Virus record (IMG/VR): IMGVR_UViG_3300031111_000529
Coordinates: 1-52,630 of that record
Length of the DNA stretch: 52,630 nucleotides
Strand: one strand, 5' to 3'
From: a virus
Lineage: Duplodnaviria > Caudoviricetes
Shown: positions 1-52,630 of the stretch, in pieces
How positions within the stretch are numbered: the first letter of the stretch is position 1
How the letters are laid out: every line of letters starts with the position of its first letter
Position numbers and translations under genes: made by a program
The notes under the pieces: generated by a model
The model's input: only the letters and a program-made list of their open reading frames with translations
Told to the model about the DNA's origin: nothing
Databases searched by the model: none

Positions 1-67
1 CCTCACAGGGAGCTGATGTCGATCTTTTAGCAGTTGCACGATCCCTACCCAGTTCGAGTTGACATGT

Positions 68-1426
68 TCAGATTGCCGGCAACGCCGCGACCGCCCCGGC
101 CGTGTCGGCGAGGTCGAGGTGGGTGTAGGTGTTCATCGTCAGGCGGATGTCGCTGTGTCGCATGAGCTTCTGAGCCACGCTGGGTGAGACACCGTTGCGG
201 GCCAGCAGCGTGGCGAAGGTGTGCCGCAGGCAATGAACGTCCACGGTTCGGCCCTGAGCGTCACGCTTGGGTATCCCTGCGGCTTTCAGGTCAAGATTGA
301 ACCCTCGTAGGAAGTTCCGCCCTGCGTTGAACAGCGGCATGTCCTGGATGGCTTGGCCGCCACTGGCCAGCCGGTCAACGTGCCTTCGCAGGTCGTCGGC
401 GAGGTCGCCTCGCAGAGGCAACGTCGCAGCCCGGCCACTCTTGGCGTGCTTGCCTTCGATGCAAACGTACGGGTTGGCCTCGTCAAGGCACAGCGCACCG
501 ACGGTAAGCGAAGCCACCTCCCCACGGCGAAGACCGGTGAGGATCATGAACTTGTAGGTCAGCGCCCGCTCCTGCCCGAGGCGTTCCAGACGCCTCCGCT
601 CCTTCTCGCTTACCTTGGCCAGCGGCTTGCCCTTGTTCTTGCCGCGACGAATGGTGAGGGCATCCTGTAGCGGCCGCTCCTGCGCCGCCTTGAGCAGCTT
701 GGCGATCTCGTCCTCCGTCAGCGGGCGACGTTTCCTCGCCGGCTCGGCTTCCTCAGCTTTGGGTAGCCCAGCCAGCGGATTGGCCGTCAACCGTCCCTCT
801 GCCACGCACCAGTTACAGAATGCCACGGTTGCCGCCCGGTGCATGTTGATGGTTCGGGCCGACAATGGCTGGGAATCAGGATCGCTCGGCTCGCGAGGCG
901 TCTGTGCCAGCTTCACCATCCATCGCTGGAGCGTCTGGCGGCCGATGTCCTTCAGCGTTCGGAAGGCACACTCACGAACGACCCGCTCCAGTTCCGTCCG
1001 CACGTGGCGGACGTGCTTCGGCGAGACGCGCCTGCCACGGATCGTCTTGACGGCCAGTTGGGCCAGATAGTCTTTGGTGTGCTTGCCGATGGGCGTTTCG
1101 AGTTGGCTGGCGGCCGCCATCTCGCCCTGACTCATGACGCCCGCCTTGACCTTCTCCACGTCGGCCAGAATGTCCGCGAGTACCTTCTCCGCGGCTCGCT
1201 TGTCGCGGCAGCCGGTCGATTGTCGCCGCATCTTGCCAGAGGCGTCACGGTACCGGACGTACCAGCAGTCTGAGACAAACTGGACGCGCCCATCGTCGAG
1301 CAATTCCGCCGTCCGCAACTGGCCCTTGCCGTTGGTCCAGCGAGCCAGCTTCTTACCTCGCTGGGTGATGATATCCGCCTCGTCGGGCATGGGGATCGGA
1401 TAGCTCTTCTTGTAGATTGTTGCCAT
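68..1426 (-). CDS. int: Tyrosine recombinase / phage integrase
   Basis: Catalytic motifs TGLRRGE (R), HAKSG (K), HCLRH (HxxR) and LMRHSDIRLTMNTYTH (H...Y); N-terminal arm-binding-like WYVRYRD segment. Confidence 0.96.
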   Translation of the reverse strand: MATIYKKSYPIPMPDEADIITQRGKKLARWTNGKGQLRTAELLDDGRVQFVSDCWYVRYRDASGKMRRQSTGCRDKRAAEKVLADILADVEKVKAGVMSQGEMAAASQLETPIGKHTKDYLAQLAVKTIRGRRVSPKHVRHVRTELERVVRECAFRTLKDIGRQTLQRWMVKLAQTPREPSDPDSQPLSARTINMHRAATVAFCNWCVAEGRLTANPLAGLPKAEEAEPARKRRPLTEDEIAKLLKAAQERPLQDALTIRRGKNKGKPLAKVSEKERRRLERLGQERALTYKFMILTGLRRGEVASLTVGALCLDEANPYVCIEGKHAKSGRAATLPLRGDLADDLRRHVDRLASGGQAIQDMPLFNAGRNFLRGFNLDLKAAGIPKRDAQGRTVDVHCLRHTFATLLARNGVSPSVAQKLMRHSDIRLTMNTYTHLDLADTAGAVAALPAI

Positions 1427-1492
1427 CTGCGCTCCATTCCGCAGGCATCGCCGGCCCTGCGTGACACACTGAGCGGTGGTTCCGCCCCGGCC

Positions 1493-1780
1493 TCAAGGGC
1501 TTTCTGGCACAGGTCTTGGAGAGTTCTGCGGGCCTGTTCTGGGCCGCACGTTGGCCACTGTCGGCACCGGACAGCCTTCGGCGATCCAGCGTTCGAGGAC
1601 CTCACGGGGCCAGCGGATCAGCCCGCCAATTCGAGCGGGTCGAGGAATGCGCCCTTTGTCCACCAGGCGGTAGACGGTCCTTGGCGAGCAGGCCAGCAGT
1701 GTGGCCACGCCGTCGACGGTGAGCATGATGGACTGGGCGGGAAGATTCTGATCGTTGGGACGAGTGTGCTGCTCTTGCAT
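1493..1780 (-). CDS. Excisionase / AlpA-like HTH protein
   Basis: MLTVDGVATLLACSPRTVYRLVDKGRIPRPARIGGLIRW is a typical HTH_17/AlpA signature; directly upstream of int; start taken at ATG 1780. Confidence 0.88.
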   Translation of the reverse strand: MQEQHTRPNDQNLPAQSIMLTVDGVATLLACSPRTVYRLVDKGRIPRPARIGGLIRWPREVLERWIAEGCPVPTVANVRPRTGPQNSPRPVPESP

Positions 1781-1901
1781 GGTGACAATCCTTCCGTGGC
1801 GATGACGAAGCTCGCAGAGGGCAGCCGATCGTCGCTCTTCGCCAACGGCCTTCGACCAGCGACCAGTGCGCTGTCCGGCAAGCATTCGGACGGACCAGTC
1901 T

Positions 1902-1940
1902 CTATTAGTTACTTACCCCGTGGGGGCCAAAAACGTCGGA
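1902..1940 (-). promoter_or_regulatory. Bipartite motif copy 1 (putative phage-sigma promoter of xis-int)
   Basis: Minus strand reads TCCGACG-tttttggccccca-CGGGGTAAGTAACTAATAG; same boxes and 13-nt spacer as at 13230 and 28069. Confidence 0.8.
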
Positions 1941-2111
1941 CCGGCGTCCGAGGTGGACGGAGTTGTTGGCCCAGAGAGGGCGGTCGCCAGCTCCCTTCGT
2001 GACCACGCCCATAGGTGCTCCGCAGATTCTCTTGTTGAGAAAACCTGGCAAATGCGGACAATATCGGGTTCAACCTCGCGGGGTGCACGTCCCAGGGCTG
2101 AGGAGTCTTGA

Positions 2112-2291
2112 ATGGCAGTGGGATTTGGCGACATCCTGACGCTGTACGACGTGGAGGAGTCCTCTGAGACTCCCTGGTCCACGCTCCACAAGCTGGCCCA
2201 GGAGAACAAGCCCTGCGGCCAGCGGCGCCGCTTCCACAAGGAAGCCATCGATCCATGGATGAAGGCCGGAGCGAGGAAGGTTCTGAGGTAG
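2112..2291 (+). CDS. Small, divergent HTH_17-family DNA-binding protein (59 aa, absent from ORF track; possibly decaying)
   Basis: GAGGAG RBS; translation MAVGFGDILTLYDVEESSETPWSTLHKLAQENKPCGQRRRFHKEAIDPWMKAGARKVLR resembles the consensus ILTxxEvaeyL..stlYkLaqeGkiPg.kvG..WRF.keaIDrW, with a deletion in the wing. Confidence 0.6.
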   Translation: MAVGFGDILTLYDVEESSETPWSTLHKLAQENKPCGQRRRFHKEAIDPWMKAGARKVLR

Positions 2292-2295
2292 AAGC

Positions 2296-5200
2296 ATGCC
2301 GAGCAGGACAAGCAAGAGCGGCAGTGAACTGTTCATTGTGGACAACAGTGATGCAGACTGGAAGGTCCAGCGTTACCTGCGCGATTGGTGCCAGATCTCG
2401 AAGCAGTTGGATGTCGCTACGGGCTATTTTGAGATCGGTTCTCTATTGTCGCTGGGGGATGCTTGGGAGAGGGTGGATCATGTTCGCATCCTGATGGGCG
2501 ACGAGGTATCTCTTCGCACGAAGCGTGCCTTCGAAGAAGGGCTGGCGCACGCCACCGGAACACTGGATGAGAGCATTGAGGCCGCCAAGGAAACCAATGA
2601 CTTTCTGGTCGGCGTGCCAGCCATCGTTGAAGGGATCCGTAGTGGCAAGATAGCCTGCCGCGTGTACCGTAAGGACAAGTTCCACGCTAAGGCCTACATC
2701 ACGCACGGCCGGCTGGACGTGGTCGGGGCCTCCGCCTTGGTTGGGTCATCAAACTTCACGCACCCCGGGCTGACGGAAAACCTTGAACTCAACGTTCAGA
2801 TCACCGGCAGTCCGGTGAGTGTCCTTCAGGAGTGGTACGAGGAGCACTGGAACAATGCGGAAGACGTGACGCCGGAGATCCTCAGGACTATCGAACGCCA
2901 CACGCGGGAGTATCCCCCCTTCGAGGTCTACGCGCGAAGTCTGCAGGAGTACTTCCGCAGCCACGAGCTGACGGCCGACGAATGGGAACGGCGTGACTCA
3001 AAGATGTACCCGGTCCTGGCCACGTACCAGCGACATGGGTACCACGGCTTGCTGAAGAGAGCCAGGAAGTACGGCGGCGCCTTCCTTTGCGACGGCGTGG
3101 GTTTGGGCAAGACCTACATCGGACTAATGGCCATCGAGCGCCTTGTCCTCCACGAGAAGAAACGCGTCGCGCTCTTCGTCCCGAAGGCCGCACGGGAAGC
3201 CGTCTGGGAAAGCAAGATCAAGAAACACCTGCCGGAGATTCTCGGCGGGTTCCTGAGCTTCCGCATCTACAACCATACGGACCTGCTCCGTACAAACAGG
3301 CAGATTCGCCTCGAACTGGAGCAGATGAAGGAACAGGCGGACGTGGTGATGATCGATGAGGCCCATCACTTCCGCAACACCGGCATTCGCGGTGAGGATG
3401 AAGGTGATCGCAGAAGCCGTTACTGGGAAATGTTCGACATCTGCGATGGCAAGCAGCTCTTCCTGCTTACCGCCACGCCCGTCAACAACCGCCTGACCGA
3501 CTTCCAGCACATGACCGAATTGTTCTCGCGCCGGAAGGCGGAGTACTTCGGCATTGCTCCCCTTGGCATCCACAGCCTGCCCGGCCATGTCCGCACGTTG
3601 GAGAAACAGATTGAGGCCGCTGCCAAAGGACGCGAAGAGGAACTGAGCGAAGGCACGGCAGCCCTTGAGGAAGACAACGCTGAAACAAACCTGGCGGAAG
3701 CCGAGCAGATCCTGCGCGATGACTCACTCTTCGAGGAACTCGTCGTCCAGCGCAGCCGGGCTTACGTCAAGCAGTCCCTCGCCGAAGAGGACGGCCAAGT
3801 GCTTTTCCCGCAGTCCTCACCCCCGAAGGTCGTCCCCTACTCCGTCAAGCAGACCTACGGCAAACTGCTGAAGATGGTGGAGGATGCCTTCCACCAAAAG
3901 AAGCCGCTGTTCTCGCTGGCAATGTACTACCCATGGGACTACTACACCGGCGAACGTGACTTAACCGAGCAAGACGCCGCCATGACCGTTGGCCGCCAGA
4001 AGCAAGTAGCCCGACTGATTCGCACATCCTTCCTCAAGCGATTTGAGAGTTCGGTCTTCGCTTTCAAGGCGTCGTGCGAAACATTGATGAAGAAGCTGAT
4101 CGCCTTCTACCAAGTTCATGCCGAGGATCGCCACGACAAGGATCGCCTGGACAAGTGGCTCGGCCGCAACAAGGACATTACAGGCTTCGACCCGCACAAG
4201 CAGCACACCCTCTTCCCCGACCAGAAGGATCTGGAACTTGAGGAAGAGGACGTTGTGGAGCCGGAGTATTTCGAGAAGGCGTACAAGGATCGGCTCAGCC
4301 CGGATGAGTTCAACATTCCCGGTCTCCTGGCTGATGCCCTAAATGACCTGAACACTATCGCCGATTTCCTCAAGGAACTGGCCCTATTCGAGCCAAAGCA
4401 GGACAAGAAACTCCAGGCGCTCATCCAGCTGCTTCGCGGGCATACGCCGGGGTTGAAAGACGTTGCTCTCCAGCGCCACAAGCTGCTGGTCTTCACCGAG
4501 TTCAAGGACACGGCCCGTTATCTCGCTGAGCAACTCATCGAGGCCGGGTTCGCCGACGTGGTCGAGATCGACTCCCGCACACACTCCAACGGCCGGCTGG
4601 CCGTGATCCGAGCATTTGCTCCTTACTACAACGACTCATCCAGCGCGGACCTGGCCGCCAAAGGCCTGGACGAGACGCGCATCCTGATCTCGACGGATGT
4701 CCTCTCAGAAGGCCTGAACCTCCAGGACGCCACGCGTCTGGTCAACTACGACCTGCACTGGAACCCCGTGCGGCTCATGCAGCGCATTGGCCGAATCGAC
4801 CGGCGGCTAGACCCCGCTGTCGAGGCCCAGATGATCGCTGACCGCCCGGAGATCGAGAAGTTCCGCGGCATGATCCAGTACTACAACTTCCTCCCGCCGG
4901 ACGAATTGAACGAGCTTCTCAGTCTCTACAAGACCGTCACCCACAAGACGCTTCGCATCTCCAAGACCTTCGGCATCGAGAACGGCAAGCTGCTCCGCCC
5001 GGACGATGATTACGATATCCTCCGCGACTTCGTACGCCAGTGCGAGGGAACCGAATCGCAGAGCGAGGGCCTCAGCCTGGAGTTCCAGAAGCTGCTCAAG
5101 GACAACCCCGACATCGAGGCCAGAATCAGCCAATTCCCCAACCGCGTCTTCGCCGGTAAGGAATCGCTCAGTCCCGACACCACAGGCGTCTTCTTCTGCT

Positions 5201-5490
5201 ACGCCCGCCCAGCCAAGGATATAGACAGCGACGACTGGACCATCGAAGCCGGAGACGTGAGGTGGTATCTCTACGACCTTGCCACGGAGAAGATCATCGA
5301 AGACCCATACGAGATCGTCCAGCACATCCGCTCCGGCCCGGACACTCCGCGCGTTTGCCGCATGGGACAAGACGATCTCATCGAGATCCGTAAGAAGATG
5401 GACAAGTACATCAAGAACAGCTACCTCAAAAAGGTCCAGGCTCCAATCGGCGTGAAGCCGGTCCTCCGCACCTGGATGGAGCTAGCCTAG
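2296..5490 (+). CDS. PLD-family nuclease fused to SNF2-type SF2 helicase (restriction subunit-like)
   Basis: FHAKAY...GSSNFT...NLELN (PLD HxK motif); DGVGLGKT (Walker A), IDEAHHFRN, TATP, SEGLNLQ, QRIGRIDR (helicase motifs). Confidence 0.9.
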   Translation: MPSRTSKSGSELFIVDNSDADWKVQRYLRDWCQISKQLDVATGYFEIGSLLSLGDAWERVDHVRILMGDEVSLRTKRAFEEGLAHATGTLDESIEAAKETNDFLVGVPAIVEGIRSGKIACRVYRKDKFHAKAYITHGRLDVVGASALVGSSNFTHPGLTENLELNVQITGSPVSVLQEWYEEHWNNAEDVTPEILRTIERHTREYPPFEVYARSLQEYFRSHELTADEWERRDSKMYPVLATYQRHGYHGLLKRARKYGGAFLCDGVGLGKTYIGLMAIERLVLHEKKRVALFVPKAAREAVWESKIKKHLPEILGGFLSFRIYNHTDLLRTNRQIRLELEQMKEQADVVMIDEAHHFRNTGIRGEDEGDRRSRYWEMFDICDGKQLFLLTATPVNNRLTDFQHMTELFSRRKAEYFGIAPLGIHSLPGHVRTLEKQIEAAAKGREEELSEGTAALEEDNAETNLAEAEQILRDDSLFEELVVQRSRAYVKQSLAEEDGQVLFPQSSPPKVVPYSVKQTYGKLLKMVEDAFHQKKPLFSLAMYYPWDYYTGERDLTEQDAAMTVGRQKQVARLIRTSFLKRFESSVFAFKASCETLMKKLIAFYQVHAEDRHDKDRLDKWLGRNKDITGFDPHKQHTLFPDQKDLELEEEDVVEPEYFEKAYKDRLSPDEFNIPGLLADALNDLNTIADFLKELALFEPKQDKKLQALIQLLRGHTPGLKDVALQRHKLLVFTEFKDTARYLAEQLIEAGFADVVEIDSRTHSNGRLAVIRAFAPYYNDSSSADLAAKGLDETRILISTDVLSEGLNLQDATRLVNYDLHWNPVRLMQRIGRIDRRLDPAVEAQMIADRPEIEKFRGMIQYYNFLPPDELNELLSLYKTVTHKTLRISKTFGIENGKLLRPDDDYDILRDFVRQCEGTESQSEGLSLEFQKLLKDNPDIEARISQFPNRVFAGKESLSPDTTGVFFCYARPAKDIDSDDWTIEAGDVRWYLYDLATEKIIEDPYEIVQHIRSGPDTPRVCRMGQDDLIEIRKKMDKYIKNSYLKKVQAPIGVKPVLRTWMELA

Positions 5491-5508
5491 GGACAAGGGG
5501 TGTGATCA

Positions 5509-8500
5509 ATGTCTGAAGAGATTCGAGAGCAGCTGCAGGCCATCAAGACGTTCCCTTCGCTGGTCAAGTACCTCCGAGATGAACTCGACTGGCCCATCGA
5601 AGCCGATGACTTCGATGACCTGACCTTTGACTACGAGCCCGAAGAACTGGGCATCGATGCCAAGACGGCCGCGAAGATCGAGTACGTCAAACAGCTCCGC
5701 CCCCTTGAGGACGGCCAGCCCTGGGGCATCTTCTTCGTCAAGTTCGAGCCCAAGCGGCTCCCCGTCGTCGCCATGCGCCGCATCCTCCGCGGCCTAGCTG
5801 TCAAGAAGCGTGCCTCCGCCAACCGGGCCGACAGGGCTGCCTGGGCCAGGACCGACCTGCTGTTTATCTCAGCCTACGGCGAGAACGAGCAACGTCACAT
5901 CAACTTCGCCCACTTCCACGAGAGTCCACAGAACGGCGACCTGCCCGTCCTGCGCGTTCTTGGCTGGGATGGCTCGGACACCGCCCTGCACATCGACCAC
6001 GTCCACGAGACGCTCACGAGCAGGCTGCGCTGGCCAGATGACGTTCTGGATGCCAATGCTTGGCGGGAGACCTGGGCCGGCGCCTTTACCCTTAAACACC
6101 GCGAGGTCATCACCACCAGCAAGCAGATGGCCATTCGTCTGGCCGACCTTGCCCGGCAGATCCGCAAGAAGATCAACTCCATCCTGGCCATCGAGAAACA
6201 AAGCGGTCCCATGCATAAACTCATGGCTGCCTTCAAGGAAGCCCTCATTCACGACCTGTCAGAAGATGACTTCGCCGATACTTTTGCTCAGACCATTAGC
6301 TATGGGCTTCTGATCGCAGGCATGTCTCGTACCGTCAACGGTGAAGGCACGGCTGTGATCGCGACCGATATTGTCGAGATGGTTCCCAGAACGAACCCCT
6401 TTCTCCGCGAAATGCTTGCGACATTCCTAACCGTCGGGGGGCGTAGAGGCAGGCTGGACTTCGATGAACTGGGCATCAGTGACGTCGTCGATGTTCTTCG
6501 CAGCCCGGATACGCACATGGAGGCCGTCAAACGCGACGTTGGCGACGCAAATGTACGAGAAGATCCTGCCCTCTATTTCTACGAGCTGTTCCTGAAAGAA
6601 TACGACGCTAAGAAGCGCATGCAGCGCGGCGTCTTCTACACCCCCCGGCCGGTCGTATCCTACATCGTCCGCTCCGTCCACGAGCTGCTCCAGACCGAGT
6701 TCGGCTTGGAAGACGGCCTTGCCGACACGACTACCTGGGGGGAGATGGTCGAGAGATGTCCCGACCTCAAGCTGCCGACCATCAAGGTCAAGAAGCCCGA
6801 CTTGCCTGACCTGGTGAATGAGCCCATTGATCCCTCCACCCCGTTTATCCAGATACTCGACCCGGCCACCGGCACCGGCACCTTCCTTGTCGAGGTCATC
6901 GACGTCGTCCACAAGACGATGAAGCAGAAGTGGCTCGATGGTGGCCACTTGCCTCTGCAGATTCCCGAACTGTGGAACGACTACGTGCCCGAGCACCTTC
7001 TGCCACGTCTGTACGGCTACGAACTCATGATGGCCCCATATGCCATCGCCCACATGAAGATCGGCCTGAAGCTCTTCGAGACCGGCTACCGCTTCGGAAC
7101 CGACGAGCGGGCCCGCATCTATCTCACCAACGCACTCGAGCCCGCGCAGGACTTCTCAGACACGTTCGAGCAGATGGCCCCCGCCCTAGCCCACGAAGCC
7201 CAGGCCGTCAACGACGTCAAGCGGCATCATCGCTTCACCGTAGTGATCGGGAATCCACCGTATTCCGCGCTATCCGCCAATCTGACCGAACAGGCGCGTC
7301 GACTCGTGACACGGTTTAAGTACATTGATGGCATCAAACTCCACGAACGCGGCGCGTTGCAGTTGGAGAAGAATCTTCAGGATGACTATGTCAAGTTCTT
7401 GGCCATTACCGAAGATCACTTGAGCGAAAGCGGGATTGGCGCTTGCGGCATCATCTGCAATCACGGTTTCATCGACAATCCCACTCTACGAGGTCTACGC
7501 TGGTCGCTGTTGGACCGTTTCAGCAACCAGTGGGTCCTGGATCTGCACGGCAATGTCAATCGCCGCGAAGTCGCGCCGGACGGCTCGCCCGATCAGAATA
7601 TCTTCGACATCAAGGACGCGGGGGTAGCAATCTTCCTCGCCACACGCGGCCAGCGCACATGTTCTGCGGACGCTGGACTGCGCCAAGCGGACCTCTGGGG
7701 GGGAGACCGTGTGACGCAGAAATACCCATTTCTGTCGACGGAGTCAGCCGCGACAACGCCGTGGGAATCGGTCTCGACCGGCCCCGAGCTGTACCTGTTC
7801 TGCAACATCGGTGGCCCCGACGCGGAAGAATACGCGGCTTGGCCTAAGGCTACGGAGGTCTTTCCGCTGCACAGTATCGGCATGATTACGGCGCGGGACG
7901 CGTACGTCATTGACTTCGAGCCGGGGCTGGTCTTAGAGCGGGCGAAGGCCTTCCGCGGCTCAACTTTGGATGACGAGGCGACGTGCCAGGCGCTGGGCAT
8001 TCCGTTAAAGAAAGGCTGGAACATTGCTCGGGCGCGCCAGCGGATTCAGCAAGTGACGAACCTGGCATCCTGCGTTCACCCGCTGCTGTACCGTCCGTTC
8101 GACATCCGGCCTGTGTTCTATCACGAATCGCTGATCTGGGGCATGGCCTGGCCAGTGATGCAGCACATGCTCGAAGGGCAGAACTTGGCCCTGATCACAT
8201 CGCGGATGACGAAGGGGGAGGACTTCCAGCATGTGTTGGTTAGCCGGGGTCTTTCCGAGGTGATTCTGCTTTCGTCGAAGACCTCCAACAACGCCTTCGT
8301 TTTCCCGTTGTACTTACGCAATCAGGAGGACATGCTTCATGCTGGCGGCACGACGAACATCAGCACGGAGTATACCCGAAGCATCTCGCAGGTCATCGGT
8401 GGCGCTGCACCTCCTCAAGCGATCTTTCAGTACATCTATGCCGTGCTGCACAGTCTAACGTACCGTAAGCGGTACGTGCATCTGCTGAAGCGCGACTTTC

Positions 8501-8991
8501 CGCGCATCCCGGTTCCAGCGACTGCGCATGTCTTCGACGGCCTGGCCGAATTGGGCGGGGAACTGGTTCCTCTGCACCTTCTGGAGTCCCCGCTGCTGGA
8601 CAAGCCGATTACCGCCTACACCGGCCCGGCAAATCCGGAGGTGGAGAAGGTCAGCTACAGCGACGAAACCGTCTGGCTGGACAGGGCCAAGACCCGTGGC
8701 TTTGAGGGCGTGCCGGAAGACGTCTGGAACTTCCACATCGGCGGGTACCAAGTCTGCCACAAGTGGCTCAAGGATCGCCAGGCCAAGGGCGGCAGGAACC
8801 CACGCCCCGGCCGCGTACTCAAGAAAGACGACGTCGAGCACTACCGCAAGATCGTCACGGCCCTCCACCACACCATCCGCCTCATGGGCGAGATCGACGA
8901 AGTCATCGAGCAGCACGGCGGCTGGCCCGACGCCTTCATCACTGACCCAAAGGTCTTGGAAGGCCTGAAATCAAGAGATGGGAAGCCATAG
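5509..8991 (+). CDS. N6-adenine DNA methyltransferase with C-terminal target-recognition domain (Type ISP/IIG-like)
   Basis: GVFYTP, ILDPATGTGTF (SAM binding), VIGNPPY (catalytic); C-terminal YRPFD, YIYAVLHS.YR.RY...DFPRIP and IGGYQVCHKWLKDR as in Type ISP specificity domains. Confidence 0.92.
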   Translation: MSEEIREQLQAIKTFPSLVKYLRDELDWPIEADDFDDLTFDYEPEELGIDAKTAAKIEYVKQLRPLEDGQPWGIFFVKFEPKRLPVVAMRRILRGLAVKKRASANRADRAAWARTDLLFISAYGENEQRHINFAHFHESPQNGDLPVLRVLGWDGSDTALHIDHVHETLTSRLRWPDDVLDANAWRETWAGAFTLKHREVITTSKQMAIRLADLARQIRKKINSILAIEKQSGPMHKLMAAFKEALIHDLSEDDFADTFAQTISYGLLIAGMSRTVNGEGTAVIATDIVEMVPRTNPFLREMLATFLTVGGRRGRLDFDELGISDVVDVLRSPDTHMEAVKRDVGDANVREDPALYFYELFLKEYDAKKRMQRGVFYTPRPVVSYIVRSVHELLQTEFGLEDGLADTTTWGEMVERCPDLKLPTIKVKKPDLPDLVNEPIDPSTPFIQILDPATGTGTFLVEVIDVVHKTMKQKWLDGGHLPLQIPELWNDYVPEHLLPRLYGYELMMAPYAIAHMKIGLKLFETGYRFGTDERARIYLTNALEPAQDFSDTFEQMAPALAHEAQAVNDVKRHHRFTVVIGNPPYSALSANLTEQARRLVTRFKYIDGIKLHERGALQLEKNLQDDYVKFLAITEDHLSESGIGACGIICNHGFIDNPTLRGLRWSLLDRFSNQWVLDLHGNVNRREVAPDGSPDQNIFDIKDAGVAIFLATRGQRTCSADAGLRQADLWGGDRVTQKYPFLSTESAATTPWESVSTGPELYLFCNIGGPDAEEYAAWPKATEVFPLHSIGMITARDAYVIDFEPGLVLERAKAFRGSTLDDEATCQALGIPLKKGWNIARARQRIQQVTNLASCVHPLLYRPFDIRPVFYHESLIWGMAWPVMQHMLEGQNLALITSRMTKGEDFQHVLVSRGLSEVILLSSKTSNNAFVFPLYLRNQEDMLHAGGTTNISTEYTRSISQVIGGAAPPQAIFQYIYAVLHSLTYRKRYVHLLKRDFPRIPVPATAHVFDGLAELGGELVPLHLLESPLLDKPITAYTGPANPEVEKVSYSDETVWLDRAKTRGFEGVPEDVWNFHIGGYQVCHKWLKDRQAKGGRNPRPGRVLKKDDVEHYRKIVTALHHTIRLMGEIDEVIEQHGGWPDAFITDPKVLEGLKSRDGKP

Positions 8992-9027
8992 TCGCCTCTC
9001 ATCTGGAGCGACAGCCCACTAAGCCGC

Positions 9028-9387
9028 ATGGGAACACTTACCATAGACAATCAGGACGGCCTTCACTTGCGGACCAATGCTCCTGCTGAGCAGGCCCAAC
9101 GTTATGCGGCTGCGTTCCGCCAGGTATGGCAGACGATTCACCCAAATGACCGGCAGAGAGCCAAGGGCCACTGGCTCGGCAATAGCCCCACCGGACATCG
9201 AGCTGAGCGACCTGTGGCAACACAACGAGCGGGCTGGGCAACGGTATATTCTGGACCTGCTATTGAGCGTAACCAATCTGAGCGTTCAGACAATGGATAC
9301 CGTGGACAGCCTGCCGACGCTGGACCTCTCCGCGGGGGCGGAGAGATGATCCGAAACAGAAGCATGGAGTTGCCAGCGAAGGAGTAA
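9028..9387 (+). pseudogene. Hypothetical ORF, possibly frameshifted remnant
   Basis: Protein-like N-terminus (MGTLTIDNQDGLHLRTNAP...FRQVWQTIHP) seems to continue in the overlapping frame (PPDIELSDLWQH) after a C-run near 9186; no recognisable family. Confidence 0.3.
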
Positions 9388-9392
9388 TCCTC

Positions 9393-10169
9393 ATGGGCCA
9401 CAACCGACTTCATGTAATCGCGCAGACGCGGCTTTGGCGCGAGGTGGTCGGCACGCTGGAAGACCACGACAGTGGGATGGCCGATGTTGCGTCGGCGACG
9501 GCGACGGCCGCGCAGACCGGCCTTCAACGGGCCAAGGGGGACGAAGGGCTTTCGTACGCATTCTGGCTTCTCTGCCAGATTCCGCTGGCCGCCAAGAAGG
9601 CCGACTTCGGCAAGGGCCTTCGCGGGCTGGGGCTGGACGTCCCCGACGCGCCTTCGACGTTCGACGTAGCCGCCGGTTTCACTGAGGCCGTCGAGTCCCA
9701 CCTTCGCCGGACCCGAGGCCGGACAGACATAGGTGAAATCGCCCAACTGGCCGCTGCCGAGTGCCTGACCGCCACGGCGACGCAGGCGCTGAAGGGCCTG
9801 TTCAGTTCAGAGGCCGAGAACGTCCAGAACACCTTCGGGGGGCAGGCGACGCAGAAGAACTTCGGCTTCTTCGCCCAGGACTTCTTCGCACGGTTTGCGA
9901 GCCGCTTCCTGGCATACCACCTCAGCCGGGAGCTTTCGAACCATGTCGGCGAAGGTCGTCGGTTTGCGAACATATCCGAGCATGAGCAGTTCAAGGAAGC
10001 GATGGAGCTTCATTGCCGCCAGACCGCCCGCATTGTGCGGGAGTATGCCGGGACCTGGCATTCGAAGACAAGCTATGAATCGGGAATCACGCCCCGGAAG
10101 GCCAAGCGATTCGTCGCCCATGCGATGACCAAGCTGAGCGATGAGCTTTCGCGAAGGGAGGGGCGATGA
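9393..10169 (+). CDS. Alpha-helical partner of the QueC-like enzyme (QatB-analogous; N-terminus Met-Gly-His)
   Basis: AAGGAG RBS; 258 aa, Ala-rich and helical; stop overlaps the QueC start (ATGA). QatB analogy is inferred from position, size and Gly2. Confidence 0.75.
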   Translation: MGHNRLHVIAQTRLWREVVGTLEDHDSGMADVASATATAAQTGLQRAKGDEGLSYAFWLLCQIPLAAKKADFGKGLRGLGLDVPDAPSTFDVAAGFTEAVESHLRRTRGRTDIGEIAQLAAAECLTATATQALKGLFSSEAENVQNTFGGQATQKNFGFFAQDFFARFASRFLAYHLSRELSNHVGEGRRFANISEHEQFKEAMELHCRQTARIVREYAGTWHSKTSYESGITPRKAKRFVAHAMTKLSDELSRREGR

Positions 10170-11866
10170 AGCACGAACGCCTAATCCTTTGCGGCGGCGC
10201 ATCGGCCCCCCGAGGCGTGCGGGCTGAACGGCTTCACCTGGACCTTTGGGGCCGCGACCCGAACGTATTCCTGAAGATTCGCAATATCACCGACGCCGTG
10301 GCCAAGAACCCCCCGCCAGTCCTGCTGGACTTGCTGGACGTGGCCGCCTACCTGTACGCCGGCGATCAATGCGTTCCGCGCGGGGGGACGGCCAGCTTCG
10401 ACTACGGCGACCGATGGGACCGCCGATTGCGCTACGTGATTCCGCTTCGAAGGCCCAAGGTATGGCAACGCGCCAGAGTCAAAGAAGCCCTGGCCGACGT
10501 TCTCGGCTGGATGACCGATGACCAGTTTGAGTTCCGTTTTCCGCAACTGAAGAATCCCCCGAAGCTGCCGAGTTACCTTGAGTTCGACAAGGACACGGCG
10601 AACCCCACGGGCATTGAGGAAGTCTGCATGTTCTCGGGCGGGTTGGATTCGCTGGCGGGCGCGGTCAAAGAAGCCGTGGTGGACGGCCGGAAAGTTGCGC
10701 TGGTTGGCCACTGCCCCGCCCCGCAACTGCACAAGCGGCAGGACCAGCTTCTTGAGGCCCTGGCCGCAAAGTGCAAGCCGGCCAAGCGGCCGTTCTTTGT
10801 CCAAGTATGGGCAAACAAGGCTTCCAGCTTGACCAAAGACACGTCGCAGCGCATCAGGTCCTTCCTGTTCGCTTCGCTGGGCGCGGTGATTGCCGGCATG
10901 ATGAAGCTGAATCGCGTTCGGTTCTACGAGAACGGCCCGGTTTCGCTGAACCTTCCCCTTTGCGAACAGCTTGTTGGGGCGCGGGTCACGCGGACGACGC
11001 ACCCGAAGACGCTAGCCGGGATGAGTAAGCTGCTCAGCCTGTTGCTAGGAACCGACTTCGCGGTGGACAACCCGTTCCTGTGGAAGACGCGAACCGACAC
11101 TGTGCTTGACCTGAAAGCCGCGAAGGCCGAAGACCTGCTCCCCTACACCGTCAGTTGCAGCCATACGCGGGGAATGACAACGGGCTACCCGCATTGCGGT
11201 TGCTGTTCGCAGTGCATAGACAGGCGCTTCGCCGTCTTGGCCGCCGATTGTGGACAACACGACCCCGCCGATTCCTACCAACTGGACGTGCTCACCGACG
11301 GGCGAGACAAGACCGAAGACCGCACCATGCTGGAACGCTACTTGGGCTTCGCGGCCAAGGTCGAAGCCGTTAAGGACGAGAACACCTTCTTCACTGAGTT
11401 CCCCGAAGCCTATCGCACAATCAACGCCATGGACGGGGACCGGCGGGAATCGGCCAAACAGGTCATCGCACTGTGCAAACGACACGGGGAGCAGGTCAAC
11501 GGCGTTGTCGACCGCGCCTTGGCCGATGCGGCTGCAAGTGGAGCATTGCGGCGCGGGGAACTGCCAGGCAATTGTGCGCTCCTGCTGGTGGGAAGCAGGC
11601 ACTCGACCCCCGCGCCTACGACCGAAGCCACTGGGCAGGATAGTGCATCGCCTGCCGAACAGGATACCGACCGCCCACGCTGCGCGCCAATGACACGAAC
11701 CGAGATAGCCCGCCGGCTGCTAAACCGAACAGACGCCCGCGTTCGTCAAGCTGAAGGCATGATGAAGCGCCTTGGCTTGCGGCAGGAAGACGGCAAGTTC
11801 TACACGATCCTGGTTGACCAACTGGATCCTGCGACGAGGACACGCCTTCTGAAGCCAGCTTCTTGA
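10166..11866 (+). CDS. QueC/QatC-like PP-loop ATP pyrophosphatase with C-terminal linker and HTH-like extension
   Basis: FSGGLDS PP-loop; RSFLF, ENG and TRTTHP motifs; Zn cluster SCSH...HCGCCSQCIDRR; QatC-like N-terminal extension (DLLDVAAYLYAGDQ); tail MTRTEIARRLLN... Confidence 0.88.
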   Translation: MKHERLILCGGASAPRGVRAERLHLDLWGRDPNVFLKIRNITDAVAKNPPPVLLDLLDVAAYLYAGDQCVPRGGTASFDYGDRWDRRLRYVIPLRRPKVWQRARVKEALADVLGWMTDDQFEFRFPQLKNPPKLPSYLEFDKDTANPTGIEEVCMFSGGLDSLAGAVKEAVVDGRKVALVGHCPAPQLHKRQDQLLEALAAKCKPAKRPFFVQVWANKASSLTKDTSQRIRSFLFASLGAVIAGMMKLNRVRFYENGPVSLNLPLCEQLVGARVTRTTHPKTLAGMSKLLSLLLGTDFAVDNPFLWKTRTDTVLDLKAAKAEDLLPYTVSCSHTRGMTTGYPHCGCCSQCIDRRFAVLAADCGQHDPADSYQLDVLTDGRDKTEDRTMLERYLGFAAKVEAVKDENTFFTEFPEAYRTINAMDGDRRESAKQVIALCKRHGEQVNGVVDRALADAAASGALRRGELPGNCALLLVGSRHSTPAPTTEATGQDSASPAEQDTDRPRCAPMTRTEIARRLLNRTDARVRQAEGMMKRLGLRQEDGKFYTILVDQLDPATRTRLLKPAS

Positions 11867-11875
11867 CGCAGTTCC

Positions 11876-11946
11876 TTACGGCCATTTCCGACCATTTCCG
11901 ACCATCCCCGCCAGTTACGACCATCCCCGCCACCACCCCATTCCGG
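11876..11946 (+). repeat. Phased ~10-bp direct repeats RCCATYYCCG (putative activator binding sites)
   Basis: GCCATTTCCG/ACCATTTCCG/ACCATCCCCG at 11881/11891/11901, ACCATCCCCG at 11920, CCATTCCG at 11938; followed by -10-like CATACT at 11962. Confidence 0.75.
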
Positions 11947-12038
11947 ACCTTGTCTGCGCACCATACTGTGGACCGTAGGACGCGGCAGGCAACGGACGCC
12001 TACGCGATTTCAACGGCGACGGACATGGAGCAGTGCTT

Positions 12039-12443
12039 ATGCAGCAAGTCAGGAGAAACGCCACCGACGGGCGTAACGTCGGCGGGGAATCGGCCCCCGC
12101 GCAACTGGCCGAAATGCCCAACGTGCAAGGGAAGGCCGACCTCATCCCTGCAGAGGCGCGGCTGGTAGAGATGATGCAGCGGATCAACTACGGCCGCATC
12201 CTGGGGCTATCGGTGCGCCACGGCGAGCCAGTGATGGACCCGCCGCCGCGCATCTTCCATGAGTACAAGTTTCCCGGTGATAACGGGGCGCGCCCCGAAG
12301 CCACCAAGGTCGACTTTGCCCTCAAGGCCCAGGTCCGCGACCTCTTCGCCCAACTGGAGGCGATGGGTAATGGAGTCGTTCGGTCCATCGAGATTCAGCG
12401 CGGTCTTCCGTTTCGGATGACCGTCGAGGAGGAGGCCGCCTAA
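12039..12443 (+). CDS. Small conserved hypothetical protein with two helix-beta-beta half repeats (DUF2292/YezD-like by resemblance)
   Basis: GGAG RBS before ATG 12039; halves LVEMMQRINYGRILGLSVRHGEP and LFAQLEAMGNGVVRSIEIQRGLP resemble each other. Confidence 0.65.
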   Translation: MQQVRRNATDGRNVGGESAPAQLAEMPNVQGKADLIPAEARLVEMMQRINYGRILGLSVRHGEPVMDPPPRIFHEYKFPGDNGARPEATKVDFALKAQVRDLFAQLEAMGNGVVRSIEIQRGLPFRMTVEEEAA

Positions 12444-12494
12444 GCACCGGGGTCCGGCTCCCCACATGACATGTGATCCAAACGAATTGAGTAC

Positions 12495-12629
12495 CTGACA
12501 ACTAACCGGCCACGAAGTGGAGGCGTTGTGGGTGCCGCAGAAGCGGCAGTCCTGCAACGCCTCCCGTTCTATAGGTCGCAGCTTCGGTTGGCACCCACGC
12601 GACGCCTTCCCGGCCAAAGGAAGGCACAA
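12495..12629 (+). promoter_or_regulatory. Structured RNA leader/attenuator of the sigma gene
   Basis: Long hairpin 12519-12564; RBS-sequestering hairpin GCCTTCC/GGAAGGC 12604-12625; alternative pairing of 12519-12536 with 12590-12610. Confidence 0.65.
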
Positions 12630-13226
12630 ATGGACGCCAACAAGAAGCAGCACGGAATCAATGACTATGCAGAGAATCTCATCCACCACAAGGCACGTCA
12701 GCTCGTCGGCACTGCCGGCTTCACCAGGGACGACGTCGAGGATCTGGAGCAGGAGATGAGGCTTGACCTGCTGCAACGCCTGCCGAACTTCGACCCGAGC
12801 AAGGCGACCTACAACACGTTCGTATCACGTCTCATCGAACGGAAAATCAGCAATCTCATCCGCCATCGAACCCAGGAGCTGCGCGACCACCGGTGTGAGG
12901 ACGGGTCGATACATGATCCGATCCCATCCAGCCATGGCGGCGATACTGAGGTCGAGCGCATCGAGACCGTCACTCAGGACGAGCAGGATTTCCGGTTGGG
13001 CAAACACACCCGCAGCGCTGAGGAGCGTCGCGACCTGAAGCTGGACATCTCGCTGGCCTTGGAAAAGCTTCCGGCAGACCTACGGGAACTGGCGGAAATC
13101 CTGCAGGCCATGTCGATCACCGAAGCGGCCTGCGAATTGGGCATCCCGCGCAGCACGCTCTATGAGCGGATCGCCAAGCTGCGCCGGGCATTAGAGGCCA
13201 TGGGTCTAAACGGCCAGTTTCGATGA
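12630..13226 (+). CDS. ECF-like sigma-70 family RNA polymerase sigma factor
   Basis: Region 2 DDVEDLEQE...FDPSKATYNTFVSRLIERKISNLIR; region 4 LEKLP...MSITEAACELGIPRSTLYERIAKLR; GGAAGG RBS before ATG 12630. Confidence 0.9.
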   Translation: MDANKKQHGINDYAENLIHHKARQLVGTAGFTRDDVEDLEQEMRLDLLQRLPNFDPSKATYNTFVSRLIERKISNLIRHRTQELRDHRCEDGSIHDPIPSSHGGDTEVERIETVTQDEQDFRLGKHTRSAEERRDLKLDISLALEKLPADLRELAEILQAMSITEAACELGIPRSTLYERIAKLRRALEAMGLNGQFR

Positions 13227-13229
13227 ATC

Positions 13230-13268
13230 TCCGACGTATTTCCCCTGCGCGGGGTAAGTAACTAATAG
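13230..13268 (+). promoter_or_regulatory. Bipartite motif copy 2 (putative phage-sigma promoter of the replication operon)
   Basis: TCCGACG-tatttcccctgcg-CGGGGTAAGTAACTAATAG, starting just after the sigma stop codon. Confidence 0.8.
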
Positions 13269-13435
13269 GCGACCAGGATCGAACTCAAGGAGACAAGAGT
13301 GATCGATGTGTTGTGAGCATACCACGCCCGGGCGGCTTGCGGCGGGTCCACCACACGCGACGGCCGCTCGCCCGGGCGTTTCCCATGCGACGGAACAGTC
13401 AGATAAACGTGAACACCAAGCATAAGGAAGACGCG

Positions 13436-14224
13436 ATGACATTACTGAAACAGATCCGAAGTGGCCCGCGCCACTCACCACCCCGGTTGCTGCTCTACGG
13501 CACCGAGGGCATCGGCAAGTCCACCACAGCATCGCAGGCTCCCAAGGCAATATTCGTCCCTACCGAGGACGGCCTCGACCAGATCGACTGCGATAGCTTC
13601 CCCCTCGCCAGGCGGTTCGACGAGGTCATGTCGGCCGTCTCGGCGCTGTACTCGGAACAGCACGATTACCAAAGCGTGGTGATCGACAGCCTGGATTGGC
13701 TGGAGCGGCTGATTTGGGACGAAGTCTGCCGTGAGTACGGCGTAAAGAGCATCGAGAAGGCCGACGGCGGATACGCCAAGGGTTACACCCATGCCCTGAC
13801 CCAGTGGAGAGAGGTGCTGGATGGCCTGGATGCGCTCCGCAACGAGCGCGGTATGGCCGTCATCCTGCTGGCCCACGCCAAGGTCGAGAAGTTCGAGGAT
13901 CCCGAGTCGGCCGCTTACGACCGCTATTCTCCCCGCCTGCACAAGCATGCGGCCGCCCTGGTGACGGAGTGGTGCGACGGTGTGCTGTTCGCCACGCGGA
14001 AGTTCCGCACCGAAAGCGAGGACGCAGGCTTCAATCGCACACGCTCCATAGCCGTCCCGCTCGGGGCCGACGGTGGTGAGCGCATCCTCCGCACCATCGG
14101 TGGACCGTCGTGCATCGCCAAGAACCGCTACTCCCTGCCGTCCGAGCTGCCCCTGTCGTGGCAGGCCCTCATGGCGGCAATGACCGAAGCCAACACCGAG
14201 ACCCAGGAGAACACCAATGGCTGA
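13436..14224 (+). CDS. AAA_24 / Sak4-like recombination ATPase
   Basis: LLYGTEGIGKST (Walker A), VVIDSLDWLE (Walker B), AKNRY; AAGGAAG RBS. Confidence 0.88.
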   Translation: MTLLKQIRSGPRHSPPRLLLYGTEGIGKSTTASQAPKAIFVPTEDGLDQIDCDSFPLARRFDEVMSAVSALYSEQHDYQSVVIDSLDWLERLIWDEVCREYGVKSIEKADGGYAKGYTHALTQWREVLDGLDALRNERGMAVILLAHAKVEKFEDPESAAYDRYSPRLHKHAAALVTEWCDGVLFATRKFRTESEDAGFNRTRSIAVPLGADGGERILRTIGGPSCIAKNRYSLPSELPLSWQALMAAMTEANTETQENTNG

Positions 14225-14669
14225 CCTGAACGGATTCAACGCCAACGAAGTCGAACCCAACACCAGCTTCGACCCGCTGCCGGCGGGCAAGTACCTGGCT
14301 GCCATCACCGCCTCGGAGATGAAGGCCACCAAGGCCGGAGATGGCAGCTACCTCGAAATCGAATTCACCGTCCTGGAAGGGCAATACAAGGAGCGCAAGC
14401 TCTGGGATCGTCTCTGCCTGAACCATTCCAACCCGCAGACGGTCAAGATCGCGCGCGGCAACCTGTCGGCGCTCTGCCGGGCGGTCGGTGTGATGCAGCC
14501 GACCGACAGCGTCGAGCTGCACAACCTGCCGCTGGTGATAACCGTCAAGGTCAAGAGGCGCGAGGACACCGGCGAGCTGACCAACGAGGTCAGGGGCTAC
14601 GCGGCCAAGGACACCGCAGCACAGCCCCAAGCGCCCGTGACAGACAGCACACCCCCGTGGAAGCGCTGA
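14217..14669 (+). CDS. DUF669-family ssDNA-binding protein
   Basis: FDPLPAGKY...G.YL.IEF.VLEG...RKLWDRL; C-terminal PPWKR; follows the Sak4-like gene. Confidence 0.85.
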   Translation: MADLNGFNANEVEPNTSFDPLPAGKYLAAITASEMKATKAGDGSYLEIEFTVLEGQYKERKLWDRLCLNHSNPQTVKIARGNLSALCRAVGVMQPTDSVELHNLPLVITVKVKRREDTGELTNEVRGYAAKDTAAQPQAPVTDSTPPWKR

Positions 14670-14679
14670 GGGCACAGCC

Positions 14680-15066
14680 GTGGTGCTGACACTGCCATAC
14701 CCGCCAAGCGTGAATCACTACTGGCGTCGAGTGGGGCCGCGCACGCTGATCAGCCGGGAGGGCCGGACGTTCCGCAGGGATGTCTGTGCCCTCCTGGGCG
14801 GGGGCGGCCCGCGCAGGCCGCCTTCGGGCGGACGGATCGCGCTGGCAATGGGTGCCTTCCCGCCGGATCGCAGGCGACGTGACCTGGACAATATCGCCAA
14901 GGCAGTGCTCGACGCGCTGGAACATGCGGGCGTCTACGCCGACGACAGCCAGATCGATCTACTGCTCACGCGCAGGCGCGAGCCTGTCAAGGGAGGCAGG
15001 CTCGACATTCATATCGATGAGTTCCCGCTGCGCCGCTGCCCGCTTTGCGGAGCGGAGATGAACTGA
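14680..15066 (+). CDS. rusA: RusA-family Holliday junction resolvase
   Basis: LPYPPSVNHYWR; PPDRRRRDLDNIAKAVLDALEHAGVYADDSQI. Confidence 0.92.
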   Translation: MVLTLPYPPSVNHYWRRVGPRTLISREGRTFRRDVCALLGGGGPRRPPSGGRIALAMGAFPPDRRRRDLDNIAKAVLDALEHAGVYADDSQIDLLLTRRREPVKGGRLDIHIDEFPLRRCPLCGAEMN

Positions 15067-15201
15067 ATGCAGAAGCTTTTTCCCACGATCCTGATCGTTC
15101 TGGATATCTGCGCCGCGCTGGCCTACGTGCCCACGGGCGACTGGCGAAGGGTGGTCTACTGGCTGGCAGCCGCGACGCTCACGACGGTGGTGACCTGGTG
15201 A
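15067..15201 (+). CDS. 44-aa two-TM membrane peptide (absent from ORF track)
   Basis: MQKLFPTILIVLDICAALAYVPTGDWRRVVYWLAAATLTTVVTW; abuts the rusA stop and overlaps the helicase GTG start (GTGA). Confidence 0.75.
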   Translation: MQKLFPTILIVLDICAALAYVPTGDWRRVVYWLAAATLTTVVTW

Positions 15202-16892
15202 TCCAGCTGCGCCCATACCAGGTCGAGGCCGTCAGTTCAGTCTATGAGCACCTGCAGCATAGAGATGACCATCCGTGTGTCGTGATCCCGACGGCTGGGG
15301 GTAAGACTCCGGTGATGGCCAGCATATGCCGAGACGCAGTGCAGCGCTGGGACGGGCGCGTGTTGATCCTGGCCCACGTGAAGGAACTGCTGGAGCAGGC
15401 CGTCGAGAAGCTCCACATCATGGCTCCTGATCTGTGGAATCGTATCGGGGTCTACTCGGCCGGCCTTCGCAGTCGCGACACCGACCACCCGATCATCGTC
15501 GCGGGCATCCAGAGCGTCTACCGCAGAGCTGCCCAGCTGGATCGCTTCGATCTCATCTGTATCGACGAGGCCCACATGCTTCCGCCGGACGGCGAGGGGA
15601 TGTATCGCACGTTCATGGCCGAGGCGCAAGTGGTCAACCCGAACGTCCGCCTCATCGGCCTGACTGCCACTCCGTACCGCATGACGACCGGCATGATCTG
15701 CTCACCGGACAATCTCCTTAACCACGTCTGCTACGAAGTGGGCGTCCGCGAGTTGATCGTGCAGGGATACCTGTGCCCGCTGAAGACCAAGGCAGGCAGG
15801 CGGAAGGTGGACACGTCTGGGCTGCACATACGGGGCGGTGAGTTCATCGCCGGCGAGGTAGAGGCGCTGATGGACGACGACTCGCTGGTTCAGTCGGCCT
15901 GTCAGGAGATCGTCGATCACGCGCGTGACAGGCATTCGGTGCTTATCTTCGCGTCCGGCGTCCAGCATGCCCTGCACGTCCAGCGCGTACTGGCCGAGAT
16001 AGGCCAGGAGTGCGGCTTCGTGTGCGGTGAGACGCTTCCCTACAGACGTGCGCAGACGCTGGAGCAGTTCAAGGCAGGCAAGCTGAAGTACTTGGTCAAC
16101 GTTAACGTGCTGACTACCGGGTTCGACGCGCCCAATATCGACTGCGTGGCCCTGCTGAGGCCGACGAACTCGCCGGGCCTGTACTACCAGATGGTAGGTC
16201 GAGGCTTCAGGCTCGACCCGTCGAAGGCAGACTGCCTGATCCTGGACTTCGGCGGCAACATCATGCGACACGGACCGGTCGATGCCCTCCAGATCAAGGA
16301 TCCCGCCAGCAGCGACGGCCAAGCTCCTGCTAAGGAGTGCCCGCAGTGTCAGGCCGTCATCCACGCCGCCTACGCCAATTGTCCGTACTGCGGCTACGAA
16401 TTCCCGCCGCGCCAGCACCGCGAGCACGACCGGCAGGCCACGACTGCCGGCATCCTATCCGGCGAGGTGACCGAGACGGACTGCGAGGTCAGCGAAGTCT
16501 ACTACAGCGTGCACGTCAAGCGCGATGCTCCGGAGGACCACCCGCACAGCATGCGCGTCGATTATCGTTGCGGCTTCAACGAGTACCACAGCGAGTGGGT
16601 CTGCTTCGAACACACCGGCTACGCCAGGGCGAAGGCCGAGGCGTGGTGGCGCGCCCGATCCAACGAGCCGGTCCCCAGTACCGTCGAGGAGGCGGTGGAT
16701 ATCTGTGAGGAAGGCGGGATAGCGCCGACGCTGGCCATCACGGTGCGTTCAGTGTCGGGCGAGAAGTTCGACCGGATTACAAACTACCAGCTCGGGCCCA
16801 TCCCGCCGCGCTTGGACGGCAGCGACGAGCGTGACGAGGGCGGTCTACCCATACACGACTGGCCGCCCGATGACTGCGAGGTGCCGTTCTAG
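15198..16892 (+). CDS. SF2 DEAD/DEAH helicase (RadD/YejH-like) with Zn finger
   Basis: LRPYQ, PTAGGKT, IDEAH, TATP, LTTGFDAP, QMVGRG; CPQC...CPYC. Confidence 0.93.
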   Translation: MIQLRPYQVEAVSSVYEHLQHRDDHPCVVIPTAGGKTPVMASICRDAVQRWDGRVLILAHVKELLEQAVEKLHIMAPDLWNRIGVYSAGLRSRDTDHPIIVAGIQSVYRRAAQLDRFDLICIDEAHMLPPDGEGMYRTFMAEAQVVNPNVRLIGLTATPYRMTTGMICSPDNLLNHVCYEVGVRELIVQGYLCPLKTKAGRRKVDTSGLHIRGGEFIAGEVEALMDDDSLVQSACQEIVDHARDRHSVLIFASGVQHALHVQRVLAEIGQECGFVCGETLPYRRAQTLEQFKAGKLKYLVNVNVLTTGFDAPNIDCVALLRPTNSPGLYYQMVGRGFRLDPSKADCLILDFGGNIMRHGPVDALQIKDPASSDGQAPAKECPQCQAVIHAAYANCPYCGYEFPPRQHREHDRQATTAGILSGEVTETDCEVSEVYYSVHVKRDAPEDHPHSMRVDYRCGFNEYHSEWVCFEHTGYARAKAEAWWRARSNEPVPSTVEEAVDICEEGGIAPTLAITVRSVSGEKFDRITNYQLGPIPPRLDGSDERDEGGLPIHDWPPDDCEVPF

Positions 16893-17827
16893 AGATGTTC
16901 TATCTGACCGAAGTCAAGATACCGTTGTTGGAAGCGTTCCAGGTGGCGGGCCAACGCGCTGCCTTGACAGGAACGGCCGCGTTCTATGACCTGTTCCAGC
17001 GTGAGCAGTCTGATCCGGTCCTTGAAGGCCGGCACAAGTCGATCTGTCAGTTGGCTCACCAGCTCAGGGGACTCGGTGTCCTGCTCGGGCGCCAGGACGT
17101 AGTTGATGGCGCTGGTCAGCGCGTGCTTCTTTGCATATGCAAGCGTGAGGAGCAGGTTGCGTGCGATCTGGTCGAAGCCATTCTGCCGGTACCAGCCAAG
17201 CCCTTCGTCGGTGAACATCTCCAGTTTCAGAGCGAGGGCGAACTTCTTGTCCTGTTTCGTTGCCGCGTTGCCGCCAAGCTTATCTGTGTACTTGGTCTCT
17301 ATGCTGACCAGGCCGGGCCGGCCCTGCGGATCGGCGAAGAAGATTGCCGCGTCGAAGGCCGTCTTGTCGTCTATGTAGTCTTCAATGGGCGTGGGGATCA
17401 TCTCCACGATGACATCCTGGACCTTTGCGATGGGCGACAAGGGGAACATTGCCGCGAGCACAGATGTGGCATCAGGATGGCTATCGCGGACGGCCGCCCG
17501 AAAGTCAGCGAACAGATTGAAACACATGGGCATGCTGGAGAGCATGTTGTTGAAGAGGCGGAATTCATCGATGGTCAGGGCTGGGTTGTCCTCCTTGTCA
17601 GAGACGCGCTTTTTGGCGTATGCGAAGGCTTGGGGACTGATGAAGTTAGCACCAGTCAGATGTCCGTCGACCAATGCGCTACCTACAGGCCGAGCGCCCT
17701 TGCGCCAGGGGCCGCATGCCGATATCCCCAAGACCTCGACGCGATACCAGCTCTGCAGAAGACGGCATTGGCGTGTGAATGTGTTCTTGTCGTTGGGAAG
17801 CGGACCGTATCTATCATCGATGACCAT
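16889..17827 (-). CDS. PD-(D/E)xK putative restriction endonuclease (PGN_0703-like), antisense moron
   Basis: NMLSSMPMCFNLF; D.TAFDA...SIETKYT; F.QIARN.LL. Confidence 0.75.
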   Translation of the reverse strand: MVIDDRYGPLPNDKNTFTRQCRLLQSWYRVEVLGISACGPWRKGARPVGSALVDGHLTGANFISPQAFAYAKKRVSDKEDNPALTIDEFRLFNNMLSSMPMCFNLFADFRAAVRDSHPDATSVLAAMFPLSPIAKVQDVIVEMIPTPIEDYIDDKTAFDAAIFFADPQGRPGLVSIETKYTDKLGGNAATKQDKKFALALKLEMFTDEGLGWYRQNGFDQIARNLLLTLAYAKKHALTSAINYVLAPEQDTESPELVSQLTDRLVPAFKDRIRLLTLEQVIERGRSCQGSALARHLERFQQRYLDFGQIEHL

Positions 17828-17918
17828 GGTCCAGCCATTAGAGTTACGTGCGGCACACGGTGCAAGTACGTCCCCGTCAGGGAGCTACCCAACTGTGCCA
17901 GACGTGCCGTCTTGATGC

Positions 17919-18362
17919 CTATCTGTACTGTATCTTCTGAGCCTCGAGGAGTCGCCGCCGAGTCTCGGGAGTTATCTCAACAACAACTACTTCGATTCCG
18001 AATTCCCGCGCGAAGCTTCCTTGCCAAGAGTTCTTCAGGAATCCGACGGCCTCCTCGTCGCAGACGGCCAGTATCTTCCGACACGGCTTTCGCAAGACCT
18101 TCTCGACCAGGAGCAGCTTGCACATGTCCATCATCAGCTTTCTGCGCTGACCGGACTTCGCTGGGCCCTGGTGCGCGAAGGCCTCCACGCAAACGGGTGT
18201 TGGGCCGTCCTGGAATCCATCCAGCTGAACACGGGAATCGATGTCCAGATCGTCGTCGAGACGGGCACCGATCTGCTGCTCCAGCTGCTCAAGTATCCCT
18301 AGCTCAGCAGAGCGCTGGGCGGAACTGTCGCTGGGATGTGATTGCGATGGAGTCTTGCCCAT
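17919..18362 (-). CDS. Small restriction-endonuclease-fold hypothetical protein, antisense moron
   Basis: SDSSAQRSAE...QLDG...VEAFAHQG...GQRRKLMMDMCKL: D...ExxA variant of the PD-(D/E)xK pattern; start uncertain. Confidence 0.55.
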   Translation of the reverse strand: MGKTPSQSHPSDSSAQRSAELGILEQLEQQIGARLDDDLDIDSRVQLDGFQDGPTPVCVEAFAHQGPAKSGQRRKLMMDMCKLLLVEKVLRKPCRKILAVCDEEAVGFLKNSWQGSFAREFGIEVVVVEITPETRRRLLEAQKIQYR

Positions 18363-20736
18363 GACGGGCGCCAGAATACCGGGCGAATGCAGTGTGGGCA
18401 AGCAGGCCCACGTTTACTTAAGCGCCGGCCTGTGCGTCCTGCCCGCCCGTCGCGACCAGAAGCGCCCGACAGTGGCGTGGAAGGCGTTCCAGAAGCGTCT
18501 GCCCACCTCCAGCGAGATCGACGCATGGTTCGCCAACGGCCACAGTGCGCTATGCCTGCTCACCGGCGAGGTGTCGGGTCGGCTGGAGTTGATCGATTTC
18601 GACAACGGCGGCGAACTCTTCCAACAGTGGTGTGATAAGGTCCGCGCGGTGGCGCCCGGTCTGCTGGAGCGGCTTGTTCTGTCCAGGACTCAGTCCGACG
18701 GACGCCACGCCGTCTACCGCCATGAGGCGGAGATCTGCGGCAACCTGAAGCTGGCCCAACGCCGCAGTGGTGACAAGATTACCACGCTCATCGAGACTCG
18801 TGGCGAGGGCGGGCTGTTCCTGTGCGCCCCGACGGATGGGTACGAGCTGATCCAGGGCGACCTGTGTGACCTGCCCGTCCTGACCGAACCCGAGCGCGAC
18901 GTTCTCCTGCAGGCGGCCTGGGATCTGAACGAATACATGCCGCCGGTGGTCGATGGTCCGAAGGGATCGGCGAATCTTGGCCACAGGGGGCCACTGTCGG
19001 CCCACAGTTCGAATAACTCGCCCTTATCGGCCCACCCGGCCAACAATCCACCGATCTCCGCCCACGACGCCGACAGTGCGCCCATGTCGGCGGATAATTC
19101 GCACAGGCCCGGCGATGATTTCAATGATCGCGGAGATGTGGGGTCCATGCTCGAACAATACGGATGGGTTCGCACCAAGGGCGGAGAGAACGAATACTGG
19201 CGACGACCGGGCAAGGAATCGGGCACATCGGCCACCCTCAAGGACCGGGTCTTCTACGTCTTCTCGTCCAATGCCTCGCCGTTCGAGCCCAACCAGGCCT
19301 ATTCTCCGTTTGCGGTCTGCGCATTGCTTGATCATGGCGGAGATTACGAACAGGCAGCCAGTTCTCTGCGACAGCTGGGATACGGAGGCGATGGTCCGCC
19401 AGATGTTCCCACAGGTGTGGACATCTCGGCCATCGTTCAGGCATGTGGCCCACGGCCGCCCGATGATTCGGAAGGTCCGCCACCTGCGTCGAACATCGCC
19501 GACCCCGGGCCGATGTCCGCCGACATGCTGCGGGTGCCCGGCTTTGTCGGCGAGGTAATAGACCACTGCCTGGACACCGCGCCATATCCCAGCCCTGTAA
19601 TGGCCTTCTGCGGCGCGCTATCGCTGCTGGCTTTCCTGGCCGGGCGCAAGGTGCGTGACAACGGCGATAACCGCACGAACATCTACCTGCTGGGCCTGGC
19701 GCACTCCGCTGCCGGCAAGGACTGGCCACGCAAGGTCAACACCCGCATCGTCCATGAGGTGGGTCTGGCCAACTGCCTCGGCGAACGGTTCGCATCAGGC
19801 GAAGGCATCCAGGACGCGCTATTTCAGACCCCGAGCATGCTCTTCCAGACCGACGAGATCGACAGCATGCTCCAGTCGATCAACAAGGCCAAGGACGCCC
19901 GGCATGAAGCGATCATGAGTACGCTGCTGACGATGTACTCGTCGGCCAACAGCGTCTTCCCCATGCGGCGCAAGGCGGGCAAGGAATCGCCTGGCGTCAT
20001 CGATCAGCCCAGCCTGGTCATCTTCGGCACGGCCATTCCGAACCACTACTACAAGGCCCTGAGCGAGCGGATGCTCACCAACGGCTTCTTCGCCCGCATG
20101 ATCATCCTCGAGGCCGGGCCGCGCGGCATGGGCCAAGAGCCGAGTATCCGCGACCTACCACCACGCGTGTTGGCGACGGCCAAATGGTGGGCCGACTACC
20201 AGACTGGCACGGGCAACCTCCAAGACTGGCATCCGGTGCCAGCGATGATTGAGCATACGGCCGAAGCCAAGCGGCTGCTCGTCGAGACCCGCGAGCAAGC
20301 GGAGGCCGAGTATGCCAAGGCCGAGGCGGGTAGCGATCCGGTGGGTACAACCGTCTGGGGACGGGTCAGTGAGCAGACTCGTAAGTTGGCCCTGCTCTAT
20401 GCCATCAGTGAGAACCACGTCTCGCCGCGCATCGGCCTGGCGGCCGTGCAATGGGCATCGGCGTTCGTGATGCACCAGACACGCCGAATGCTGTTCATGG
20501 CGGCCTCTCACGTGGCGGACAGTCCCTTTCACGCCGAATGCCTGAAGGTGATCGAGAAGCTGCGTGAAGCGCCGGGGTGTGAGTTGTCGCACAGCGTGAT
20601 GCTGAAGCGGATGAAGATGAAGGCGAAGGAATTCCACGATCTGATCGAAACGCTGGTGCAGCGAGGCGAGGTGCAGGTGGTTACCACGCCGAAGCCCGGC
20701 TGGCATATGCGGTCGTACCGGCTGATCGGGGGGTGA
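18361..20736 (+). CDS. Bifunctional primase-polymerase (Prim-Pol) fused to DUF3987-type helicase/ATPase
   Basis: GLCVLP..KRP..WK..Q, ELIDFD, GRHAVY, ETRGEGG (Prim-Pol); WRRPGK; LAHSAAGKD, DEID and SERMLTNGFFAR (DUF3987-like); start uncertain (18361 or ~18393). Confidence 0.88.
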   Translation: MTGARIPGECSVGKQAHVYLSAGLCVLPARRDQKRPTVAWKAFQKRLPTSSEIDAWFANGHSALCLLTGEVSGRLELIDFDNGGELFQQWCDKVRAVAPGLLERLVLSRTQSDGRHAVYRHEAEICGNLKLAQRRSGDKITTLIETRGEGGLFLCAPTDGYELIQGDLCDLPVLTEPERDVLLQAAWDLNEYMPPVVDGPKGSANLGHRGPLSAHSSNNSPLSAHPANNPPISAHDADSAPMSADNSHRPGDDFNDRGDVGSMLEQYGWVRTKGGENEYWRRPGKESGTSATLKDRVFYVFSSNASPFEPNQAYSPFAVCALLDHGGDYEQAASSLRQLGYGGDGPPDVPTGVDISAIVQACGPRPPDDSEGPPPASNIADPGPMSADMLRVPGFVGEVIDHCLDTAPYPSPVMAFCGALSLLAFLAGRKVRDNGDNRTNIYLLGLAHSAAGKDWPRKVNTRIVHEVGLANCLGERFASGEGIQDALFQTPSMLFQTDEIDSMLQSINKAKDARHEAIMSTLLTMYSSANSVFPMRRKAGKESPGVIDQPSLVIFGTAIPNHYYKALSERMLTNGFFARMIILEAGPRGMGQEPSIRDLPPRVLATAKWWADYQTGTGNLQDWHPVPAMIEHTAEAKRLLVETREQAEAEYAKAEAGSDPVGTTVWGRVSEQTRKLALLYAISENHVSPRIGLAAVQWASAFVMHQTRRMLFMAASHVADSPFHAECLKVIEKLREAPGCELSHSVMLKRMKMKAKEFHDLIETLVQRGEVQVVTTPKPGWHMRSYRLIGG
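18988..19107 (+). repeat. Four degenerate 30-bp in-frame tandem repeats (P[LIM]SA[HD] decapeptide)
   Basis: GPLSAHSSNN/SPLSAHPANN/PPISAHDADS/APMSADNSHR. Confidence 0.7.
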
Positions 20737-21020
20737 ATCTCAAGGTGAAACTTGGCGGTGAGGTGAAACATGACAATGAACGCAGGCAAGAAAACGAGGG
20801 TTTGGGGTGGTGAAGATTCCCAAGATTCACCCAAGATTCACCCCCCAAAGGTGAAACTTCAGATCGAAGGAAATGCCCTATATATAAAGAGAAACAACAA
20901 CTCTCTCTTTATGTTTCACCCTTTCACCCCCATCCCCCCACACGCGATGCCCGCACGCGTATATGTGCGTGTGTGCGTGAGGGGGGGTGAAACTTCGAAT
21001 CTTCAGATTAGGTACTTCCC
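20730..21020. repeat. Putative replication origin: about 10 GGTGAA/TTCACC iterons around an AT-rich core
   Basis: GGTGAA at 20732, 20744, 20762, 20809, 20850, 20985; TTCACC at 20826, 20837, 20915, 20923; TATATATAAAGAGAAACAACAACTCTCTCTTTA core; directly downstream of the primase. Confidence 0.7.
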
Positions 21021-21127
21021 GGCCAGAGGGCCAGGAGATGCCAGCGGGAACAGTCGCGCCCATAGGCAGAGTTAGTTTGTGATGTCCGGTTTTTCTACAT
21101 GACCCCAACTTACATGGAGGTGCACCC

Positions 21128-22474
21128 ATGACGACAAAGACGTTCGACGTAGAGCTTCGCAAGATCGACGACATCCGCCCGTATGAGCGGAACCCACGCG
21201 TCAATGACCAAGCCGTGGACGCCGTGGCGGCCAGCCTGAAGGAGTTCGGCTTCCGCCAGCCGATCGTGGTGGACACCAATGGCGTGATCCTCGCCGGCCA
21301 CACAAGATGGAAGGCCGCGAGGAAGCTCGGGCTTGCCAAGGTGCCGGTCCACGTCGCCACGGATCTGACACCTGAGCAGATCAAGGCGTACAGGATCGCA
21401 GATAACCAGACCGCGACGCTGGCCGAGTGGGACTTCGACCTGCTGCCAATCGAGCTGAAGGACCTGCAGGGCGTGGACTACGATCTGAATCTGCTCGGCT
21501 TCGACGGGGACGAACTGGCCCATCTGCTCGACGGCGATCTGGCCGAGGGCCTGACCGACCCAGACCAGATTCCTGAGCCGCCCGACGAGGCCATCACCAA
21601 GCCGGGCGACCTGTGGATTCTGGGCGAGCACCGGCTGTTGTGTGGCGACAGCGGCAACGAGGTCGACCTCGACCGCCTGCTGGACGGGGCGACCATCGAT
21701 CTTCTGGCGTGCGATCCGCCGTATAACGTGAAGGTCGAACCGCGTAGCAGCACGGCCATCGCCGCCGGACTCAGTTCCCACCCCGACCTTTCGAAGCCTT
21801 CTGGAAAAATGCACCACCAGAGCTTTGACGTTGCACGCGGTGTGACCGACCCGAAAAAGGCCCGCAAGAAGATGCGTGCTAAGGACCGACCGCTGGAGAA
21901 CGACTTCCTCAGCGACGAGGCGTTCGACGAGATGCTCATGGCGTGGTTTGGCAATGCCTCGCGCGTGCTCAAGCCTGGTGGGTCGTTCTACATCTGGGGC
22001 GGGTATGCCAACCTCGGCAACTACCCCGCGCCGCTGAAGGCCGCCGGGCTGTACTTTTCACAGGGAATCGTCTGGGACAAGCAGCACCCGGTTCTAACGC
22101 GCAAGGACTTCATGGGCGCTTTCGAGATCTGTTTCTACGGATGGAAGGAGGGCGCGGGCCATAAGTTCTTCGGCCCCAACAACGCTACGGACTTGTGGCA
22201 CGTCAAGAAGGTCAACCCACAGTCGATGGTGCACTTGACGGAGAAGCCCGTCGAGTTGGCCGTGCGCTCGGTTCAGTATTCCAGCCGTCCCGGAGAGAAC
22301 GTCCTAGATCTGTTCGGCGGATCGGGCTCGACGCTCATCGGGTGCGAGCAGACGAACCGCAAGGCATTCCTGATGGAACTCGACGCGTTGTACTGCGATG
22401 TGATCGTGCAGCGATGGGAGGAGTTCACGGGCAGGAAGGCAGAGCGAGTGAAGCAAGAGCAGGCAGTTACCTGA
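21128..22474 (+). CDS. ParB/Srx N-terminal domain fused to N4/N6 DNA methyltransferase
   Basis: RNPR..D.AV..VAASLKEFGFRQPIVVD...AGHTR (ParB); DPPYNV, HLTEKP and LDLFGGSGST (beta-class MTase). Confidence 0.93.
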   Translation: MTTKTFDVELRKIDDIRPYERNPRVNDQAVDAVAASLKEFGFRQPIVVDTNGVILAGHTRWKAARKLGLAKVPVHVATDLTPEQIKAYRIADNQTATLAEWDFDLLPIELKDLQGVDYDLNLLGFDGDELAHLLDGDLAEGLTDPDQIPEPPDEAITKPGDLWILGEHRLLCGDSGNEVDLDRLLDGATIDLLACDPPYNVKVEPRSSTAIAAGLSSHPDLSKPSGKMHHQSFDVARGVTDPKKARKKMRAKDRPLENDFLSDEAFDEMLMAWFGNASRVLKPGGSFYIWGGYANLGNYPAPLKAAGLYFSQGIVWDKQHPVLTRKDFMGAFEICFYGWKEGAGHKFFGPNNATDLWHVKKVNPQSMVHLTEKPVELAVRSVQYSSRPGENVLDLFGGSGSTLIGCEQTNRKAFLMELDALYCDVIVQRWEEFTGRKAERVKQEQAVT

Positions 22475-22488
22475 CCGTATGTAAGAGT

Positions 22489-23034
22489 TCAGAGTGTTGA
22501 TTCAACCGCGCGGACTACGAGGCCATCTTCGAATGCGTTCCAAGCCCGAAAGTTCCGCAGAACGAATGCACGCAGAAAGAGCGTCGCCGCCTCATAGAGC
22601 AGACGGTTCAGCCACAAGGAAAGAAGAAATGCAATGAGGAATAGGTTTACCCATAGCTCATCTATGACTCTGGAGACGGCTACGGCAATTGCACCAACAA
22701 GCAGTAGTGTAATCAGACCGATCTTGGCGCTACCACGTGCGGACATTGAGGAATACACGAACCAAGCAATGACTACGCCGGGAACGGCGAGGAAGGCCCA
22801 CCAGTGGAAGGCGAGAACTGCGAAGAGGCAACTGGCAACTAGAACCAAAGGTGTGCCGAGGAAAGTAATCCACACGACCGCTTTCTCAATGTACACAGGT
22901 TCTCCTGTGAGCCCTTCAACGCGCCGAAGAGAGACATCGGTGTACATCTTCCTCGCATATGTGCGATCAACACCAACTAGAACGCTGCCCTGTTTCTCAG
23001 CCTCAACAAGCTCTCTGTGCTCCCGTTCGGTCAT
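22489..23034 (-). CDS. Membrane protein moron (about 4 hydrophobic segments)
   Basis: MTEREHRELVE...; AAAGGA RBS; hydrophobic helices; visibly lower GC than flanks. Confidence 0.75.
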   Translation of the reverse strand: MTEREHRELVEAEKQGSVLVGVDRTYARKMYTDVSLRRVEGLTGEPVYIEKAVVWITFLGTPLVLVASCLFAVLAFHWWAFLAVPGVVIAWFVYSSMSARGSAKIGLITLLLVGAIAVAVSRVIDELWVNLFLIAFLLSLWLNRLLYEAATLFLRAFVLRNFRAWNAFEDGLVVRAVESTL

Positions 23035-23173
23035 GATTCCTTTCTCAAGTCTCGGCGTTTGTAGTTCGTGCATCCGGACCATGAGGTCTGCTGGGCAGTG
23101 TAAACCCCGATTCCCTGCACTGCAAGAGAGGGACTCAATGCCTTGCCAGCGGCAAGCCACGAAGCCCCAAGAG

Positions 23174-23198
23174 CACCCCGGCCAAGGTGACCGGGGTG
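23174..23198 (-). terminator. Hairpin downstream of the antisense small-gene operon
   Basis: CACCCCGGTCA-CCT-TGGCCGGGGTG followed by CTCTT on the minus strand. Confidence 0.45.
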
Positions 23199-23221
23199 GA
23201 GGAGGAGGTGTGAGACTGGCG

Positions 23222-23797
23222 CTACTTGGCCAGCTCGAACTTGCCCCGCTCGACCTTGCGGAACCGTGCGGCGTCGCCCTTGGTGGCGATCTCACGGATG
23301 ATGGCAGCATAGATGGTTGCTGCCGGTGTCTTGCCCTTGGTCTGCCAGAGGCCCTTGGCCAGCATCTGTTCGACCATGTCCTTGGCTCCAAGAGGCCCCT
23401 TGGCATCGGCCAGCACCTGCGCGGCTGCGTCAAGGCCGCTGGAGCGTTTCTTCTTGTCCTTCTCAACTGCCACCATCGCGGCGCTGACGGCGTCGGCCTT
23501 GTTGGCCTCGGTGATGCGGCCGCGTTTCTTCTTCGACGTCGGTACGGTGACGCCCTTGGCCAGATCGCCTTTCTGGACGGCCTCGACCGTCTTGGCGATG
23601 TCGGGCTTGATCTTGCCAGGCGCCCTCGTCTCGTGACGGAGGCGCTGGGCGGACCTGATGCGAATCTTCTTGTTCGTTCGCATGTTGGTGGCATCCCAGC
23701 CGCCGCGCGGGTTGGCCGCGTCGATGCGGACGGTAGCCATGTTGCCGCTGACCTTCGCTGCGTAGTGCTTGCCAATCTTGATCTCGCTCTTCTTCAT
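23222..23797 (-). CDS. Basic protein with C-terminal HARE-HTH (winged helix)
   Basis: SGLDAAAQVL...MVEQMLAKGLWQTKGKTPAATIYAAIIREI...RFRKVERGKF; AAAGGAAAG RBS. Confidence 0.85.
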   Translation of the reverse strand: MKKSEIKIGKHYAAKVSGNMATVRIDAANPRGGWDATNMRTNKKIRIRSAQRLRHETRAPGKIKPDIAKTVEAVQKGDLAKGVTVPTSKKKRGRITEANKADAVSAAMVAVEKDKKKRSSGLDAAAQVLADAKGPLGAKDMVEQMLAKGLWQTKGKTPAATIYAAIIREIATKGDAARFRKVERGKFELAK

Positions 23798-23836
23798 GAT
23801 GCTTTCCTTTCTGCTGGGCCCGGTTGGCCCGGTGTC

Positions 23837-24115
23837 CTAAAATCCGACCTCTTCGCAGAGGCGGTTCTGCTGGTCGCCGCCGCCGACCACGTCGGTCAGC
23901 AGATCGGCGAACCACTGAATTTGCCGGTTTACGTCGTCGCTCTTGGTGCTGCCTGCTCGAAGCAGCGATGCGATGGCAGCCACCGCATGTGGCGAAAGCT
24001 TGTCACGGACAGCGCCGGCCAGGATGTCCTTGGGCTCTGGGTCTTCAGGCACGGTCACGCGCGTCTTGCGGCCTCGGATCGTTGCCTCGTATGTCTTGGA
24101 TCTCTTCTGCTTCAC
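23837..24115 (-). CDS. Hypothetical protein
   Basis: AAGGAGAG RBS, GTG start, part of a tightly packed antisense operon. Confidence 0.7.
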   Translation of the reverse strand: MKQKRSKTYEATIRGRKTRVTVPEDPEPKDILAGAVRDKLSPHAVAAIASLLRAGSTKSDDVNRQIQWFADLLTDVVGGGDQQNRLCEEVGF

Positions 24116-24130
24116 GGTTGCTCTCCTTGC

Positions 24131-24532
24131 TCAGCGGCTCTGGACGATGGTCAGCTGGAACTCGCTGCCGTCGTCTGTGGTGATGACCAGACCGGCGCTA
24201 TCGGTCAGTACGCCGGCCTCGTCGAAGGTGCTGACGCGCTCGATCTGGGCCAGGTCTTCCGGCATGTCGAAGTGGTCGAGATCGTCGATATCCATGTTGG
24301 ATACCTCCTCGAGCAGCGTCTTCAGGCTGCCCTGGAACTTTGTTGGGCTCGTTGTCTCGCCATAGCTCTGCAGCATTCGTCGCCAGAGTGTTTCGCTCAT
24401 AGGCTCGTGGGCCTCCAGCAGGCCGTCGCCTTCGACCTGCCAGAGCGTGGGGTCTACCGGGTTGGTCGAGACGGTCACCAGCCCGTCTGCGATGCGGTTG
24501 GCTTGGTCGATGGTCAGCTTTCTGTCTGTCAC
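24131..24532 (-). CDS. Acidic hypothetical protein
   Basis: AAAGGAG RBS; C-terminal VSTFDEAGVLT...GLVI...DGSEFQLTIVQSR. Confidence 0.75.
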   Translation of the reverse strand: MTDRKLTIDQANRIADGLVTVSTNPVDPTLWQVEGDGLLEAHEPMSETLWRRMLQSYGETTSPTKFQGSLKTLLEEVSNMDIDDLDHFDMPEDLAQIERVSTFDEAGVLTDSAGLVITTDDGSEFQLTIVQSR

Positions 24533-24544
24533 GATGGTCTCCTT

Positions 24545-24832
24545 TCACCCAGCGAAGTGCTGGATTGCCCTGTAGTAGTCGTCGATCTCGCTGTTGGTGC
24601 CCTCGTAGCCGTCGAGGGCGTGCTGAAGGATCTCGGCCATCGACCATTGGTCGTCGCTGTCGCCGGCCTGGACCTGGTGGGTGCGTTCGCTGCCGGGCAT
24701 GAGCAATTCGACCGTGATGTACTCGTCGCCCGGCTTGCGGCCGATGCGTGCGAAGGCTCGCGGAAGGCCGGGCGTGCCGTCGCCAAGCGTGGTCTTGCTC
24801 TCGCCTGCCAGTTCGATGCTCGTGATTCTCAT
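24545..24832 (-). CDS. Acidic hypothetical protein
   Basis: AAGGAG RBS, ATG start, operon packing. Confidence 0.72.
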   Translation of the reverse strand: MRITSIELAGESKTTLGDGTPGLPRAFARIGRKPGDEYITVELLMPGSERTHQVQAGDSDDQWSMAEILQHALDGYEGTNSEIDDYYRAIQHFAG

Positions 24833-24862
24833 GGTCGTGCTCCTTGTCTCTTGGGTTGGTGG

Positions 24863-25090
24863 CTACTCAGCGTTGAGTGCCAGGATGGTGCTGGGCGTGT
24901 AGCCGCAACGTCGCGCCTCGGCGTTGATGGCCTTGCGGATTCGGCTGCCCGACCGGTTGGCGTAGTAGATCCTCGCCAGTCGCTTCCAGCCGAGCGTCTC
25001 GATCCGCCTGCGTCCATTCCTCATGGTCGCGGTGAGCCATTCGTAGCTTTCTGTGGTGCTGTTCGTCGTCTTCTTCGTGTTCGCCGTCAT
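24863..25090 (-). CDS. Small basic hypothetical protein (first gene of the antisense operon)
   Basis: AAAGGA RBS before ATG 25090; MTANTKKTT... Confidence 0.65.
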   Translation of the reverse strand: MTANTKKTTNSTTESYEWLTATMRNGRRRIETLGWKRLARIYYANRSGSRIRKAINAEARRCGYTPSTILALNAE

Positions 25091-25287
25091 CGTTATTCCT
25101 TTCTTGTTCATGGTTTATGTTCGTTCTTAACAGACACACATTACCTCGATATGGCGACATCACGAAGGGGAATAACATCTTTCTGGCAAAGGAGTTACGC
25201 CCGTAACCATCGACAGTGTCGCAGCCTAGGACATGGGCGGAAGATTCTCGGCGGAATCCGCCAAGTTCCTGCATGGAGGACGGCCGC

Positions 25288-25512
25288 TTGAGCGAAACGA
25301 CGCCCAGCCTGACGGCGCTGACGGTGGCCCAGGTGAGCCAGGTGCTATCCGCTGCCGGCGGCCGGCGGATCACCGAGGATATGCTCCGCGCCGACATTGA
25401 CGCCGGATCGCCCGTCAACGCCGACGGCACGCTGAACCTGGTCCACTACGCCGCCTGGCTCGTGCGGGAGGTGAGCCGCGGCGGAGGCAGAGGAGAAGCC
25501 GGTGGCGATTGA
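25288..25512 (+). CDS. Small HTH-like protein, probable terminase small subunit
   Basis: GGAGGA RBS plus TTG; LTVAQVSQVL...DGTLNLVHYAAWL; overlaps the start of the large terminase. Confidence 0.65.
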   Translation: MSETTPSLTALTVAQVSQVLSAAGGRRITEDMLRADIDAGSPVNADGTLNLVHYAAWLVREVSRGGGRGEAGGD

Positions 25513-27766
25513 CCCCCGCAAACTTCGCCCGTCGATGCTGACGCGGATGCTGAACTCCACGCCGTTGGGCGAGGTGGTCAGCGAACGGCAGCTGCGCCGC
25601 CATCGCAACCGGGCCGGCTACCGCATCGGCGACGAGAAGCACGTGGACCTATTCCGCTACGCCGCCTGGCTGGCGTGGCTGCGCCACAATCCCGATCCTG
25701 AAAAGCAGCCCGCCGACTACGAGGCGATGAAGGAGGCCGCCCGCGCCCGCAACGCCGAACTGTCGGCCATCGGCCGTGACATCGGGCCGATCCCCGAGGT
25801 GGTCGACCCGGAGCGGAAGGCGCGGGCAGAGACGGACTTCCGCTTCTTCTGCGAGGCGTACTTCCCGCAGACGTTCTGCCTGCCGTGGTCGGACGACCAC
25901 CTGAAGGTGATCGGTAGGATCGAGCAGGCGGTCCTGCATGGCGGGCTGTTCGCCATGGCGATGCCACGCGGCAGCGGCAAGACATCGCTGGCCGAGACGG
26001 CCTGCATCTGGGCGATGCTTACCGGTGCGCAGGAGTTCGTCTGTCTGATCGGCTCGGACGCCGGTCACGCCCGCAGCATGCTCGAGAGTATCAAGGTCGA
26101 GATGGAGACCAACGATCGGCTTCTGGAGGACTACCCCGAGGCGGTATTCCCCATCCACGCATTGGAGCGGATTCATAACCGGGCCAAGGGCCAGCTCTGT
26201 AACGGGCAACATACCCGGATCGTCTGGACGGCCGACGAGATCGTCCTGCCGACCATCCCGGGCTCGACGGCGTCGGGTGCGATCATCCGCGTGGCCGGCA
26301 TCGAGAGCCGCATTCGCGGCATGAAGTCCAAACGTGCCGATGGCAGGGCGGTTCGGCCCTCGCTGGTGGTGCTGGACGATCCGCAAACTGATGAATCTGC
26401 TCGAAGCGATCCGCAGACGCGCGCCAGGATGGAGACGCTCAACGGCGCGATCCTCAACCTGGCCGGGCCAGGCCAGAAGATCTCCGGCATCATGCCGTGC
26501 ACGGTGATTCGCCCGGGCGACATGGCCGACCATATCCTCGACCGCGATAAGCATCCCACCTGGCAAGGCGAACGCACCAAGCTGGTCTACTCCTTCCCGA
26601 CCAACGAGAAGCTCTGGGAGCGATACGCCCAGATTCGGGCCGACAGCTTCCGCAACGATGGCGACGGCCGCGAGGCCACCGAGTTCTATCGCGCCCGTCG
26701 CGAGGCAATGGACGCCGGGTCTGCCGTTGCTTGGCCCGAAAGGCACAACACCGATGAGCTATCCGCCATCCAGCATGCGATGAACCTGAAGCTCCAGGAT
26801 GAGCGGGCCTTCTGGGCGGAGTATCAGAATGAACCCCTGCCGGAAGATGAGGGCGATACCGACATGCTCACAGCTGATCAAGTTGCAGCGAAGGTCAATG
26901 GCCGGGCCAAGGGCGAGGTGCCCATGGGGGCGAGCCATCTGACGATGTTCATCGATGTGCAGGGCAAGGCCCTGTTCCACGCTGTGGTTGCCTGGGAGGA
27001 CAACTTCACGGGGTACGTCATCGATTATGGGACCTATCCCGACCAACGGCGCGCACACTTTGCGCTTAGGGACATCCAGAAGACGCTTGGCAGGGCCGCG
27101 CCCGGGTCTGGGCTGGAGGGCTCGATCTACGCTGGGCTGGAGAAGCTTACCGGCCAGTATCTGGCCCGAAGGTGGCGGCGCGATGACGGCGCCGAGTTGC
27201 GGATCGAACGGTGCCTGATCGACGCCAACTGGGGCCAGAGCACCGACGTGGTCTACCAGTTCTGCCGGCAGAGCGCCCATTCGGCTATCGTGATGCCCAG
27301 CCACGGCCGCTTCGTTGGGGCGTCGAGCGTGCCGTTTTCCGAGTACAAGCGTAAGCGCGGGGAGCGCGTCGGCCACCACTGGCGGATTCCCAACACCCAG
27401 GTCCGACGACAGGTCCGACACGTCCTGATCGACACCAATTACTGGAAGAGCTTTATCCACGCCCGTCTGGCCGTGGCGATGGGCGACCCCGGATGCCTGT
27501 CGCTGTTGGGCCGCGATGCAAACAGACACCAACTCCTGGCCGAGCACGTCGCCGCCGAGTATCGGGTCCGGACTGAGGCGAGGGGAAGGGTCGTCGATGA
27601 GTGGAAGCTACGGGCAGGCAGCCCGGACAACCACTGGCTGGACTGTCTGGTCGGCTGCGCGGTAGCGGCCTCCATCCAGGGCGCCGTGCTGTTTGGGACG
27701 GAGGCGTCTGGGCGCACGCCGCGCAAGCCCATGAAGCTTTCCGAACTCCAAAGGGGGCGACGGTAG
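25502..27766 (+). CDS. terL: Terminase large subunit (lambda gpA-like nuclease domain)
   Basis: MPRGSGKT (Walker A), VVLDDPQ (Walker B), FIDVQ, IDANWG, DNHWLDC. Confidence 0.92.
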   Translation: MAIDPRKLRPSMLTRMLNSTPLGEVVSERQLRRHRNRAGYRIGDEKHVDLFRYAAWLAWLRHNPDPEKQPADYEAMKEAARARNAELSAIGRDIGPIPEVVDPERKARAETDFRFFCEAYFPQTFCLPWSDDHLKVIGRIEQAVLHGGLFAMAMPRGSGKTSLAETACIWAMLTGAQEFVCLIGSDAGHARSMLESIKVEMETNDRLLEDYPEAVFPIHALERIHNRAKGQLCNGQHTRIVWTADEIVLPTIPGSTASGAIIRVAGIESRIRGMKSKRADGRAVRPSLVVLDDPQTDESARSDPQTRARMETLNGAILNLAGPGQKISGIMPCTVIRPGDMADHILDRDKHPTWQGERTKLVYSFPTNEKLWERYAQIRADSFRNDGDGREATEFYRARREAMDAGSAVAWPERHNTDELSAIQHAMNLKLQDERAFWAEYQNEPLPEDEGDTDMLTADQVAAKVNGRAKGEVPMGASHLTMFIDVQGKALFHAVVAWEDNFTGYVIDYGTYPDQRRAHFALRDIQKTLGRAAPGSGLEGSIYAGLEKLTGQYLARRWRRDDGAELRIERCLIDANWGQSTDVVYQFCRQSAHSAIVMPSHGRFVGASSVPFSEYKRKRGERVGHHWRIPNTQVRRQVRHVLIDTNYWKSFIHARLAVAMGDPGCLSLLGRDANRHQLLAEHVAAEYRVRTEARGRVVDEWKLRAGSPDNHWLDCLVGCAVAASIQGAVLFGTEASGRTPRKPMKLSELQRGRR

Positions 27767-27949
27767 ATGGCCGACCGAACTGAAACACGCAAGCCCGCTG
27801 AGAAACGCGGCCTCGAATGCCCCCGCTGCGGGTGCGGGCATTTCCGGGTGCTCTATACTCGCCCCGCCTGGGGCGGGCGGCTACTGCGTCGGCGCGAGTG
27901 CCGTTACTGTGGCCGGCGGATGACGACCTACGAACAAACGGCGCCGTAA
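27767..27949 (+). CDS. Zn-ribbon protein (Ogr/Delta or NrdR-N-like)
   Basis: CPRCGC...RRRECRYCGRRMTTYE. Confidence 0.8.
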   Translation: MADRTETRKPAEKRGLECPRCGCGHFRVLYTRPAWGGRLLRRRECRYCGRRMTTYEQTAP

Positions 27950-28068
27950 TGTGGAGACGTCTGACTTGAGACCATGTGCCGAAAGGGCTAAGCCCATTAG
28001 CCCATACGGCCAGTAACGTCAAGTTTAAGCCCCTCCAAGTTCTACATGCGTAACGATTTCCCACCTCT

Positions 28069-28107
28069 TCCGACGGTTTCCGCTTCGACGGGGTAAGTAA
28101 CTAATAG
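28069..28107 (+). promoter_or_regulatory. Bipartite motif copy 3 (putative phage-sigma promoter of the head-tail operon)
   Basis: TCCGACG-gtttccgcttcga-CGGGGTAAGTAACTAATAG, about 35 bp upstream of the 28142 start. Confidence 0.8.
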
Positions 28108-28141
28108 GCGGCCATGGTGCGGCTGCCATACGGGAGACCCG

Positions 28142-28339
28142 ATGGCTGAGGACCTCGACAGCACGATTCGCGATAACGCCGCCGGGCCCAAGCGTGCCGC
28201 AGGCGACGCAGGCAGTGTCGAGCAACACGGCCTGGCCGACCAGATCGCCGCCGACAAATACCTGGAGAGCAGGAAGGCCAGCCGCACGAAGGGGCTTGGT
28301 GTCAAGCTGGCCAAGATCTCGCCCGGAGGGACCGTCTGA
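28142..28339 (+). CDS. Head completion / gpW-like protein
   Basis: 65 aa between terminase and portal; GGGAG RBS; GSVEQH.L.DQIAADKYL. Confidence 0.7.
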   Translation: MAEDLDSTIRDNAAGPKRAAGDAGSVEQHGLADQIAADKYLESRKASRTKGLGVKLAKISPGGTV

Positions 28340-28369
28340 CCCGCCTTCGCCAAGGCTTCGGCGGGCAGG
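28340..28369. repeat. REP-like imperfect palindrome
   Basis: CCCGCCTTCGCCAAGGCTTCGGCGGGCAGG, intergenic, single copy in this window. Confidence 0.55.
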
Positions 28370-28382
28370 TGTGGCAACATAC

Positions 28383-29831
28383 ATGCTGAACTTCCTCAAA
28401 CAACTAGGTCGCAGCCGCAAGGCCAGGCGACAGCCGCGAATGGTCCGGGCGCGATACGACGCCGCCCAGACCACGGCCGAGAACGCCCGGCATTGGGCGA
28501 TGGCAGATTCGCTGTCGGCTGACAGCGCCGCCTCAGCGGACGTTCGCCGCAAGCTGCGGCAGCGCGCCCGCTACGAGGTGGCGAACAACTCCTACGCCAA
28601 GGGGATCGTGCTGACGCTGGCCAACGACTGCATCGGCACCGGTCCGAGGCTGCAGCTTCTGTCAGGCGACGACGAGACCAACCGGCGCGTCGAGGCCGCC
28701 TTCGCCCACTGGGCGAAGGCCGTCGACCTTGCCGGCAAGCTCCGCACCATGCGGATGGCCAAGGCGGCCGACGGCGAGACGTTCGCCGTGCTGACGGCCA
28801 ACCCGATGGTCGACTCACCGGTGATGCTGGATTTGCAGCTGGTCGAGGCCGATCGCGTGGCTTCACCCCTCGGTGTGCGGAGCAGTCTCCTGAGCGATGG
28901 CGGCATCGACGGCATCATTCTGGATGCCTACGGCAACCCGCAGACCTACACGATCCTGCGGCAGCACCCGGGTGGGCTGAGCGCCTGGCGGAACGACGCC
29001 GACTTGGTGGACGCGGGCGCCGTGGTCCACTGGTTCCGCGCCGACCGGCCTGGCCAGCATCGAGGCATCCCGGAGATCACGCCCGCGCTGCCGCTATTCG
29101 CCCAACTGCGGCGCTACACCTTGGCGGTGCTGGGTGCGGCCGAGACTGCCGCCGACTTCGCGGCGGTACTATTCACCGACGCACCGGCCAGCGGCGAGGC
29201 TGCGGCCGTAGAGCCGATGGATATCGTCGAGCTCGAGAGGCGCATGGCCACCGTCCTGCCCGACGGCTGGAAGCTAGGGCAGATCAAGGCCGAACAGCCC
29301 GGCACGACCTACGGCGAGTTCAAGCGGGAGATCCTCAACGAGATCGCCCGCTGCCTGAACCTGCCCTACAACATCGCCGCCTGCAATTCCTCAGGCTACA
29401 ACTACGCCTCGGGGAGGCTCGACCACCAGACTTACTACAAATCGATCCGTGTCGAACAGGCACATCTGGCCGAGGGGGTACTTGACCGCATCCTTGCCGC
29501 ATGGATCGGCGAAGCACAGCTACTGACGGAGTTCGCCTACCTTCGCACGGCCGATGCTGCCCCGCACCAGTGGTTCTTCGACGGCACAGAGCACGTCGAC
29601 CCGGCCAAGGAGGCCAACGCCCAGGCCACCCGCCTGGCCAGCAATGCGACGACGCTTGCGGCTGAGTACGCCCGCCAGGGCAAGGATTGGGAGACCGAGC
29701 TGCGCCAACGCGCAAAAGAGAAGGCATTGATTAAAGAATTGGGGCTCGCGGCTCCAGATGCGGCGCCGCGACCTGCGGACCAGGACGAAGAGGAGGCCGA
29801 CACGGATGTCGAACAGCAGCAAGCAGCTTGA
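28383..29831 (+). CDS. Portal protein, lambda family
   Basis: LRQRARYEVANNSYAKG, DGETF, RPGQHRGIP, NYASGR, HVDPAKE. Confidence 0.93.
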   Translation: MLNFLKQLGRSRKARRQPRMVRARYDAAQTTAENARHWAMADSLSADSAASADVRRKLRQRARYEVANNSYAKGIVLTLANDCIGTGPRLQLLSGDDETNRRVEAAFAHWAKAVDLAGKLRTMRMAKAADGETFAVLTANPMVDSPVMLDLQLVEADRVASPLGVRSSLLSDGGIDGIILDAYGNPQTYTILRQHPGGLSAWRNDADLVDAGAVVHWFRADRPGQHRGIPEITPALPLFAQLRRYTLAVLGAAETAADFAAVLFTDAPASGEAAAVEPMDIVELERRMATVLPDGWKLGQIKAEQPGTTYGEFKREILNEIARCLNLPYNIAACNSSGYNYASGRLDHQTYYKSIRVEQAHLAEGVLDRILAAWIGEAQLLTEFAYLRTADAAPHQWFFDGTEHVDPAKEANAQATRLASNATTLAAEYARQGKDWETELRQRAKEKALIKELGLAAPDAAPRPADQDEEEADTDVEQQQAA

Positions 29832-31896
29832 CTATCTCACCTTCCGCTGCCCGCTGACCGTCGAGGCAGCTGACGGCGCGGACAAGAAAATGCCTCACTT
29901 CCGCATGGTTGCCTACACCGGCGGGCTGATGCGGATCGCGGGCTTCCCACACCCAGTCGTGGTCGATCTGGAGGGCCTGGCCGTCGAGCGTCAGGACATC
30001 CCGGTTCGCCTGGACCACAGCCCGCGCCAGGGGGTGGGCCACACCCAGCGGGTGGTGATCGAGAACGGCCAGGTCATCGCTGAGGGACTCATCAGCCGCG
30101 ATACATCCTGGGCTCGCGACGTAGCGAAGTCCGGCGTGAACGGCTTCCCGTGGCAGGCCAGCATCGGCGCTGCCGTCGTGGACGCCGAGTTTATCCCTAA
30201 CGGCCAGCAAGTAACAGTCAACGGAAGGACCTTTGGCGGGCCGCTTCATGTGGTCCGCAAGGCCATCCTCAAGGAAATCTCGTTCGTCGACAGCGGCGCG
30301 GACATCAATACCAGCGCCAAGGTCGCCGCCCGCCGTCGTCAAGACTATGGCGGACAAGCAAACAGTAAGGAGCCCCATTCCATGGACGGTAACGACAGCA
30401 AGACCACGCAGGACCAGACCGCACAGGACGCGCCGCAGAAGGGCACCCAGGTGCCCGACACCGACGCGCCCAAGGATACCACCCAAGCGCCCGAGCCTGA
30501 CGCGCCCCCGGCACAGGATGCCAAGCCGCAGGCCAAGCCAACGCCCGCACCCGAGACCGTTAATGCGTCCGCTAGCGGCAACGCAGATCCAGTGACGCAG
30601 ATGCGCCAGCGGATGGCGGCCGAGACGCGCCGCGTCGAGGCGATCCGCAAGCTCTGCGCCGGCAAGTACCCGGACATCGAGGCCCAAGCCATCGAGGAGG
30701 GCTGGGACGAGACGCGCACGGAGCTGCATATCCTGCGCGCCAGTCGACCTAAGGTCGCGGCCGCAAGCGCCCCCCAGCGTCCCGCCACACCGCAGGTCTT
30801 CGAGGCCATCGCGCTGATGGCCAGTGGGTTGCCCAACTCGCGGATCGAGGCCGCCTACGCCGAGCCGGTGCTCGAGGCCGCCGACAAGCTGCGTGGCGTA
30901 GGCATCCAGGAGTTCTGCGAGCTGGCCTCGGGGATGCAACTGCCGCGTTTCAGACGTGACGCCGCCGGATGGCTCCAAGCCGCCTTCAGCACCACGTCGC
31001 TGCCGGGCATCCTGAGCAACATCGCCAACAAAATGCTCCTAGAGGGGTACAACTACGTCGAGGACGCATGGCGGCAGACCGCCAAGATCGCCAGCGTCAA
31101 CGATTTCAAGGAACACAGTCGCTATCGCATGACCGGCTCGTTCAAGTTCGAGCAAGTCGGCCCTGACGGTGAGCTCAAGCACGGCAAGCTGGACGAGCAG
31201 AAGTTCGGCCAGAAGGCCGACACCCACGGGATCATGTTCGCCCTGACGCGCCAGATGATCATCAACGATGACATGGGCGCGTTTACCGACATCCCGCGCC
31301 AGATCGGCATGGGCGCCGCCGAGTCCATCGCCGACGCCGTTTGGGGCCTGTGGCTGGCCAATCCCGTGCAGGCCGACGGCAAGGCGTTCTTCCACGCCGA
31401 CCACAAGAACTACTCCGAGGGGGCCGACACCGCGCTTACGGTCGACGGTCTGACCGACGCCGAGGTGCTCTTCGGCCAGCAGATCAAGCCCGATGGCCGG
31501 CCGCTGGGCATCCCGGCCAGCATCCTTCTGGTGCCCACGGCGCTGAAGGTCCCGGCCGAGATGCTGATGAAGAGCCTGCAGCTCAACGAGACCACCACGG
31601 CCAACAAGGCCAAGCCCTCGGCTAACCCGCACGTCGGTAAGTTCGACGTGGTCAGCTCGGTCTACCTGGCCAACGCCAGCTTCACGGGCTCGTCTAGCAA
31701 GGCGTGGTATCTGCTGGCCGATCCGAACCGTCTGCCGGCCATCGAGATCGCGTTCCTCAATGGCGTGGACAGGCCGACCGTGGAGAAGACCGACGCCGAC
31801 TTCAACACGCTGGGAATCCAGTTCCGAGGCTACATCGACTTCGGCGTCCGTGAACAGGACCATCGCGGCGCGCTGAAGATGAAGGGCGAAGCGTAA
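29806..31896 (+). CDS. Prohead protease-scaffold-major capsid fusion
   Basis: N-terminal protease (LDH, WQASIG, EISFV..GAD), Pro/Thr/Gln-rich linker, HK97-fold capsid region (VNDFK, RQMIINDD, FGVREQDHRG). Confidence 0.9.
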   Translation: MSNSSKQLDYLTFRCPLTVEAADGADKKMPHFRMVAYTGGLMRIAGFPHPVVVDLEGLAVERQDIPVRLDHSPRQGVGHTQRVVIENGQVIAEGLISRDTSWARDVAKSGVNGFPWQASIGAAVVDAEFIPNGQQVTVNGRTFGGPLHVVRKAILKEISFVDSGADINTSAKVAARRRQDYGGQANSKEPHSMDGNDSKTTQDQTAQDAPQKGTQVPDTDAPKDTTQAPEPDAPPAQDAKPQAKPTPAPETVNASASGNADPVTQMRQRMAAETRRVEAIRKLCAGKYPDIEAQAIEEGWDETRTELHILRASRPKVAAASAPQRPATPQVFEAIALMASGLPNSRIEAAYAEPVLEAADKLRGVGIQEFCELASGMQLPRFRRDAAGWLQAAFSTTSLPGILSNIANKMLLEGYNYVEDAWRQTAKIASVNDFKEHSRYRMTGSFKFEQVGPDGELKHGKLDEQKFGQKADTHGIMFALTRQMIINDDMGAFTDIPRQIGMGAAESIADAVWGLWLANPVQADGKAFFHADHKNYSEGADTALTVDGLTDAEVLFGQQIKPDGRPLGIPASILLVPTALKVPAEMLMKSLQLNETTTANKAKPSANPHVGKFDVVSSVYLANASFTGSSSKAWYLLADPNRLPAIEIAFLNGVDRPTVEKTDADFNTLGIQFRGYIDFGVREQDHRGALKMKGEA

Positions 31897-31904
31897 GCAA
31901 TGAT

Positions 31905-32135
31905 TGAGAGCGGACACAGAATGAGCCGCCTGGTGGCGGGCCCAGACGGCTCTCATACCTTGCCTTGCCGCACGCCCACATCATCCGAGGCCCATTTCGG
32001 CCCCCGCCGGCTGCGGGTGGGCTGTGGTTATCCCCGCGGTGGGGTGTTTCCCGGAAGGGTCAATATGGCCTTCAACGGCCACCTCCTTCCGGCCGCATCT
32101 GCGCAGCGTAACTTCATGATAACGCAGACAGAGCA
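31905..32135. other. Highly structured non-coding insert
   Basis: Successive hairpins (GAGCCG..CGGCTC; CCGGAAGG..CCTTCCGG; TCTGCG..CGCAGA); no convincing ORF. Confidence 0.45.
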
Positions 32136-32143
32136 GAGAGGAC

Positions 32144-32485
32144 ATGAAAATGGCAATCTTCGTACATAACGGCAATAGCATCGACTACACGCCGGGTACA
32201 GATGTATCCGCTGGCGATGTGGTCGTGCAAGGTGAGCTGGTCGGCATCTCCAAGCTGGACATCGCCGCCAACGCGCTCGGCGCGCTGGCGGTCGTAGGCG
32301 TGTTCGACTTCCCTAAGACCGCGGGCGTCGGTGAGGCAATCACCATCGGTTCCAAGGTGTATTGGGACGTAGCCGACAGCGTCGCCAAGACGGATGACGA
32401 GTCCGGTGCCAACAAGCTGATCGGCAAGATCATTGTGGCTGCCGGCGACGACGATGCCACGGTCCGCGTGCGGCTGAACCAGTAG
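32144..32485 (+). CDS. DUF2190 / capsid cement-decoration protein
   Basis: G.SIDYTP..DVSAGDVVV...GVFDFPK...G.KVYWD...VRVRLN. Confidence 0.88.
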   Translation: MKMAIFVHNGNSIDYTPGTDVSAGDVVVQGELVGISKLDIAANALGALAVVGVFDFPKTAGVGEAITIGSKVYWDVADSVAKTDDESGANKLIGKIIVAAGDDDATVRVRLNQ

Positions 32486-32498
32486 GCACGGAGGCCCT

Positions 32499-32861
32499 GT
32501 GGTGGGTGACCTGCTCAGGCAAGGAAGCCAGTGGCTGGGGGGCATGCTCAAACAGCACGCCTCCAGCCCGGTCACCTACCGGCGCCGCGAGGCCGAGCTG
32601 GAAGTCAACGCCACGTTCGGCCGGACGGAGTACGAGGTCGAGGACGATTACGGCCTGCGTGTCGGAGCCGAGGTGACGGACTTCCTGATTCTCGGCCAAG
32701 ACCTGTCGCCGACGTTCGGCGAGCCGGAGCCGGGAGACCAGATCGTGACAGACGGCGCGGTCCACGAGGTGATGAGCTTGGCCGGGCAAGGACATTGGCG
32801 ATGGAGCGGTCCGCACAGGACCACCATGCGGATTCACGCGAAGGAAACCGGAAGCGAATGA
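32499..32861 (+). CDS. Head-tail joining protein (gpFII-like)
   Basis: Position; VTYRR, DFLI, P.PGDQI; GGAGG RBS. Confidence 0.7.
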   Translation: MVGDLLRQGSQWLGGMLKQHASSPVTYRRREAELEVNATFGRTEYEVEDDYGLRVGAEVTDFLILGQDLSPTFGEPEPGDQIVTDGAVHEVMSLAGQGHWRWSGPHRTTMRIHAKETGSE

Positions 32862-33094
32862 GCGGATGCAGTGAGCAATTCGAGCAGTTCTGCAAGCCCG
32901 AGTTCACGTCCATCCACGCCAAGCTCGACCGGATGGACGAGGCGATTCGCGGCAACGGCAAGCCGGGCATTCAGCTTCGCCTGGACCGGCTGGAGTCGGC
33001 CGAGATGACTCGGTCGCGGCTGCTTTGGATCATCGCCGGCTCGACTGTGACGCTGGCCGTCGGTGCTATCTGGACACTGGTGTTCGGAGCGTAG
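32858..33094 (+). CDS. Coiled-coil plus C-terminal TM protein (XhlA/holin-like)
   Basis: KLDRMDEAIRGNGKPGIQLRLDRLE...LLWIIAGSTVTLAVGAIWTLVFG; start overlaps the upstream stop (ATGA). Confidence 0.7.
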   Translation: MSGCSEQFEQFCKPEFTSIHAKLDRMDEAIRGNGKPGIQLRLDRLESAEMTRSRLLWIIAGSTVTLAVGAIWTLVFGA

Positions 33095-33109
33095 GAGCAA
33101 TACGAAAAA

Positions 33110-33544
33110 GTGTCCACCATCATCGACATAGCTGATGCGGTCGCAGCGGAACTGGCAAGCGGCGAGTTCAGCGAGAGCTTCACGCCGGAGCGGCGTGTGC
33201 TGCCTGACTATGAACTTGCCGACCTGAAGGACCTGCATGTGACTGTCGTTCCGCGAGGCGTGGAGATAAGCGGCGCTTCGCGTGCGCTCTGTCAGCATGA
33301 CTTCCAGATCGACGTGGGCGTGCAGAAGAAGCTTTCGGCAGGCGCCGACATCGACACCGAGGTAGCCGAGTTGATCGGCCTGGTCGAGGAGATCGCCGAG
33401 TTCCTTCAGCGTCGCAGGCTGGCGGATGTTCCCGAGGCGGCCTGGGTCAAGACGGCTAACGACCCAGTCTACGCACCCGAACACCTGGCCGAGAAGCGGC
33501 TGTTCACTTCCGTTGTGACAGTGACCTACAGACTCCTGAAGTAA
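33110..33544 (+). CDS. Tail terminator-like protein
   Basis: Position, size and pattern IADAVAAEL...IDVGVQKK...FTSVVTVTY. Confidence 0.7.
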   Translation: MSTIIDIADAVAAELASGEFSESFTPERRVLPDYELADLKDLHVTVVPRGVEISGASRALCQHDFQIDVGVQKKLSAGADIDTEVAELIGLVEEIAEFLQRRRLADVPEAAWVKTANDPVYAPEHLAEKRLFTSVVTVTYRLLK

Positions 33545-33556
33545 GGACTCAACAAC

Positions 33557-33919
33557 ATGGCCAAGCGATGGCTCAATTCCGCTGACGTGCAGATAGACGA
33601 AGAGACCGGCGCGCTGATGGTGAAGTTGGCCTGCGGATACCGCGCTATATCGGCACCGACGGCAGTGACGGCCACTGCGGGCCAGTGGACCGCAATCGAC
33701 CTGCCCACCGGCAGCGAGTACATCCACGTCGGCGTCTCTGAGGAAACCTACCTGGTGGCGAAGGTCGAGGATGGCAATCCGGCCGGTGTCGGCTGCGCAT
33801 ACGGCAGTGTGGGCAACCACCAGATCGACTGTGCCGGCTGCACGAAACTCTACGCCAAACCGACCGGCGGCAGCAATTCGACGGTGACCTGGACGCCCTT
33901 TGAACTTGTGAGCGACTGA
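33557..33919 (+). CDS. Hypothetical beta-rich protein
   Basis: AAGGA RBS; operon packing. Confidence 0.65.
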   Translation: MAKRWLNSADVQIDEETGALMVKLACGYRAISAPTAVTATAGQWTAIDLPTGSEYIHVGVSEETYLVAKVEDGNPAGVGCAYGSVGNHQIDCAGCTKLYAKPTGGSNSTVTWTPFELVSD

Positions 33920-34248
33920 TGAGCGAATGCGCCATGGAAGAGCTCGACACGGACTGGGCTCGCATCCCGATCGGCGTGCCCGAGGGGCGCGACTTGCCGT
34001 CCGACCTGCTGGCCTACACGCGACAGCACGGCATGGTCGCGGGCTTCATTCATTCCCCCGTCTGCCACCAGAGGCGGGAGAACTGCTACACCGTCACGCT
34101 GATGAACTTCAATCCCATTCAAGCTCAAGCCAGGCGGCTTCGCGGCGACGCGGTGAAGCTCGCCGGTCATTTCGCCCGGCTCTACGGCCAGACGGTGGTG
34201 ACGGTGGTCTTCCCGGACGAGACAGTCAACGTAAGGGTCGGCGCATGA
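33919..34248 (+). CDS. Hypothetical protein
   Basis: Coupled to both neighbours by overlapping stop/start. Confidence 0.6.
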   Translation: MSECAMEELDTDWARIPIGVPEGRDLPSDLLAYTRQHGMVAGFIHSPVCHQRRENCYTVTLMNFNPIQAQARRLRGDAVKLAGHFARLYGQTVVTVVFPDETVNVRVGA

Positions 34249-35399
34249 TCCTGAACTCGCACACAGCCCGACGCGGAAATAAGGTCACCGTCTATTCGAT
34301 CTGCCGCAACGTGCAGATTCGCGGACGATGGCGCGCCATCGAGGATGTGCTGTCGGTCCAGCGTGCCGGCGGGGTGTACGAAGTCCGACTCGGGGACGAG
34401 TGGATTCGCTTCCAGCCTCGCGCACAACAAGACTCCGAGATCATCGCCGCGAGTCAGGTAGGCGACCAGCTCAATCCGTGGCACGTTGGCCCGCTGCTGG
34501 CGATCGATCAGCTCGGCGCCGACAGCCTGCGGTTCCTCGTCACGCGGAGCGACGGCGTCGAGTACGACTCGGCCCGCGACGTGCTGTGCTTCAAGGAATG
34601 TCGCGAGCTCGGACTGGCGTTCGACGTGTGGAAGGGCAACTGGCCCGAGGACGTGACTATTGATCTGGCCAGTGGCGAGGCAAGCCTTCAGCTTGCGGCC
34701 ATCCGCGAACTCGACGCGGAAGCGGATGGTTTGAGTCGGCCGCTCGACCTCGACCCCGAGCCGGTTCTGGTTCCCGGGACGTTCCGTTACCACCAAATGA
34801 CCACGAGCCCGGCTGGCGATCCGGAGCTTGCATGGGGGATTCTACACGACACAGCAAACTCCAGCAGTTCTGGAGCGAGTGTCAGAGCTACGGTTACATG
34901 GGTTCCGGGATGCGCTTACTACCTGCGGCGCTCAATCTTCAACTTCGACACCTCCGGCCTGGATGAACCGTTGGAAGCCTACTTTAAGCTGCACCGGGTC
35001 GGGGCGGCGGCGGGCGAGAATCGTGTGATAGGTGGCAGCTACGGTGAAGCGGCCCTCGCGACCCCGAGCCTGTATGGTGCCATTGCGAACAACGTCGCCG
35101 CTCACACAGTCGGTGCAATGACTGAGCCGGTGACAAATACGCTGATGTCGCCTGAACTGGTGGGGAGCGGGCACTGGCAGGCGTTGGCCCTCTTTCGGCT
35201 TGGTTTGATGCTGTACCCGTACGACTACAACGACGCCGAGCCGGGCGGGCCGATGGATGTTGCCTATATCTACACCATTTCGGGCGACAACGCACCTCGC
35301 CTCGAACTGACGTATCCAGAGACAGCCGTGCCAGGCGGGACCTCCACTTCCACCGGCACGGCGAGGCCGAAGGTCCCTGCGGGAGGACACCGCCGATGA
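34245..35399 (+). CDS. Hypothetical virion-associated protein (beta-sandwich-like C-terminus)
   Basis: ATGA coupling at both ends; RSIFNFDTS...PRLELTY resembles DNRLRE/CBM-type modules. Confidence 0.6.
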   Translation: MILNSHTARRGNKVTVYSICRNVQIRGRWRAIEDVLSVQRAGGVYEVRLGDEWIRFQPRAQQDSEIIAASQVGDQLNPWHVGPLLAIDQLGADSLRFLVTRSDGVEYDSARDVLCFKECRELGLAFDVWKGNWPEDVTIDLASGEASLQLAAIRELDAEADGLSRPLDLDPEPVLVPGTFRYHQMTTSPAGDPELAWGILHDTANSSSSGASVRATVTWVPGCAYYLRRSIFNFDTSGLDEPLEAYFKLHRVGAAAGENRVIGGSYGEAALATPSLYGAIANNVAAHTVGAMTEPVTNTLMSPELVGSGHWQALALFRLGLMLYPYDYNDAEPGGPMDVAYIYTISGDNAPRLELTYPETAVPGGTSTSTGTARPKVPAGGHRR

Positions 35400-35833
35400 T
35401 CCGCTTTGTGACCAAGGGCATGTTCTTCGACAGCAAGGCCGTCACCGGCGCGGTGGACAAGGCCGCGCGGCGCGTGCTGAGCCGCTTCGGTGCGTTCGTG
35501 CGGACAACGGCCAGGCACAGCATCCGCAAGCGGAAGCGTGTCAGCTCACCGGGCGAGCCGCCGAGCAGCCATGCTGGCCTGCTCAAGCGACTGATCTATT
35601 TCGGCTACGACCGCCAGAGGCGAAGCGTGGTGATTGGCCCGCAGAGACTGAACCAGAAGGTCGGCCAAGCACCGGAGGCGTTGGAGTACGGCGGCACTTC
35701 CACCGTCGTCGAGGGCCTGCGCGGCCGTCGGAAGAAACGACACGTGCGAATAAGGGCTCGCCCGTATATGGGGCCTGCCTTCCAGAAGGAACAACCGAAG
35801 CTGCCCGCCATGTGGGCCGGCAGCGTGCGGTAG
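35396..35833 (+). CDS. Tail completion / neck protein (HK97 gp10-like)
   Basis: Basic; S.PGEPP....G.L, LEYGG, ARPYMGPA. Confidence 0.8.
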   Translation: MIRFVTKGMFFDSKAVTGAVDKAARRVLSRFGAFVRTTARHSIRKRKRVSSPGEPPSSHAGLLKRLIYFGYDRQRRSVVIGPQRLNQKVGQAPEALEYGGTSTVVEGLRGRRKKRHVRIRARPYMGPAFQKEQPKLPAMWAGSVR

Positions 35834-35845
35834 GGAGACACAACT

Positions 35846-36283
35846 ATGGCAACCTACGTACTCGGCATGAACGCCGGGCTCTACCAGGGAGCGGCCGGAG
35901 TGACTGACCCCGCCACGATGACCGAGGTGGACAACGTCCGCGACGTGACGCTCAACCTGGAGGCCGGCGAGGCGGACATCACCACACGTGGCAACTCCGG
36001 CTGGCGGGCCACCGCCCCGACGCTCCGCGAGTGCAGCGTCGAGTTCCAGATGGTCTGGAACCCATCGGACGCGGTGTTCACGGCCATCAAGAACGCCTTC
36101 CTGGGCGCCAGCACCGTCGCGCTAGCGATCCTCGACCAGTTGCGGACGGTCTCCGGCGCGCAGGGACCGCTGGGTGACTTCGCCATCACCAACTTCAGCC
36201 GCAACGAGGCGCTGGAGGAGGCCATCGTCGCCGACGTGACGGCCAAGCTGAGCCGGTTCGAGGAATGGCACACGGTGTCTTAA
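35846..36283 (+). CDS. Tail tube protein
   Basis: VRDVTLNLEAGEADITTR..SGW...FSRNEALEE; position. Confidence 0.82.
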   Translation: MATYVLGMNAGLYQGAAGVTDPATMTEVDNVRDVTLNLEAGEADITTRGNSGWRATAPTLRECSVEFQMVWNPSDAVFTAIKNAFLGASTVALAILDQLRTVSGAQGPLGDFAITNFSRNEALEEAIVADVTAKLSRFEEWHTVS

Positions 36284-36286
36284 CGG

Positions 36287-36360
36287 CAGACTGCAGGCTC
36301 CAGACCTCAGGCGCTGCCCTTTGAGGCCGTCCCTGAAGTCTGAGGACTGAGGACTGAAGA
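36287..36360 (+). repeat. Short heptamer-type tandem repeats
   Basis: CAGACTG CAGGCTC CAGACCT CAGG ... CTGAAGT CTGAGGA CTGAGGA CTGAAGA. Confidence 0.55.
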
Positions 36361-36372
36361 AGGAGAGCTGCA

Positions 36373-36705
36373 ATGGCAGAACTGACGAAGCAGGCAGCCG
36401 CACGCGCGGCCAACGATCTGGACTGGACCACGTCGAGCGACGACGGCGACACCTTCGAGACCAACGGGACCGAGGCGCTGCTGGTCCGCAACAACGGGGT
36501 CGGCGCCATCACCTTGACCGTCACCACGGTGAAGAAGGTCGACGGCCTGGACGTTGACGACCTGACCATCGAGGTCGCCGCGAGCGAGGTGGCTCTGCTG
36601 GGGCCGTGGCCCGCGTCGATCTACGGCGACGCCGACCGCATCGTGAGCATGGACGCCGGCGCGGACTACGCCGACGTGGAGTACGCGCTTATCTCGATCG
36701 GGTGA
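36373..36705 (+). CDS. Hypothetical acidic beta-rich structural protein
   Basis: AAGGAGAG RBS; GDTF..NG.E.LLVRN. Confidence 0.7.
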   Translation: MAELTKQAAARAANDLDWTTSSDDGDTFETNGTEALLVRNNGVGAITLTVTTVKKVDGLDVDDLTIEVAASEVALLGPWPASIYGDADRIVSMDAGADYADVEYALISIG

Positions 36706-36710
36706 GGACC

Positions 36711-37181
36711 ATGAAGACATTCAAAGACGCGGCCGAACGCGAGTGGACCGTCAGCTTGAACCTCGGCACGGCGATGGCCGTCAAGGACAAGCTGGATATC
36801 GACCTGCTCCAGCCGGAAGCGGGTGATCCGCCTCTGCTGACTCGCCTGGGCACGGATGAGATGCTGCTCGGCGAGGTGCTGTGCGCATTGATGGCCGGCC
36901 AGTTCGAGACGCACAAGGTCACCGCCGACGACGTGCGGGCGGGCTTCGACGGCGCGACGCTGCTGGCCGCCCAAAGCGCGTTCTATGAGGAGCTCGTGGA
37001 TTTTTTCCGCAGCCGCGGCCGGGCCGACCGGGCTCGCGCCGTGGAGACCCAGGCGGCGATGATCGAAGCAGCCGTGAAGGCCATCGAAGAGAAGATCGGC
37101 GGCATGAACGTTCAGGAAGTGATCGCTGGCGCGATGTCTGGCTCATCGCCGGAAGCCTCGGAGTCGATCCCCGGCCGCTGA
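36711..37181 (+). CDS. Tail assembly chaperone (gpG-like)
   Basis: MKTFKD...W.V; ELVDFFR containing slippery T TTT TTC at 37001-37007; lies between tail tube and tape measure. Confidence 0.8.
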   Translation: MKTFKDAAEREWTVSLNLGTAMAVKDKLDIDLLQPEAGDPPLLTRLGTDEMLLGEVLCALMAGQFETHKVTADDVRAGFDGATLLAAQSAFYEELVDFFRSRGRADRARAVETQAAMIEAAVKAIEEKIGGMNVQEVIAGAMSGSSPEASESIPGR

Positions 37182-37411
37182 CGTTGCGGCAACTGCTGTG
37201 GATGGCCGAAGGCCACGGCCGGGACGAGTGGAGCAGGCTGTCGGTCCTGCTGGCGTTGACGGCCAACTGCCATCGCGACCCGACCAAGGGCCGGGCATTG
37301 AAGCCGAGCGACTACGACCCCTTTTGCAGAAAGGGCAAGGAGCGGGACAGGCTGATTGAAGTGAACAGCGAAACAATCGGCGACCTGAAGGTCGCCTTCG
37401 AGACCATGTGA
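37001..37411 (+). CDS. gpT-like extension in the -1 frame of the chaperone
   Basis: -1 frame is open from the slippery site to 37411 and encodes VWLIAGSLGVDPRPLTLRQLLWMAEG...KPSDYDPF. Confidence 0.65.
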   Translation, partial: FFPQPRPGRPGSRRGDPGGDDRSSREGHRREDRRHERSGSDRWRDVWLIAGSLGVDPRPLTLRQLLWMAEGHGRDEWSRLSVLLALTANCHRDPTKGRALKPSDYDPFCRKGKERDRLIEVNSETIGDLKVAFETM

Positions 37412-37422
37412 AGGAGACGGAA

Positions 37423-37980
37423 ATGACGCCACGATGGATCGTAGGACTGCTGCTGTTGGCACTGGCGGCGACGCTTTGTGTGGGTTGCACCGACGCAAGC
37501 ACGAAGATTGACGGTCAGACAAGGAACGTCGACTTGAAGAGCACCCCGGCCAACGTCGGCACGGTCGAGCCCGACGGCGGGATCGTCGCCGCCTACCACG
37601 GCCTGGGCGGCACGGCCATGAACATCGACGAGGCGGGCAGCTACATGGCCACTCCCGGCGACGGCGGATGGATGGTCTACAACCCCCAGACCGGCACCAT
37701 CGTCCTGTGGTCGCCCAAGGACTCGGTCATGAAGGGCGTGAAGTTCACACCCGCGCCTGAGCCTGGCCAGCCAGCGCTGTCCGCCGACGAGATCACGATG
37801 AACATCAGCGTTCCGCGCGAGCAGCTTGTGGCCGGCCTGGCTGAGGTCATCGAGGCGATCATCGCTCTGCCGAAGGATCAGGCTGAGGCGAAGGTCAAGG
37901 AGCTGGAAGCAGCGGGGGAGATCACCTCCGACATTGCCAACCTGCTGCTGACCTACGTCGTGCCGATGCTGGCGGGCTGA
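37423..37980 (+). CDS. Lipoprotein
   Basis: AAGGAG RBS; signal MTPRWIVGLLLLALAATLCVG-C (lipobox-like). Confidence 0.75.
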   Translation: MTPRWIVGLLLLALAATLCVGCTDASTKIDGQTRNVDLKSTPANVGTVEPDGGIVAAYHGLGGTAMNIDEAGSYMATPGDGGWMVYNPQTGTIVLWSPKDSVMKGVKFTPAPEPGQPALSADEITMNISVPREQLVAGLAEVIEAIIALPKDQAEAKVKELEAAGEITSDIANLLLTYVVPMLAG

Positions 37981-38066
37981 TGGCGAGTCCGTGATTCGAC
38001 CTGCTGCAGGCGGTGGTCGCGGCGATGGCGTCCCTGTCGTAACCGCAGACGAGAAAGGACAAAACG

Positions 38067-38291
38067 ATGGAGAGCTTCCTCAAGAGAATCAGCAGCCGGA
38101 AGTTCCTGGTCGCCGTGGCGGTGCAGATCGCTTCGGTGGCGGCCATCTTCTGGCCGCAACACGAAGCGACGATCTCAACAGCCGCCGTGCGCATTGCGGC
38201 GCTGGCGACGTTACTGCTGGCAGCGATCGGCTACGGCAAGATCGAGGCGGCGCTCGACAGCAACCCGGACGTCACGCGTCCGGACGGGTAG
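38067..38291 (+). CDS. Holin-like two-TM protein
   Basis: KRISSRKFLVAV motif and two hydrophobic helices; AAAGGA RBS. Confidence 0.7.
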   Translation: MESFLKRISSRKFLVAVAVQIASVAAIFWPQHEATISTAAVRIAALATLLLAAIGYGKIEAALDSNPDVTRPDG

Positions 38292-38294
38292 GCG

Positions 38295-40079
38295 ATGGCC
38301 AGCACAAAAGGCATTCGAGCGGGACGGGCGTTCGTGGAACTCTTCACGGATGACAAGAGGCTCGTGCGCGGGCTTCGTGCGGCGGAGCGGAAGCTCAAGG
38401 CGTTCGGCGCGAGCGTTCGCAACATGGGTCTGAAGATGGCCGGTTTGGGCGCGGTCGTGCTTGGGCCCATGCTCGCAGCGGCCAAGGCGTTCAGCTCGAT
38501 GGGCGACCAGGTCGCCAAGATGGCCAAGCGGACCGGCCTGTCTGTAGAGACGCTCAGCGAGCTTCGCTTCGTCGCCAGCCAGACCGGCACGGAGTTCGAG
38601 TCGCTGGAGAACGGTTTCCGGCGCATGCAGCGGAGCATCTACGACGCGGGTCGCGGACTGTCCACGGCCAAGGATGCCCTGGCCGACCTGGGCCTGACGT
38701 ACAAGGACCTCGAGGGCCTCTCGCCGGAAGAGCAGTTCAAGAAGCTGGCCGACAGCCTGGGCCAGATCTCCGACCCGACCAAGAAGGCTGCCATCGCCAT
38801 GACGCTGTTCGGCAGGACAGGCACGAACCTGCTGCCGATGTTCGCCCAGGGCTCCAAGGGCATCGAGGCGCTGCAGCAGAAGGCCCGGGCGCTGGGGCTG
38901 ACGATGTCGGGCGAGGACGCCAAGGCTGCGGAAGACTTCACCGACGCGATGGACGCCCTCTGGAAGGTGGTCAAGATGGGCGTCTTCCAGGTCGGGGCCG
39001 CACTGGCGCCCGCCCTCCAGCAGCTTGCGGGCATATTCACCTCCATAGCGATCAAGGCCAAGTCGTGGATAGAGGCCAACAGACAAGTGGTGGTCTCCGT
39101 CGCGAAGATCGCCGCCATGGTCTTGGCTGGCGGCGTTGCACTGATGGCTCTCGGCACGGCCATATCGCTTGCGGGCACTGTTCTCGGCGGCCTGGCCACG
39201 GTGCTGGCCTTCGTCCTGTCGCCCCTGGGCCTCGTGATCGCGGCGGTGGTCGCGCTGGGCGCTGTGCTGATCAAGGCCACCGGCAGCGGCGGCAAGGCCG
39301 TCGAGTGGCTGGGTAAGGCGTTCGGCTGGTTCAAGGGCGCCGTGGTTACTGCCATCTCGGCCGTGGTCTTCGCCGTTAAGAACTGGCGACAGGTGCTGGA
39401 ATACGCAGCCGTAGCGGGCGTGCTGAACATCGTGCGGTTCGCATCGCAGGTGAAGCACTTCTTCGTCGAGGTGATCCCGGCCACGCTTAAGTGGTTCTGG
39501 CAGAACTGGCGTGACATCTTCACCACGATGTGGAACTTCACGAAGACCGTCGTGACGAACATCGGCCGTAACCTGAAGGCCCTGTGGGACGCCATCGTCG
39601 GCTTCGCCAAGGGCGAGGGCTGGAATTTTCAGTGGACGCCCCTGCTGGAAGGCTTCGAGTCGGCCGTCAAGGAGATGCCCAAGATCGCCGCCAGGCAGAT
39701 CGGCCCGCTGGAGAAAGAGCTTCAGAGCCGCGTGGACGCGCTTGGCGAGCAGCTCGGCAGGGACTGGCAGGCCCACAACGTGGAGTTCCGCGAGAAGCTC
39801 TCCGGATCTCCGTTGGGCAAGCTGCTGGGCCTGGAAGGAGCCGTCGAGATCAAGGCGCCGGACCTGTCCGGCCTACAGGACGCGGCCGAACTCGGCGGTG
39901 TGGAGCTGTCACAGCAGGCAGCGAAGATCGGTGTTACCGGAACGTTCAACGCGGCATCGCTGCTCGGCCTCCAATCCGGCGATGCTTCCGACCGCACAGC
40001 CAAGGCGACCGAGGAAACCGCCAAGAACACAAAGAAGCTGCTCGACGAGGCCCGCAACGGCGGATTGGCATTCTCATGA
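38295..40079 (+). CDS. Tail tape measure protein
   Basis: IRAGRAFVEL N-terminus, Ala/Gly-rich helical repeats, A.TLFGR.G..LLP, central hydrophobic stretch. Confidence 0.9.
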   Translation: MASTKGIRAGRAFVELFTDDKRLVRGLRAAERKLKAFGASVRNMGLKMAGLGAVVLGPMLAAAKAFSSMGDQVAKMAKRTGLSVETLSELRFVASQTGTEFESLENGFRRMQRSIYDAGRGLSTAKDALADLGLTYKDLEGLSPEEQFKKLADSLGQISDPTKKAAIAMTLFGRTGTNLLPMFAQGSKGIEALQQKARALGLTMSGEDAKAAEDFTDAMDALWKVVKMGVFQVGAALAPALQQLAGIFTSIAIKAKSWIEANRQVVVSVAKIAAMVLAGGVALMALGTAISLAGTVLGGLATVLAFVLSPLGLVIAAVVALGAVLIKATGSGGKAVEWLGKAFGWFKGAVVTAISAVVFAVKNWRQVLEYAAVAGVLNIVRFASQVKHFFVEVIPATLKWFWQNWRDIFTTMWNFTKTVVTNIGRNLKALWDAIVGFAKGEGWNFQWTPLLEGFESAVKEMPKIAARQIGPLEKELQSRVDALGEQLGRDWQAHNVEFREKLSGSPLGKLLGLEGAVEIKAPDLSGLQDAAELGGVELSQQAAKIGVTGTFNAASLLGLQSGDASDRTAKATEETAKNTKKLLDEARNGGLAFS

Positions 40080-40126
40080 CCGGCACTTCTGCTAAAATGT
40101 CGCTTTGCGCAAAGGGAGATGGAACG

Positions 40127-40648
40127 ATGCGGCCCCAACCTACCAATATTGCATCCATCGAGGTCACCAATGCCATCTTGGCCATCGAGCCTTCCTTCCA
40201 GAGCACCCAGGATGTCGTCCGTCCGTGTTCACTGGTGCTGAAGACCGGGGAAGTCCTTCCACGCGCATATTGCCGCGAGACACCTCGATGGTCAGAAGAT
40301 GTGGGTGACTGGGTGAACCCCAAAGATGTCCTTGTTGTCCAGGATAGCCCCTTCAGACTACCAGCACATCTTGCCCGCAAGCTGTATGCAGCGGGCGAGT
40401 CGGGCATGGGATACGTCCGGTTTCTTGCCAAGCTCCGTTCGGGGCAAGACTGTGTTTGTGTGGTGAACAGCTTCTTATTGGACTTCCCTGAACTCCCGGA
40501 CGGAGTTACTTGTGGAGACATTGTCAAGGTCATCCCACACGCAGGTGAGGAACGCACCAGGAGAGGACGGTGGTACCGAGGTGCGCCCTTCCGGTTCTGT
40601 GACTACCTCCCACACGGCTGGACCGGGTCTGGGAAAGGCAATCCGTAG
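40127..40648 (+). CDS. Hypothetical moron
   Basis: -10-like TAAAAT at 40093 and GGGAG RBS-like element; codon usage differs from flanks. Confidence 0.6.
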   Translation: MRPQPTNIASIEVTNAILAIEPSFQSTQDVVRPCSLVLKTGEVLPRAYCRETPRWSEDVGDWVNPKDVLVVQDSPFRLPAHLARKLYAAGESGMGYVRFLAKLRSGQDCVCVVNSFLLDFPELPDGVTCGDIVKVIPHAGEERTRRGRWYRGAPFRFCDYLPHGWTGSGKGNP

Positions 40649-40677
40649 GGCCCGACCGAACGCAGAGGAAGGCAAGG

Positions 40678-41508
40678 ATGCCCATAACAGTCGAAGAACT
40701 TCCCGACAGCAGGCAGTGGACGACGGGTGCGAACCTGTCCGTCGAGTTCAGCTACCAGGTTCGCGGCACGGCCAGCGACGTGGACGCCAAGAACGCCATG
40801 CTCGGGGAGGCACCATCGAGCTATCAGTACCTTGCCCGCCAGTCCAGCCAGATCGAGCCGGTCGTGATGGACACGGCCAACCCGGACGGCTGCATCTGGA
40901 AGGGCATGGTCCGCTACGCCAGGGCTTCCCAGACCTCCGAGCCGCCGGAGACGGGCGAATCGACGTTCTCATTCGACACCGGCGGCGGGATGCAGCACAT
41001 CACGCAGTCCATCAGCACCGTCAGCAAGTACGCCCCGGCCGGCAAGACAGCGCCCGACTTCAAGGGCGCGGTCGGCGTCACGCACGATTCGGTCGAGGGC
41101 GTGGACATCACCGTGCCGGTCTACAACTTCTCCGAGACGCATTACCTGGCCGACAGCGTTGTGACCGGCGCCTACAAGGCGACGCTGTTCAACCTGACCG
41201 GCAAGACCAACAACGCTTCCTGGAATGGCTTCGCAGCCGGCGAGTGTCTGTTCCTGGGCGCTGCCGGCTCGAAGCGCGGCGACGACGATTGGGAGATCAC
41301 GTTCCGCTTCGCGGCCAGCCCGAACAAGACCGGCCTGACCGTCGGGGACATAACCGGCATCGACAAGAAGGGCTGGGAGTACATGTGGGTCCGCTACGCC
41401 GACGCAGAGGACGCCACCGCCAAGGCCATCGTCAAGAAGCCCGTGGCCGTCTACGTCGAGAAGGTCTACGAGGAAGGCGAGTTCTCAGGGCTGGGGATAG
41501 GGACGTGA
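40678..41508 (+). CDS. Distal tail / baseplate-hub-like protein
   Basis: Follows the tape measure; SFDTGGG..HITQS, GECLFLGA.G, KKGWEY.WVRY. Confidence 0.75.
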   Translation: MPITVEELPDSRQWTTGANLSVEFSYQVRGTASDVDAKNAMLGEAPSSYQYLARQSSQIEPVVMDTANPDGCIWKGMVRYARASQTSEPPETGESTFSFDTGGGMQHITQSISTVSKYAPAGKTAPDFKGAVGVTHDSVEGVDITVPVYNFSETHYLADSVVTGAYKATLFNLTGKTNNASWNGFAAGECLFLGAAGSKRGDDDWEITFRFAASPNKTGLTVGDITGIDKKGWEYMWVRYADAEDATAKAIVKKPVAVYVEKVYEEGEFSGLGIGT

Positions 41509-41520
41509 GATGCTTGTCAG

Positions 41521-42009
41521 TCAGTATCCGTCATGGCAGCTGTTTGGAGAGGAGAATACTTGCCGCCCACATTCATGACAGAACCGATCGGCTGGCTTCT
41601 GAAGACGGCCCTGCCAGATCCAGATGATCCGCCCGCAGTAGGGACAGCAAAGGCCATAGTGACGCGTAACTGCTTCGAAAATCACGAGCATCGGCCCAAA
41701 CAGGCCTATCAAGAGAAGCATGAATAATCCCATCCACACACTGTTTTCAGTTAAGGAGACCAAGACAAAAAAGAGACCAAACCAAAGCGGCAAGAACGCC
41801 ATACAGACCCACCTCATTCTTCGGGAGCGACGGGCGCGTTCCTGCCATTCCTTTGGCGTGATCAGCGGCACGTTGTTGGGAGGCTGTGCGTACGCTTCCC
41901 CTGTAAGGCATCCGAACGGACGCCGTATGCGTGGAACGAGCAACAGGAAGAAAACAGGAGGGATTGCGATTAGGAAACTGGCCAGACATTTCAGCAACAC
42001 CTTCCTCAT
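41521..42009 (-). CDS. Membrane protein moron with C-terminal Zn ribbon
   Basis: Three hydrophobic segments; CPYC...CHEC; lower GC; antisense within the tail operon. Confidence 0.7.
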   Translation of the reverse strand: MRKVLLKCLASFLIAIPPVFFLLLVPRIRRPFGCLTGEAYAQPPNNVPLITPKEWQERARRSRRMRWVCMAFLPLWFGLFFVLVSLTENSVWMGLFMLLLIGLFGPMLVIFEAVTRHYGLCCPYCGRIIWIWQGRLQKPADRFCHECGRQVFSSPNSCHDGY

Positions 42010-42025
42010 CTAGAGGAGTATACCC

Positions 42026-42841
42026 ATAGCAAACAACCTGCGAAAGGTCAGGTCTGGCGATCCGCTTAGGATACCGGCCGCGACGTTCAACACGTTCGTT
42101 GATTCGGCGCAGGACTACCTTCAGCGCCAGCAGGGAACGGGCGGCAAGCCGACGCAGGCGTTTCGGCAGACCGGCATCGTGCATGTCAAGAACGCCAGCG
42201 GGGCCGACCGCGCCCGCTTTGCGGTGCTCGGCATCGACTCACCCATCTTCTCACCAAGTGAGGCGGCAGACAACTTCGCCAACCAGGTGGCGTTGGTCGG
42301 CGTGACGCCCACAGCAGACCATGCCGGCAAGTTCGTCGTCCTGTTGGAACCGATCGCCGACGGCGAGATCGGTCAGGCCGTTGTCAGCGGCGTGACGCCC
42401 GTCAAGGTCAACGTCACCGACGAAGCTCACACCCGCGCCGACGTCCAGGCGGGGCAGGCGGGCTATCTGGCCAGCGGCGACTCGGGATCGGCGCTGATCC
42501 TGTGGAAAGAAGCCGGCACGGGCGAGAAGTGGGCGCTGGTCAACCTTGGCATGCCGTCGGGCGAGGCCGGCAGCACCGTGTTCCCCGCCAAGGTAATCAG
42601 CTCGCAGGGAAGCGCCGTCTACACCGTGCGAGAGCAGGTGCACACGGCTCAGGGCGGGCTCATCGACAAGCCGGGCGTCGATGACGTGTCGGCGACGAAC
42701 CTGGCGGAGCTTTCCCAGGGGACGGGATCGGCGGTGGACGACGGGGCGGTGGTGCTGGTGGCGAGGTGTCTGGACCAGGCCGACCCGCCGGGCGAGCGAT
42801 ACGTGTTCGATCGGGCGGTGTACGCCAAGTATCTGGACTGA
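42026..42841 (+). CDS. Tail protein; reading frame begins at ATA behind a strong RBS
   Basis: GAGGAG at 42013, then ATA GCA AAC AAC CTG CGA AAG GTC..., in frame with the 42179 ORF with no stops. Confidence 0.7.
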   Translation: MANNLRKVRSGDPLRIPAATFNTFVDSAQDYLQRQQGTGGKPTQAFRQTGIVHVKNASGADRARFAVLGIDSPIFSPSEAADNFANQVALVGVTPTADHAGKFVVLLEPIADGEIGQAVVSGVTPVKVNVTDEAHTRADVQAGQAGYLASGDSGSALILWKEAGTGEKWALVNLGMPSGEAGSTVFPAKVISSQGSAVYTVREQVHTAQGGLIDKPGVDDVSATNLAELSQGTGSAVDDGAVVLVARCLDQADPPGERYVFDRAVYAKYLD

Positions 42842-42846
42842 CCGCC

Positions 42847-43884
42847 ATGGCCTACAGCGCGACCTGGGAGAACGGCAACGCACAGGGCAGGCTGGACGCC
42901 GGCGTGCACTTCGCCTGCCTGTCCGACGCCGACGAGCTGGCCGAGAGGGTGAACCGACGCAGGCGGCTGGTGTACCAGTACGGGCAGGACTTCTCATCGG
43001 CAATCTACAGCGGCGCGTGGGTGGAGAACGACTTGCTGGCCGAGGAGACCGTTCCTCCCTTTACCAACCTTCGCGCGAACATAACCGGCACGATACTTGA
43101 GCCGGCCGTGGGTGGCCTGGGTGGGACGCCTGCCACGCCGCAGGACATGGACTGGCTCTGGCCGGTAGGCGACGGGGATCAGGGCAAGATTATTGTCGGG
43201 AGTGCCGCCGGCGAAGGCGAGGTCAACCTATTCCAGAAGCTCAACGGTACGACCTACTGGACGGATACCAACCTCCTTCCTGGGCAGACGGGGGTGCGGG
43301 CGGTGCACTTCAATGAGCTTCGCCAAGCCATCGAGTGGATACACCGCGGCCGATGGCGGCTGCCGATCTACTTCTCGGCAGGGATCTTCTCGATCCTGCC
43401 GGATACGCCGTGGCTCGACCAGGCCGTCGCCAACAACGGCTCAGACGAGGTCAGAAGCATCGGCTTTGCACTGCTCGTGCCATCTGGGACGCCCATCCGC
43501 GGGCCTATCGACGTGGACGTGCGCAACGCCAGCGCGCTCTCCATCACCGCCGACAAGGACTGCACCATCCAGGCATATCACTGCCTCCGACCGATCGTGT
43601 GGGATACCGATCCGCCGTCCTGGAATGAGTATCAGCCCAACGCCAACAAGGCATGGACGACTGCGGGCGGCGTGGGCGAGGGCGACTCGACGCTGATCGG
43701 TTCCGTTGCCTTGACGGCCGACGAGCCGGGGAGCATATCGAACTCCGCACTTGCTTCGGCACTGCAGGCCATGGTCGATGGGGCCGAGACGAACTTCCTC
43801 CTCCGCCGCGCCGACACCGGCTCACCGACCATCAACATATCCGGCGAAGTTACCATCGAGTTCGATCTGGACCCCGATGGGTGA
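42847..43884 (+). CDS. Tail tip / receptor-binding-like protein
   Basis: Last gene of the tail operon; WTD..L.....VRAVHFNELRQAI motif; DNRLRE-like C-terminus (SWNEY...WTTAGG). Confidence 0.65.
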   Translation: MAYSATWENGNAQGRLDAGVHFACLSDADELAERVNRRRRLVYQYGQDFSSAIYSGAWVENDLLAEETVPPFTNLRANITGTILEPAVGGLGGTPATPQDMDWLWPVGDGDQGKIIVGSAAGEGEVNLFQKLNGTTYWTDTNLLPGQTGVRAVHFNELRQAIEWIHRGRWRLPIYFSAGIFSILPDTPWLDQAVANNGSDEVRSIGFALLVPSGTPIRGPIDVDVRNASALSITADKDCTIQAYHCLRPIVWDTDPPSWNEYQPNANKAWTTAGGVGEGDSTLIGSVALTADEPGSISNSALASALQAMVDGAETNFLLRRADTGSPTINISGEVTIEFDLDPDG

Positions 43885-43979
43885 TGTGGGCTAGGACGAC
43901 CGGCCCACTTGCGTCGTCCCCCATCACTGTGGCCCGTCCAGTCTCGGCCGCCTTACCGCCCGCCAGGAAGACTACCGAC

Positions 43980-44002
43980 GCCCCCGGCGGGGGGCACTCT
44001 TC
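43980..44002 (+). terminator. Hairpin at the end of the late operon
   Basis: GCCCCC-GGCG-GGGGGC followed by ACTCTTC (weak U-tract). Confidence 0.35.
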
Positions 44003-44116
44003 GCAGTAGTTGCTGTTGGTGCTGCCCCAGACTCATGCACAAGCCAACGTAGACGTAAGGCAGTGCGAATCGTACCTACATAGGATGGACCTTTCCTCAT
44101 ATCTGGTCCATTCCCG

Positions 44117-47100
44117 CTACACCGACTCAATAACGAACCATTCGCCATTGGCCAATTCGAAGGTGCCGCTTAGGCAATTCGCGCAGCTTACTATTGCGCT
44201 GCCGGTCACCTGCAACGAAGGGATGTTCGGACCACCGACCCACGGGCCGTAGAGCAGTCCGCAGCCCAGGCCTAGTCTCTTCGCGTCCCCGTCGATCACC
44301 AGCTTGCAGTCCAGGTCTCCCAAGAACAGGCTACCCACGTCGCCCGCAATATAGCTCGTGCCGCCGTTGCCCAGCCGGCCGGCTATCTTGCCTCTCCTCA
44401 AAGCAACACTATCCGTCGAGGAGAGTTCGAAGTGGGCCTGGAGGTCACCGGCAATCGCCTCAAGCCCTCTCCGACGGTTAGCCCTACGGCCTGTCGTCAT
44501 GATCGTACCGATCCAAGGTGCGCGAATGACATCGATCTGGTCGTCTGTGTCAAGCCACTCGATGGCCCTAAGGGACTGTATAGGCAATCCATGCGTGTCG
44601 ATGCTGGTATCTGCCAAGCGGCCGAACTGCATGGTGACCTTGTCCCGCCGGGATATCGGCCCACCACTCGCGTTGATTTCTATCAGGTGCGAATCGGCGA
44701 CATTCCGCAGCGTCATCCTCTTTAGTAGTCCGTCCACGCGCATGTTGCCCAGCAGATCAGTTGTCTGAGCCAGCAGATTCTTGAGCGAGCCATATACGAT
44801 GATGTCGCCAACTGTGGTGGACGAGCCGGCTCCTCTTGTCTGAATCTTCAGTGATGAGGTCAAGTCTGTCTCGGCGAGCATGATCTGGCCTATGTCGCTA
44901 TTGCCACTTCGATCAAAACTCAGCCACGCTCTGCCTTTGCATGACAGAGACACGATCACCAGATCCCCGCTGGCGTCATAGAACGAGTACCTCTCGCCTG
45001 CCGCCAGCTCAATTACTGGCCCCACGTCAATGGTCACAGTGGCCGGTGAGCTGGCGAGAACGTTGCCGCTGCTGCCGGCAGGATCACCAGTATCTGTGAC
45101 AGTGAAGCTGAAGGTGTCGATCCCAGCGAAGCCGGCGTCCGGCACATAGCGGAAAAGCCCATGCCCGATGTCCTCCAGTGAACCATGCTGAGGCCCGCTG
45201 GTTACTGTGAAGGTCAAGTTGGCAAATGGGGTCTCCAGATCGCTGCCTTCGAGGTCCATAGAAATAGATTGCCCGCCCGGCCCGTTCAGAGCCAGATTCT
45301 GCGCAGTCGGCAAGTCATTCACTGGGCTGACAGTGATATGGACCGTGGCTGTATCTGACACGCCATCGGCTGAGATTGTGTAAGTGAAGCTATCCTCACC
45401 GTTGAAGTCTGGGTCCGGCTGGTACGTGAACGTCTCGTCGGGCGAATGAACGAGGCTGCCGTGAGCAGGCTGAGACCACTCAGTCAGGTTCTGTGCGTTC
45501 GTATCATCAGCCAGGAAGTCGATCTCCTGATGGCCGCCATCCTCATCAAAGGTGAAGTGATCATCGACGGCGTCAATCACGGGGATGGTCATTGCCGACA
45601 TCGCCGCCGAAGGAGTGGTTTCGTTCGCGTTGGCGGACCTGTCCCTGGTCTTGACGAGATAGGTGTAGGTTGTGCCTGGCGACAACTCCAGATCCTCGTA
45701 GACAGGATTGTCCTGCCACTCGCTGTCGTTTCCGCCTGGATTCCCCGAGGTCTCCTCGAAGTAGTATTCGACGCCACTGGGATCGTCGGCTGTCGTCGCA
45801 ACCATCCTGATCGAAGTATGACCTGTTGCATACGGTGCTGTCTCCCACGTACTGGGATCCGGATACGGAGCAAGGTCATCCGGCTCCTCATCAGGTGTGG
45901 CCGGCAGCTCTGTTGACGGGCCTGCTTCGTTCAGATTGGCTGACATATCCCGGGTCCAGATCCTGTAGGCGTAGGTCGTGCCCGGCAGCAAGCCACCGTC
46001 CTGATATACCGGGTCGGACTGCCAACCGCTGTCGTCTCCGCCGGGATTGCCGGTAGTCTCCTCGAAGAAGTACTCAACTCCGCTTGGGTCCGTCACTACG
46101 ATCGACGCCATCTCGATCGACGTGGGGCCCGTCGCATAGGGGACAGTCTGCCAGCTTGGGGCGGGTGTCGGCGGAGTTTCGTCCTCATCATTGACGATGG
46201 TTACCTGGTGCGTTGTGTCTATGCCTGCATAGGAAGCAGTTATTGTGCACACCTGATCCGACGGCACCGACGAGGCCGTGAGCTTGCCAGTGTGATTGAT
46301 GGTGGCATACTGCGAATCCGTCTCCCAGGAAACCGAGTTCGTTATGTCCTGGTCGCTGCCATCGTCATAGAAGGCCGTGCAAGTGTAGTTGGCAGAGCCG
46401 TTCTCGGTTGCCTCTGTCGGGCCGGTGATGGCAATGCCGGTGAGACTGATGTCGTCATCGAAGATATTGACGGTTGCGCCAGCCGATGAGCCGACGGCAT
46501 AGCCTGCCCCATCAGTCACCGTCAGCTCGAGCAGCTCAACCTGTTCGCCAACAGCGTCGTCCACCGGTACCACGATGATGCTGGCAGTGGACGAGTTGAC
46601 TACGATGCTCGCCGTACCTGCAGTTACATCCAGGTTCGTGATCGACGCGCCAGGAGTGTCTGTAGTAAGGGTGAAATCATCTCCGTAGAGCGGCACAGCA
46701 GTGCCGACCGTCGGCCAGGCAAAGTTGATGGTTAGGGGCCAGCTGTCATCGCCGTCTGCGATATTGATGGTGAACGCTCCGGTATCTGCGCCCGGTTCCG
46801 ATGCGTCGGCATCACTGGCTTCGATCTGGACCGTCGGCAGGGCTGGCTCAGTGGCAAGGACCGAGATTGTGTAGCTGTCTATCGTGTCGTTGTTGTTGTA
46901 TTCATCGATCTTGACATAATAGATGCCTGGATCGAGAGCGTCTCCGCCGGTCCGCACGATGCGCGAGAAGTTGTCATTCCCGCCGTCGTCGTCATATTCG
47001 ATCTCATTGGACCAGTTGTTCGGCCCATACAGCCACATGCGGGTGTCTCCGGAGGAGCCATCCGTCTCTATTGTGATATTGGACCTTTCTGCGAGCGTGA

Positions 47101-50100
47101 AGCTGACCCAGTCCACATCGGAGCCGACGTGTATGCTGTGTTCCTGCGGCGTGCCATCAGTGGGTATTGCCGTTGCCCGGCTGGCAAGATCGTCATCTTC
47201 ATAGTCATCGCCGGGGTCTATGATCACGCCCGTGCCGGTCAGACTGATCTGGTAGCTTCCTTCGTCGGGGTCGTCACTGTGTAGCGTCAGAATATCGGTG
47301 AATTCGTCTTCGTCGGTCGGTGAGAAGGTGACGGTGAAGGTCTGTGTACCGCCAGGTGCGATGACCCAGTTATCGCCGGGCCCGCTTCCGTTGGTGGGGT
47401 CGATCTCGAACGGCTGTCCGAGCCCGGAAGCCCATTGGACGGTGAGATCGCCATCCCCTTGATTGCGGATCGTGAAGGTCTCCGCATCGCTACTGCTGGC
47501 CTCAACATTGCCGAAGCTATAGTCGTGCACACCGTCCGGGCGGCCAGGCAGTTCGACGTCGATATCTGGCGTGAGCACATAGGCTGTTCCGTAAAGCTCC
47601 ACATCATGCCTTACGTAATCCCGACCAGGTTTCGTCTCAAGATACAGCCTCAGTTCTCCTTGGTGATCCCCCTCGCTTTGGGGCGAGTATGTAATGGTGA
47701 ACGCCCGGGACTCGCCTGGAGAAAGCAGCTCATCATCTTGCTCGTCAGTGGGATCAAGGGCAGCCAGTATCCCGAAGGGCAAGCCATGTATTGATGCTCC
47801 AGTCAAGATTACGTCTTCGTTGCTCTCGTTGGTGATGAGGACAGTCGCCGAGGTGCTGTCTCCCACGAGGACGTACCCGAAGTCATGTGCCTGGATGCCC
47901 AGCAGTCCATCTGTCTGGACCGTGAACTCCAGCTGGTCGAACCCCGACGACCATTGCCAGGGATCAAGCCAGCGTAGCCCATCACCGCCAAACACGAGGC
48001 CGAATGGGCCATTGTCCCCGATCTCGGCCCACCCATACAGACTGGGTTGCCCCCATGTTCCGGGGAAGAGGCCCCAGCTTGACGATGTACCAGCAAGTTC
48101 CGGTGCTCGACCAACAACCTGTAGGCCAAAGTCGTCCCATGGCAACGCTTGAAGATTTCCCCAGTGATACTCCGTGTCGTGCGAGTTTCCTTGATGCCCT
48201 GGCGTAAACCAGTCTGTTTCGCCTGCTGAGTAATAGCTCGCGTGTCCCCCGAGCCCGACAAACACATCCGGATGCCCATCCGCGCCCGCTGCCATTTCCC
48301 ACGGAACCGTCTGTCCGCCGTCAAGCATCCACGGCTCGAGCCCGGGCACAGTTGTTGACCATCCCTCCCAGTGCCTTTCGTGCTGGGCGCAGGCAAGCCT
48401 TGTCGGTGCAAAAAACGGACCCGCTGGATCCCGCTCAAGGAATACGGTGATGCCCTCCCAATCGCCTTCGTGAGTATTGTAGCCGCCGTGGTCCTTCCAA
48501 TTACTGTACTCGTAGAGGAACCAGTAGTTGATCGCTATGGTGCCCTCCTCCCATAGGTCAGAAACGATGGACGAATATATGACCCGCGGTGTGTTGTCGG
48601 GGACAGTGCGGGAAAACTCTAGATCCAGATAGGCATTCGCGTCCGCGACGGTGCCCAGGGACCCAGACAACTCAACGTCCTGTCCGTCAACAACAAGATT
48701 CGCGGTTTGGATAAAGGCCTCTGCGGATATCGGGACGTAGTCTTCACTGCCGTTGAAGTAAAGGTTCGGTGCATAAGCACTGGCCAGGTCGCCGAAGTCG
48801 GTCACGCCGAAGGAGTTGCCCAGCCCGTCCTCAAAGACGAGTTCAGATAGGACGCCCTGACTCATCGAGGGGCGATCACTTACGAAGGACGTTTCTAGCC
48901 TATCCTCCGAATGCGGGCCAGTGAGGGTAAACGTCACCCCTTCAATCATGTAGGCATCTGGTGCCTGGATGTACTGGATCTGCAACATGTATTGATCAGC
49001 ATCCAGATAGGGGATCGTGGCGACCCACCAAGTGCCGATTCCGAAGACTCGCTCAAAGGCATAGGAGTCATTTCCGATGGTCACGTAGGGGACGTAGGGG
49101 TCGTCAACCAGGTCGAATCCGCTCCCCGAGCCCTCGAAGGTAACTTTGAGTGTATACTCCCCGCTTGATCCTGCAGTGATGTCCACATCGACGGCGAACA
49201 CGTCAGACGCATACGCCCACCAACGGCTGATGGTATCAATCATGCTGACGCCGGATTCTACCGTGATGGGTATGGACAGTTCGTTGTTGTCCTCGTCGCT
49301 CTCATCAACTGTCTTATAGACATGGCTGCCCGTATAATCGGCAACGGCAGTCAGGTAATAGGTCCCTGGCGCGACGTCAGGGATCACGAAGTTTGGCTCT
49401 AGTGGTGCTTGCGTTGGGCTATCGGGGGATTCCTGAAGATAGCTCAAGACGCCGACGTTGGGGATGTTCCCTTCGCCGATGAATACCTCGCGGCTACCCT
49501 GTGTTGATCCCCACCAGTAGCCTATCTGGCTCTTGGGGGCGTCGCCCAGATCGAAGTTCTTGACGATGGCATCGATTTCAATGTCGTCCCCGGGAATCAC
49601 TGTTGTCTTGGATGGTACCAGTGATATCACGCGGAGGTCCGGCTTTGGAGGCTCACTCACATCGAAGATCACGGACTTACTATCGTTCTCCGCACCATCC
49701 GGCTCGTCGATGTCGTCATCGGCGTCCGCCACCGCCGTAATGTAGTAGCGACCAGGATCGAGGCCGGCATCGACTGCCCATGAGATGCTGTCCTCTTCTT
49801 CCTCGCCTACCGATATCCCGTTGATCTCATACAGATTGGGCGTCCAACCCCATCCGATCTCCTGCCACAACTCTCCAGAACTTCGGCCGATGTAGTATCG
49901 GACCTTGCACCACTTGTTCCAACCGGTATCCACTTCCCCATCATTCTTGGTATCTGATGTAATGGAGATGCTCTGACCGACATGGCCACTGCTTTCAGAC
50001 AGGATCAGCCTGCTAATGACCAAGTCAGGCTTGGGTGGCTCATTGACATGGATCGACCAACTGACACTAGCGGTATCCCCACTCTCATCAGCAAATACAC

Positions 50101-50836
50101 AAGTCAGCGCATAGTCTCCAGCAACATCGAAGCGATGAGAGTAGCTACTTATGATGTCTGACTCGTGCCCCATGTAATCGTGGTCTGAATCGTTCTCTGG
50201 GCCCGACAATGTCCAATCCGCATAGTCGATATCGCCACCAGCATCTTGGCCGCGCGCTTGGAACGTGTAGTTCGTATCATAGTCAAGAGTCTTAGAACTG
50301 TCTTCAGGCGAGTATCTGGACGCCGTCGGATCAGGGTCCCGGACAGAAACTTGATGCACTGTAGAGCTGCCATCCGGATTGGAGCCATTCCAGTCGTTAT
50401 CATCAATCTCGGCCCACACAAACAACTCAACGCCATTGCCGCCGTCGTCATGGGCGCTCAGATCGATGTCGTAGAACCAATCGTAGTACCAAGTGTCTTG
50501 GCTGGAGATTTCAAACGGGTTGTCCTTCTGCGAGATGTTGTTGTAGATGTTGCTCCAATCTGCATTGTTGGAAGAGTTCCCGTCATCATCGTCGCGAAGA
50601 TCCAAGTCGGTGACTTGCCAAGGGCCATCGTTGTCATCACCGCTGAGTTTGATGCGCACCCTCACGTCGACTAGTTCGCCCGGATCAACTTGAGTGGGAC
50701 AAGAGTAGATTTCTGCGGTGACCGTGCCATCGAGCAGCAATCTAGGTTCAAGCTGTTCGAGAAGCGGAGATGCTTCACAGGAGTCCGGATTCTCTGATAG
50801 TGTGACTCGTCGTTGTCTCAACCCATCAAGACCCAT
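44117..50836 (-). CDS. Giant multidomain surface protein with LEPRxLL planctomycete extracellular motif (host gene)
   Basis: LEQLEPRLLLDG; two CARDB-like repeats (KPDL.I...DE.DE.NN); Vps62-like YWFLY...HEGDWE; two ASH/choice-of-anchor-D-like; PPC-like (DDYEDDD...DVDW); Calx-beta-like; two FN3-like; tandem-95/Big_9 repeats. Confidence 0.9.
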   Translation of the reverse strand: MGLDGLRQRRVTLSENPDSCEASPLLEQLEPRLLLDGTVTAEIYSCPTQVDPGELVDVRVRIKLSGDDNDGPWQVTDLDLRDDDDGNSSNNADWSNIYNNISQKDNPFEISSQDTWYYDWFYDIDLSAHDDGGNGVELFVWAEIDDNDWNGSNPDGSSTVHQVSVRDPDPTASRYSPEDSSKTLDYDTNYTFQARGQDAGGDIDYADWTLSGPENDSDHDYMGHESDIISSYSHRFDVAGDYALTCVFADESGDTASVSWSIHVNEPPKPDLVISRLILSESSGHVGQSISITSDTKNDGEVDTGWNKWCKVRYYIGRSSGELWQEIGWGWTPNLYEINGISVGEEEEDSISWAVDAGLDPGRYYITAVADADDDIDEPDGAENDSKSVIFDVSEPPKPDLRVISLVPSKTTVIPGDDIEIDAIVKNFDLGDAPKSQIGYWWGSTQGSREVFIGEGNIPNVGVLSYLQESPDSPTQAPLEPNFVIPDVAPGTYYLTAVADYTGSHVYKTVDESDEDNNELSIPITVESGVSMIDTISRWWAYASDVFAVDVDITAGSSGEYTLKVTFEGSGSGFDLVDDPYVPYVTIGNDSYAFERVFGIGTWWVATIPYLDADQYMLQIQYIQAPDAYMIEGVTFTLTGPHSEDRLETSFVSDRPSMSQGVLSELVFEDGLGNSFGVTDFGDLASAYAPNLYFNGSEDYVPISAEAFIQTANLVVDGQDVELSGSLGTVADANAYLDLEFSRTVPDNTPRVIYSSIVSDLWEEGTIAINYWFLYEYSNWKDHGGYNTHEGDWEGITVFLERDPAGPFFAPTRLACAQHERHWEGWSTTVPGLEPWMLDGGQTVPWEMAAGADGHPDVFVGLGGHASYYSAGETDWFTPGHQGNSHDTEYHWGNLQALPWDDFGLQVVGRAPELAGTSSSWGLFPGTWGQPSLYGWAEIGDNGPFGLVFGGDGLRWLDPWQWSSGFDQLEFTVQTDGLLGIQAHDFGYVLVGDSTSATVLITNESNEDVILTGASIHGLPFGILAALDPTDEQDDELLSPGESRAFTITYSPQSEGDHQGELRLYLETKPGRDYVRHDVELYGTAYVLTPDIDVELPGRPDGVHDYSFGNVEASSSDAETFTIRNQGDGDLTVQWASGLGQPFEIDPTNGSGPGDNWVIAPGGTQTFTVTFSPTDEDEFTDILTLHSDDPDEGSYQISLTGTGVIIDPGDDYEDDDLASRATAIPTDGTPQEHSIHVGSDVDWVSFTLAERSNITIETDGSSGDTRMWLYGPNNWSNEIEYDDDGGNDNFSRIVRTGGDALDPGIYYVKIDEYNNNDTIDSYTISVLATEPALPTVQIEASDADASEPGADTGAFTINIADGDDSWPLTINFAWPTVGTAVPLYGDDFTLTTDTPGASITNLDVTAGTASIVVNSSTASIIVVPVDDAVGEQVELLELTVTDGAGYAVGSSAGATVNIFDDDISLTGIAITGPTEATENGSANYTCTAFYDDGSDQDITNSVSWETDSQYATINHTGKLTASSVPSDQVCTITASYAGIDTTHQVTIVNDEDETPPTPAPSWQTVPYATGPTSIEMASIVVTDPSGVEYFFEETTGNPGGDDSGWQSDPVYQDGGLLPGTTYAYRIWTRDMSANLNEAGPSTELPATPDEEPDDLAPYPDPSTWETAPYATGHTSIRMVATTADDPSGVEYYFEETSGNPGGNDSEWQDNPVYEDLELSPGTTYTYLVKTRDRSANANETTPSAAMSAMTIPVIDAVDDHFTFDEDGGHQEIDFLADDTNAQNLTEWSQPAHGSLVHSPDETFTYQPDPDFNGEDSFTYTISADGVSDTATVHITVSPVNDLPTAQNLALNGPGGQSISMDLEGSDLETPFANLTFTVTSGPQHGSLEDIGHGLFRYVPDAGFAGIDTFSFTVTDTGDPAGSSGNVLASSPATVTIDVGPVIELAAGERYSFYDASGDLVIVSLSCKGRAWLSFDRSGNSDIGQIMLAETDLTSSLKIQTRGAGSSTTVGDIIVYGSLKNLLAQTTDLLGNMRVDGLLKRMTLRNVADSHLIEINASGGPISRRDKVTMQFGRLADTSIDTHGLPIQSLRAIEWLDTDDQIDVIRAPWIGTIMTTGRRANRRRGLEAIAGDLQAHFELSSTDSVALRRGKIAGRLGNGGTSYIAGDVGSLFLGDLDCKLVIDGDAKRLGLGCGLLYGPWVGGPNIPSLQVTGSAIVSCANCLSGTFELANGEWFVIESV

Positions 50837-51052
50837 TTCGTAGCCCTTTCGTGCCAACAGCCGCCCTGACCAGTGGCGTAGCGACGCCCACCGGCAATCA
50901 GGAACAGTATCCCCTGGTAGAGGCGCACCCACTCCCCAGGCCACATCACGTCGGACAGGTAGAATGCTGTGGGAAACAGATAGGATCGGCCCTCAGTCTG
51001 GACTTCCCGGCTGAGGCCCCAACTCCCACGCTGTAAGACACATGTGAAAAGC

Positions 51053-51080
51053 ATCTTACCACGGCAATGGGAAATGTCAA
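51053..51080 (-). promoter_or_regulatory. Sigma70-type promoter of the surface-protein gene
   Basis: TTGACA-N16-TAAGAT with extended TGn. Confidence 0.6.
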
Positions 51081-51439
51081 CGGTTTTCCCTAGATTGAGA
51101 TCAGCTCAATCATCAGCGGCGGTCTTCAGCGACTTGTCCACCCGTAGCTCGGGGGGTGCCACTGTTGCTTCTCGTCGAGGATAGATGGTGAGGCCCCCTT
51201 CTCGGACAAGAGCGGCGCTAATGCAGAACGAGCAGGGGACGGGTGTTCAGGTTGTTCCAGGGCAAAGGGCCACCTAATCGGGGTGGCTGGTGAACAAGGC
51301 AGGCCGAGGCACCGCAGATTGGGGGGGCGAAGGGAGCCCGCGACATGGACTTTGGGCAGTTCCGGAGTTACGATTCGTTCCCGATGTGCTCTGGCACCTG
51401 CTGGTCCGACTGACCAGAACGACGTCGAAAGGGAAGCAT

Positions 51440-52630
51440 ATGGTCAAGCGAGTAGCACTGGCCGGCGTGGTGTGCCAGTTGTGCGCACTACTGTTCACCG
51501 GCTGCACCAATACTCTCCGGGAGATACCGACAGGGGAATGGCGTGGCCGCGGGGCCTTCGTGGACTATGAAGCGTCGTTCAGGAAAGGCGGAGCCCGTCA
51601 GCCACGGACGCGCACGAACACCCGCTCGTATGATACGTTCCTGAAGATCACCAAGACACGAGCATACGGCCGTGACACAGTGGTACTGTCCATCCGATCC
51701 GACCGTGGGCCGCTCTTCAATGTCCCGTTCGATAGGACTGAGGGTGAGGTAGGACTGGTGGAGATGGCGATGCTTCCTGGTGGAGTAGTATTGTACGCGG
51801 TCCTGTCGAGCGACGACCTGCATGAAGGATATGCAGACGACGCGGCTCTGCCAGAGGATACGGTCGCCTTCGCGACACTGATTCCGGTGGACCAAGGAGT
51901 TGTATTGCAGGTTGGTTATGACAGGCTGGCCTCTGACATGTGCTTCATTGACACCTACACATTCGCCCACGGGCAAGTCTCCAAGACAGGGAACGCACGA
52001 TTTGAGAAGACCAGCAATGGCGAGAAGTACATCGAGGTATTCTGGGCAGAGGAGTTCAAGCTAGTCGGCACAACGGGGGAACTTGGCCCGTTTCCTGGTT
52101 CCGATCCGCAGTGGCAGGCGTATGTGGCTGCTGAGGAGGAGGCATACAGGTTCGCATCAGAGGTGCTGAAGCGGGATCCTGATGACTTCGTCAAGGACGT
52201 GCATCTGGGAGGCATGATCTATCATGATAGGGATCTTGAAGTAAATGACGGGAAGTTCGTTGCCAAAGGTTCGTCAGACGCGGGAAGGCAAGTAGTCATG
52301 GTGGACCAGGCTCACCATAGCCTCTTGGTCGGGGTGCCCCTTGAGGGACCACCCAGCGGCACCTATGGCTTCCAGGTCCGGTTTGGCTACATCAACCATG
52401 CTGGAACGCAGAGGGTCTTCCTCAGCAAGGGAAGCCTGGGAGTGCTATACGAGCGAGAGACTGGAAGATGGACCAGGCAATACGTTGACATCATCGATCT
52501 AGCGAATGACAGAGCATTCGACGCCGGGAACATACGCGCACGAGGCAAGACTGAGACACCCGAGCAAGAGATCGCCAGATACCTAAAGCTGGCCCGCGAA
52601 CTGGAGAGCCGCTATCCGGGCGGCGGCTGA
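51440..52630 (+). CDS. Hypothetical lipoprotein (host gene)
   Basis: AAGGGAAG RBS; MVKRVALAGVVCQLCALLFTG-C lipobox. Confidence 0.75.
   Translation: MVKRVALAGVVCQLCALLFTGCTNTLREIPTGEWRGRGAFVDYEASFRKGGARQPRTRTNTRSYDTFLKITKTRAYGRDTVVLSIRSDRGPLFNVPFDRTEGEVGLVEMAMLPGGVVLYAVLSSDDLHEGYADDAALPEDTVAFATLIPVDQGVVLQVGYDRLASDMCFIDTYTFAHGQVSKTGNARFEKTSNGEKYIEVFWAEEFKLVGTTGELGPFPGSDPQWQAYVAAEEEAYRFASEVLKRDPDDFVKDVHLGGMIYHDRDLEVNDGKFVAKGSSDAGRQVVMVDQAHHSLLVGVPLEGPPSGTYGFQVRFGYINHAGTQRVFLSKGSLGVLYERETGRWTRQYVDIIDLANDRAFDAGNIRARGKTETPEQEIARYLKLARELESRYPGGG

What the first reader, a model, noticed from the sequence alone, without database searches (positions are those of the whole stretch)
9393..13268. Candidate repressor-less prophage activation cascade: QatBC-like sensor-HTH -> phased repeats -> small protein + RNA switch -> ECF sigma -> xis/replication/virion operons
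Seen: no CI/Cro-like or S24-peptidase repressor is recognisable in the prophage. The control slot instead holds, co-oriented, an MGH-starting helical protein, a QueC-like enzyme with an HTH-like tail, 10-bp phased repeats just after its stop, a small two-repeat protein, a leader able to hide the sigma RBS, and an ECF-like sigma. One bipartite motif precedes the three lytic operons. Inference: induction is positively controlled and gated by an immune-type QueC module rather than by SOS cleavage, so a defence-like sensor may be wired to prophage escape. I know of no description of this arrangement.
Basis: partly seen in the sequence, partly recalled or inferred. Interest (0 to 1): 0.93.

Follow-up and report, generated by a model that had tools for sequence, protein, structure and literature searches.

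The report
Prophage lytic switch with QatBC sensor
A prophage of a planctomycete carries a defence-type protein pair (QatB/QatC) whose enzyme is fused to a DNA-binding tail placed directly in front of the phage's own sigma-factor switch, so an immune-style sensor may decide when the phage wakes up.

Summary
These are a QatB-fold protein starting MGH, a QatC enzyme with a linker and a helix-turn-helix-plus-wing tail, four 10-bp-phased repeats, a small conserved protein, a leader that hides the sigma RBS, an ECF-type sigma, and one bipartite promoter motif before the xis/int, replication and virion operons.

Comparison with 54 fetched loci shows a family of temperate phages, mostly of Planctomycetota. 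The small-protein/leader/sigma unit is constant. The gene just upstream is a swappable cassette whose last protein ends in a DNA-binding tail followed by repeats that track the tail type.

Cassettes include QatBC (13 loci), sigma-54 activators with sigma-54-like promoters, and a HamB-like helicase. QatBC sits before a sigma homologue in 9 of 10 loci that could be judged.

No CI/Cro-type (HTH_3) or S24 match was found in the complete provirus, but relatives carry XRE+ImmA or LexA-like genes.

The wiring is well supported. The sign of control, the signal, and "repressor-less" remain inference.

I found no QatC-DNA-binding fusion in the papers searched. The scan noted a similar QatBC fusion before on other DNA (e1-5357292).

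The parts
68..1426 (-). Tyrosine integrase at the left end of the provirus
   Evidence: Pfam Phage_integrase 1.8e-17
1493..1885 (-). HTH_17 (excisionase/AlpA-like) gene, first gene downstream of sigma-type promoter 1
   Evidence: Pfam HTH_17 3.7e-13; promoter context read
1902..1940 (-). Sigma-type bipartite promoter 1 (TCCGACG-N14-GGGGTAAGTAACTAATAG) facing the xis/int genes
   Evidence: Exact 11-mer and bipartite pattern matches; sequence
2296..8991 (+). Cargo: PLD-SNF2 helicase-nuclease (2296-5490) and type IIG/ISP-like methyltransferase-specificity protein (5509-8991), co-oriented with QatBC
   Evidence: Pfam PLDc_2, SNF2, Helicase_C, Type_ISP_C 1.4e-67; PADLOC HKD+Snf2 3.9e-50 and REase_MTase_IIG 3.7e-171
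9393..10169 (+). QatB-like partner protein. It starts MGH and has a low-confidence N-terminus followed by an all-helical body. Its stop overlaps the QatC start.
   Evidence: Family alignment with M1 and G2 nearly invariant; model pLDDT 81; top Foldseek hits are QatB 9y01_A and 9y02_A
10166..11866 (+). QatC-like QueC-family enzyme fused to a C-terminal DNA-binding-type tail. Core is residues 1-457, linker residues 477-500 (11594-11665), tail residues 505-566 (11678-11863).
   Evidence: PADLOC QatC 5.4e-52. NCBIfam QatC 203 bits, below the 280-bit equivalog cut-off. PDB 9vlk 4.8e-24. Model and Foldseek 9y01_B 1.7e-17. SGGxDS and four Cys nearly invariant. The tail is shared with an unrelated 324-aa protein, P0125.
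11880..11928 (+). Four direct repeats GRCCATYYCC at 11880, 11890, 11900 and 11919; proposed operator of the QatC tail
   Evidence: TRF period 10; 4 of the 6 window matches lie here. A GACCAK core at 10-bp phase is kept in L051, whose QatC is 79% identical and has the same tail type.
11962..11967 (+). -10-like CATACT without a recognisable -35 (inferred promoter of the small-protein/sigma operon)
   Evidence: Read; no sigma-70-type promoter found by scan in 11700-12700; similar element and conserved 5' UTR in L051
12039..12443 (+). Small conserved protein (134 aa) that always precedes the leader and sigma
   Evidence: tblastn synteny in all element-bearing loci; alignment A5 of 24 sequences; Atlas neighbours are phage/planctomycete hypotheticals and a tandem DUF2292 cluster
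12444..12629 (+). Conserved structured leader. Long hairpin 12519-12564. Alternative helix 12528-12536 with 12590-12598. RBS hairpin 12604-12610 with 12619-12625.
   Evidence: 28 distinct homologous sequences with a long invariant core. Pair counts. Covariance model finds it in divergent relatives. No Rfam family.
12630..13226 (+). ECF-type sigma factor (198 aa)
   Evidence: TIGR02937 1.3e-15 above cut-off; Pfam Sigma70_r2 30.1 bits
13230..13268 (+). Sigma-type bipartite promoter 2, before the replication operon
   Evidence: the same motif follows the sigma gene in relatives
13433..16892 (+). First genes of the replication operon: AAA_24, DUF669, RusA, DEAD-box helicase
   Evidence: Pfam; syntenic in relatives
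28069..28107 (+). Sigma-type bipartite promoter 3, before the virion genes

Best explanation
The stretch is the control region of a temperate phage built as a chain.

- A sensor cassette (QatB plus QatC) whose last protein carries a winged-helix-type tail.
- Cognate direct repeats just downstream of that gene.
- An operon made of a small conserved protein, a structured leader that occludes the sigma RBS, and an ECF-type sigma.
- Three sigma-type promoters driving the xis/int, replication and virion genes.

I propose the following steps. QatC, together with its substrate-like partner QatB, controls DNA binding or activity of its own tail at the four GRCCATYYCC repeats, and so turns on the small-protein/sigma operon. 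Translation of sigma is then gated by the leader, which has two mutually exclusive folds. Sigma then switches on excision and lytic development.

Shown here: the parts, their conservation, the linkage, and the co-variation of tail type with repeats. Inferred: binding of the tail to the repeats, activation rather than repression, the nature of the signal, and sigma recognition of the motif.
For: Constant unit. An exact 31-nt leader core occurs in 23 viral stretches. A 24-nt core occurs in 16 genome stretches, 11 of them titled as Planctomycetota lineages. In all of them, the flanks that are present encode the small protein on the 5' side and the sigma on the 3' side.

Variable slot. Of 21 distinct loci with at least 2.3 kb upstream, 2 carry QatBC. 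The others carry other cassettes.

Tails.
- Fis-type HTH_8 8.3e-12 with Sigma54_activat 8e-63 (L023), and Sigma54_activat 3.2e-30 (L003).
- HTH_3 3e-5 (L013).
- Trans_reg_C 1e-9 on the L044 QatC, and Sigma70_r4_2 3e-8 on QatC P0188.

Repeats follow the tail. Same-type locus pairs share at least six 8-mers in the first 120 nt after the stop in 56 of 69 cases. Different-type pairs do so in 1 of 396. L037 has the N-terminal domain of the L003 activator family but a type-A tail, and it has the type-A palindrome.

Positive control in the same slot. L003, L041 and L023 have 3-4 direct repeats followed by a sigma-54-like promoter just before the small gene (consensus recalled).

QatBC linkage. A QatC query returned 7 viral loci, all with QatB and QatC. 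Counting the window, L019 and L053 as well, 9 of 10 judgeable loci have a sigma homologue downstream.

QatC carries at least four tail kinds in this slot: the window type, type B, OmpR-type, and others.

The window's tail type also occurs on an unrelated 324-aa protein. In L051 the same tail type keeps the GACCAK repeat core.

Sigma motif. Three sites against 0.02 expected. The motif's -10 part varies along with sigma divergence in relatives.
Against: There is no experiment, and no expression data were sought.

The window's tail has no Pfam match. Its fold call rests on one AF2 model with a 13-row alignment, and I could not fold-search the tail alone.

The association count uses tail types that I assigned by eye, and it is inflated by shared ancestry of the loci.

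Not every locus fits.
- L001 and L002 show no clear repeats.
- In L029 the nearest upstream + strand ORF of 150 aa or more, read by eye as a DUF488-like protein, lies 442 nt from the small-gene core.
- L050 has QatBC with an OmpR-type tail but different downstream genes.
- L046 and L047 have a sigma but no small-protein hit by tblastn.

No terminator-like site separates QatC from the small gene on the + strand. Read-through from the cargo operon is therefore possible, and the repeats could act as a roadblock.

Relatives carry XRE+ImmA or a LexA-like protein, so the family as a whole is not repressor-less.

Canonical E. coli QatC did not bind DNA in EMSA (PMC13376578, passage).
Confidence: 0.6

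Rival explanations
1. QatC-wHTH is the prophage's maintenance repressor or a transcriptional roadblock. It sits on the repeats just after its own gene and blocks transcription into the small-protein/sigma operon. A QatBC-sensed signal removes it. This uses the same wiring with the opposite sign.
For: No other repressor was recognised in the complete provirus. No terminator-like site lies between QatC and the small gene on the + strand, so something must stop read-through. In five QatBC phages (L044-L048), QatB follows the recombinase and a small HTH-like protein directly, with no ORF that I read by eye as XRE/ImmA or LexA-like in between; these ORFs were not scanned against Pfam.
Against: The same slot holds sigma-54 activators with sigma-54-like promoters in L003, L041 and L023. 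It also holds OmpR-type tails with direct repeats upstream of the gene start, an arrangement typical of activators (established knowledge, recalled). No sigma-70-type promoter with a good -35 is present in 11700-12700.
Confidence: 0.2
2. QatBC is ordinary anti-phage cargo in a prophage hot spot, next to the PLD-SNF2/methylase pair. The tail serves the defence function or autoregulation, and the repeats belong to some other regulator of the phage.
For: QatB plus QatC alone defend against some phages (PMC13279940, Results section read). The slot is variable and neighbours RM-type cargo. In the window's provirus, QatA and QatD are absent, as in many QatC neighbourhoods: only about 34% have them (PMC13329287, section 7).
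Against: Repeats change with the tail type, not with the N-terminal domain (L037). QatBC recurs before the sigma unit in 9 of 10 judgeable loci, with at least four different DNA-binding tails. The exchanged unit includes regulator, repeats and promoter together: the closest relative, L003 (sigma 78% and AAA_24 90% identical), has a different cassette and different repeats.
Confidence: 0.1
3. The cassette is an early-to-middle timing device of lytic infection with no signal sensing. Host RNA polymerase makes the DNA-binding protein, which then simply turns on the sigma operon. The enzyme parts do other jobs, such as counter-defence.
For: All genes are co-oriented with the early operon. Phage sigma cascades that time gene expression are well known (recalled).
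Against: A plain timer does not explain the large and diverse input domains. These include QatBC, a HamB-like helicase at 1.2e-32, and activators of about 1000 aa with long N-terminal domains. It also does not explain the conserved N-terminal Gly of the QatB family. The sigma motif in front of xis/int fits induction from the prophage state.
Confidence: 0.1

Closest known systems
QatB-QatC core of the qatABCD anti-phage system (PMC13279940, PMC13376578, PMC13639016; PDB 9y01, 9vlk, 9zee)
   Same: QueC-family enzyme with SGGxDS and a Cys cluster. Adjacent helical partner with a flexible N-terminus beginning Met-Gly. The pair occurs without QatA/QatD, as is reported sufficient for defence against some phages.
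   Different: The enzyme is 566 aa, with a linker and a DNA-binding-type tail. It scores below the NCBIfam equivalog cut-off. The partner starts MGH rather than MGTS and has no sequence-level match to solved QatB. The pair sits before a phage sigma operon with cognate repeats. Canonical E. coli QatC showed no DNA binding (passage).
Transcription factor-small ORF induction modules of linear plasmid-like phages (Silpe et al., bioRxiv 10.1101/2022.09.16.508337; abstract read)
   Same: A phage-encoded, swappable transcription factor activates a neighbouring small gene and triggers induction independently of DNA damage. Modules lack sequence similarity but share their logic.
   Different: Here the small protein is conserved rather than variable. 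It is followed by a structured leader and a sigma factor. The variable part is the sensor, which includes defence-type enzymes. The hosts are Planctomycetota prophages. No repressor target is known.
Type IV CBASS Cap9 / CD-NTase deazaguanylation (as described in PMC13279940 and PMC13329287)
   Same: A QueC-family enzyme that acts on the N-terminal glycine of a partner protein.
   Different: No CD-NTase and no Cap10 are present. The output here is proposed to be transcriptional.
XRE repressor + ImmA/IrrE protease, and LexA-like S24 repressors of prophages and ICEs
   Same: They occupy the region between the recombinase and the early operon in relatives (L009, L031).
   Different: None was recognised in this provirus. 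In relatives they stand upstream of, not instead of, the tail-bearing cassette.
Bacterial enhancer-binding proteins with sigma-54 promoters
   Same: Relatives L003, L041 and L023 have this in the same slot, with upstream repeats.
   Different: The window has no AAA+ domain and no sigma-54-like promoter.
RBS-sequestering leaders (riboswitches, RNA thermometers, protein-controlled leaders)
   Same: A conserved hairpin holds the Shine-Dalgarno sequence, and an alternative pairing would free it.
   Different: No Rfam family matches, and the trigger is unknown.

Membership tests
QatBC (core of QatABCD) | QatC: QueC-family PP-loop fold with SGGxDS motif | tested here: met
   PADLOC QatC 5.4e-52; PDB QatC 4.8e-24; Foldseek 9y01_B 1.7e-17, TMt 0.75; S157 G158 G159 D161 S162 nearly invariant
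QatBC (core of QatABCD) | QatC Zn-binding cysteine cluster | tested here: met
   C344 invariant; C331, C347 and C350 nearly invariant in 120 homologues. Motif as described in PMC13329287.
QatBC (core of QatABCD) | NCBIfam QatC equivalog score | tested here: not met
   203.4 bits against a cut-off of 280: a divergent clade
QatBC (core of QatABCD) | Adjacent QatB: all-helical protein with QatB fold | tested here: met
   The top two of 350,542 PDB chains are QatB (prob 1.00, TMt 0.53-0.55), but E is only 0.011-0.022. There is no sequence or profile hit.
QatBC (core of QatABCD) | QatB N-terminal Met-Gly motif on a flexible tail | tested here: met
   M1 and G2 nearly invariant in 29 aligned family members. 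The motif is MGH here against the published MGTS. Residues 1-11 have pLDDT below 50.
QatABCD (full system) | QatA (KAP NTPase) and QatD (TatD nuclease) in the operon | tested here: not met
   No PF07693 or PF01026 match in six frames of the provirus
QatBC (core of QatABCD) | Anti-phage defence activity; modification of the QatB N-terminus | not testable with these tools
   Needs plaque assays and mass spectrometry
ECF (group 4) sigma-70 factors | Regions 2 and 4 only, about 200 aa | tested here: met
   TIGR02937 57.4 bits against cut-off 42.9. Sigma70_r2 30.1 bits, above its cut-off. Sigma70_r4_2 18.7 bits, below its cut-off.
ECF (group 4) sigma-70 factors | Cognate anti-sigma factor next to the gene | tested here: inconclusive
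   No anti-sigma family was recognised. The small upstream protein has no family.
TF-smORF prophage induction modules | Swappable transcription factor next to a small gene at a fixed phage locus | tested here: met
TF-smORF prophage induction modules | [quoted passage not shown] | not testable with these tools
   No repressor was identified in this provirus. The small protein is conserved here, not variable.
Rfam cis-regulatory RNA families | Match to a curated covariance model | tested here: not met
   0 matches at gathering score in the window. Only two chance-level hits (E 4-5) in 11800-12700.

The most novel reading that the evidence does not exclude
Temperate phages of Planctomycetota keep a plug-in slot in front of their sigma-factor master switch. 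Into it they have repeatedly recruited immune-type sensors, each fused to a DNA-binding output domain with its own operator. The sensors include QatBC, a Hachiman-type helicase, and large activators with nuclease/helicase-like N-termini. A sensor that elsewhere triggers defence here triggers prophage excision and lysis when the cell is attacked. QatC-DNA-binding fusions, which make up most of the nearest 120 QatC relatives, would mean that QatBC is at root a signalling module whose natural output can be transcription.
Probability: 0.35. Interest if true: 0.92.

Novelty: new variant of a known kind. Interest (0 to 1): 0.84.

Why it matters
How QatBC senses infection, and what its output is, are stated open questions. 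The authors of PMC13279940 note in their Discussion that the reaction and its consequence are unknown and that activity is hard to reconstitute. A natural QatC fused to a DNA-binding tail, with an identifiable operator and a downstream reporter-ready operon, offers a direct read-out of QatBC activation.

It would also extend damage-independent prophage induction to a large, uncultured phage family. That logic has so far been shown for transcription factor-small protein modules.

It would further show that defence-type sensors and prophage switches exchange parts.

The conserved leader is in addition a candidate new cis-regulatory RNA.

Tried and rejected
QatB by sequence. Pfam, PADLOC, NCBIfam, a PDB phmmer search and a PDB profile search with 29 homologues all found nothing. 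Only the fold search linked it to QatB.

Rfam. No family matched the leader or anything else in the window.

Sigma-70-type promoter scan of 11700-12700: none found.

Sigma-54-like promoter in the window's intergenic region: none seen by eye.

Small protein with sigma. One complex-prediction job gave no verdict. It counts neither for nor against binding.

Internal repeat of the small protein. This is weak: hhalign probability 25%.

Alternative leader helix. Within the 28 close sequences it is 99% paired but shows no double changes. In divergent relatives, L053 keeps a 9-bp version through a double change. For L048, L045 and L044 I read a 6-bp version by eye, which the script did not rank first.

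The model-fitted alignment A8 mixed in antisense hits of the palindromic hairpin, so I did not use it for counts.

The first association count used too lax a threshold and missed loci. It was replaced, which relies on tail types I assigned by eye.

Searching for the locus of P0125 in metagenome contigs found no relative.

Literature searches. Seven searches and term look-ups in four Qat/QueC papers found no QatC-DNA-binding fusion and no description of this switch. Two of them may list long forms that I could not see: the neighbourhood table S2 of PMC13329287, and the QatB/QatC alignments in Supplementary Figs 6-7 of PMC13279940.

No expression data were sought (look-up of sequencing runs and read laying were not used).

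Full report
WHAT IS THERE

The window is one complete IMG/VR provirus record with CheckV completeness 100%. The order from the left is as follows.
- A tyrosine integrase (68-1426, minus strand) and an HTH_17 protein (1493-1885, minus strand).
- On the plus strand, a PLD-SNF2 protein and a type IIG/ISP-like methylase.
- The two genes of the finding.
- A small gene, a 186-nt leader, and a sigma gene.
- A replication operon: AAA_24, DUF669, RusA, helicase, primase.
- Further right, terminase and virion genes.

THE TWO GENES

The protein from 10166-11866 is a QatC. The support is PADLOC 5.4e-52, PDB QatC 9vlk 4.8e-24, NCBIfam QatC 203 bits (below the 280-bit equivalog cut-off), and Foldseek 9y01_B at 1.7e-17 with TMt 0.75. 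The SGGxDS loop and four cysteines are invariant or nearly invariant among 120 homologues.

The AF2 model has a confident core to residue 457 and a disordered linker at 477-500. A confident 60-residue tail follows, with two helices, a beta hairpin and a final helix. The tail has no Pfam match.

The protein from 9393-10169 has no sequence-level match to anything named. It belongs to a family of at least 169 proteins. In 29 aligned members, Met1 and Gly2 are nearly invariant.

Its model is all-helical with a low-confidence N-terminus. The two best of 350,542 PDB chains are QatB in the QatB-QatC complex, with probability 1.00 and TMt 0.53-0.55. All other listed hits are below TM 0.3, although the E-values are only 0.011-0.022.

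Published work shows that QatB needs its N-terminal glycine and flexible tail, and that QatB plus QatC alone defend against some phages (PMC13279940; Results part 1, the QatB section and the Discussion read). QatA and QatD are absent from this provirus.

REPEATS, SMALL GENE, LEADER, SIGMA

Fourteen bases after the QatC stop lie four copies of GRCCATYYCC at 11880, 11890, 11900 and 11919. They are 4 of only 6 matches in the window.

The small gene (12039-12443) encodes a protein found only in phages and Planctomycetota-type records.

The sigma is ECF-type.

Right after its stop lies TCCGACG-N14-GGGGTAAGTAACTAATAG. Exactly this motif, with the same spacing, also stands before the HTH_17/integrase genes and before the virion genes. 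That makes three sites against 0.02 expected.

In relatives the motif follows the sigma gene too, and its -10 part changes in the lineages whose sigma is most divergent. The sigma is therefore the likely activator of excision, replication and virion genes.

THE FAMILY

A 31-nt core of the leader occurs exactly in 23 viral stretches. A 24-nt core occurs in 16 stretches of species-representative genomes. Of these, 11 are titled as Planctomycetota lineages, three as other phyla, and two as unnamed bacteria.

Wherever flanks exist, the small protein lies 5' of the element, and the sigma and the replication genes lie 3' of it. The unit is thus constant, while the proteins diverge to 26-78% identity for the sigma.

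THE SLOT UPSTREAM

Among 21 distinct loci with at least 2.3 kb upstream, the genes just before the small gene differ.
- QatBC in 2 loci (the window and L019).
- A 391-aa plus 313-aa pair.
- A 398-aa protein plus a partner.
- A 327-aa protein.
- Proteins of 734-980 aa of one cluster. Two of them (L003, L041; 980 aa) carry a sigma-54 interaction domain, while L037 (734 aa) carries a type-A tail instead.
- A 1038-aa sigma-54 activator preceded by an HmaC/DUF499 protein.
- An 853-aa HamB-like helicase.

In nearly all loci, the last protein of the cassette ends in a DNA-binding-type tail, and the intergenic DNA that follows holds repeats. The pairings are listed here.
- A type-A tail (HTH_3 3e-5 in L013) goes with the palindrome AATTGCAGTTGC...GCAACTGCAATT.
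- A Fis-type HTH (8.3e-12 in L023) goes with three or four direct repeats, and then with a sigma-54-like promoter immediately before the small gene in L003, L041 and L023 (consensus recalled).
- A winged-helix-like tail on the HamB-like helicase goes with CTGACAAGACC three times at 11-bp spacing.
- A region-4-like tail goes with ATTGACC-N-GGTCAAT.
- A type-B tail goes with 5-6-bp palindromes that differ between loci.

L037 is a natural domain swap. It has the N-terminal domain of the L003 activator family, but a type-A tail and the type-A palindrome.

Over 31 tabulated loci, same-tail pairs share at least six 8-mers in the 120 nt after the stop in 56 of 69 cases. Different-tail pairs do so in 1 of 396. 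I assigned the tail types by eye, and shared ancestry inflates the contrast.

There are exceptions. L001 and L002 show no clear repeats. In L029 the nearest upstream + strand ORF of 150 aa or more lies 442 nt from the small-gene core, and I read it by eye as a DUF488-like protein.

QatBC RECURS IN THE SLOT

A search of viral contigs with a QatC of this clade returned seven loci. All have QatB and QatC. A metagenome scan added four more. With the window and L019, that makes 13 QatBC loci.

Ten extend far enough to judge, and nine of those have a sigma homologue downstream. Seven of the nine also have a small-protein hit by tblastn. L046 and L047 lack that hit. L050 has different downstream genes.

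The QatC tails differ between these loci.
- The window type (window, L051).
- Type B (L019, L045, L049, L053, L054).
- OmpR-type (L044, Trans_reg_C 1e-9; also L046, L047, L048 and L050).
- A further, unnamed tail kind in L052, whose contig ends soon after QatC.

In L051, whose QatC is 79% identical and has the same tail type, the downstream repeats keep a GACCAK core at 10-bp phase while the flanks change. The contig ends in a homologous small-gene start.

The window's tail type also ends an unrelated 324-aa protein, P0125.

More widely, 4040 proteins match the QatC core at E up to 1e-10. Of the best 120, 118 extend at least 40 residues beyond window residue 480. Their tails fall into 21 sequence clusters, and the largest (75 members, about 644 aa) is of unknown fold. 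Sigma70_r4_2 (3e-8), Trans_reg_C, HTH_17 and MarR_2 hits occur on representatives.

Solved QatC chains are 465-466 aa. The published median length is about 400 aa (PMC13329287, section 7).

THE LEADER

Twenty-eight distinct sequences align with a long invariant core.

The long hairpin and the RBS hairpin are 97.4% paired. Three pairs of the RBS hairpin change on both sides, in 19 cells, and 0 of 500 shuffles reach that.

The alternative helix (12528-12536 with 12590-12598) is 99% paired but varies on one side only in these sequences.

A covariance model finds weaker homologues between the small and sigma genes of divergent QatBC phages: L045 and L048 at 27.6 bits, L053 at 23, L044 at 18. There the long hairpin is kept with different letters. 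L053 keeps the alternative helix through a double change.

The two folds exclude each other. One holds the Shine-Dalgarno sequence in a stem, and the other would free it. What flips the switch is unknown.

REPRESSOR QUESTION

No S24 peptidase or HTH_3 protein is encoded in any frame. Pfam on 29 ORFs gave no CI/Cro-type hit.

Relatives with other cassettes do encode an XRE protein with an ImmA/IrrE-like HExxH protein, or a LexA-like protein. I recognised these by eye from the translations, and none of them matches the window by tblastn.

In five QatBC phages (L044-L048), QatB follows the serine recombinase and a small HTH-like protein directly. I identified these ORFs by eye only and did not scan them against Pfam.

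"Repressor-less" is therefore compatible with the data but not shown. Unknown small ORFs, the HTH_17 protein, or QatC-wHTH itself could repress.

READING

The best-supported reading is a modular induction circuit. A sensor-plus-output cassette controls the small-protein/sigma operon. A leader gates sigma translation. Sigma then drives excision and lytic genes.

Activation is favoured by the sigma-54 activators in the same slot and by the lack of a -35 element. Repression or a roadblock is the main rival.

That the signal is phage attack rests only on what QatBC and HamB do elsewhere.

PRIOR WORK

Seven literature searches and look-ups in four Qat/QueC papers found no QatC-DNA-binding fusion. 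E. coli QatC did not bind DNA (PMC13376578, passage).

The nearest known logic is the transcription factor-small protein modules of Silpe et al. (abstract read).

The scan itself noted related things before on other DNA.
- e1-5357292: a prophage QatBC pair fused to an output domain that travels with 17-bp palindromes.
- e1-5796242: a switch region with phased repeats, the small gene and a sigma-like gene.
- e1-2688141: an XRE/ImmA front end of this phage family.

My type-B loci fit the first of these.

Noticed in passing
window 12444-12629 and 28 related loci (alignments A1, A7): A leader RNA of about 150 nt with a long invariant core. It is conserved across phages whose flanking proteins are only 26-78% identical, and it is absent from Rfam. 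It is a candidate new cis-regulatory RNA in its own right.
   Followed up: partly
L003 9350-9485; L041 and L023 (oriented coordinates): Prophage-encoded sigma-54 activators of about 1000 aa, with 3-4 upstream repeats and a sigma-54-like promoter that drives the phage's small-protein/sigma operon.
   Followed up: partly
L033 148-2709: A HamB-like (Hachiman-type) helicase, PADLOC 1.2e-32. It has a winged-helix-like C-terminal tail followed by three 11-bp-phased direct repeats, in the same slot.
   Followed up: partly
proteins P0138-P0241: The commonest long QatC form, about 644 aa and 75 of 118 tails, carries a C-terminal extension of about 170 aa of unknown fold. It occurs in many phyla, and its context was not examined.
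   Followed up: no
window 2296-8991: A two-gene RM-like cargo: a PLD-SNF2 protein plus a type IIG/ISP-like methylase-specificity protein. It is preceded by a 59-aa ORF (2112-2291) with no Pfam hit.
   Followed up: partly
window 16889-17827 (-): A PDDEXK_13 / REase-ARP nuclease gene (4.9e-65) on the opposite strand inside the replication operon.
   Followed up: no
window 23222-25111 (-): Five small minus-strand genes between the methylase and the terminase. The last one has a HARE-HTH domain (4.8e-12) and the others have no family. They could include a regulator.
   Followed up: partly
window 44117-50944 (-): A 2275-aa ORF on the minus strand at the right end of the provirus. It was not examined.
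   Followed up: no
L002 1-720: A second sigma-like gene stands just upstream of the small gene. It is preceded by a partial copy of the leader (23.5 bits), making a tandem leader-sigma arrangement.
   Followed up: no
L009 (oriented 3960-5041) and L031 3977-4633: Relatives carry an XRE protein plus an ImmA/IrrE-like HExxH protein, or a LexA-like protein. These lie between the serine recombinase and the variable cassette.
   Followed up: partly
L029 807-1250 (oriented): A 442-nt intergenic region packed with short CCGTCA / TGACGG-type repeats. It lies between the nearest upstream + strand ORF of 150 aa or more, read by eye as DUF488-like, and the small gene.
   Followed up: no

Follow-up and report, generated by a model that had tools for sequence, protein, structure and literature searches.

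A mobile QatC-type enzyme and its Met-Gly-His partner: a candidate self-contained two-gene relative of the QatBC core

What does a QatC-type enzyme do in a provirus that carries its small helical partner but neither QatA nor QatD? The question is raised by a complete 52,630-base provirus record (IMGVR_UViG_3300031111_000529; the whole stretch analysed, hereafter the window), to which our statements on genes absent from the provirus refer. An earlier note had read two of its adjacent genes as a distinct two-gene class that attaches a deazaguanine to a protein and has a different output. Our analysis favours, at a probability of a little under 60%, a reading in which the pair is a self-contained, mobile two-gene relative of the QatBC core that modifies Gly2 of the partner, probably for defence.

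Both genes lie on the forward (+) strand. The first (positions 9,393–10,169) is preceded by a Shine–Dalgarno-like AAGGAG (9,379–9,384) at a spacing of 8 nt and encodes a partner protein of 258 residues, an all-helical domain after the N-terminal tail MGHNRLHVIAQTRLW; its ATG at 9,393 is followed by GGC CAC, which confirms the Met-Gly-His start described in the earlier note. The second (10,166–11,866) encodes 566 residues, assigned by profile and structure matches to the QatC family of PP-loop enzymes, with an additional C-terminal tail. The TGA of the partner gene (10,167–10,169) and the ATG of the enzyme gene (10,166–10,168) form an ATGA overlap (10,166–10,169), the translational coupling claimed before. 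A scan of positions 8,900–12,600 returned no promoter-like sites and two terminator-like sites, against 3.3 expected by chance, and searches of the 52,630-base window for tRNAs and Rfam families found none.

Sequence, motifs and fold all place the enzyme in the QatC family. PADLOC matches it to QatC at 5.4e-52, QatC chains in the PDB match its sequence at 4.8e-24 (9vlk_A) and 2.2e-20, and the NCBIfam QatC model (NF041925) gives it 203.4 bits, under the 280-bit equivalog cut-off, with a relative from Leptospira at 187.6 bits. Motif searches located the three signatures named in the earlier note: the SGGLDS pyrophosphate-binding loop (residues 157–162; 10,634–10,651), whose G158, G159, D161 and S162 do not vary among 35 family members, with S157 almost as constant; TRTTHP (residues 275–280; 10,988–11,005), which falls on TRTTHP of E. 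coli QatC in the HMMER alignment; and a four-Cys zinc site (C331, C344, C347 and C350; 11,156–11,215), invariant in the alignment of the 35 members. The motifs given for the QatC cluster in the available text of Libby et al. (PMC13329287), D(x)4R(x)7WxR, DxW/YxxxF, RxRxxxF/Y, ExG, HP, P(x)4TK and the four-Cys site, were all found by motif search, some of them varied, as D67(x)4R72(x)11W84xR86, DQFEFRF, RIRSFLF, E255-N-G257, H279-P280, PFLWKTR and C331(x)12C344xxC347xxC350. Compared with QatC, the enzyme of the window has a four-residue insert in the first of these motifs and a Cys loop of x12 rather than x19, and the enzymes of this family are about 100–450 residues longer, with a variable C-terminal tail. 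In a quick tree they are separated from six canonical QatC sequences by a long branch with full support, a clean split that is partly expected because the 35 database enzymes were sampled as top matches to the window's enzyme, with no individual check for an MGH neighbour. We describe the protein as a putative QatC-type PP-loop ATP pyrophosphatase.

Database labels would suggest a more mundane role, that of a phage auxiliary QueC supplying preQ0 to tRNA or to 7-deazaguanine modification of DNA. Relatives are named '7-cyano-7-deazaguanine synthase', and PHROG 1550 ('QueC-like queuosine biosynthesis'), a phage-borne class of QatC length, matches residues 21–421 at 2.1e-9; this class is annotated as a metabolic moron and comes without the partner family, the partner of the window matching no PHROG. 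With canonical QueC (3bl5 and 2pg3; Foldseek E 3.2e-5 and 4.7e-5) the enzyme shares the PP-loop Rossmann core and the zinc site, whereas QueC has neither the N- and C-terminal extensions nor a protein substrate. The enzyme scores 16.4 bits with the TIGR00364 QueC model against a cut-off of 150.3, Pfam QueC covers its zinc region only, and the QueC motifs YxQxHxxE, VPxRN and YPDC gave no match in a motif search. Furthermore, the provirus has no match to TGT/DpdA (PF01702), PTPS/QueD or Radical_SAM/QueE, hosts already have QueC (in all five genomes tested from hosts of the family, genes for both QueC and PTPS/QueD score above the cut-off), and E. coli QatC fails to rescue a queC deletion according to the available text of PMC13329287. 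A metabolic QueC is thus scarcely credible here.

The AlphaFold model of the enzyme aligns by Foldseek with P. aeruginosa QatC taken from a solved QatB–QatC complex (9y01_B; E 6e-17, 475 columns, TM 0.74 by target), one of the structures now at hand for P. aeruginosa (9y01/9y02) and E. coli (9vlk/9vll and 9zee/9zef). The alignment takes in the extensions on either side of the QueC core, N- and C-terminal, and the QatC-like N-terminal extension claimed in the earlier note is real. In the model, helices at residues 383–458 (11,312–11,539) build the C-terminal extension, the counterpart of QatC helices a12-a14, which bind QatB (PMC13279940, available text), and the predicted base of the partner interface. 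A disordered linker (residues 479–501) then leads to the family-variable tail (residues 505–566; 11,678–11,863), modelled as a small helix/hairpin domain. Residues 480–566 match no Pfam family at E ≤ 0.1; their structural neighbours in the Atlas are HTH_Tnp_Mu_1, MarR/ArsR and HTH_17, at TM values of 0.44–0.53 by query that are weak for so short a stretch, and the tail is possibly a winged-helix DNA binder. Among the tails of nine relatives and one fused protein, six of ten are without a family; others are restriction-endonuclease-like (Leptospira), metallophosphoesterase (the fused form) or, in several members, HTH-like, with all HTH matches weak.

By analogy with QatB, the 258-residue partner is the proposed protein substrate. 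It belongs to a large, unannotated family (1,113 representatives at 50% identity, E ≤ 1e-3) whose N-terminus reads MGHxRLGxLPxTxxWxxVV. Gly2 is conserved across homologues, as modification at this residue would lead one to expect: 225 of 269 family proteins start with MG and 200 with MGH, 15 more carry the motif behind a start called too far upstream, and most of the other 29 are truncated. His3 is nearly invariant (200/225 MG starters), and the tail of the window's own partner is without the Gly7 and Pro10 of the family. The AlphaFold model of the partner has 12 helices and a pLDDT of 82.8, with residues 1–11 under 50. Pfam, PADLOC, NCBIfam and PHROGs contain no usable match to the partner, a PADLOC 'JAB' match being noise (E 0.0057, in one of 39 members), and comparison of its sequence and profile with PDB sequences returned chance-level rows only. 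With tblastn the partner had no match in plasmids (E ≤ 0.01) or cultured phages (E ≤ 0.001); the plasmid result is a false negative at that sensitivity, as the family profile detects a plasmid-borne member in Leptospira (1.7e-38).

Is this protein a QatB? At the level of sequence models nothing links the two. The NCBIfam QatB model (NF041924) finds nothing in the partner at E ≤ 1, against 181 and 100 bits for two QatB controls (L067 and L068); precomputed assignments to PF28083 (QatB) are present for none of 120 listed partner homologues versus 120 of 120 listed QatB homologues; hhalign gives partner–QatB probabilities of 0.6% and 8.2%; and the partner family profile has no QatB match in the PDB. 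The Pfam set that was searched fails to detect canonical QatB, which makes Pfam negatives on the partner uninformative in this respect. A single comparison of predicted structures, model to model in the ESM Atlas, suggests a link at fold level, the partner matching a cluster that is 81% PF28083 QatB with a TM of 0.71/0.71 over 220 residues; Foldseek of the partner model against a PDB library that includes 9y01 gave no match at E ≤ 0.001, and QatB does not figure in the best 50 rows. Like QatB, the partner starts with Met-Gly, and a Pro and a Trp are conserved a short way further along the chain. QatB begins MGTS...PxW, whereas the partner has MGHxRLGxLPxTxxW, with His rather than Thr-Ser from residue 3, and in place of the acidic, disordered tail of 30–90 residues seen in QatB it has a short one, half of it helical in the model.

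Co-folding of the two proteins, which the earlier note had proposed as a check, predicts a complex with the N-terminus of the partner placed on the enzyme. The prediction scores 0.88 against 0.00 for the best control; of 80 solved complexes 58 reach the mark used, as do 2 of 110 mismatched pairs, a calibration that is only rough for a score obtained from our own alignments. At least 80% of the contacts recur between runs, with a partner pLDDT of at least 87. The predicted contacts join partner residues 1–8 and 10 to T275/T277, the 258–277 loop and the 383–430 helices of the enzyme, so that in the prediction the N-terminal tail reaches the active site. The same enzyme elements, active-site loop and C-terminal helices, form the interface in the QatBC crystals as given in the available text of PMC13279940.

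Which group would be attached there? The closest precedents are Cap9 of type IV CBASS (9nto), a QueC-fold enzyme that modifies the N-terminal Gly of its partner CdnD after removal of Met, and QatC itself. The fold of our enzyme matches Cap9 at a Foldseek E of 5.1e-4; Cap9 differs in being minimal (about 185 residues), in keeping the Tyr/Asp of QueC, in acting on a CD-NTase and in working with Cap10 (TGT). For QatB, the earlier note had called deazaguanylation established; in the sources available it stands on a single NDG-modified N-terminal peptide detected by LC-MS/MS (PMC13639016), Gao et al. regard the reaction of QatC as unresolved, and PMC13279940 reports that CDG was not seen in QatBC crystals and that activity was not reconstituted. 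The same complex could thus serve another chemistry, in which the attached group is another carboxylate or an adenylyl group, or in which the partner is an activator or scaffold. The TRTTHP of our enzyme is in keeping with such a difference, since its threonine pair is, in the available text of PMC13279940, specific to QatC and replaces the Tyr/Asp with which QueC and Cap9 recognize the base. The near-invariant His3, set against MGTS in QatB and MGGS in CdnD (PMC13279940, available text), likewise hints at a different recognition. CDG pathway genes are present in all five hosts tested, however, and the conservation of Gly2 fits an N-terminal amine acceptor; we regard another chemistry as unlikely, while giving it some weight.

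The two genes keep company across the family. At 62 of 65 genome loci the partner gene lies directly upstream of the enzyme gene, head to tail, as it does at 36 of the 37 viral loci. At two of the three genome exceptions the contig ends at the partner (L054 and L058) and the third is a weak partner match (L065); at the only viral exception (L092) the partner starts with MDH, not MGH. The pairing is beyond chance, and obligate. Gene order, coupled translation and a helical protein of about 260–280 residues directly upstream of the enzyme are as in QatBC, as are the enzyme fold with its N- and C-terminal extensions and the SGGxDS, TRTTHP and four-Cys elements; the difference from QatABCD is that neither QatA nor QatD accompanies the pair of the window. 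Indeed, KAP_NTPase (PF07693), TatD (PF01026) and SMODS CD-NTase (PF18144) have no match in the 52,630-base provirus, and, together with the missing QueD/QueE and DpdA, the absences listed in the earlier note are borne out by profile searches of this record.

An incomplete Qat system that relies on QatA and QatD elsewhere in the host could present the same picture, as the absence of these genes from this strain is established for the provirus, and of the 631 clusters in a survey that took QatD as its anchor, 98.1% comprised the complete qatABCD set (PMC13434339, available text). Profiles for QatA, QatD and QatB nevertheless found nothing in the flanks of 66 genome and plasmid loci and the window, nor at the 37 viral loci, with all three independent canonical operons recovered as positive controls and with at least 3 kb on both sides at 29 of 62 genome loci. 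Only about 34% of the QatC cluster adjoins qatA or qatD in the available text of Libby et al. (PMC13329287), and the long branch in the quick tree also speaks against this explanation, which we consider very improbable.

Taken with the family evidence, these results revise how the pair is to be classed. The statement that the locus is neither a Qat or CBASS operon nor a DNA-modification cluster holds insofar as the provirus has no QatA, QatD, CD-NTase, QueD/E or TGT; it goes too far in setting the pair wholly apart from Qat, given the full set of QatC-cluster motifs in the enzyme and the one fold link of the partner to QatB. Similarly, the distinct two-gene class survives as a recurrent, self-contained pair that is better seen as a branch diverging from the QatBC core. 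Nor need a different output be invoked: QatB and QatC alone defend against some phages according to the available texts of PMC13279940 and PMC13434339, and the missing QatA and QatD therefore call for no new output. The step that follows QatB modification is still unexplained in PMC13279940, as far as its available text goes.

The pair is also mobile. By blastn, the nearest relative locus (L001) and the window have 2,789 bp in common at 80.9% identity (9,334–12,111, forward strand), from 59 bp 5' of the partner start to 245 bp 3' of the enzyme stop; this is their only long shared stretch, the other matches being two short ones elsewhere, of 160 and 264 bp, and the flanks of L001 carry a type I RM system instead. 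This comparison indicates that the 2.8-kb cassette is autonomous and moves between unrelated backbones. Homologues occur for the most part in Planctomycetota, Acidobacteriota and further environmental lineages, and on proviruses.

Mobility raises the possibility that the pair serves the element itself, regulating lysogeny, excision or replication. In the provirus, which carries integrase, terminase, portal and capsid genes, the pair has the integrase to one side and the replication genes to the other, a usual place for control regions. Around relatives, serine recombinases account for 17 of 97 upstream ORFs and sigma factors for 4 of 103 downstream genes, with integrases and primases also among the neighbours, primases on the downstream side too, and the weak HTH-like tails of several members could be read in the same way. 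Such housekeeping fits poorly with a cassette found on unrelated backbones, one relative adjoining an IS element on a Leptospira plasmid, and with tails that are nuclease- or phosphoesterase-like in some members; the closest characterized relatives are defence proteins. A defence-like pair, an HKD-SNF2 helicase with a type IIG-like methylase, adjoins the two genes in the provirus, a neighbourhood that also counts against housekeeping. We hold a role in element housekeeping to be quite improbable.

Under our preferred reading, in which the pair modifies the partner at Gly2 and probably serves defence, the sequence of events might be as follows. Enzyme and partner would be made together through the coupled translation that the observed ATGA overlap implies, and would assemble into a 1:1 complex in which, as predicted, the helical domain of the partner sits on the 258–277 loop and the 383–430 helices of the enzyme while its N-terminal tail lies on the enzyme. 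Methionine aminopeptidase, which removes Met1 before Gly2 as a general rule, would expose Gly2. The enzyme would then adenylate a carboxylate, most likely host-made 7-carboxy-7-deazaguanine, and attack by the Gly2 amine would yield an N-terminal deazaguanine amide, as in Cap9/CdnD and as reported for QatB. The modified or unmodified complex may finally block superinfecting phages, with the variable tail of the enzyme, winged-helix-like here and nuclease- or phosphoesterase-like in relatives, taking the place of QatA and QatD as a DNA-directed sensor or effector. A bolder combination, in which MGH proteins are a second, independent class of substrate for QatC-type enzymes, the pair is a complete two-gene immune system, the tail is swappable and His3 marks a mode of its own, is a tentative proposal that we think less likely than not.

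Current tools would miss the pair: PADLOC names only the QatC half, the NCBI QatC model rejects the enzyme, and the partner is without a model. Roughly two thirds of the genes in the QatC cluster are without qatA or qatD neighbours in Libby et al., and the family may explain some of these. It offers a natural, widespread two-gene version of the system, in many phyla and in proviruses, simpler to work with and having a different substrate protein, and the nuclease or DNA-binding domains fused to some of its enzymes hint at what the output may be. If the bolder combination is true, the interchangeable tail would build into the enzyme the sensor or effector that the classical system draws in trans from QatA and QatD, His3, invariant beside the acceptor Gly, would signal a mode of modification or recognition unlike that of QatB and CdnD, and temperate phages and integrative elements would carry the pair to exclude rivals.

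The two genes are translationally coupled and co-occur across loci, the Gly2 of the partner is conserved and the enzyme has QatC-type active-site residues. In the window, both lie on the + strand as called open reading frames, the 258-aa partner at 9393-10169 and the 566-aa enzyme at 10166-11866, and every feature described in the earlier note is present. As read from the sequence, the partner starts with ATG GGC CAC (Met-Gly-His), 8 nt downstream of AAGGAG, and its stop codon, TGA, shares bases with the start codon of the enzyme in an ATGA at 10166-10169. A motif search placed SGGLDS at residues 157-162 of the enzyme, TRTTHP at 275-280 and the cysteine site at C331...C344xxC347xxC350, and gave no match in it to YxQxHxxE, VPxRN or YPDC, the motifs of canonical QueC.

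Pfam QueC matches the enzyme only in the zinc region (residues 285-356, 3.4e-5). The PADLOC QatC model matches it over residues 48-384 (5.4e-52), and a PDB sequence search retrieved the solved QatC chains 9vlk_A (4.8e-24) and 9zee_B (2.2e-20). In Foldseek, its AlphaFold model (pLDDT 84.2) aligned over 475 columns with 9y01_B, the QatC of the Pseudomonas aeruginosa QatB-QatC crystal (E 6e-17, TM 0.74 by target), with QueC (3.2e-5) and Cap9 (5.1e-4) both far behind. The enzyme also carries, with small indels, the full set of QatC-cluster motifs given in the main text of Libby et al. (PMC13329287). It scores 203 bits against the NCBI QatC equivalog model, below the cut-off of 280, and differs from QatC in having about 100 extra residues beyond the QatC fold.

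Among species-representative genomes, a QatC-like gene lies directly 3' of the partner gene at 62 of 65 loci; in two of the other three (L054 and L058) the contig stops at the partner gene, and the third (L065) is a weak partial match. The same order occurs in 36 of 37 IMG/VR viral contigs, and 33 of the 35 viral partners with an aligned N-terminus begin xGH. The sole viral exception, L092 (partner at 6001-6741), lacks a QatC-like gene in the 6 kb that follow the partner and reads MDH rather than MGH; this single case may be a decaying orphan. The pair is also found on the Leptospira noguchii plasmid NZ_CP091938.1 (L066, 3120-5764), with proteins of 260 aa (MGHERLGILPKT...) and 621 aa; there, on an AT-rich spirochaete plasmid, it adjoins an IS982 transposase, and both genes are annotated as hypothetical. 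In one database protein, P0376 (1079 aa), a single polypeptide runs from a partner-like part (8-250) through a core resembling QatC to a metallophosphoesterase at the C-terminus; its called start, MHPVRF, lacks Gly2, and the protein may be genuinely fused or result from a frameshift in the assembly.

The partner has no family in Pfam, PADLOC, NCBIfam or PHROG, the Pfam set searched being one that has no QatB model and misses canonical QatB. Its homologues nevertheless form 169 clusters at 90% identity (E<=1e-3) and 1113 representatives at 50% identity, 673 of them at <=1e-10, nearly all 250-290 aa long and with the N-terminal consensus MGHxRLGxLPxTxxWxxVV. Conservation of Gly2, on which the earlier note's proposal of an N-terminal-Gly partner depends, is borne out: 225 of 269 family proteins start with MG (200 of these with MGH), 15 have the motif behind an upstream-called start, and most of the remaining 29 start within the conserved region and are therefore truncated calls; Gly2 is absent from four full-length proteins. 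The window partner retains M1, G2, H3, R5, L6, T12, W15, V18 and V19 of the motif and departs from it at His7, Ile9 and Ala10 (Gly, Leu and Pro in the family). The conserved His3 sets the family apart from QatB, which begins MGTS.

By sequence, identification of the partner as QatB was rejected, as no QatB model or profile links them. NCBIfam QatB found two canonical QatB controls and gave no match to the partner or to the relative from Leptospira; the partner-family profile retrieved no QatB chain from the PDB, though 9vll_A and 9zee_A are in the library, and no QatB from six canonical qat operons. Profile-profile comparison gave a probability of 0.6% against 28 QatB sequences and 8.2% against a set of six with greater diversity, where the alignment was co-linear across 203 columns and had its best stretch on the partner's most conserved segment, RTDIGEMAQLAAAESL. 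Among the precomputed matches listed, PF28083 was assigned to 120/120 QatB homologues and 0/120 partner homologues.

Evidence from structural models is mixed. The AlphaFold model of the partner is all-helical (12 helices, pLDDT 82.8, pTM 0.81; residues 1-11 unstructured), and its Foldseek search against a PDB library including 9y01 returned no match at E<=0.001 and no QatB in the best 50 rows, whereas the ESM Atlas model of the partner matched a cluster with 81% PF28083 members over 220 residues (TM 0.71 in both directions), and an Atlas feature search scored 0.89 against a cluster of which 15% is QatB. We take the partner for a QatB analogue, probably a very remote homologue, and do not file it as QatB.

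When the partner was co-folded with residues 1-480 of the enzyme, the predicted complex scored 0.88 (best control, 0.00). Of 80 solved complexes, 58 attain that mark, as do 2 of 110 mismatched pairs; these counts are rough because the alignments were self-built. Runs agreed in at least 80% of contacts, with a partner pLDDT of at least 87. Partner residues 1-8 and 10 contact the enzyme. Among the enzyme residues at the interface are the loop at 258-277, T275 and T277 of TRTTHP, helices 383-430 and the conserved segment 74-85. According to the main text of PMC13279940, crystal QatC holds QatB through that loop and its C-terminal helices, so that the predicted and crystal interfaces use the same active-site loop and helices. 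On the earlier note's question whether Gly2 enters the active site, the placement of the partner N-terminus on the enzyme is predicted; the model supports binding and a QatBC-like architecture, and does not establish Gly2 at the adenylate.

The window is a complete provirus record, and the gene absences claimed for it hold, as a family search of all 52,630 bases gave no match to KAP NTPase, TatD, TGT, SMODS, PTPS or radical-SAM. Profiles of QatA, QatD and QatB, built from three canonical operons and recovering all three proteins in three further control operons, found nothing in 66 loci and the window, nor in 37 viral loci. Flanks of 3 kb or more are present on either side of the pair in 29 of the 62 genome loci that carry it. 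We infer that the role of QatA and QatD would instead fall to the variable enzyme tails. Across relatives, the enzyme core (1-470) is conserved and the tail varies in length and content, with ORFs of about 546 to 922 aa. In the model of the window enzyme, residues 479-501 are a disordered linker and residues 505-566 a small helix/hairpin domain, for which no Pfam family was found; the Atlas structures closest to this domain are of the HTH and winged-helix types, with scores that are hardly informative at such a short length. The Leptospira tail resembles the DpnII-MboI restriction endonuclease family (9.8e-11), and the P0376 C-terminus is a calcineurin-like metallophosphoesterase (2.6e-13). 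In ten tails searched, two had sub-threshold HTH matches and six had no family match; Sigma70_r4_2 appears on two relatives among the precomputed matches listed.

The neighbours of the pair are mobile-element genes. Within the 25 commonest families on each side, the 97 upstream ORFs include 17 large serine recombinases and 5 tyrosine integrases plus helicases and methylases, and the 103 downstream ORFs include sigma factors, AAA_24 and genes of the DUF3987 and primase types. Phycisphaerales-type loci (for example, L010 at 5911-7886, L021, L022, L028 and L038) carry a roughly 520-aa serine recombinase, a roughly 140-aa ORF, the partner and the enzyme on one strand; this recurrent string is one element family of closely related loci, not independent evidence. 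L001, the locus most closely related to that of the window (88% identity in the partner, 85% in the enzyme), shares a single long stretch of DNA with it, window positions 9334-12111 (81%); what flanks the pair in L001 is instead a methylase and a specificity subunit of a type I RM system. This indicates that the pair moves as a cassette roughly 2.8 kb long. The shared block continues for 245 bp past the enzyme stop (11867-12111), a conserved stretch that the start of a 136-aa ORF (12033-12443; no Pfam or PHROG family) overlaps; a hairpin at 12061-12085 (9-bp stem) has a terminator-like score on the minus strand only.

The provirus further encodes an integrase (68-1426, - strand; family search), RusA, a helicase, a primase-polymerase, a ParB-methylase, a terminase, a lambda-type portal and a capsid. 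Between the integrase and the cassette, and beside the latter, lies a defence-like pair (2296-8991, +) separated by 19 nt: a 1064-aa HKD/PLD-SNF2 helicase (PADLOC 'C3a139 HKD+Snf2', 3.9e-50), then a 1160-aa type IIG/ISP-like methyltransferase (Type_ISP_C, 1.4e-67; PADLOC REase_MTase_IIG, 3.7e-171). Midway through the replication module, a gene in the opposite orientation encodes a PDDEXK_13/REase-ARP nuclease (16889-17827, -; 4.8e-65); it is possibly a further insertion with a defence or accessory role. An 885-aa ORF without Pfam or PHROG family (22634-25291, +) coincides with the window's most extreme AT skew (-0.27 and -0.36 at 23-25 kb), and a 2275-aa ORF (44117-50944, -) lies near the right end, where G+C is lower (0.53-0.58).

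By analogy with Cap9 and CdnD, for which the main text of a preprint describes how 7-carboxy-7-deazaguanine is activated with ATP and then attacked by the Gly amine (bioRxiv 10.1101/2025.04.06.647259), Met1 of the partner would be removed, as the literature suggests, and the enzyme would activate the same base for attack by the Gly2 amine. The resulting modification would be that reported for QatB by LC-MS/MS (PMC13639016, main text). All five pair-carrying host genomes tested have QueC and a PTPS/QueD gene, both over cut-off, so that hosts can provide the precursor and the extra enzyme need not serve metabolism. What QatC-type enzymes catalyse is less firmly established: in their main text, Gao et al. 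were unable to reconstitute the reaction and point out that the Thr pair could imply a different substrate (PMC13279940).

Just about 34% of the QatC cluster adjoins qatA/qatD, according to the main text of Libby et al. (PMC13329287). The sole qat-arrangement survey in the published main texts was anchored on QatD and could therefore not find this two-gene family, and we found no description of a natural one with its own partner family in the main texts, supplements aside, of the Qat and CBASS literature (PMC13279940, PMC13329287, PMC13639016, PMC13376578, PMC13434339 and the CBASS preprint). Judged from these texts, QatBC as a minimal defence unit is already known (PMC13279940; PMC13434339), and what appears to be new is a natural two-gene family with a partner family of its own.

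Follow-up and report, generated by a model that had tools for sequence, protein, structure and literature searches.

The locus analyzed here raises the question of why a phage-borne enzyme with a QueC-like fold should end in a presumably flexible linker and a small basic domain, directly in front of a series of short repeats, and whether such a protein could regulate transcription by binding these repeats, as had been proposed in a preliminary description. The locus lies within 52,630 nucleotides of viral DNA (Duplodnaviria; Caudoviricetes; IMG/VR record IMGVR_UViG_3300031111_000529), referred to below as the window. Our best reading, drawn from sequence and evenly balanced between being right and being wrong, is that the protein is an enzyme-coupled DNA-binding regulator or tether. 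The enzyme and its upstream partner are arranged as follows.

9393 to 10169, + strand: QatB-like partner gene, 258 aa, starting with MGHNRL; its stop overlaps the start of the QatC-like gene by 4 nt
10166 to 11866, + strand: QatC-like ORF, 566 aa, a phage-borne (prophage) gene
10166 to 11590, + strand: QatC-like catalytic core, residues 1 to 475, assigned by profile, PDB and motif matches; its parts are an N-terminal extension, a PP-loop QueC-fold domain, a four-Cys site and C-terminal helices expected to hold QatB
11591 to 11674, + strand: acidic low-complexity linker, residues 476 to 503, assigned by sequence, variability and a pI of 4.65
11675 to 11866, + strand: basic winged-helix-like C-terminal domain of about 63 aa (the tail), residues 504 to 566 plus the stop codon at 11864 to 11866, assigned by the AF2 model and a profile family

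The catalytic core matched the PADLOC QatC profile, which carries no curated cut-off, over residues 48 to 384 (E = 5e-52) and, among PDB sequences, the solved QatC chains 9vlk (E = 4.8e-24) and 9zee (E = 2e-20). With the curated NCBIfam QatC equivalog, a score of 203.4 bits was obtained over residues 50 to 404, which is under the cut-off of 280. The PP-loop motif SGGxDS, as given for QatC in PMC13329287 and PMC13279940, was found as S157-G-G-L-D161-S162 and is near-invariant among the 120 homologs listed. The QatC-type TxT...HP motif was present as T275-R-T277-T-H279-P280, where QueC has Tyr/Asp, and the four cysteines of the zinc site as C331, C344, C347, and C350, with fewer spacer residues ahead of the second Cys than the published pattern has; R276, T278, H279, P280, and C344 are invariant among the 120 homologs listed. 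Rather than a full-length QueC, Pfam recognized residues 285 to 356 alone (23.9 bits), and the QueC profile TIGR00364 scored 16.4 bits against a cut-off of 150.3. The label "QueC-like" used previously therefore gave way to that of a divergent QatC, on the strength of the PADLOC, NCBIfam, and PDB matches and of the TxT-HP motif, and the gene product is probably an active, divergent PP-loop enzyme of the QatC family. The whole protein had no match among GenBank phage records.

Although the gene directly upstream matched nothing in Pfam, PADLOC QatB, or NCBIfam, genes of 258 to 261 aa with an MG(H/T)xR start occupy the position directly 5' of the QatC-like gene in eight other loci, and in a ninth (L007) the upstream partner gene has I instead of the starting M. 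When the AF2 model of the protein (pLDDT 83) was compared with the PDB by Foldseek, the top two matches were the QatB chains 9y01_A and 9y02_A (E = 0.0098 and 0.019, respectively; prob 1.00; TMt 0.56 to 0.57), and the matches after these reached a TM of at most 0.21. The predicted complex of the QatB-like protein with the QatC-like core scored 0.88 (best control, 0.00), a mark that 58 of 80 complexes of known structure attained, as did 2 of 110 mismatched pairs; contact agreement between runs was at least 66%, the pLDDT of the partner was at least 85, and residues 1 to 9 of the QatB-like protein were at the interface. Since a similar complex has already been solved, this pass may reflect likeness to the solved QatBC. 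Judged by these models, the upstream gene is the QatB-like partner of the QatC-like enzyme. The proposal of a "one-component" regulator is less secure in this respect: its architecture, with the input and putative DNA-binding output domains in one polypeptide, would fit, yet the enzyme has a conserved QatB-like partner, encoded by its own gene, with which the core is predicted to form a complex. No match to the KAP NTPase of qatA or the TatD nuclease of qatD was found among the neighboring genes, which comprise those for a PLD-SNF2 helicase, a type ISP/IIG enzyme, and a sigma factor as well as ORFs of 119 and 134 aa; according to the literature, qatA and qatD lie near only about one third of QatC-cluster genes. 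An apparent fusion of QatB to the tail (P0125) was discarded as a deletion remnant, in which the first ~40 QatB residues run directly into the C-terminal ~200 residues of the QatC-like protein.

Past the core, the ORF holds both strings that had been quoted for this region, the linker (...STPAPTTEATGQDSASPAEQDTDRP) and then the tail (...MTRTEIARRLLNRTDARVRQAEGMMKRLGLRQEDGKFYTILVD...). The location given for them was real, with the correction that its start at 11590 is one base ahead of the codon boundary and that the in-frame position, 11591, corresponds to residue 476. The linker is poorly conserved among eight homologs, with in-frame indels, and is presumably disordered or flexible. The tail is no chance extension of the ORF: it was kept in all seven close homologs (59 to 85% overall identity), and P508, M509, T510, R516, R517, L519, R525, R527, D551, L553, and D554 are invariant among them. 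It has a pI of 10.7, with 15 K+R versus 9 D+E. Modeling of residues 500 to 566 by AF2 from an eight-row alignment gave a mean pLDDT of 89.4 and placed helices at 12 to 20 and 27 to 36, separated by a 6-residue turn, strands at 40 to 43 and 46 to 48, and a further helix at 56 to 63, that is, in the order strand, helix, turn, helix, hairpin, helix. The expected helix-turn-helix (HTH) plus beta-wing pattern was thus recovered as an HTH with a beta-hairpin wing, in a prediction made from eight sequences, with the invariant R516, R517, R525, and R527 placed to either side of the turn and of the beginning of helix two. A tail that was disordered or absent from homologs would have spoken against the proposal; it was folded in the model and conserved. 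Its being foreign to canonical QueC was likewise borne out, and canonical QatC (9vlk and 9zee, chains of 465 to 466 aa) is also without it. The suggested comparison of folds fared less well, with no significant winged-helix match obtained by Foldseek: of 376 PDB matches none had an E of ≤0.001 (best E, 0.49; TM 0.31 to 0.43), and none did in BFVD (best E, 0.52). These weak matches were mostly winged-helix DNA binders. Searches of Pfam, NCBIfam, and PDB sequences yielded no HTH profile or family match for the tail, and the ESM Atlas yielded no usable match. The tail is, as modeled, a real, conserved, and basic domain with the shape of an HTH plus wing.

A profile search with the tail retrieved 169 representative proteins at an E of ≤1e-3, and in 149 of the 150 representatives examined the domain ends at most 15 residues from the C terminus. 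The N-terminal parts of the tail proteins fell into 108 BLAST clusters among 138, almost all of them unrelated, and none of 149 was assigned a Pfam family. Their GC profiles at codon positions 1, 2, and 3 and their protein composition are those of normal coding sequence, by which spurious GC-rich ORF extensions were ruled out. Peptide-pattern scans of viral contigs found the tail in nothing besides the record of the window itself, and there was no match to it among GenBank phage records; in 401 genomes of the phylum of L001, the tail profile matched twice, once in the genome of L001 itself. The other match, a weak one at L015 (E = 1.7e-4), was dropped as a spurious Arg-rich ORF without an array. 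By its profile, the tail is a previously undescribed small domain family. We found no published description of this arrangement of enzyme and tail in a search that covered the main texts of the Qat papers; their supplementary files may list QatC fusions.

The region downstream of the tail contains the following features.

11880 to 11939, + strand: array of six phased units, a putative binding site starting 14 nt past the stop; in order, GGCCATTTCC, GACCATTTCC, GACCATCCCC, GCCAGTTAC, GACCATCCCC, GCCACCACCCC
12039 to 12443, + strand: gene immediately following the array, 134 aa counted from an ATG, with GGAG 8 nt upstream and the conserved motif LVEMMQRINYGRI
12528 to 13226, + strand: phage sigma-70-like factor (Pfam Sigma70_r2 and r4_2; PHROG RNA polymerase sigma factor, E = 1.5e-18)

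The repeats said to lie just downstream do exist, as TRF reported periods of 10 and 19 at 11876 to 11932. A three-unit pattern of the array had one exact match in the 52.6-kb window and, with one mismatch, two further matches at 18969 to 19003; all three are to be compared with an expectation of 0.09 in the window with one mismatch allowed. Across four related loci the array is the best-conserved intergenic stretch. Every one of the 10 tail-encoding loci with available DNA (the window, L001, and L016 to L023) has four to eight phased 10-bp G(A/G)CCA units 3' of the sequence coding for the tail, and these lie directly past the stop in the 8 intact ones (the window, L001, L016 to L020, and L023); L021 and L022 have a frameshift in the tail, and their ORF continues through the array. 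The array is kept even though the tails of L018 to L020 and L023 are 33 to 43% identical and follow unrelated N-terminal parts. Its core motif is the same across tail subtypes, so that covariation with the tail lends the link no support. The tail loci may all share ancestry, so that co-occurrence of tail and array may in part be inheritance. A loose form of the array was also found in 27 viral contigs, in none of which, on examination of the DNA, the tail domain is encoded, and L024 has three copies of the identical unit GACCATTTCC upstream of the terminase small subunit, so that such arrays can belong to other proteins.

Beyond the array, the sigma-70-like gene is followed by AAA_24, DUF669, helicase, and primase genes, i.e., an early/replication operon. 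Homologs of the 134-aa gene, whose product had no family match in searches that included Pfam and NCBIfam, occupy the same position in L008, L009, L010, and L012, and the sigma factor is syntenic with the QatB/QatC-like pair in L003 and L006 to L012. The order QatB-like, QatC-like, 134-aa gene and/or sigma factor, AAA_24, DUF669, helicase is shared by the window, L004, and L006 to L012; by this gene order, the pair stands first in an early operon that is conserved among phages. In tail-encoding loci, the gene past the array varies: it is the 134-aa gene in the window, nothing obvious in L019 and L020, and a small HTH_17-like gene in L001, L016, L018, and L021 to L023, and in L001, L016, and L018 the tail precedes genes for excisionase/AlpA-like proteins, primase, and integrase. 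A scan of 8900 to 12700 for the sigma-70 consensus found no promoter, and no terminator-like site was detected on the + strand from the stop at 11866 up to the start of the following gene at 12039. Possible -35 and -10 hexamers were seen by eye between the array and the next gene and were not relied upon. A nonexhaustive search for a classical repressor among 10 small minus-strand ORFs returned only a HARE-HTH protein.

Extensions beyond the core are common in the wider family, with at least 40 residues in 118 of the 120 QatC-like members listed. When 20 representative sister tails (two sets of 10 out of the 120 homologs listed) were scanned with Pfam, 6 belonged to DNA-binding families (Trans_reg_C in three cases, Sigma70_r4_2, MarR_2, and HTH_17/MerR; 2 of the 6 exceeded the Pfam cut-off), corresponding to OmpR-type, sigma-70 region 4, MarR, and MerR/excisionase-type modules; 1 was a nuclease domain instead, and 13 had no recognized domain. 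Right past the stop, OmpR-type tails are followed by direct repeats 23 nt apart, and another type of tail is followed by paired palindromes 21 to 22 nt apart. Direct repeats with at least 12 of 15 matches were present in 14 of 17 downstream windows versus 5.5% of 1926 random windows; the 17 sister loci include close relatives and are therefore not independent. In L009 and L011, the repeats stand after a hairpin and T-run, a location on the promoter side of the operon that follows.

That sister enzymes carry recognized DNA-binding domains at the position of the tail, each with repeats of their own, supports the downstream repeats as the partner of the tail. In the regulator-or-tether reading, the N-terminal glycine of the QatB-like protein would enter the QatC-like active site, and the flexible linker would join the enzyme to the small winged-helix-like domain. 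The tail would bind the 10-bp-phased G(A/G)CCA units 14 nt past the stop, just 5' of the early operon, where several copies could line up along one face of the DNA, and the QatB-QatC machine would in this way be tethered to, or control, entry to the early genes. DNA binding by the tail, the array as its target, and an effect on transcription are all proposed from sequence features.

The same facts might be accounted for if the tail were a nucleic-acid or protein adaptor and the array belonged to another factor, for instance the phage sigma factor, a protein of replication or packaging, or one of the proteins encoded downstream (excisionase-type or 134 aa), tail and array being neighbors through a conserved mobile-element backbone. 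The 27 contigs with loose arrays and no tail domain fit this explanation, as do the identical unit beside packaging genes in L024, the HTH_17-like gene after the array in six loci, and fold matches of the tail below significance. We nevertheless think it unlikely, as the gene past the array differs among loci and the tail is the constant neighbor in 10 of 10, and as sisters with recognized DNA-binding domains show matching types of repeat at the same spot. Winged-helix domains can also bind RNA, and the array might be part of a transcript, either at the 3' end of the qatC-like mRNA or in the leader of the gene that follows, in which case binding of the tail would control read-through or translation; the co-directional genes and the lack of a terminator-like site on the + strand from 11866 to 12039 would allow it. 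The exact 10-bp phasing, however, suits one face of duplex DNA, the repeats of L009 and L011 come after the terminator-like hairpin, and the sister tails are classic duplex-DNA binders, which makes an RNA target very unlikely.

Finally, the tail might be a small backbone gene that was fused in frame to the upstream ORF, so that its fusion to QatC would be functionally meaningless; its translation might even start at Met509, which is internal and conserved. Stand-alone tails of 57 to 72 aa exist (P0143, P0169, and P0189), two alignments of the tail, with 8 and 21 sequences, both show an invariant Met at the start of the domain, the N-terminal partners are as diverse as described above, and near-identical tails occur on the unrelated proteins P0122 to P0124. 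Against this, core and tail are joined without an intervening stop in all eight homologs despite the variable, indel-bearing linker, the R/E-x-C/W-x-P stretch ahead of the Met is conserved and part of the modeled fold, the N-terminal parts look like normal coding sequence, and the listed members of the wider family nearly all extend past the core. We regard a meaningless fusion as very unlikely. A bolder version of the regulator reading, in our view rather unlikely, is that the QatB/QatC-like pair is a signal-sensing master switch of temperate phages and integrative elements and not passenger defense cargo. The DNA-binding module and the repeats behind it would then be an exchangeable immunity determinant that gates the early operon; whether the protein stays on DNA would be decided by what QatC does to the N terminus of QatB, and the tail would be a general operator-binding plug for many unrelated mobile-element sensors before the same G(A/G)CCA array.

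Exchangeable, putatively DNA-binding tails, each beside its own repeats, on a large phage-borne QatBC-like branch suggest that QatB-QatC chemistry has one of its outputs in DNA or transcription, and it is to the question of how QatB-QatC stops phages that the tailed branch may speak. The tail family, found on more than 100 unrelated mobile-element proteins, is a candidate general DNA tether or, alternatively, a candidate DNA-binding half of element master regulators, the array being present in 10 of 10 loci with DNA.

Among known systems, winged HTHs of the MuA type consist of strand, helix, turn, helix, hairpin, and helix, as does the tail model, and the MuA/Mu-repressor, MerR, and excisionase domains (1tns; RacA, 5i44) were among its best weak Foldseek matches, together with phage "Excise" and "MerR-like HTH" proteins. 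The tail differs from these in its C-terminal position behind a long linker, with a TM of just 0.40 to 0.43, an E of at least 1, and no sequence-profile match. BirA, NadR, and PutA-type proteins are bifunctional enzyme-repressors; BirA, for example, modifies proteins by way of adenylation, carries a winged-helix domain, and shuts off the bio operon once no more of its protein substrate is left. The window protein would follow a similar logic, with an ATP-dependent protein-modifying enzyme joined to a small winged-helix module beside a presumed operator, and the BirA chain 9j8f_A was among the weak Foldseek matches of the tail; the enzyme fold of BirA is unrelated, however, and its DNA-binding domain is N-terminal. 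Stl-type master repressors of phage satellites combine a conserved DNA-binding domain with a highly variable sensor domain, much as in the tail family a single small, conserved domain is found with partners of great diversity, but they differ in domain order and gene orientation and have no homology with tail proteins. Cap9 of type IV CBASS (protein deazaguanylation; bioRxiv 10.1101/2025.04.06.647259) also belongs to the QueC family and modifies a partner protein at its N-terminal glycine; it is described as having ~185 aa, retaining the canonical QueC substrate residues, and having a CD-NTase as its partner, and it is without a DNA-binding module. The closest likeness is to QatC of QatABCD (9vlk, 9zee, and 9y01), which, as described in PMC13279940, PMC13376578, and PMC13639016, shares the QueC-fold PP-loop core, SGGxDS, TxT-HP, the four-Cys site, the N- and C-terminal extensions, and an adjacent helical partner of ~260 aa with an N-terminal Met-Gly. 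The QatB-QatC reaction and the downstream step are still described as open in the 2026 structural papers, and the EMSA reported in PMC13376578 showed no DNA binding by canonical QatC. The window enzyme, in contrast to QatC, is phage-borne, without nearby qatA or qatD, syntenic with an early operon, and longer by ~100 residues, with a linker and a basic tail.

The preliminary description had placed a flexible linker and a basic helix-turn-helix (HTH) or winged-helix-like domain at the C terminus of a QueC-like enzyme. The strings quoted there were present letter for letter in the open reading frame (ORF) at 10166-11866, and the presence of a linker and a basic tail on the enzyme was confirmed; the feature itself stood, with its start (11590) one base ahead of the codon, since 11591 opens residue 476. 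The protein and its partner are laid out as follows.

9393-10169: QatB-like gene, 258 amino acids (aa), product beginning MGHNRL; overlaps the enzyme start by 4 nt
10166-11866, plus strand: QatC-like protein, 566 aa
Residues 1-475: catalytic core
Residues 476-503: acidic low-complexity linker (pI 4.65)
Residues 504-566: basic tail (residues 500-566: pI 10.7; 15 K+R, 9 D+E)

The assignment to QueC was not upheld, and the enzyme was QatC-like instead by PADLOC, NCBIfam, Pfam, and PDB sequence matches. PADLOC QatC covered residues 48 to 384 (E = 5e-52), and the NCBIfam QatC equivalog scored 203.4 bits, under its cutoff of 280; the QueC equivalog TIGR00364 reached 16.4 bits versus a cutoff of 150, and the Pfam QueC match was confined to residues 285 to 356. 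The only solved relatives by sequence were the QatC chains 9vlk (E = 4.8e-24) and 9zee (E = 2.2e-20). QatC motifs described in PMC13329287 and PMC13279940 (SGGxDS, two threonines with HP, and four cysteines) were all found in the window enzyme and were invariant or nearly so across 120 listed homologues, and the enzyme is therefore probably active, judging from its sequence.

No family match was obtained for the 258-aa partner in Pfam, PADLOC, or NCBIfam. An equivalent gene (258 to 261 aa, beginning MG(H/T)xR(L/I/V)) occupied the same place in eight other loci, and in a ninth (L007) its start had I instead of M; published work describes an N-terminal Met-Gly as the QatB hallmark. The AlphaFold2 model of the partner was all-helical (pLDDT 83.1), and its two best PDB matches were the QatB chains 9y01_A (E = 0.0098) and 9y02_A (E = 0.019), with probability 1.00 and TMt 0.56 to 0.57; no PDB match reached E ≤ 0.001, and all others had TM values of ≤0.21. 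The predicted complex of the core (residues 1 to 480) with the partner scored 0.88 versus 0.00 for the best control, a mark attained by 58 of 80 complexes of known structure and by 2 of 110 mismatched pairs, with contact agreement between runs of at least 66% and partner pLDDT of at least 85. Because a like complex has already been solved, this score shows likeness and is not proof of binding. Neither qatA nor qatD was found in the genes neighboring the pair.

The tail was kept in all seven close homologues (59 to 85% identical), in which P508, M509, T510, R516, R517, L519, R525, R527, D551, L553, and D554 were invariant and the linker varied in sequence with in-frame indels. The HTH-plus-wing shape was borne out by the model of residues 500 to 566 (mean pLDDT 89.4), which ran from a short strand through a helix (12-20), a six-residue turn, a second helix (27-36), and a hairpin (40-43 and 46-48) to a last helix (56-63). 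We regard it as practically certain that the tail is a real folded domain. Foldseek gave 376 PDB matches at E ≤ 10, of which even the best (E = 0.49) did not reach E ≤ 0.001; many of these weak matches were winged-helix DNA binders (MuA 1tns, MarR-type AbfR, CRP-type Clr, BirA, RacA, and IdeR). No BFVD match reached E ≤ 0.001 either, and most of the weak ones that carried a name were small phage proteins annotated "helix-turn-helix," "Excise," or "MerR-like"; no usable match was found in Pfam, PHROGs, NCBIfam, PDB sequences, or ESM Atlas. The fold is not assignable to any known family.

When a profile of eight tails was searched against 1.84 billion representative proteins, 169 matched at E ≤ 1e-3, 64 of them at E ≤ 1e-10. 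Among the 150 matches listed, the domain ended within 15 residues of the C terminus in 149, the sole exception (P0232) being a frameshifted form, and three proteins of 57 to 72 aa consisted of the tail domain alone. No Pfam family was recognized at E ≤ 0.001 in any of the 149 new proteins (P0121 to P0269). BLAST clustering split the N-terminal parts of the 138 longer proteins (P0001 included) into 108 clusters, 96 of them singletons, and P0122 to P0124, with tails ~75% identical to the window tail, had entirely different N-terminal parts. These parts had a GC1-high, GC2-low, GC3-high profile and a composition like that of the QatC core and unlike an out-of-frame read, and they look like real coding sequence. 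The tail thus defines a new domain family. One homologue of 248 aa (P0125) consisted of the ~40 N-terminal residues of a QatB-like protein joined to the ~200 C-terminal residues of a tail-bearing QatC-like protein and is apparently a deletion remnant.

Six phased units began 14 bases past the enzyme stop (GGCCATTTCC, GACCATTTCC, GACCATCCCC, GCCAGTTAC, GACCATCCCC, and GCCACCACCCC). The three-unit array pattern matched exactly once in the window and twice more, with one mismatch each, at 18969-19003; with one mismatch allowed the expectation was 0.09, and three matches were reached by no shuffle. When the window was compared with three relatives, no other stretch of the intergenic region was as well conserved as the array. 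At every tail-encoding locus with DNA (the window, L001, L016 to L020, L023, L021, and L022), the tail coding region was followed by four to eight G(A/G)CCA units, spaced at 10 bp and with GCCAC or ACCAC at the end. The array stood directly behind the stop in all eight intact loci, including four (L018 to L020 and L023) whose tails were just 33 to 43% identical and whose N-terminal parts were unrelated; in L021 and L022 the tail ORF was frameshifted and read through the array. Repeats of 10 bp around a G(A/G)CCA core also stood in tandem in 27 unrelated IMG/VR contigs (L024 to L050). In one of these (L024), three inverted copies of GACCACGGC and then three of GACCATTTCC followed a 162-aa ORF and lay upstream of a terminase small subunit.

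Of 8,000 proteins scored, 3,944 fell within the QatC-like family at E ≤ 0.001, which makes it a large one. Of the 120 listed, 118 had at least 40 residues past the core, the extensions forming at least 18 BLAST clusters, and the window tail type had eight members. Pfam recognized DNA-binding families in the extensions of 6 of 20 representatives, 2 of them above Pfam's cutoff: Trans_reg_C (P0014, L003, and L010), Sigma70_r4_2 (P0015), MarR_2 (P0054), and HTH_17/MerR (P0074). One representative (P0064) ended, in place of a DNA-binding module, in a domain predicted to be a pPIWI-associated nuclease (PF18165; E = 6e-10), and 13 had no recognizable Pfam domain in the extension. Two direct 17- to 22-mers, 23 nt apart, lay behind the stop in the loci with OmpR-type tails (L003 and L010), two palindromic 15- to 18-mers, 21 to 22 nt apart, in those with a second tail type (L002, L011, and L012), and three copies of ACCTGTCCT in L009. 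As a control, direct repeats (at least 12 of 15 matches; spacing, 8 to 30) were counted in 130-nt windows: 14 of 17 downstream windows had one (all except L005, L006, and L007) versus 5.5% of 1,926 windows drawn at random from these loci, several of which are close relatives. Repeats in L009 and L011 follow a hairpin with a T-run, which places them on the side of the next operon's promoter.

As a provirus record of IMG/VR (52,630 bp), the window is complete; its products include a sigma factor, primase, terminase, head protease/capsid protein, and tape measure. An integrase gene stands at its left end, and two large genes between integrase/excisionase and the Qat-like pair look like defense cargo, as follows.

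68-1426, minus strand: integrase
2296-8991, plus strand, first gene: PLD (HKD) and SNF2 helicase protein, 1064 aa
2296-8991, plus strand, second gene: type ISP/IIG-like methyltransferase-specificity protein, 1160 aa (PADLOC REase_MTase_IIG, E = 4e-171)

The replication module includes a ParB-like N-terminal domain fused to a DNA methyltransferase (21128-22474; PHROG 498, E = 3e-131; ParB-like PHROG 620, E = 4e-52), and a 2275-aa ORF (44117-50944, minus) lies near the right end, where G+C is lower (0.53 to 0.58). A block of small minus-strand genes encodes a 191-aa HARE-HTH protein (23222-23797; E = 5e-12), the only recognizable DNA-binding protein among 10 small ORFs scanned. The window, L004, and L006 to L012 shared the order QatB-like, QatC-like, small LVE(L/M)MQRIxYGR protein and/or sigma-like factor, AAA_24, DUF669, and helicase, with identities of up to 68% for AAA_24 and 34 to 46% for the enzyme; the pair therefore looks like a resident component of these phages and not a recent insertion. 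In L011 (2111-7953), the pair and the sigma gene diverge from the AAA_24/DUF669/helicase genes, so it is with the sigma gene, and not with the replication genes, that the pair stays. In L001 and L016, the same enzyme, tail, and array (82 to 85% identity) precede an excisionase-type gene, primase, and integrase; module and array therefore travel together. The small LVE(L/M)MQRIxYGR protein of the window (12039-12443; no family match) also follows the pair in L008, L009, L010, and L012, and its first ~25 codons are common to the otherwise different excisionase-type gene of L001, a pattern suggestive of a recombination joint within the gene.

Binding of the tail to the phased array is the most economical explanation. 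The earlier reading as a DNA-binding regulator was partly supported: the folded HTH-wing tail and the array behind the tail at every locus with DNA favor it, the enzyme is QatC-like and not QueC, and the lack of a significant fold or profile match tells against it and against tail-array binding. Also against such binding, the co-occurrence of tail and array partly reflects shared ancestry, the core motif does not vary and so offers no sites for covariation, canonical QatC did not bind DNA, a consensus scan of 8900-12700 found no promoter, none of the 27 contigs with the loose array pattern had the tail domain, and one carried the identical 10-mer unit near packaging genes. On balance, the tail is likely to bind nucleic acid, and the array is, by a modest margin, its probable target. 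Binding there would station the QatB-QatC-like machine at the head of the early operon, where it could act as a repressor, activator, or roadblock; control of the early genes by the tail-bearing protein is a tentative proposal. BirA couples protein modification to repression, and the state of the tethered machine might similarly depend on the enzyme reaction.

No fusion of QatC to a DNA-binding domain was mentioned in the literature consulted on QatC, QatB, QueC-like proteins, and deazaguanylation, including PMC13376578, PMC13639016, and PMC13329287; the negative DNA-binding result for canonical QatC is that of PMC13376578. Partner residues 1 to 9, enzyme loop 258-277, and helices 383-430 are among the regions of the predicted interface, in agreement with the solved QatBC complex. 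QatC of 9vlk and 9zee (465 to 466 aa) lacks the tail that the window protein has. The window system is a new variant of the QatBC kind, bearing a new small domain family.

Follow-up and report, generated by a model that had tools for sequence, protein, structure and literature searches.

We describe here a 139-nt sequence (12494-12632), reaching up to and including the start codon of a phage-encoded sigma factor, that is probably a cis-acting, multi-state mRNA leader controlling production of that factor. It is organised around a single hub strand (strand A) with three alternative partners, a 5' tail (T), a near arm (B) and a far arm (C), and because the T:A, A:B and A:C pairings share positions 12525-32, they are mutually exclusive. 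Comparison of homologous leaders indicates that all three pairings exist as selected RNA features, and that the ribosome-binding site of the sigma gene is buried in the predicted ground state. The positions of these elements are collected in Table 1.

The window, by which we mean the whole stretch of DNA analysed, spans 52,630 bases and is recorded as a complete provirus. Reading rightwards, we find an integrase, a restriction or defence-like block, a gene for a 134-residue protein, a 186-nt spacer and the sigma factor gene, to the right of which lie replication and recombination genes (AAA_24, DUF669, RusA, helicase and primase) followed by the terminase. ECF (group 4) factors of the sigma-70 family have only regions 2 and 4, in about 200 residues. 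The sigma gene product here, which is ECF-like, matches Pfam Sigma70_r2 above its cut-off (E 3e-7, 30.6 bits against 24) and Sigma70_r4_2 below its cut-off (E 1e-3, 19.1 bits against 25.7), several helix-turn-helix models match its C-terminal helix-turn-helix, and it matches PHROG 1740 (RNA polymerase sigma factor; E 1.5e-18). The sigma ATG occupies 12630-12632, its first base being 12630 and not 12632. A preliminary description of this DNA had the ribosome-binding site buried in a hairpin 4 nt before the ATG; the GGAAGG box is indeed buried but ends 5 nt before it. No sigma-70-like promoter was found in 11700-13500. We rejected an ECF-type promoter with a GGAAC-like box before the tail, since the spacing from box to tail differs by 0-6 nt among loci, and also a conserved leader peptide, since the short ATG frames 5' of 12494 are not retained between loci. 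There are no tRNA or tmRNA genes in the 52,630-base provirus, and for this reason, and because the element always adjoins the sigma start codon, we do not regard its invariant 5' part as an attP or tRNA fragment. The public sequencing runs containing the stretch are two DNA runs, with no RNA run listed.

Table 1. Features of the sigma factor leader and its flanking genes (coordinates are those of the window)
Feature	Position	Strand	Basis or remark
Small protein gene, 134 aa from ATG 12039 (from GTG 12033 in the ORF list)	12039..12443	+	ORF list
GGGG-N7-CCCC conserved element, just past the stop of the small gene	12449..12463	+	Near-invariant columns in A1 (30 leaders)
5' tail T, CCTGACAAC	12494..12502	+	Pairs with 12525-12532, G12497 bulged
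5' GGCC	12508..12511	+	Can pair with loop GGCC 12612-15, which would extend the state-2 helix; tentative
Small hairpin P0, CCAC-GAA-GTGG	12510..12520	+	Overlaps strand A by two G; caps the 5' hairpin
Hub strand A, 5' arm of H1	12519..12538	+	Three alternative partners, T, B and C
Strand B, 3' arm of H1	12543..12564	+	Minimum-energy fold and covariation; pairing with A is state 1
Linker 3' of H1	12565..12577	+	T-rich across the family; T-content count
Middle element GCAGCTTCGGTT	12578..12589	+	May pair with 12540-47 in state 2; tentative
Strand C, distal partner of A	12590..12610	+	C1 12590-98 with 12528-36; C2 12602-10 with 12519-26
RBS-burying hairpin, GCCTTCC 12604-10 / GGAAGGC 12619-25	12604..12625	+	Conserved loop with GGCC 12612-15
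Sigma factor gene, ECF-like, 198 aa	12630..13226	+	Pfam, PHROG

The leader is part of a module that recurs in phage and metagenome contigs and consists of the small protein gene, a leader of about 190 nt and the sigma gene. Searching with the sigma factor at the protein level brought up three loci, one of them in a Brocadiaceae metagenome-assembled genome, and at the two loci nearest to the provirus the leader is near-identical in nucleotides while the proteins are 57-78% identical. An exact 20-mer from the leader matched 34 IMG/VR contig stretches, 32 of them in the same context, and an alignment search with the small protein found relatives encoded in 163 viral and 314 metagenome stretches, from which 80 viral and 80 metagenome loci were fetched. 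Among the 162 fetched loci that bear the small gene (L001, L002 and L038-L197), nhmmer matched the leader in 156, a figure that rises to 160 when homologous leaders recognised by reading are counted as well; over all loci, with duplicates of the same contigs included, there were nhmmer matches in 188 of 197. The nine misses comprise three unrelated or distant loci (L003, L033 and L037), four that are diverged but visibly homologous, and two that are cut by contig ends, L150 inside the leader and L182 34 nt past the stop codon. L145 retains the 5' half of the leader, with the 3' half swapped for unrelated sequence and no sigma start found there, and the identical partial match at L146 suggests that it too has the 5' half only. 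A covariance model of the leader matched in five of 151 sampled genomes of the phylum to which the Brocadiaceae genome belongs. The leader is still recognisable where sigma identity to the sigma factor of the provirus drops to 21%, its first 47 nt are invariant among the 30 closest leaders, and, judged by sequence across the fetched loci, its conservation is tighter than that of the protein on either side. When 11500-13800 was scanned permissively against Rfam 15 (to E=5), nothing fell on the leader, the three weak matches (E 0.32-1.8) all lying off it at 13334-77, 13674-741 and 13067-126. We found no prior description of the leader in the literature; it may be among the 8,495 unnamed candidate RNAs that PMC10690425 catalogues from IMG/VR, in supplements that lie beyond the reach of the search.

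Covariation was assessed in leaders drawn from the 156 hits. The sigma start could be placed in 144 of these, the other 12, mostly on cut contigs, being left out, and these yielded 110 distinct leaders that were aligned with MAFFT and no structural information (A6, the unfitted alignment). Two covariance models, R1 built on state 1 (A paired with B) and R2 on state 2 (A paired with C), were used to align 97 and 99 representatives in the fitted alignments A5 and A9, respectively. The R1 and R2 searches drew on 99 of 198 sources, after removal of leaders within 2 edits of one another and a few more near-duplicates, and the threshold for A5 was made stricter against hairpin matches on the minus strand, by which L085 and L086 were left out. 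Strand A is invariant in the 30 closest leaders, and among the 110 there are 24 arm haplotypes that co-vary with each partner. Compensatory changes across the 110 distinct leaders, of the kind proposed at the outset as a check, support both states.

State 1, in which A and B form the long hairpin H1 (12519-12564) and a second hairpin buries the ribosome-binding site, lies where the preliminary description had put it and carries compensatory changes. It is exactly the minimum-energy fold of 12495-12645 (-72.3 kcal/mol), the folding check proposed for it, and is more stable than all 200 shuffled controls (-51.2 +/- 3.7, n=200, z -5.66, 0/200 as good). H1 has ten perfect basal pairs, a TGGG/CCTG segment with two wobbles, a 2-nt bulge, six apical pairs and an AGAA loop; its lower part is 94.7% and its apical part 88.7% paired in the unfitted alignment of 110 leaders, and 98.6% and 93.1% paired in the fitted alignment, with both sides changed in 11 of 18 pairs. 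P0, whose overlap with the 5' arm had also been recognised and amounts to two G, is 99.5% paired, and its third pair passes from AU in 78 sequences to GC in 18 (fitted alignment); its loop is variable in sequence. All seven pairs of the RBS-burying hairpin have changed on both sides and the hairpin is 83.8% paired (fitted alignment), and in 95 of the 110 leaders the minimum-energy fold leaves no base of the Shine-Dalgarno box unpaired, the mean unpaired probability of the box being 0.047. The minimum-energy fold also contains a base stem of the 5' GGCC(AC) with G(T)GGTC of the linker, which we rejected, its pairing being 87.8% and 57.8%, and no pair of the 4-pair GGCC:GGTC stem having changed on both sides.

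State 2 engages the same 5' arm with the distal strand C. As had been noticed from the sequence, 12528-36 is the exact reverse complement of 12590-98. This helix (A:C1) is 96.9% paired in the unfitted alignment of 110 leaders, with both sides changed in four of its nine pairs (UA to CG in 14 sequences, CG to AU in 16, CG to UA in six, and GC to AU in two), and is 97.3% paired with six of nine pairs changed on both sides in the fitted alignment. The whole tested state-2 structure with the partner slid by 1-3 columns is 34-59% paired. When every column pair of A6 was scanned blind, the helix with the best support was A:C1, with 11 consecutive pairs that are 96.5% canonical; a 4-bp helix of 12588-91 with 12610-13 also came out of that scan. 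The second pairing of state 2 (A:C2, 12519-26 with 12602-10) is likewise present, with one bulged T, and uses the segment that in state 1 pairs with the ribosome-binding site. It is 81% paired in both alignments, a figure that reflects variation in the count of C before the GGCC loop, which shifts the alignment register; examined sequence by sequence, a duplex of at least 7 bp is present in 18 of the 24 arm types. Two further pairings are tentative. That of the 5' GGCC with the loop GGCC is predicted by RNAalifold and by constrained folds and is 96.6% pairable, although both sides have changed in one sequence only, and that of 12540-47 with 12578-85 is 73.3% paired, against 35-57% in slid controls.

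The preliminary description had proposed a two-state pairing of one 5' arm, and both of its exclusive pairings stand, but the number of partners is at least three rather than two. The T:A helix is 93.9% paired, with four of eight pairs changed on both sides (unfitted alignment). Together with a CC:GG pairing (12506-7 with 12522-3) and P0 it makes up a 5' hairpin of 39 nt, which as a whole is 96.4% paired, with seven of 14 pairs changed on both sides (unfitted) and 32-64% pairing in slid controls. The first 45 nt of the leader alone fold as the T:A hairpin (-15.0 kcal/mol, an unexceptional energy by itself, with 14 of 200 shuffles as good), and the first 77 nt fold as H1 (-38.9 kcal/mol). We also note that tail T resembles strand B.

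Independent switches were counted as the fewest changes between Watson-Crick pair types on a FastTree tree of the sigma proteins, which has no columns in common with the leader, with rows holding G-U or mismatches uncounted. There are at least 9 in three A:C1 pairs, 12 in four tail pairs, 6 in P0 and 10 in three A:B pairs, counts that recombination between leader and sigma gene could inflate. With one representative for each of the 24 arm types, cognate arms pair more stably than foreign arms in both A:C (-29.1 vs -24.9 kcal/mol) and A:B (-26.5 vs -23.1 kcal/mol), with 0 of 2000 permutations in either case; the shuffle controls ignore relatedness. G-U mispairs outnumber A-C mispairs by 54 to 8 in A:C1 and by 316 to 21 in H1, a bias that fits pairing within RNA of the + strand and speaks against a set of DNA operator repeats.

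As bare duplexes in the provirus leader, A:B and A:C are about equal in strength (-33.5 and -34.3 kcal/mol). Within the folded leader, forcing A:C1 costs a mean of 8.5 kcal/mol relative to the minimum-energy fold (range 0 to 32; from -64.2 to -58.2 for the provirus leader), and forcing the whole of A:C a mean of 9.5 kcal/mol. State 2 is thus predicted to be on average 8.5-9.5 kcal/mol less stable than the ground state, and would need help or a kinetic route. The mean unpaired probability of the Shine-Dalgarno box rises from its ground-state value to 0.35 when A:C1 is imposed and to 0.45 when A:C is imposed in full, but even then half or more of the box remains paired, mostly with the 5' tail, in the minimum-energy folds of 83 of the 110 leaders. 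Strand B, moreover, carries CCTCC, which is freed in state 2 and could bury the box again through a pseudoknot of a kind beyond the scoring of the programs. The folding models therefore describe a state 2 that is more open, and in which 'on' may be partial.

We propose the following course of events. Once the first 45 nt exist, tail T and P0 would form the 5' hairpin. Strand B, when transcribed, would displace T to give the very stable H1, the putative ground state, and strand C, left free, would pair with the Shine-Dalgarno box and block sigma translation. If A pairs instead with the distal strand C, a partner about as strong as B in duplex terms but long-range, C would release the box and ribosomes could load. 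A:C would accordingly be the 'on' state, and the switch would set the amount or timing of sigma synthesis. T may delay or modulate the capture of the hub by B and so give C a chance, either by kinetic partition or with an additional factor. Two elements of this scheme are shown by comparison: the partners are offered to the hub one after another, first the tail, then the near arm and last the far arm, and the ribosome-binding site is paired with the far arm unless the hub has taken that arm up. With respect to the translational switch put forward in the preliminary description, the exclusive conserved pairings and the burial of the ribosome-binding site are upheld, and the switching itself is a prediction. 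Most likely, the leader gates when the sigma factor is made.

A more specific form of this proposal, which we put forward tentatively and consider less likely than not, is a self-contained RNA timer of a new design, in which the hub is handed from the 5' tail to the near arm and on to the far arm, the GGCC motifs serving as seeds for strand exchange. How much sigma mRNA is translatable, or for how long, would then be set by the folding pathway, or by one phage or host factor acting at the hand-over.

There are several other models to consider. One, named as an option in the preliminary description, is that the leader is a transcription attenuator, with H1 and the T-rich linker forming an intrinsic terminator that ends the transcript of the small gene, T:A serving as antiterminator, and the sigma gene controlled mainly by read-through; such control could coexist with translational control. 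T:A draws on a strand of H1 and is the earlier of the two to form, on a 45-nt rather than a 77-nt piece, which is the classical antiterminator arrangement, and the 10 nt 3' of H1 are T-rich (0.39 vs 0.175 overall). However, a run of at least five T in eight is found in just 40 of the 110 leaders (at least six in 18), and the remaining 70 include the provirus itself, with four T in eight, and 12 leaders with one T at most; nor did a consensus scan place a terminator-like flag on H1. An attenuator also leaves two things unexplained, the conserved burial of the ribosome-binding site and the covariation of A with C, which requires that both lie on one transcript. We therefore consider an attenuator unlikely as the main account of the leader, and a terminator role for H1 to be possible, with weak support, in a subset of leaders.

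A second model, which we judge to be about equally improbable, retains the translational switch but has it flipped by a protein: the product of the small upstream gene would bind the leader, for example at the 5' hairpin, and shift it to the open state. The small gene, which ends in TAA 12441-43, is always directly 5' of the leader, the synteny of small gene, leader and sigma gene is strict in the fetched loci, and opening of the ground state, at a cost of about 9 kcal/mol, would leave a task for such a protein. There is also a precedent in phage Mu, where the small protein Com opens a structure in mom mRNA, beside its own gene, that inhibits translation (PMC6483171). The protein encoded here is without a match in Pfam-A at E<=0.01 or in PHROG, its matches in the protein atlas are to unnamed viral clusters only, and its AlphaFold2 model (pLDDT 84 over the last 100 residues) has no PDB match at E<=0.001, the best being at E 0.71, so that no RNA-binding family or fold is found with Pfam, PHROG or the PDB at that threshold. 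The conserved domain is approximately neutral (median pI 6.1, net charge -1, n=115 sequences), which is unusual for an RNA binder, and conservation is poor where the 5' hairpin is unpaired. The synteny would be explained equally well if the small protein acted with the sigma protein or in transcription. A complex prediction for the small protein with sigma, with an uncontrolled score of 0.00, is counted neither for nor against. The suggestion that the upstream protein is the trigger is thus not borne out, synteny being its sole link to the leader.

It is very unlikely that the leader is a metabolite- or ion-sensing riboswitch, in which one of the folds is an aptamer and a ligand picks the state. 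Mutually exclusive conserved helices, a hallmark of expression platforms, are present here and sequence conservation is very high, and as no known family matches, a riboswitch would be a new class. However, the pairings account for nearly all of the conserved positions: across the 110 leaders there is variation in the loops of P0 and H1, in the H1 bulge and in the TAA junction, the conserved positions are those of helices or GGCC motifs, and a conserved unpaired pocket is absent. A small-molecule ligand is unlikely given that unpaired positions are not conserved, and the element lies in phage genomes upstream of a regulator rather than a metabolic gene. Finally, we give hardly any credence to the view that this is no RNA switch at all and consists of repeated DNA operator sites, one of them inverted, or of a single static fold with A:C as a by-product, for although T, B and C are alike and A is complementary to them, a pattern to be expected of an array of binding sites, and the minimum-energy fold holds state 1 only, the mispairs in both A:C1 and H1 are predominantly G-U, the two-sided changes preserve pairing and not the sequence identity of T, B and C, and A:C1 is both the best helix of the blind scan and the product of repeated independent compensatory events.

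The multi-state leader shares features with several characterised systems. In the rpoS mRNA of E. coli, the ribosome-binding site of a sigma factor is paired with an upstream leader segment and freed by a small RNA acting in trans with Hfq. Here too the site of a sigma factor gene is paired to a leader segment and would be freed when that segment gets another partner, but in our leader the competitor is a strand in cis, strand A, for which other strands compete in turn, and there is no Rfam match. Attenuators and riboswitch platforms, such as the trp leader with its 1:2, 2:3 and 3:4 helices, use exclusive helices that form in transcription order. The likeness lies in the overlapping exclusive helices, the earliest of which can pre-empt a later hairpin, whereas in our leader one strand pairs with segments 1, 3 and 4, giving a hub and not a chain, and there is no conserved leader peptide, no aptamer pocket and no consistent T-run. 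The MS2 maturation gene and hok mRNA are translatable only in a transient or alternative fold, the equilibrium fold burying the ribosome-binding site by long-range pairing; the long-range pairing described here is predicted to open the site rather than to close it.

Two phage systems are closer in setting. The mRNA leader of lambda cIII is in equilibrium between two structures, one inhibitory and one permissive. The likeness is that of a phage regulatory gene with a leader that can adopt an inhibitory or a permissive conformation (PMC2777011), although there is no relation in sequence or family, and our leader is about 140 nt long, sits entirely 5' of the start codon and is built on a hub with three partners. 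Binding of RNase III to the cIII mRNA is described as relieving the translation-inhibitory structure (PMC2777011). In the com-mom operon of phage Mu, a small gene lies directly 5' of a gene whose start signals are locked in a stem (PMC6483171). That layout, with a small gene upstream, start signals in a stem and a separate hairpin just 5' of the stem, resembles the one seen here, but our opening partner would be a distal RNA strand in cis, and there are three competing pairings as against one inhibitory stem; furthermore, the small protein, lacking any Pfam family, is not a Com zinc finger. The leader belongs to none of the com-mom, cIII, rpoS, attenuator, MS2 and hok systems. It represents a new and widespread family, and its layout of a hub with three partners is unusual.

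The comparative evidence for three exclusive pairings of one strand is unusually clear, and the leader offers a compact model in which multi-state RNA folding can be tested, a candidate for a new family in the RNA databases, and a possible part for the synthetic control of translation. To our knowledge, almost nothing has been established about gene regulation or phage biology in the host phylum, the Planctomycetota. Phage sigma factors reprogramme the host polymerase, and a gate on sigma synthesis would thus set the timing of infection. If the leader does act as a timer, a large group of Planctomycetota phages would rely on it as the main clock for starting their middle or late programme.

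The short interval between the stop codon of the small gene and the sigma-factor leader contains a GGGG-N7-CCCC element that shows almost no variation in the leader alignment of the 30 closest loci, and a GGCT is conserved inside its loop. We also note one more CTCCCC within the element, which looks like the complement of the ribosome-binding site. Within the leader itself, a self-complementary GGCC/GGTC motif is present in three copies, any two of which could pair with each other, and the copy that the ribosome-binding-site hairpin carries in its loop could in addition mediate the formation of RNA dimers. Two-sided change in these motifs is seen at a single one of the fetched loci, L091.

At locus L145 (1157-1235) the tail, the small hairpin, and the long hairpin are all retained, with unrelated sequence 3' of the long hairpin, and no sigma start was found beyond this 5' half of the leader. 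The same partial match is present at L146 (1735-1813), as judged from the nhmmer match only, and these two loci may represent a natural 'half leader'. The A+T-rich phage contig L003 codes for a distant sigma relative with 30% identity, and we saw no recognizable tail or long hairpin upstream of it (2940-3000). The same segment, ahead of the start codon, contains a hairpin with a TTCGG-type loop and the flanks TTTCGCC and GGCGAAA, and the leader's 3' half may have a simpler relative here. In two near-identical viral contigs, L033 (3538-3557) and L037 (10306-10325), 20 bases of the leader recur without a mismatch within a coding region that is G+C-rich and unrelated, and this is probably due to chance.

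One IMG/VR contig of 83,416 bases (loci L061 and L062, and also L013 and L027) contains two small gene-leader-sigma modules spaced exactly 50,000 bases apart, the two leaders differing slightly from each other. Two related genomes may be joined here as a concatemer, or the contig may have been assembled as a chimaera.

Sequence elements of the sigma-factor module and other genes of the provirus
Feature	Position in window	Strand	Remarks
Integrase	71-1426	minus
PLD-nuclease/SNF2-helicase fusion	2296-5490
Type ISP-like methylase	5509-8991		with specificity domain
258-aa gene	between integrase and small gene		unknown product
QueC-like protein	10166-11866		566 aa
GGGG-N7-CCCC element	12449-12463		6 nt past small-gene stop codon
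GGCC/GGTC copy	12508-12511		5' tail
GGCC/GGTC copy	12574-12577		linker
GGCC/GGTC copy	12612-12615		loop of ribosome-binding-site hairpin
ParB-like nuclease domain-DNA methyltransferase fusion	21128-22474		PHROG 498, E 3e-131
2,275-aa protein	44117-50944	minus	Ig-like, cadherin-like, and CARDB repeats

Among the other genes of the provirus, the one encoding the large repeat protein may specify a tail fibre or adhesin. Four genes lie between the integrase and the small gene, and the block as a whole (71-11866) resembles a provirus-borne defence or DNA-modification island.
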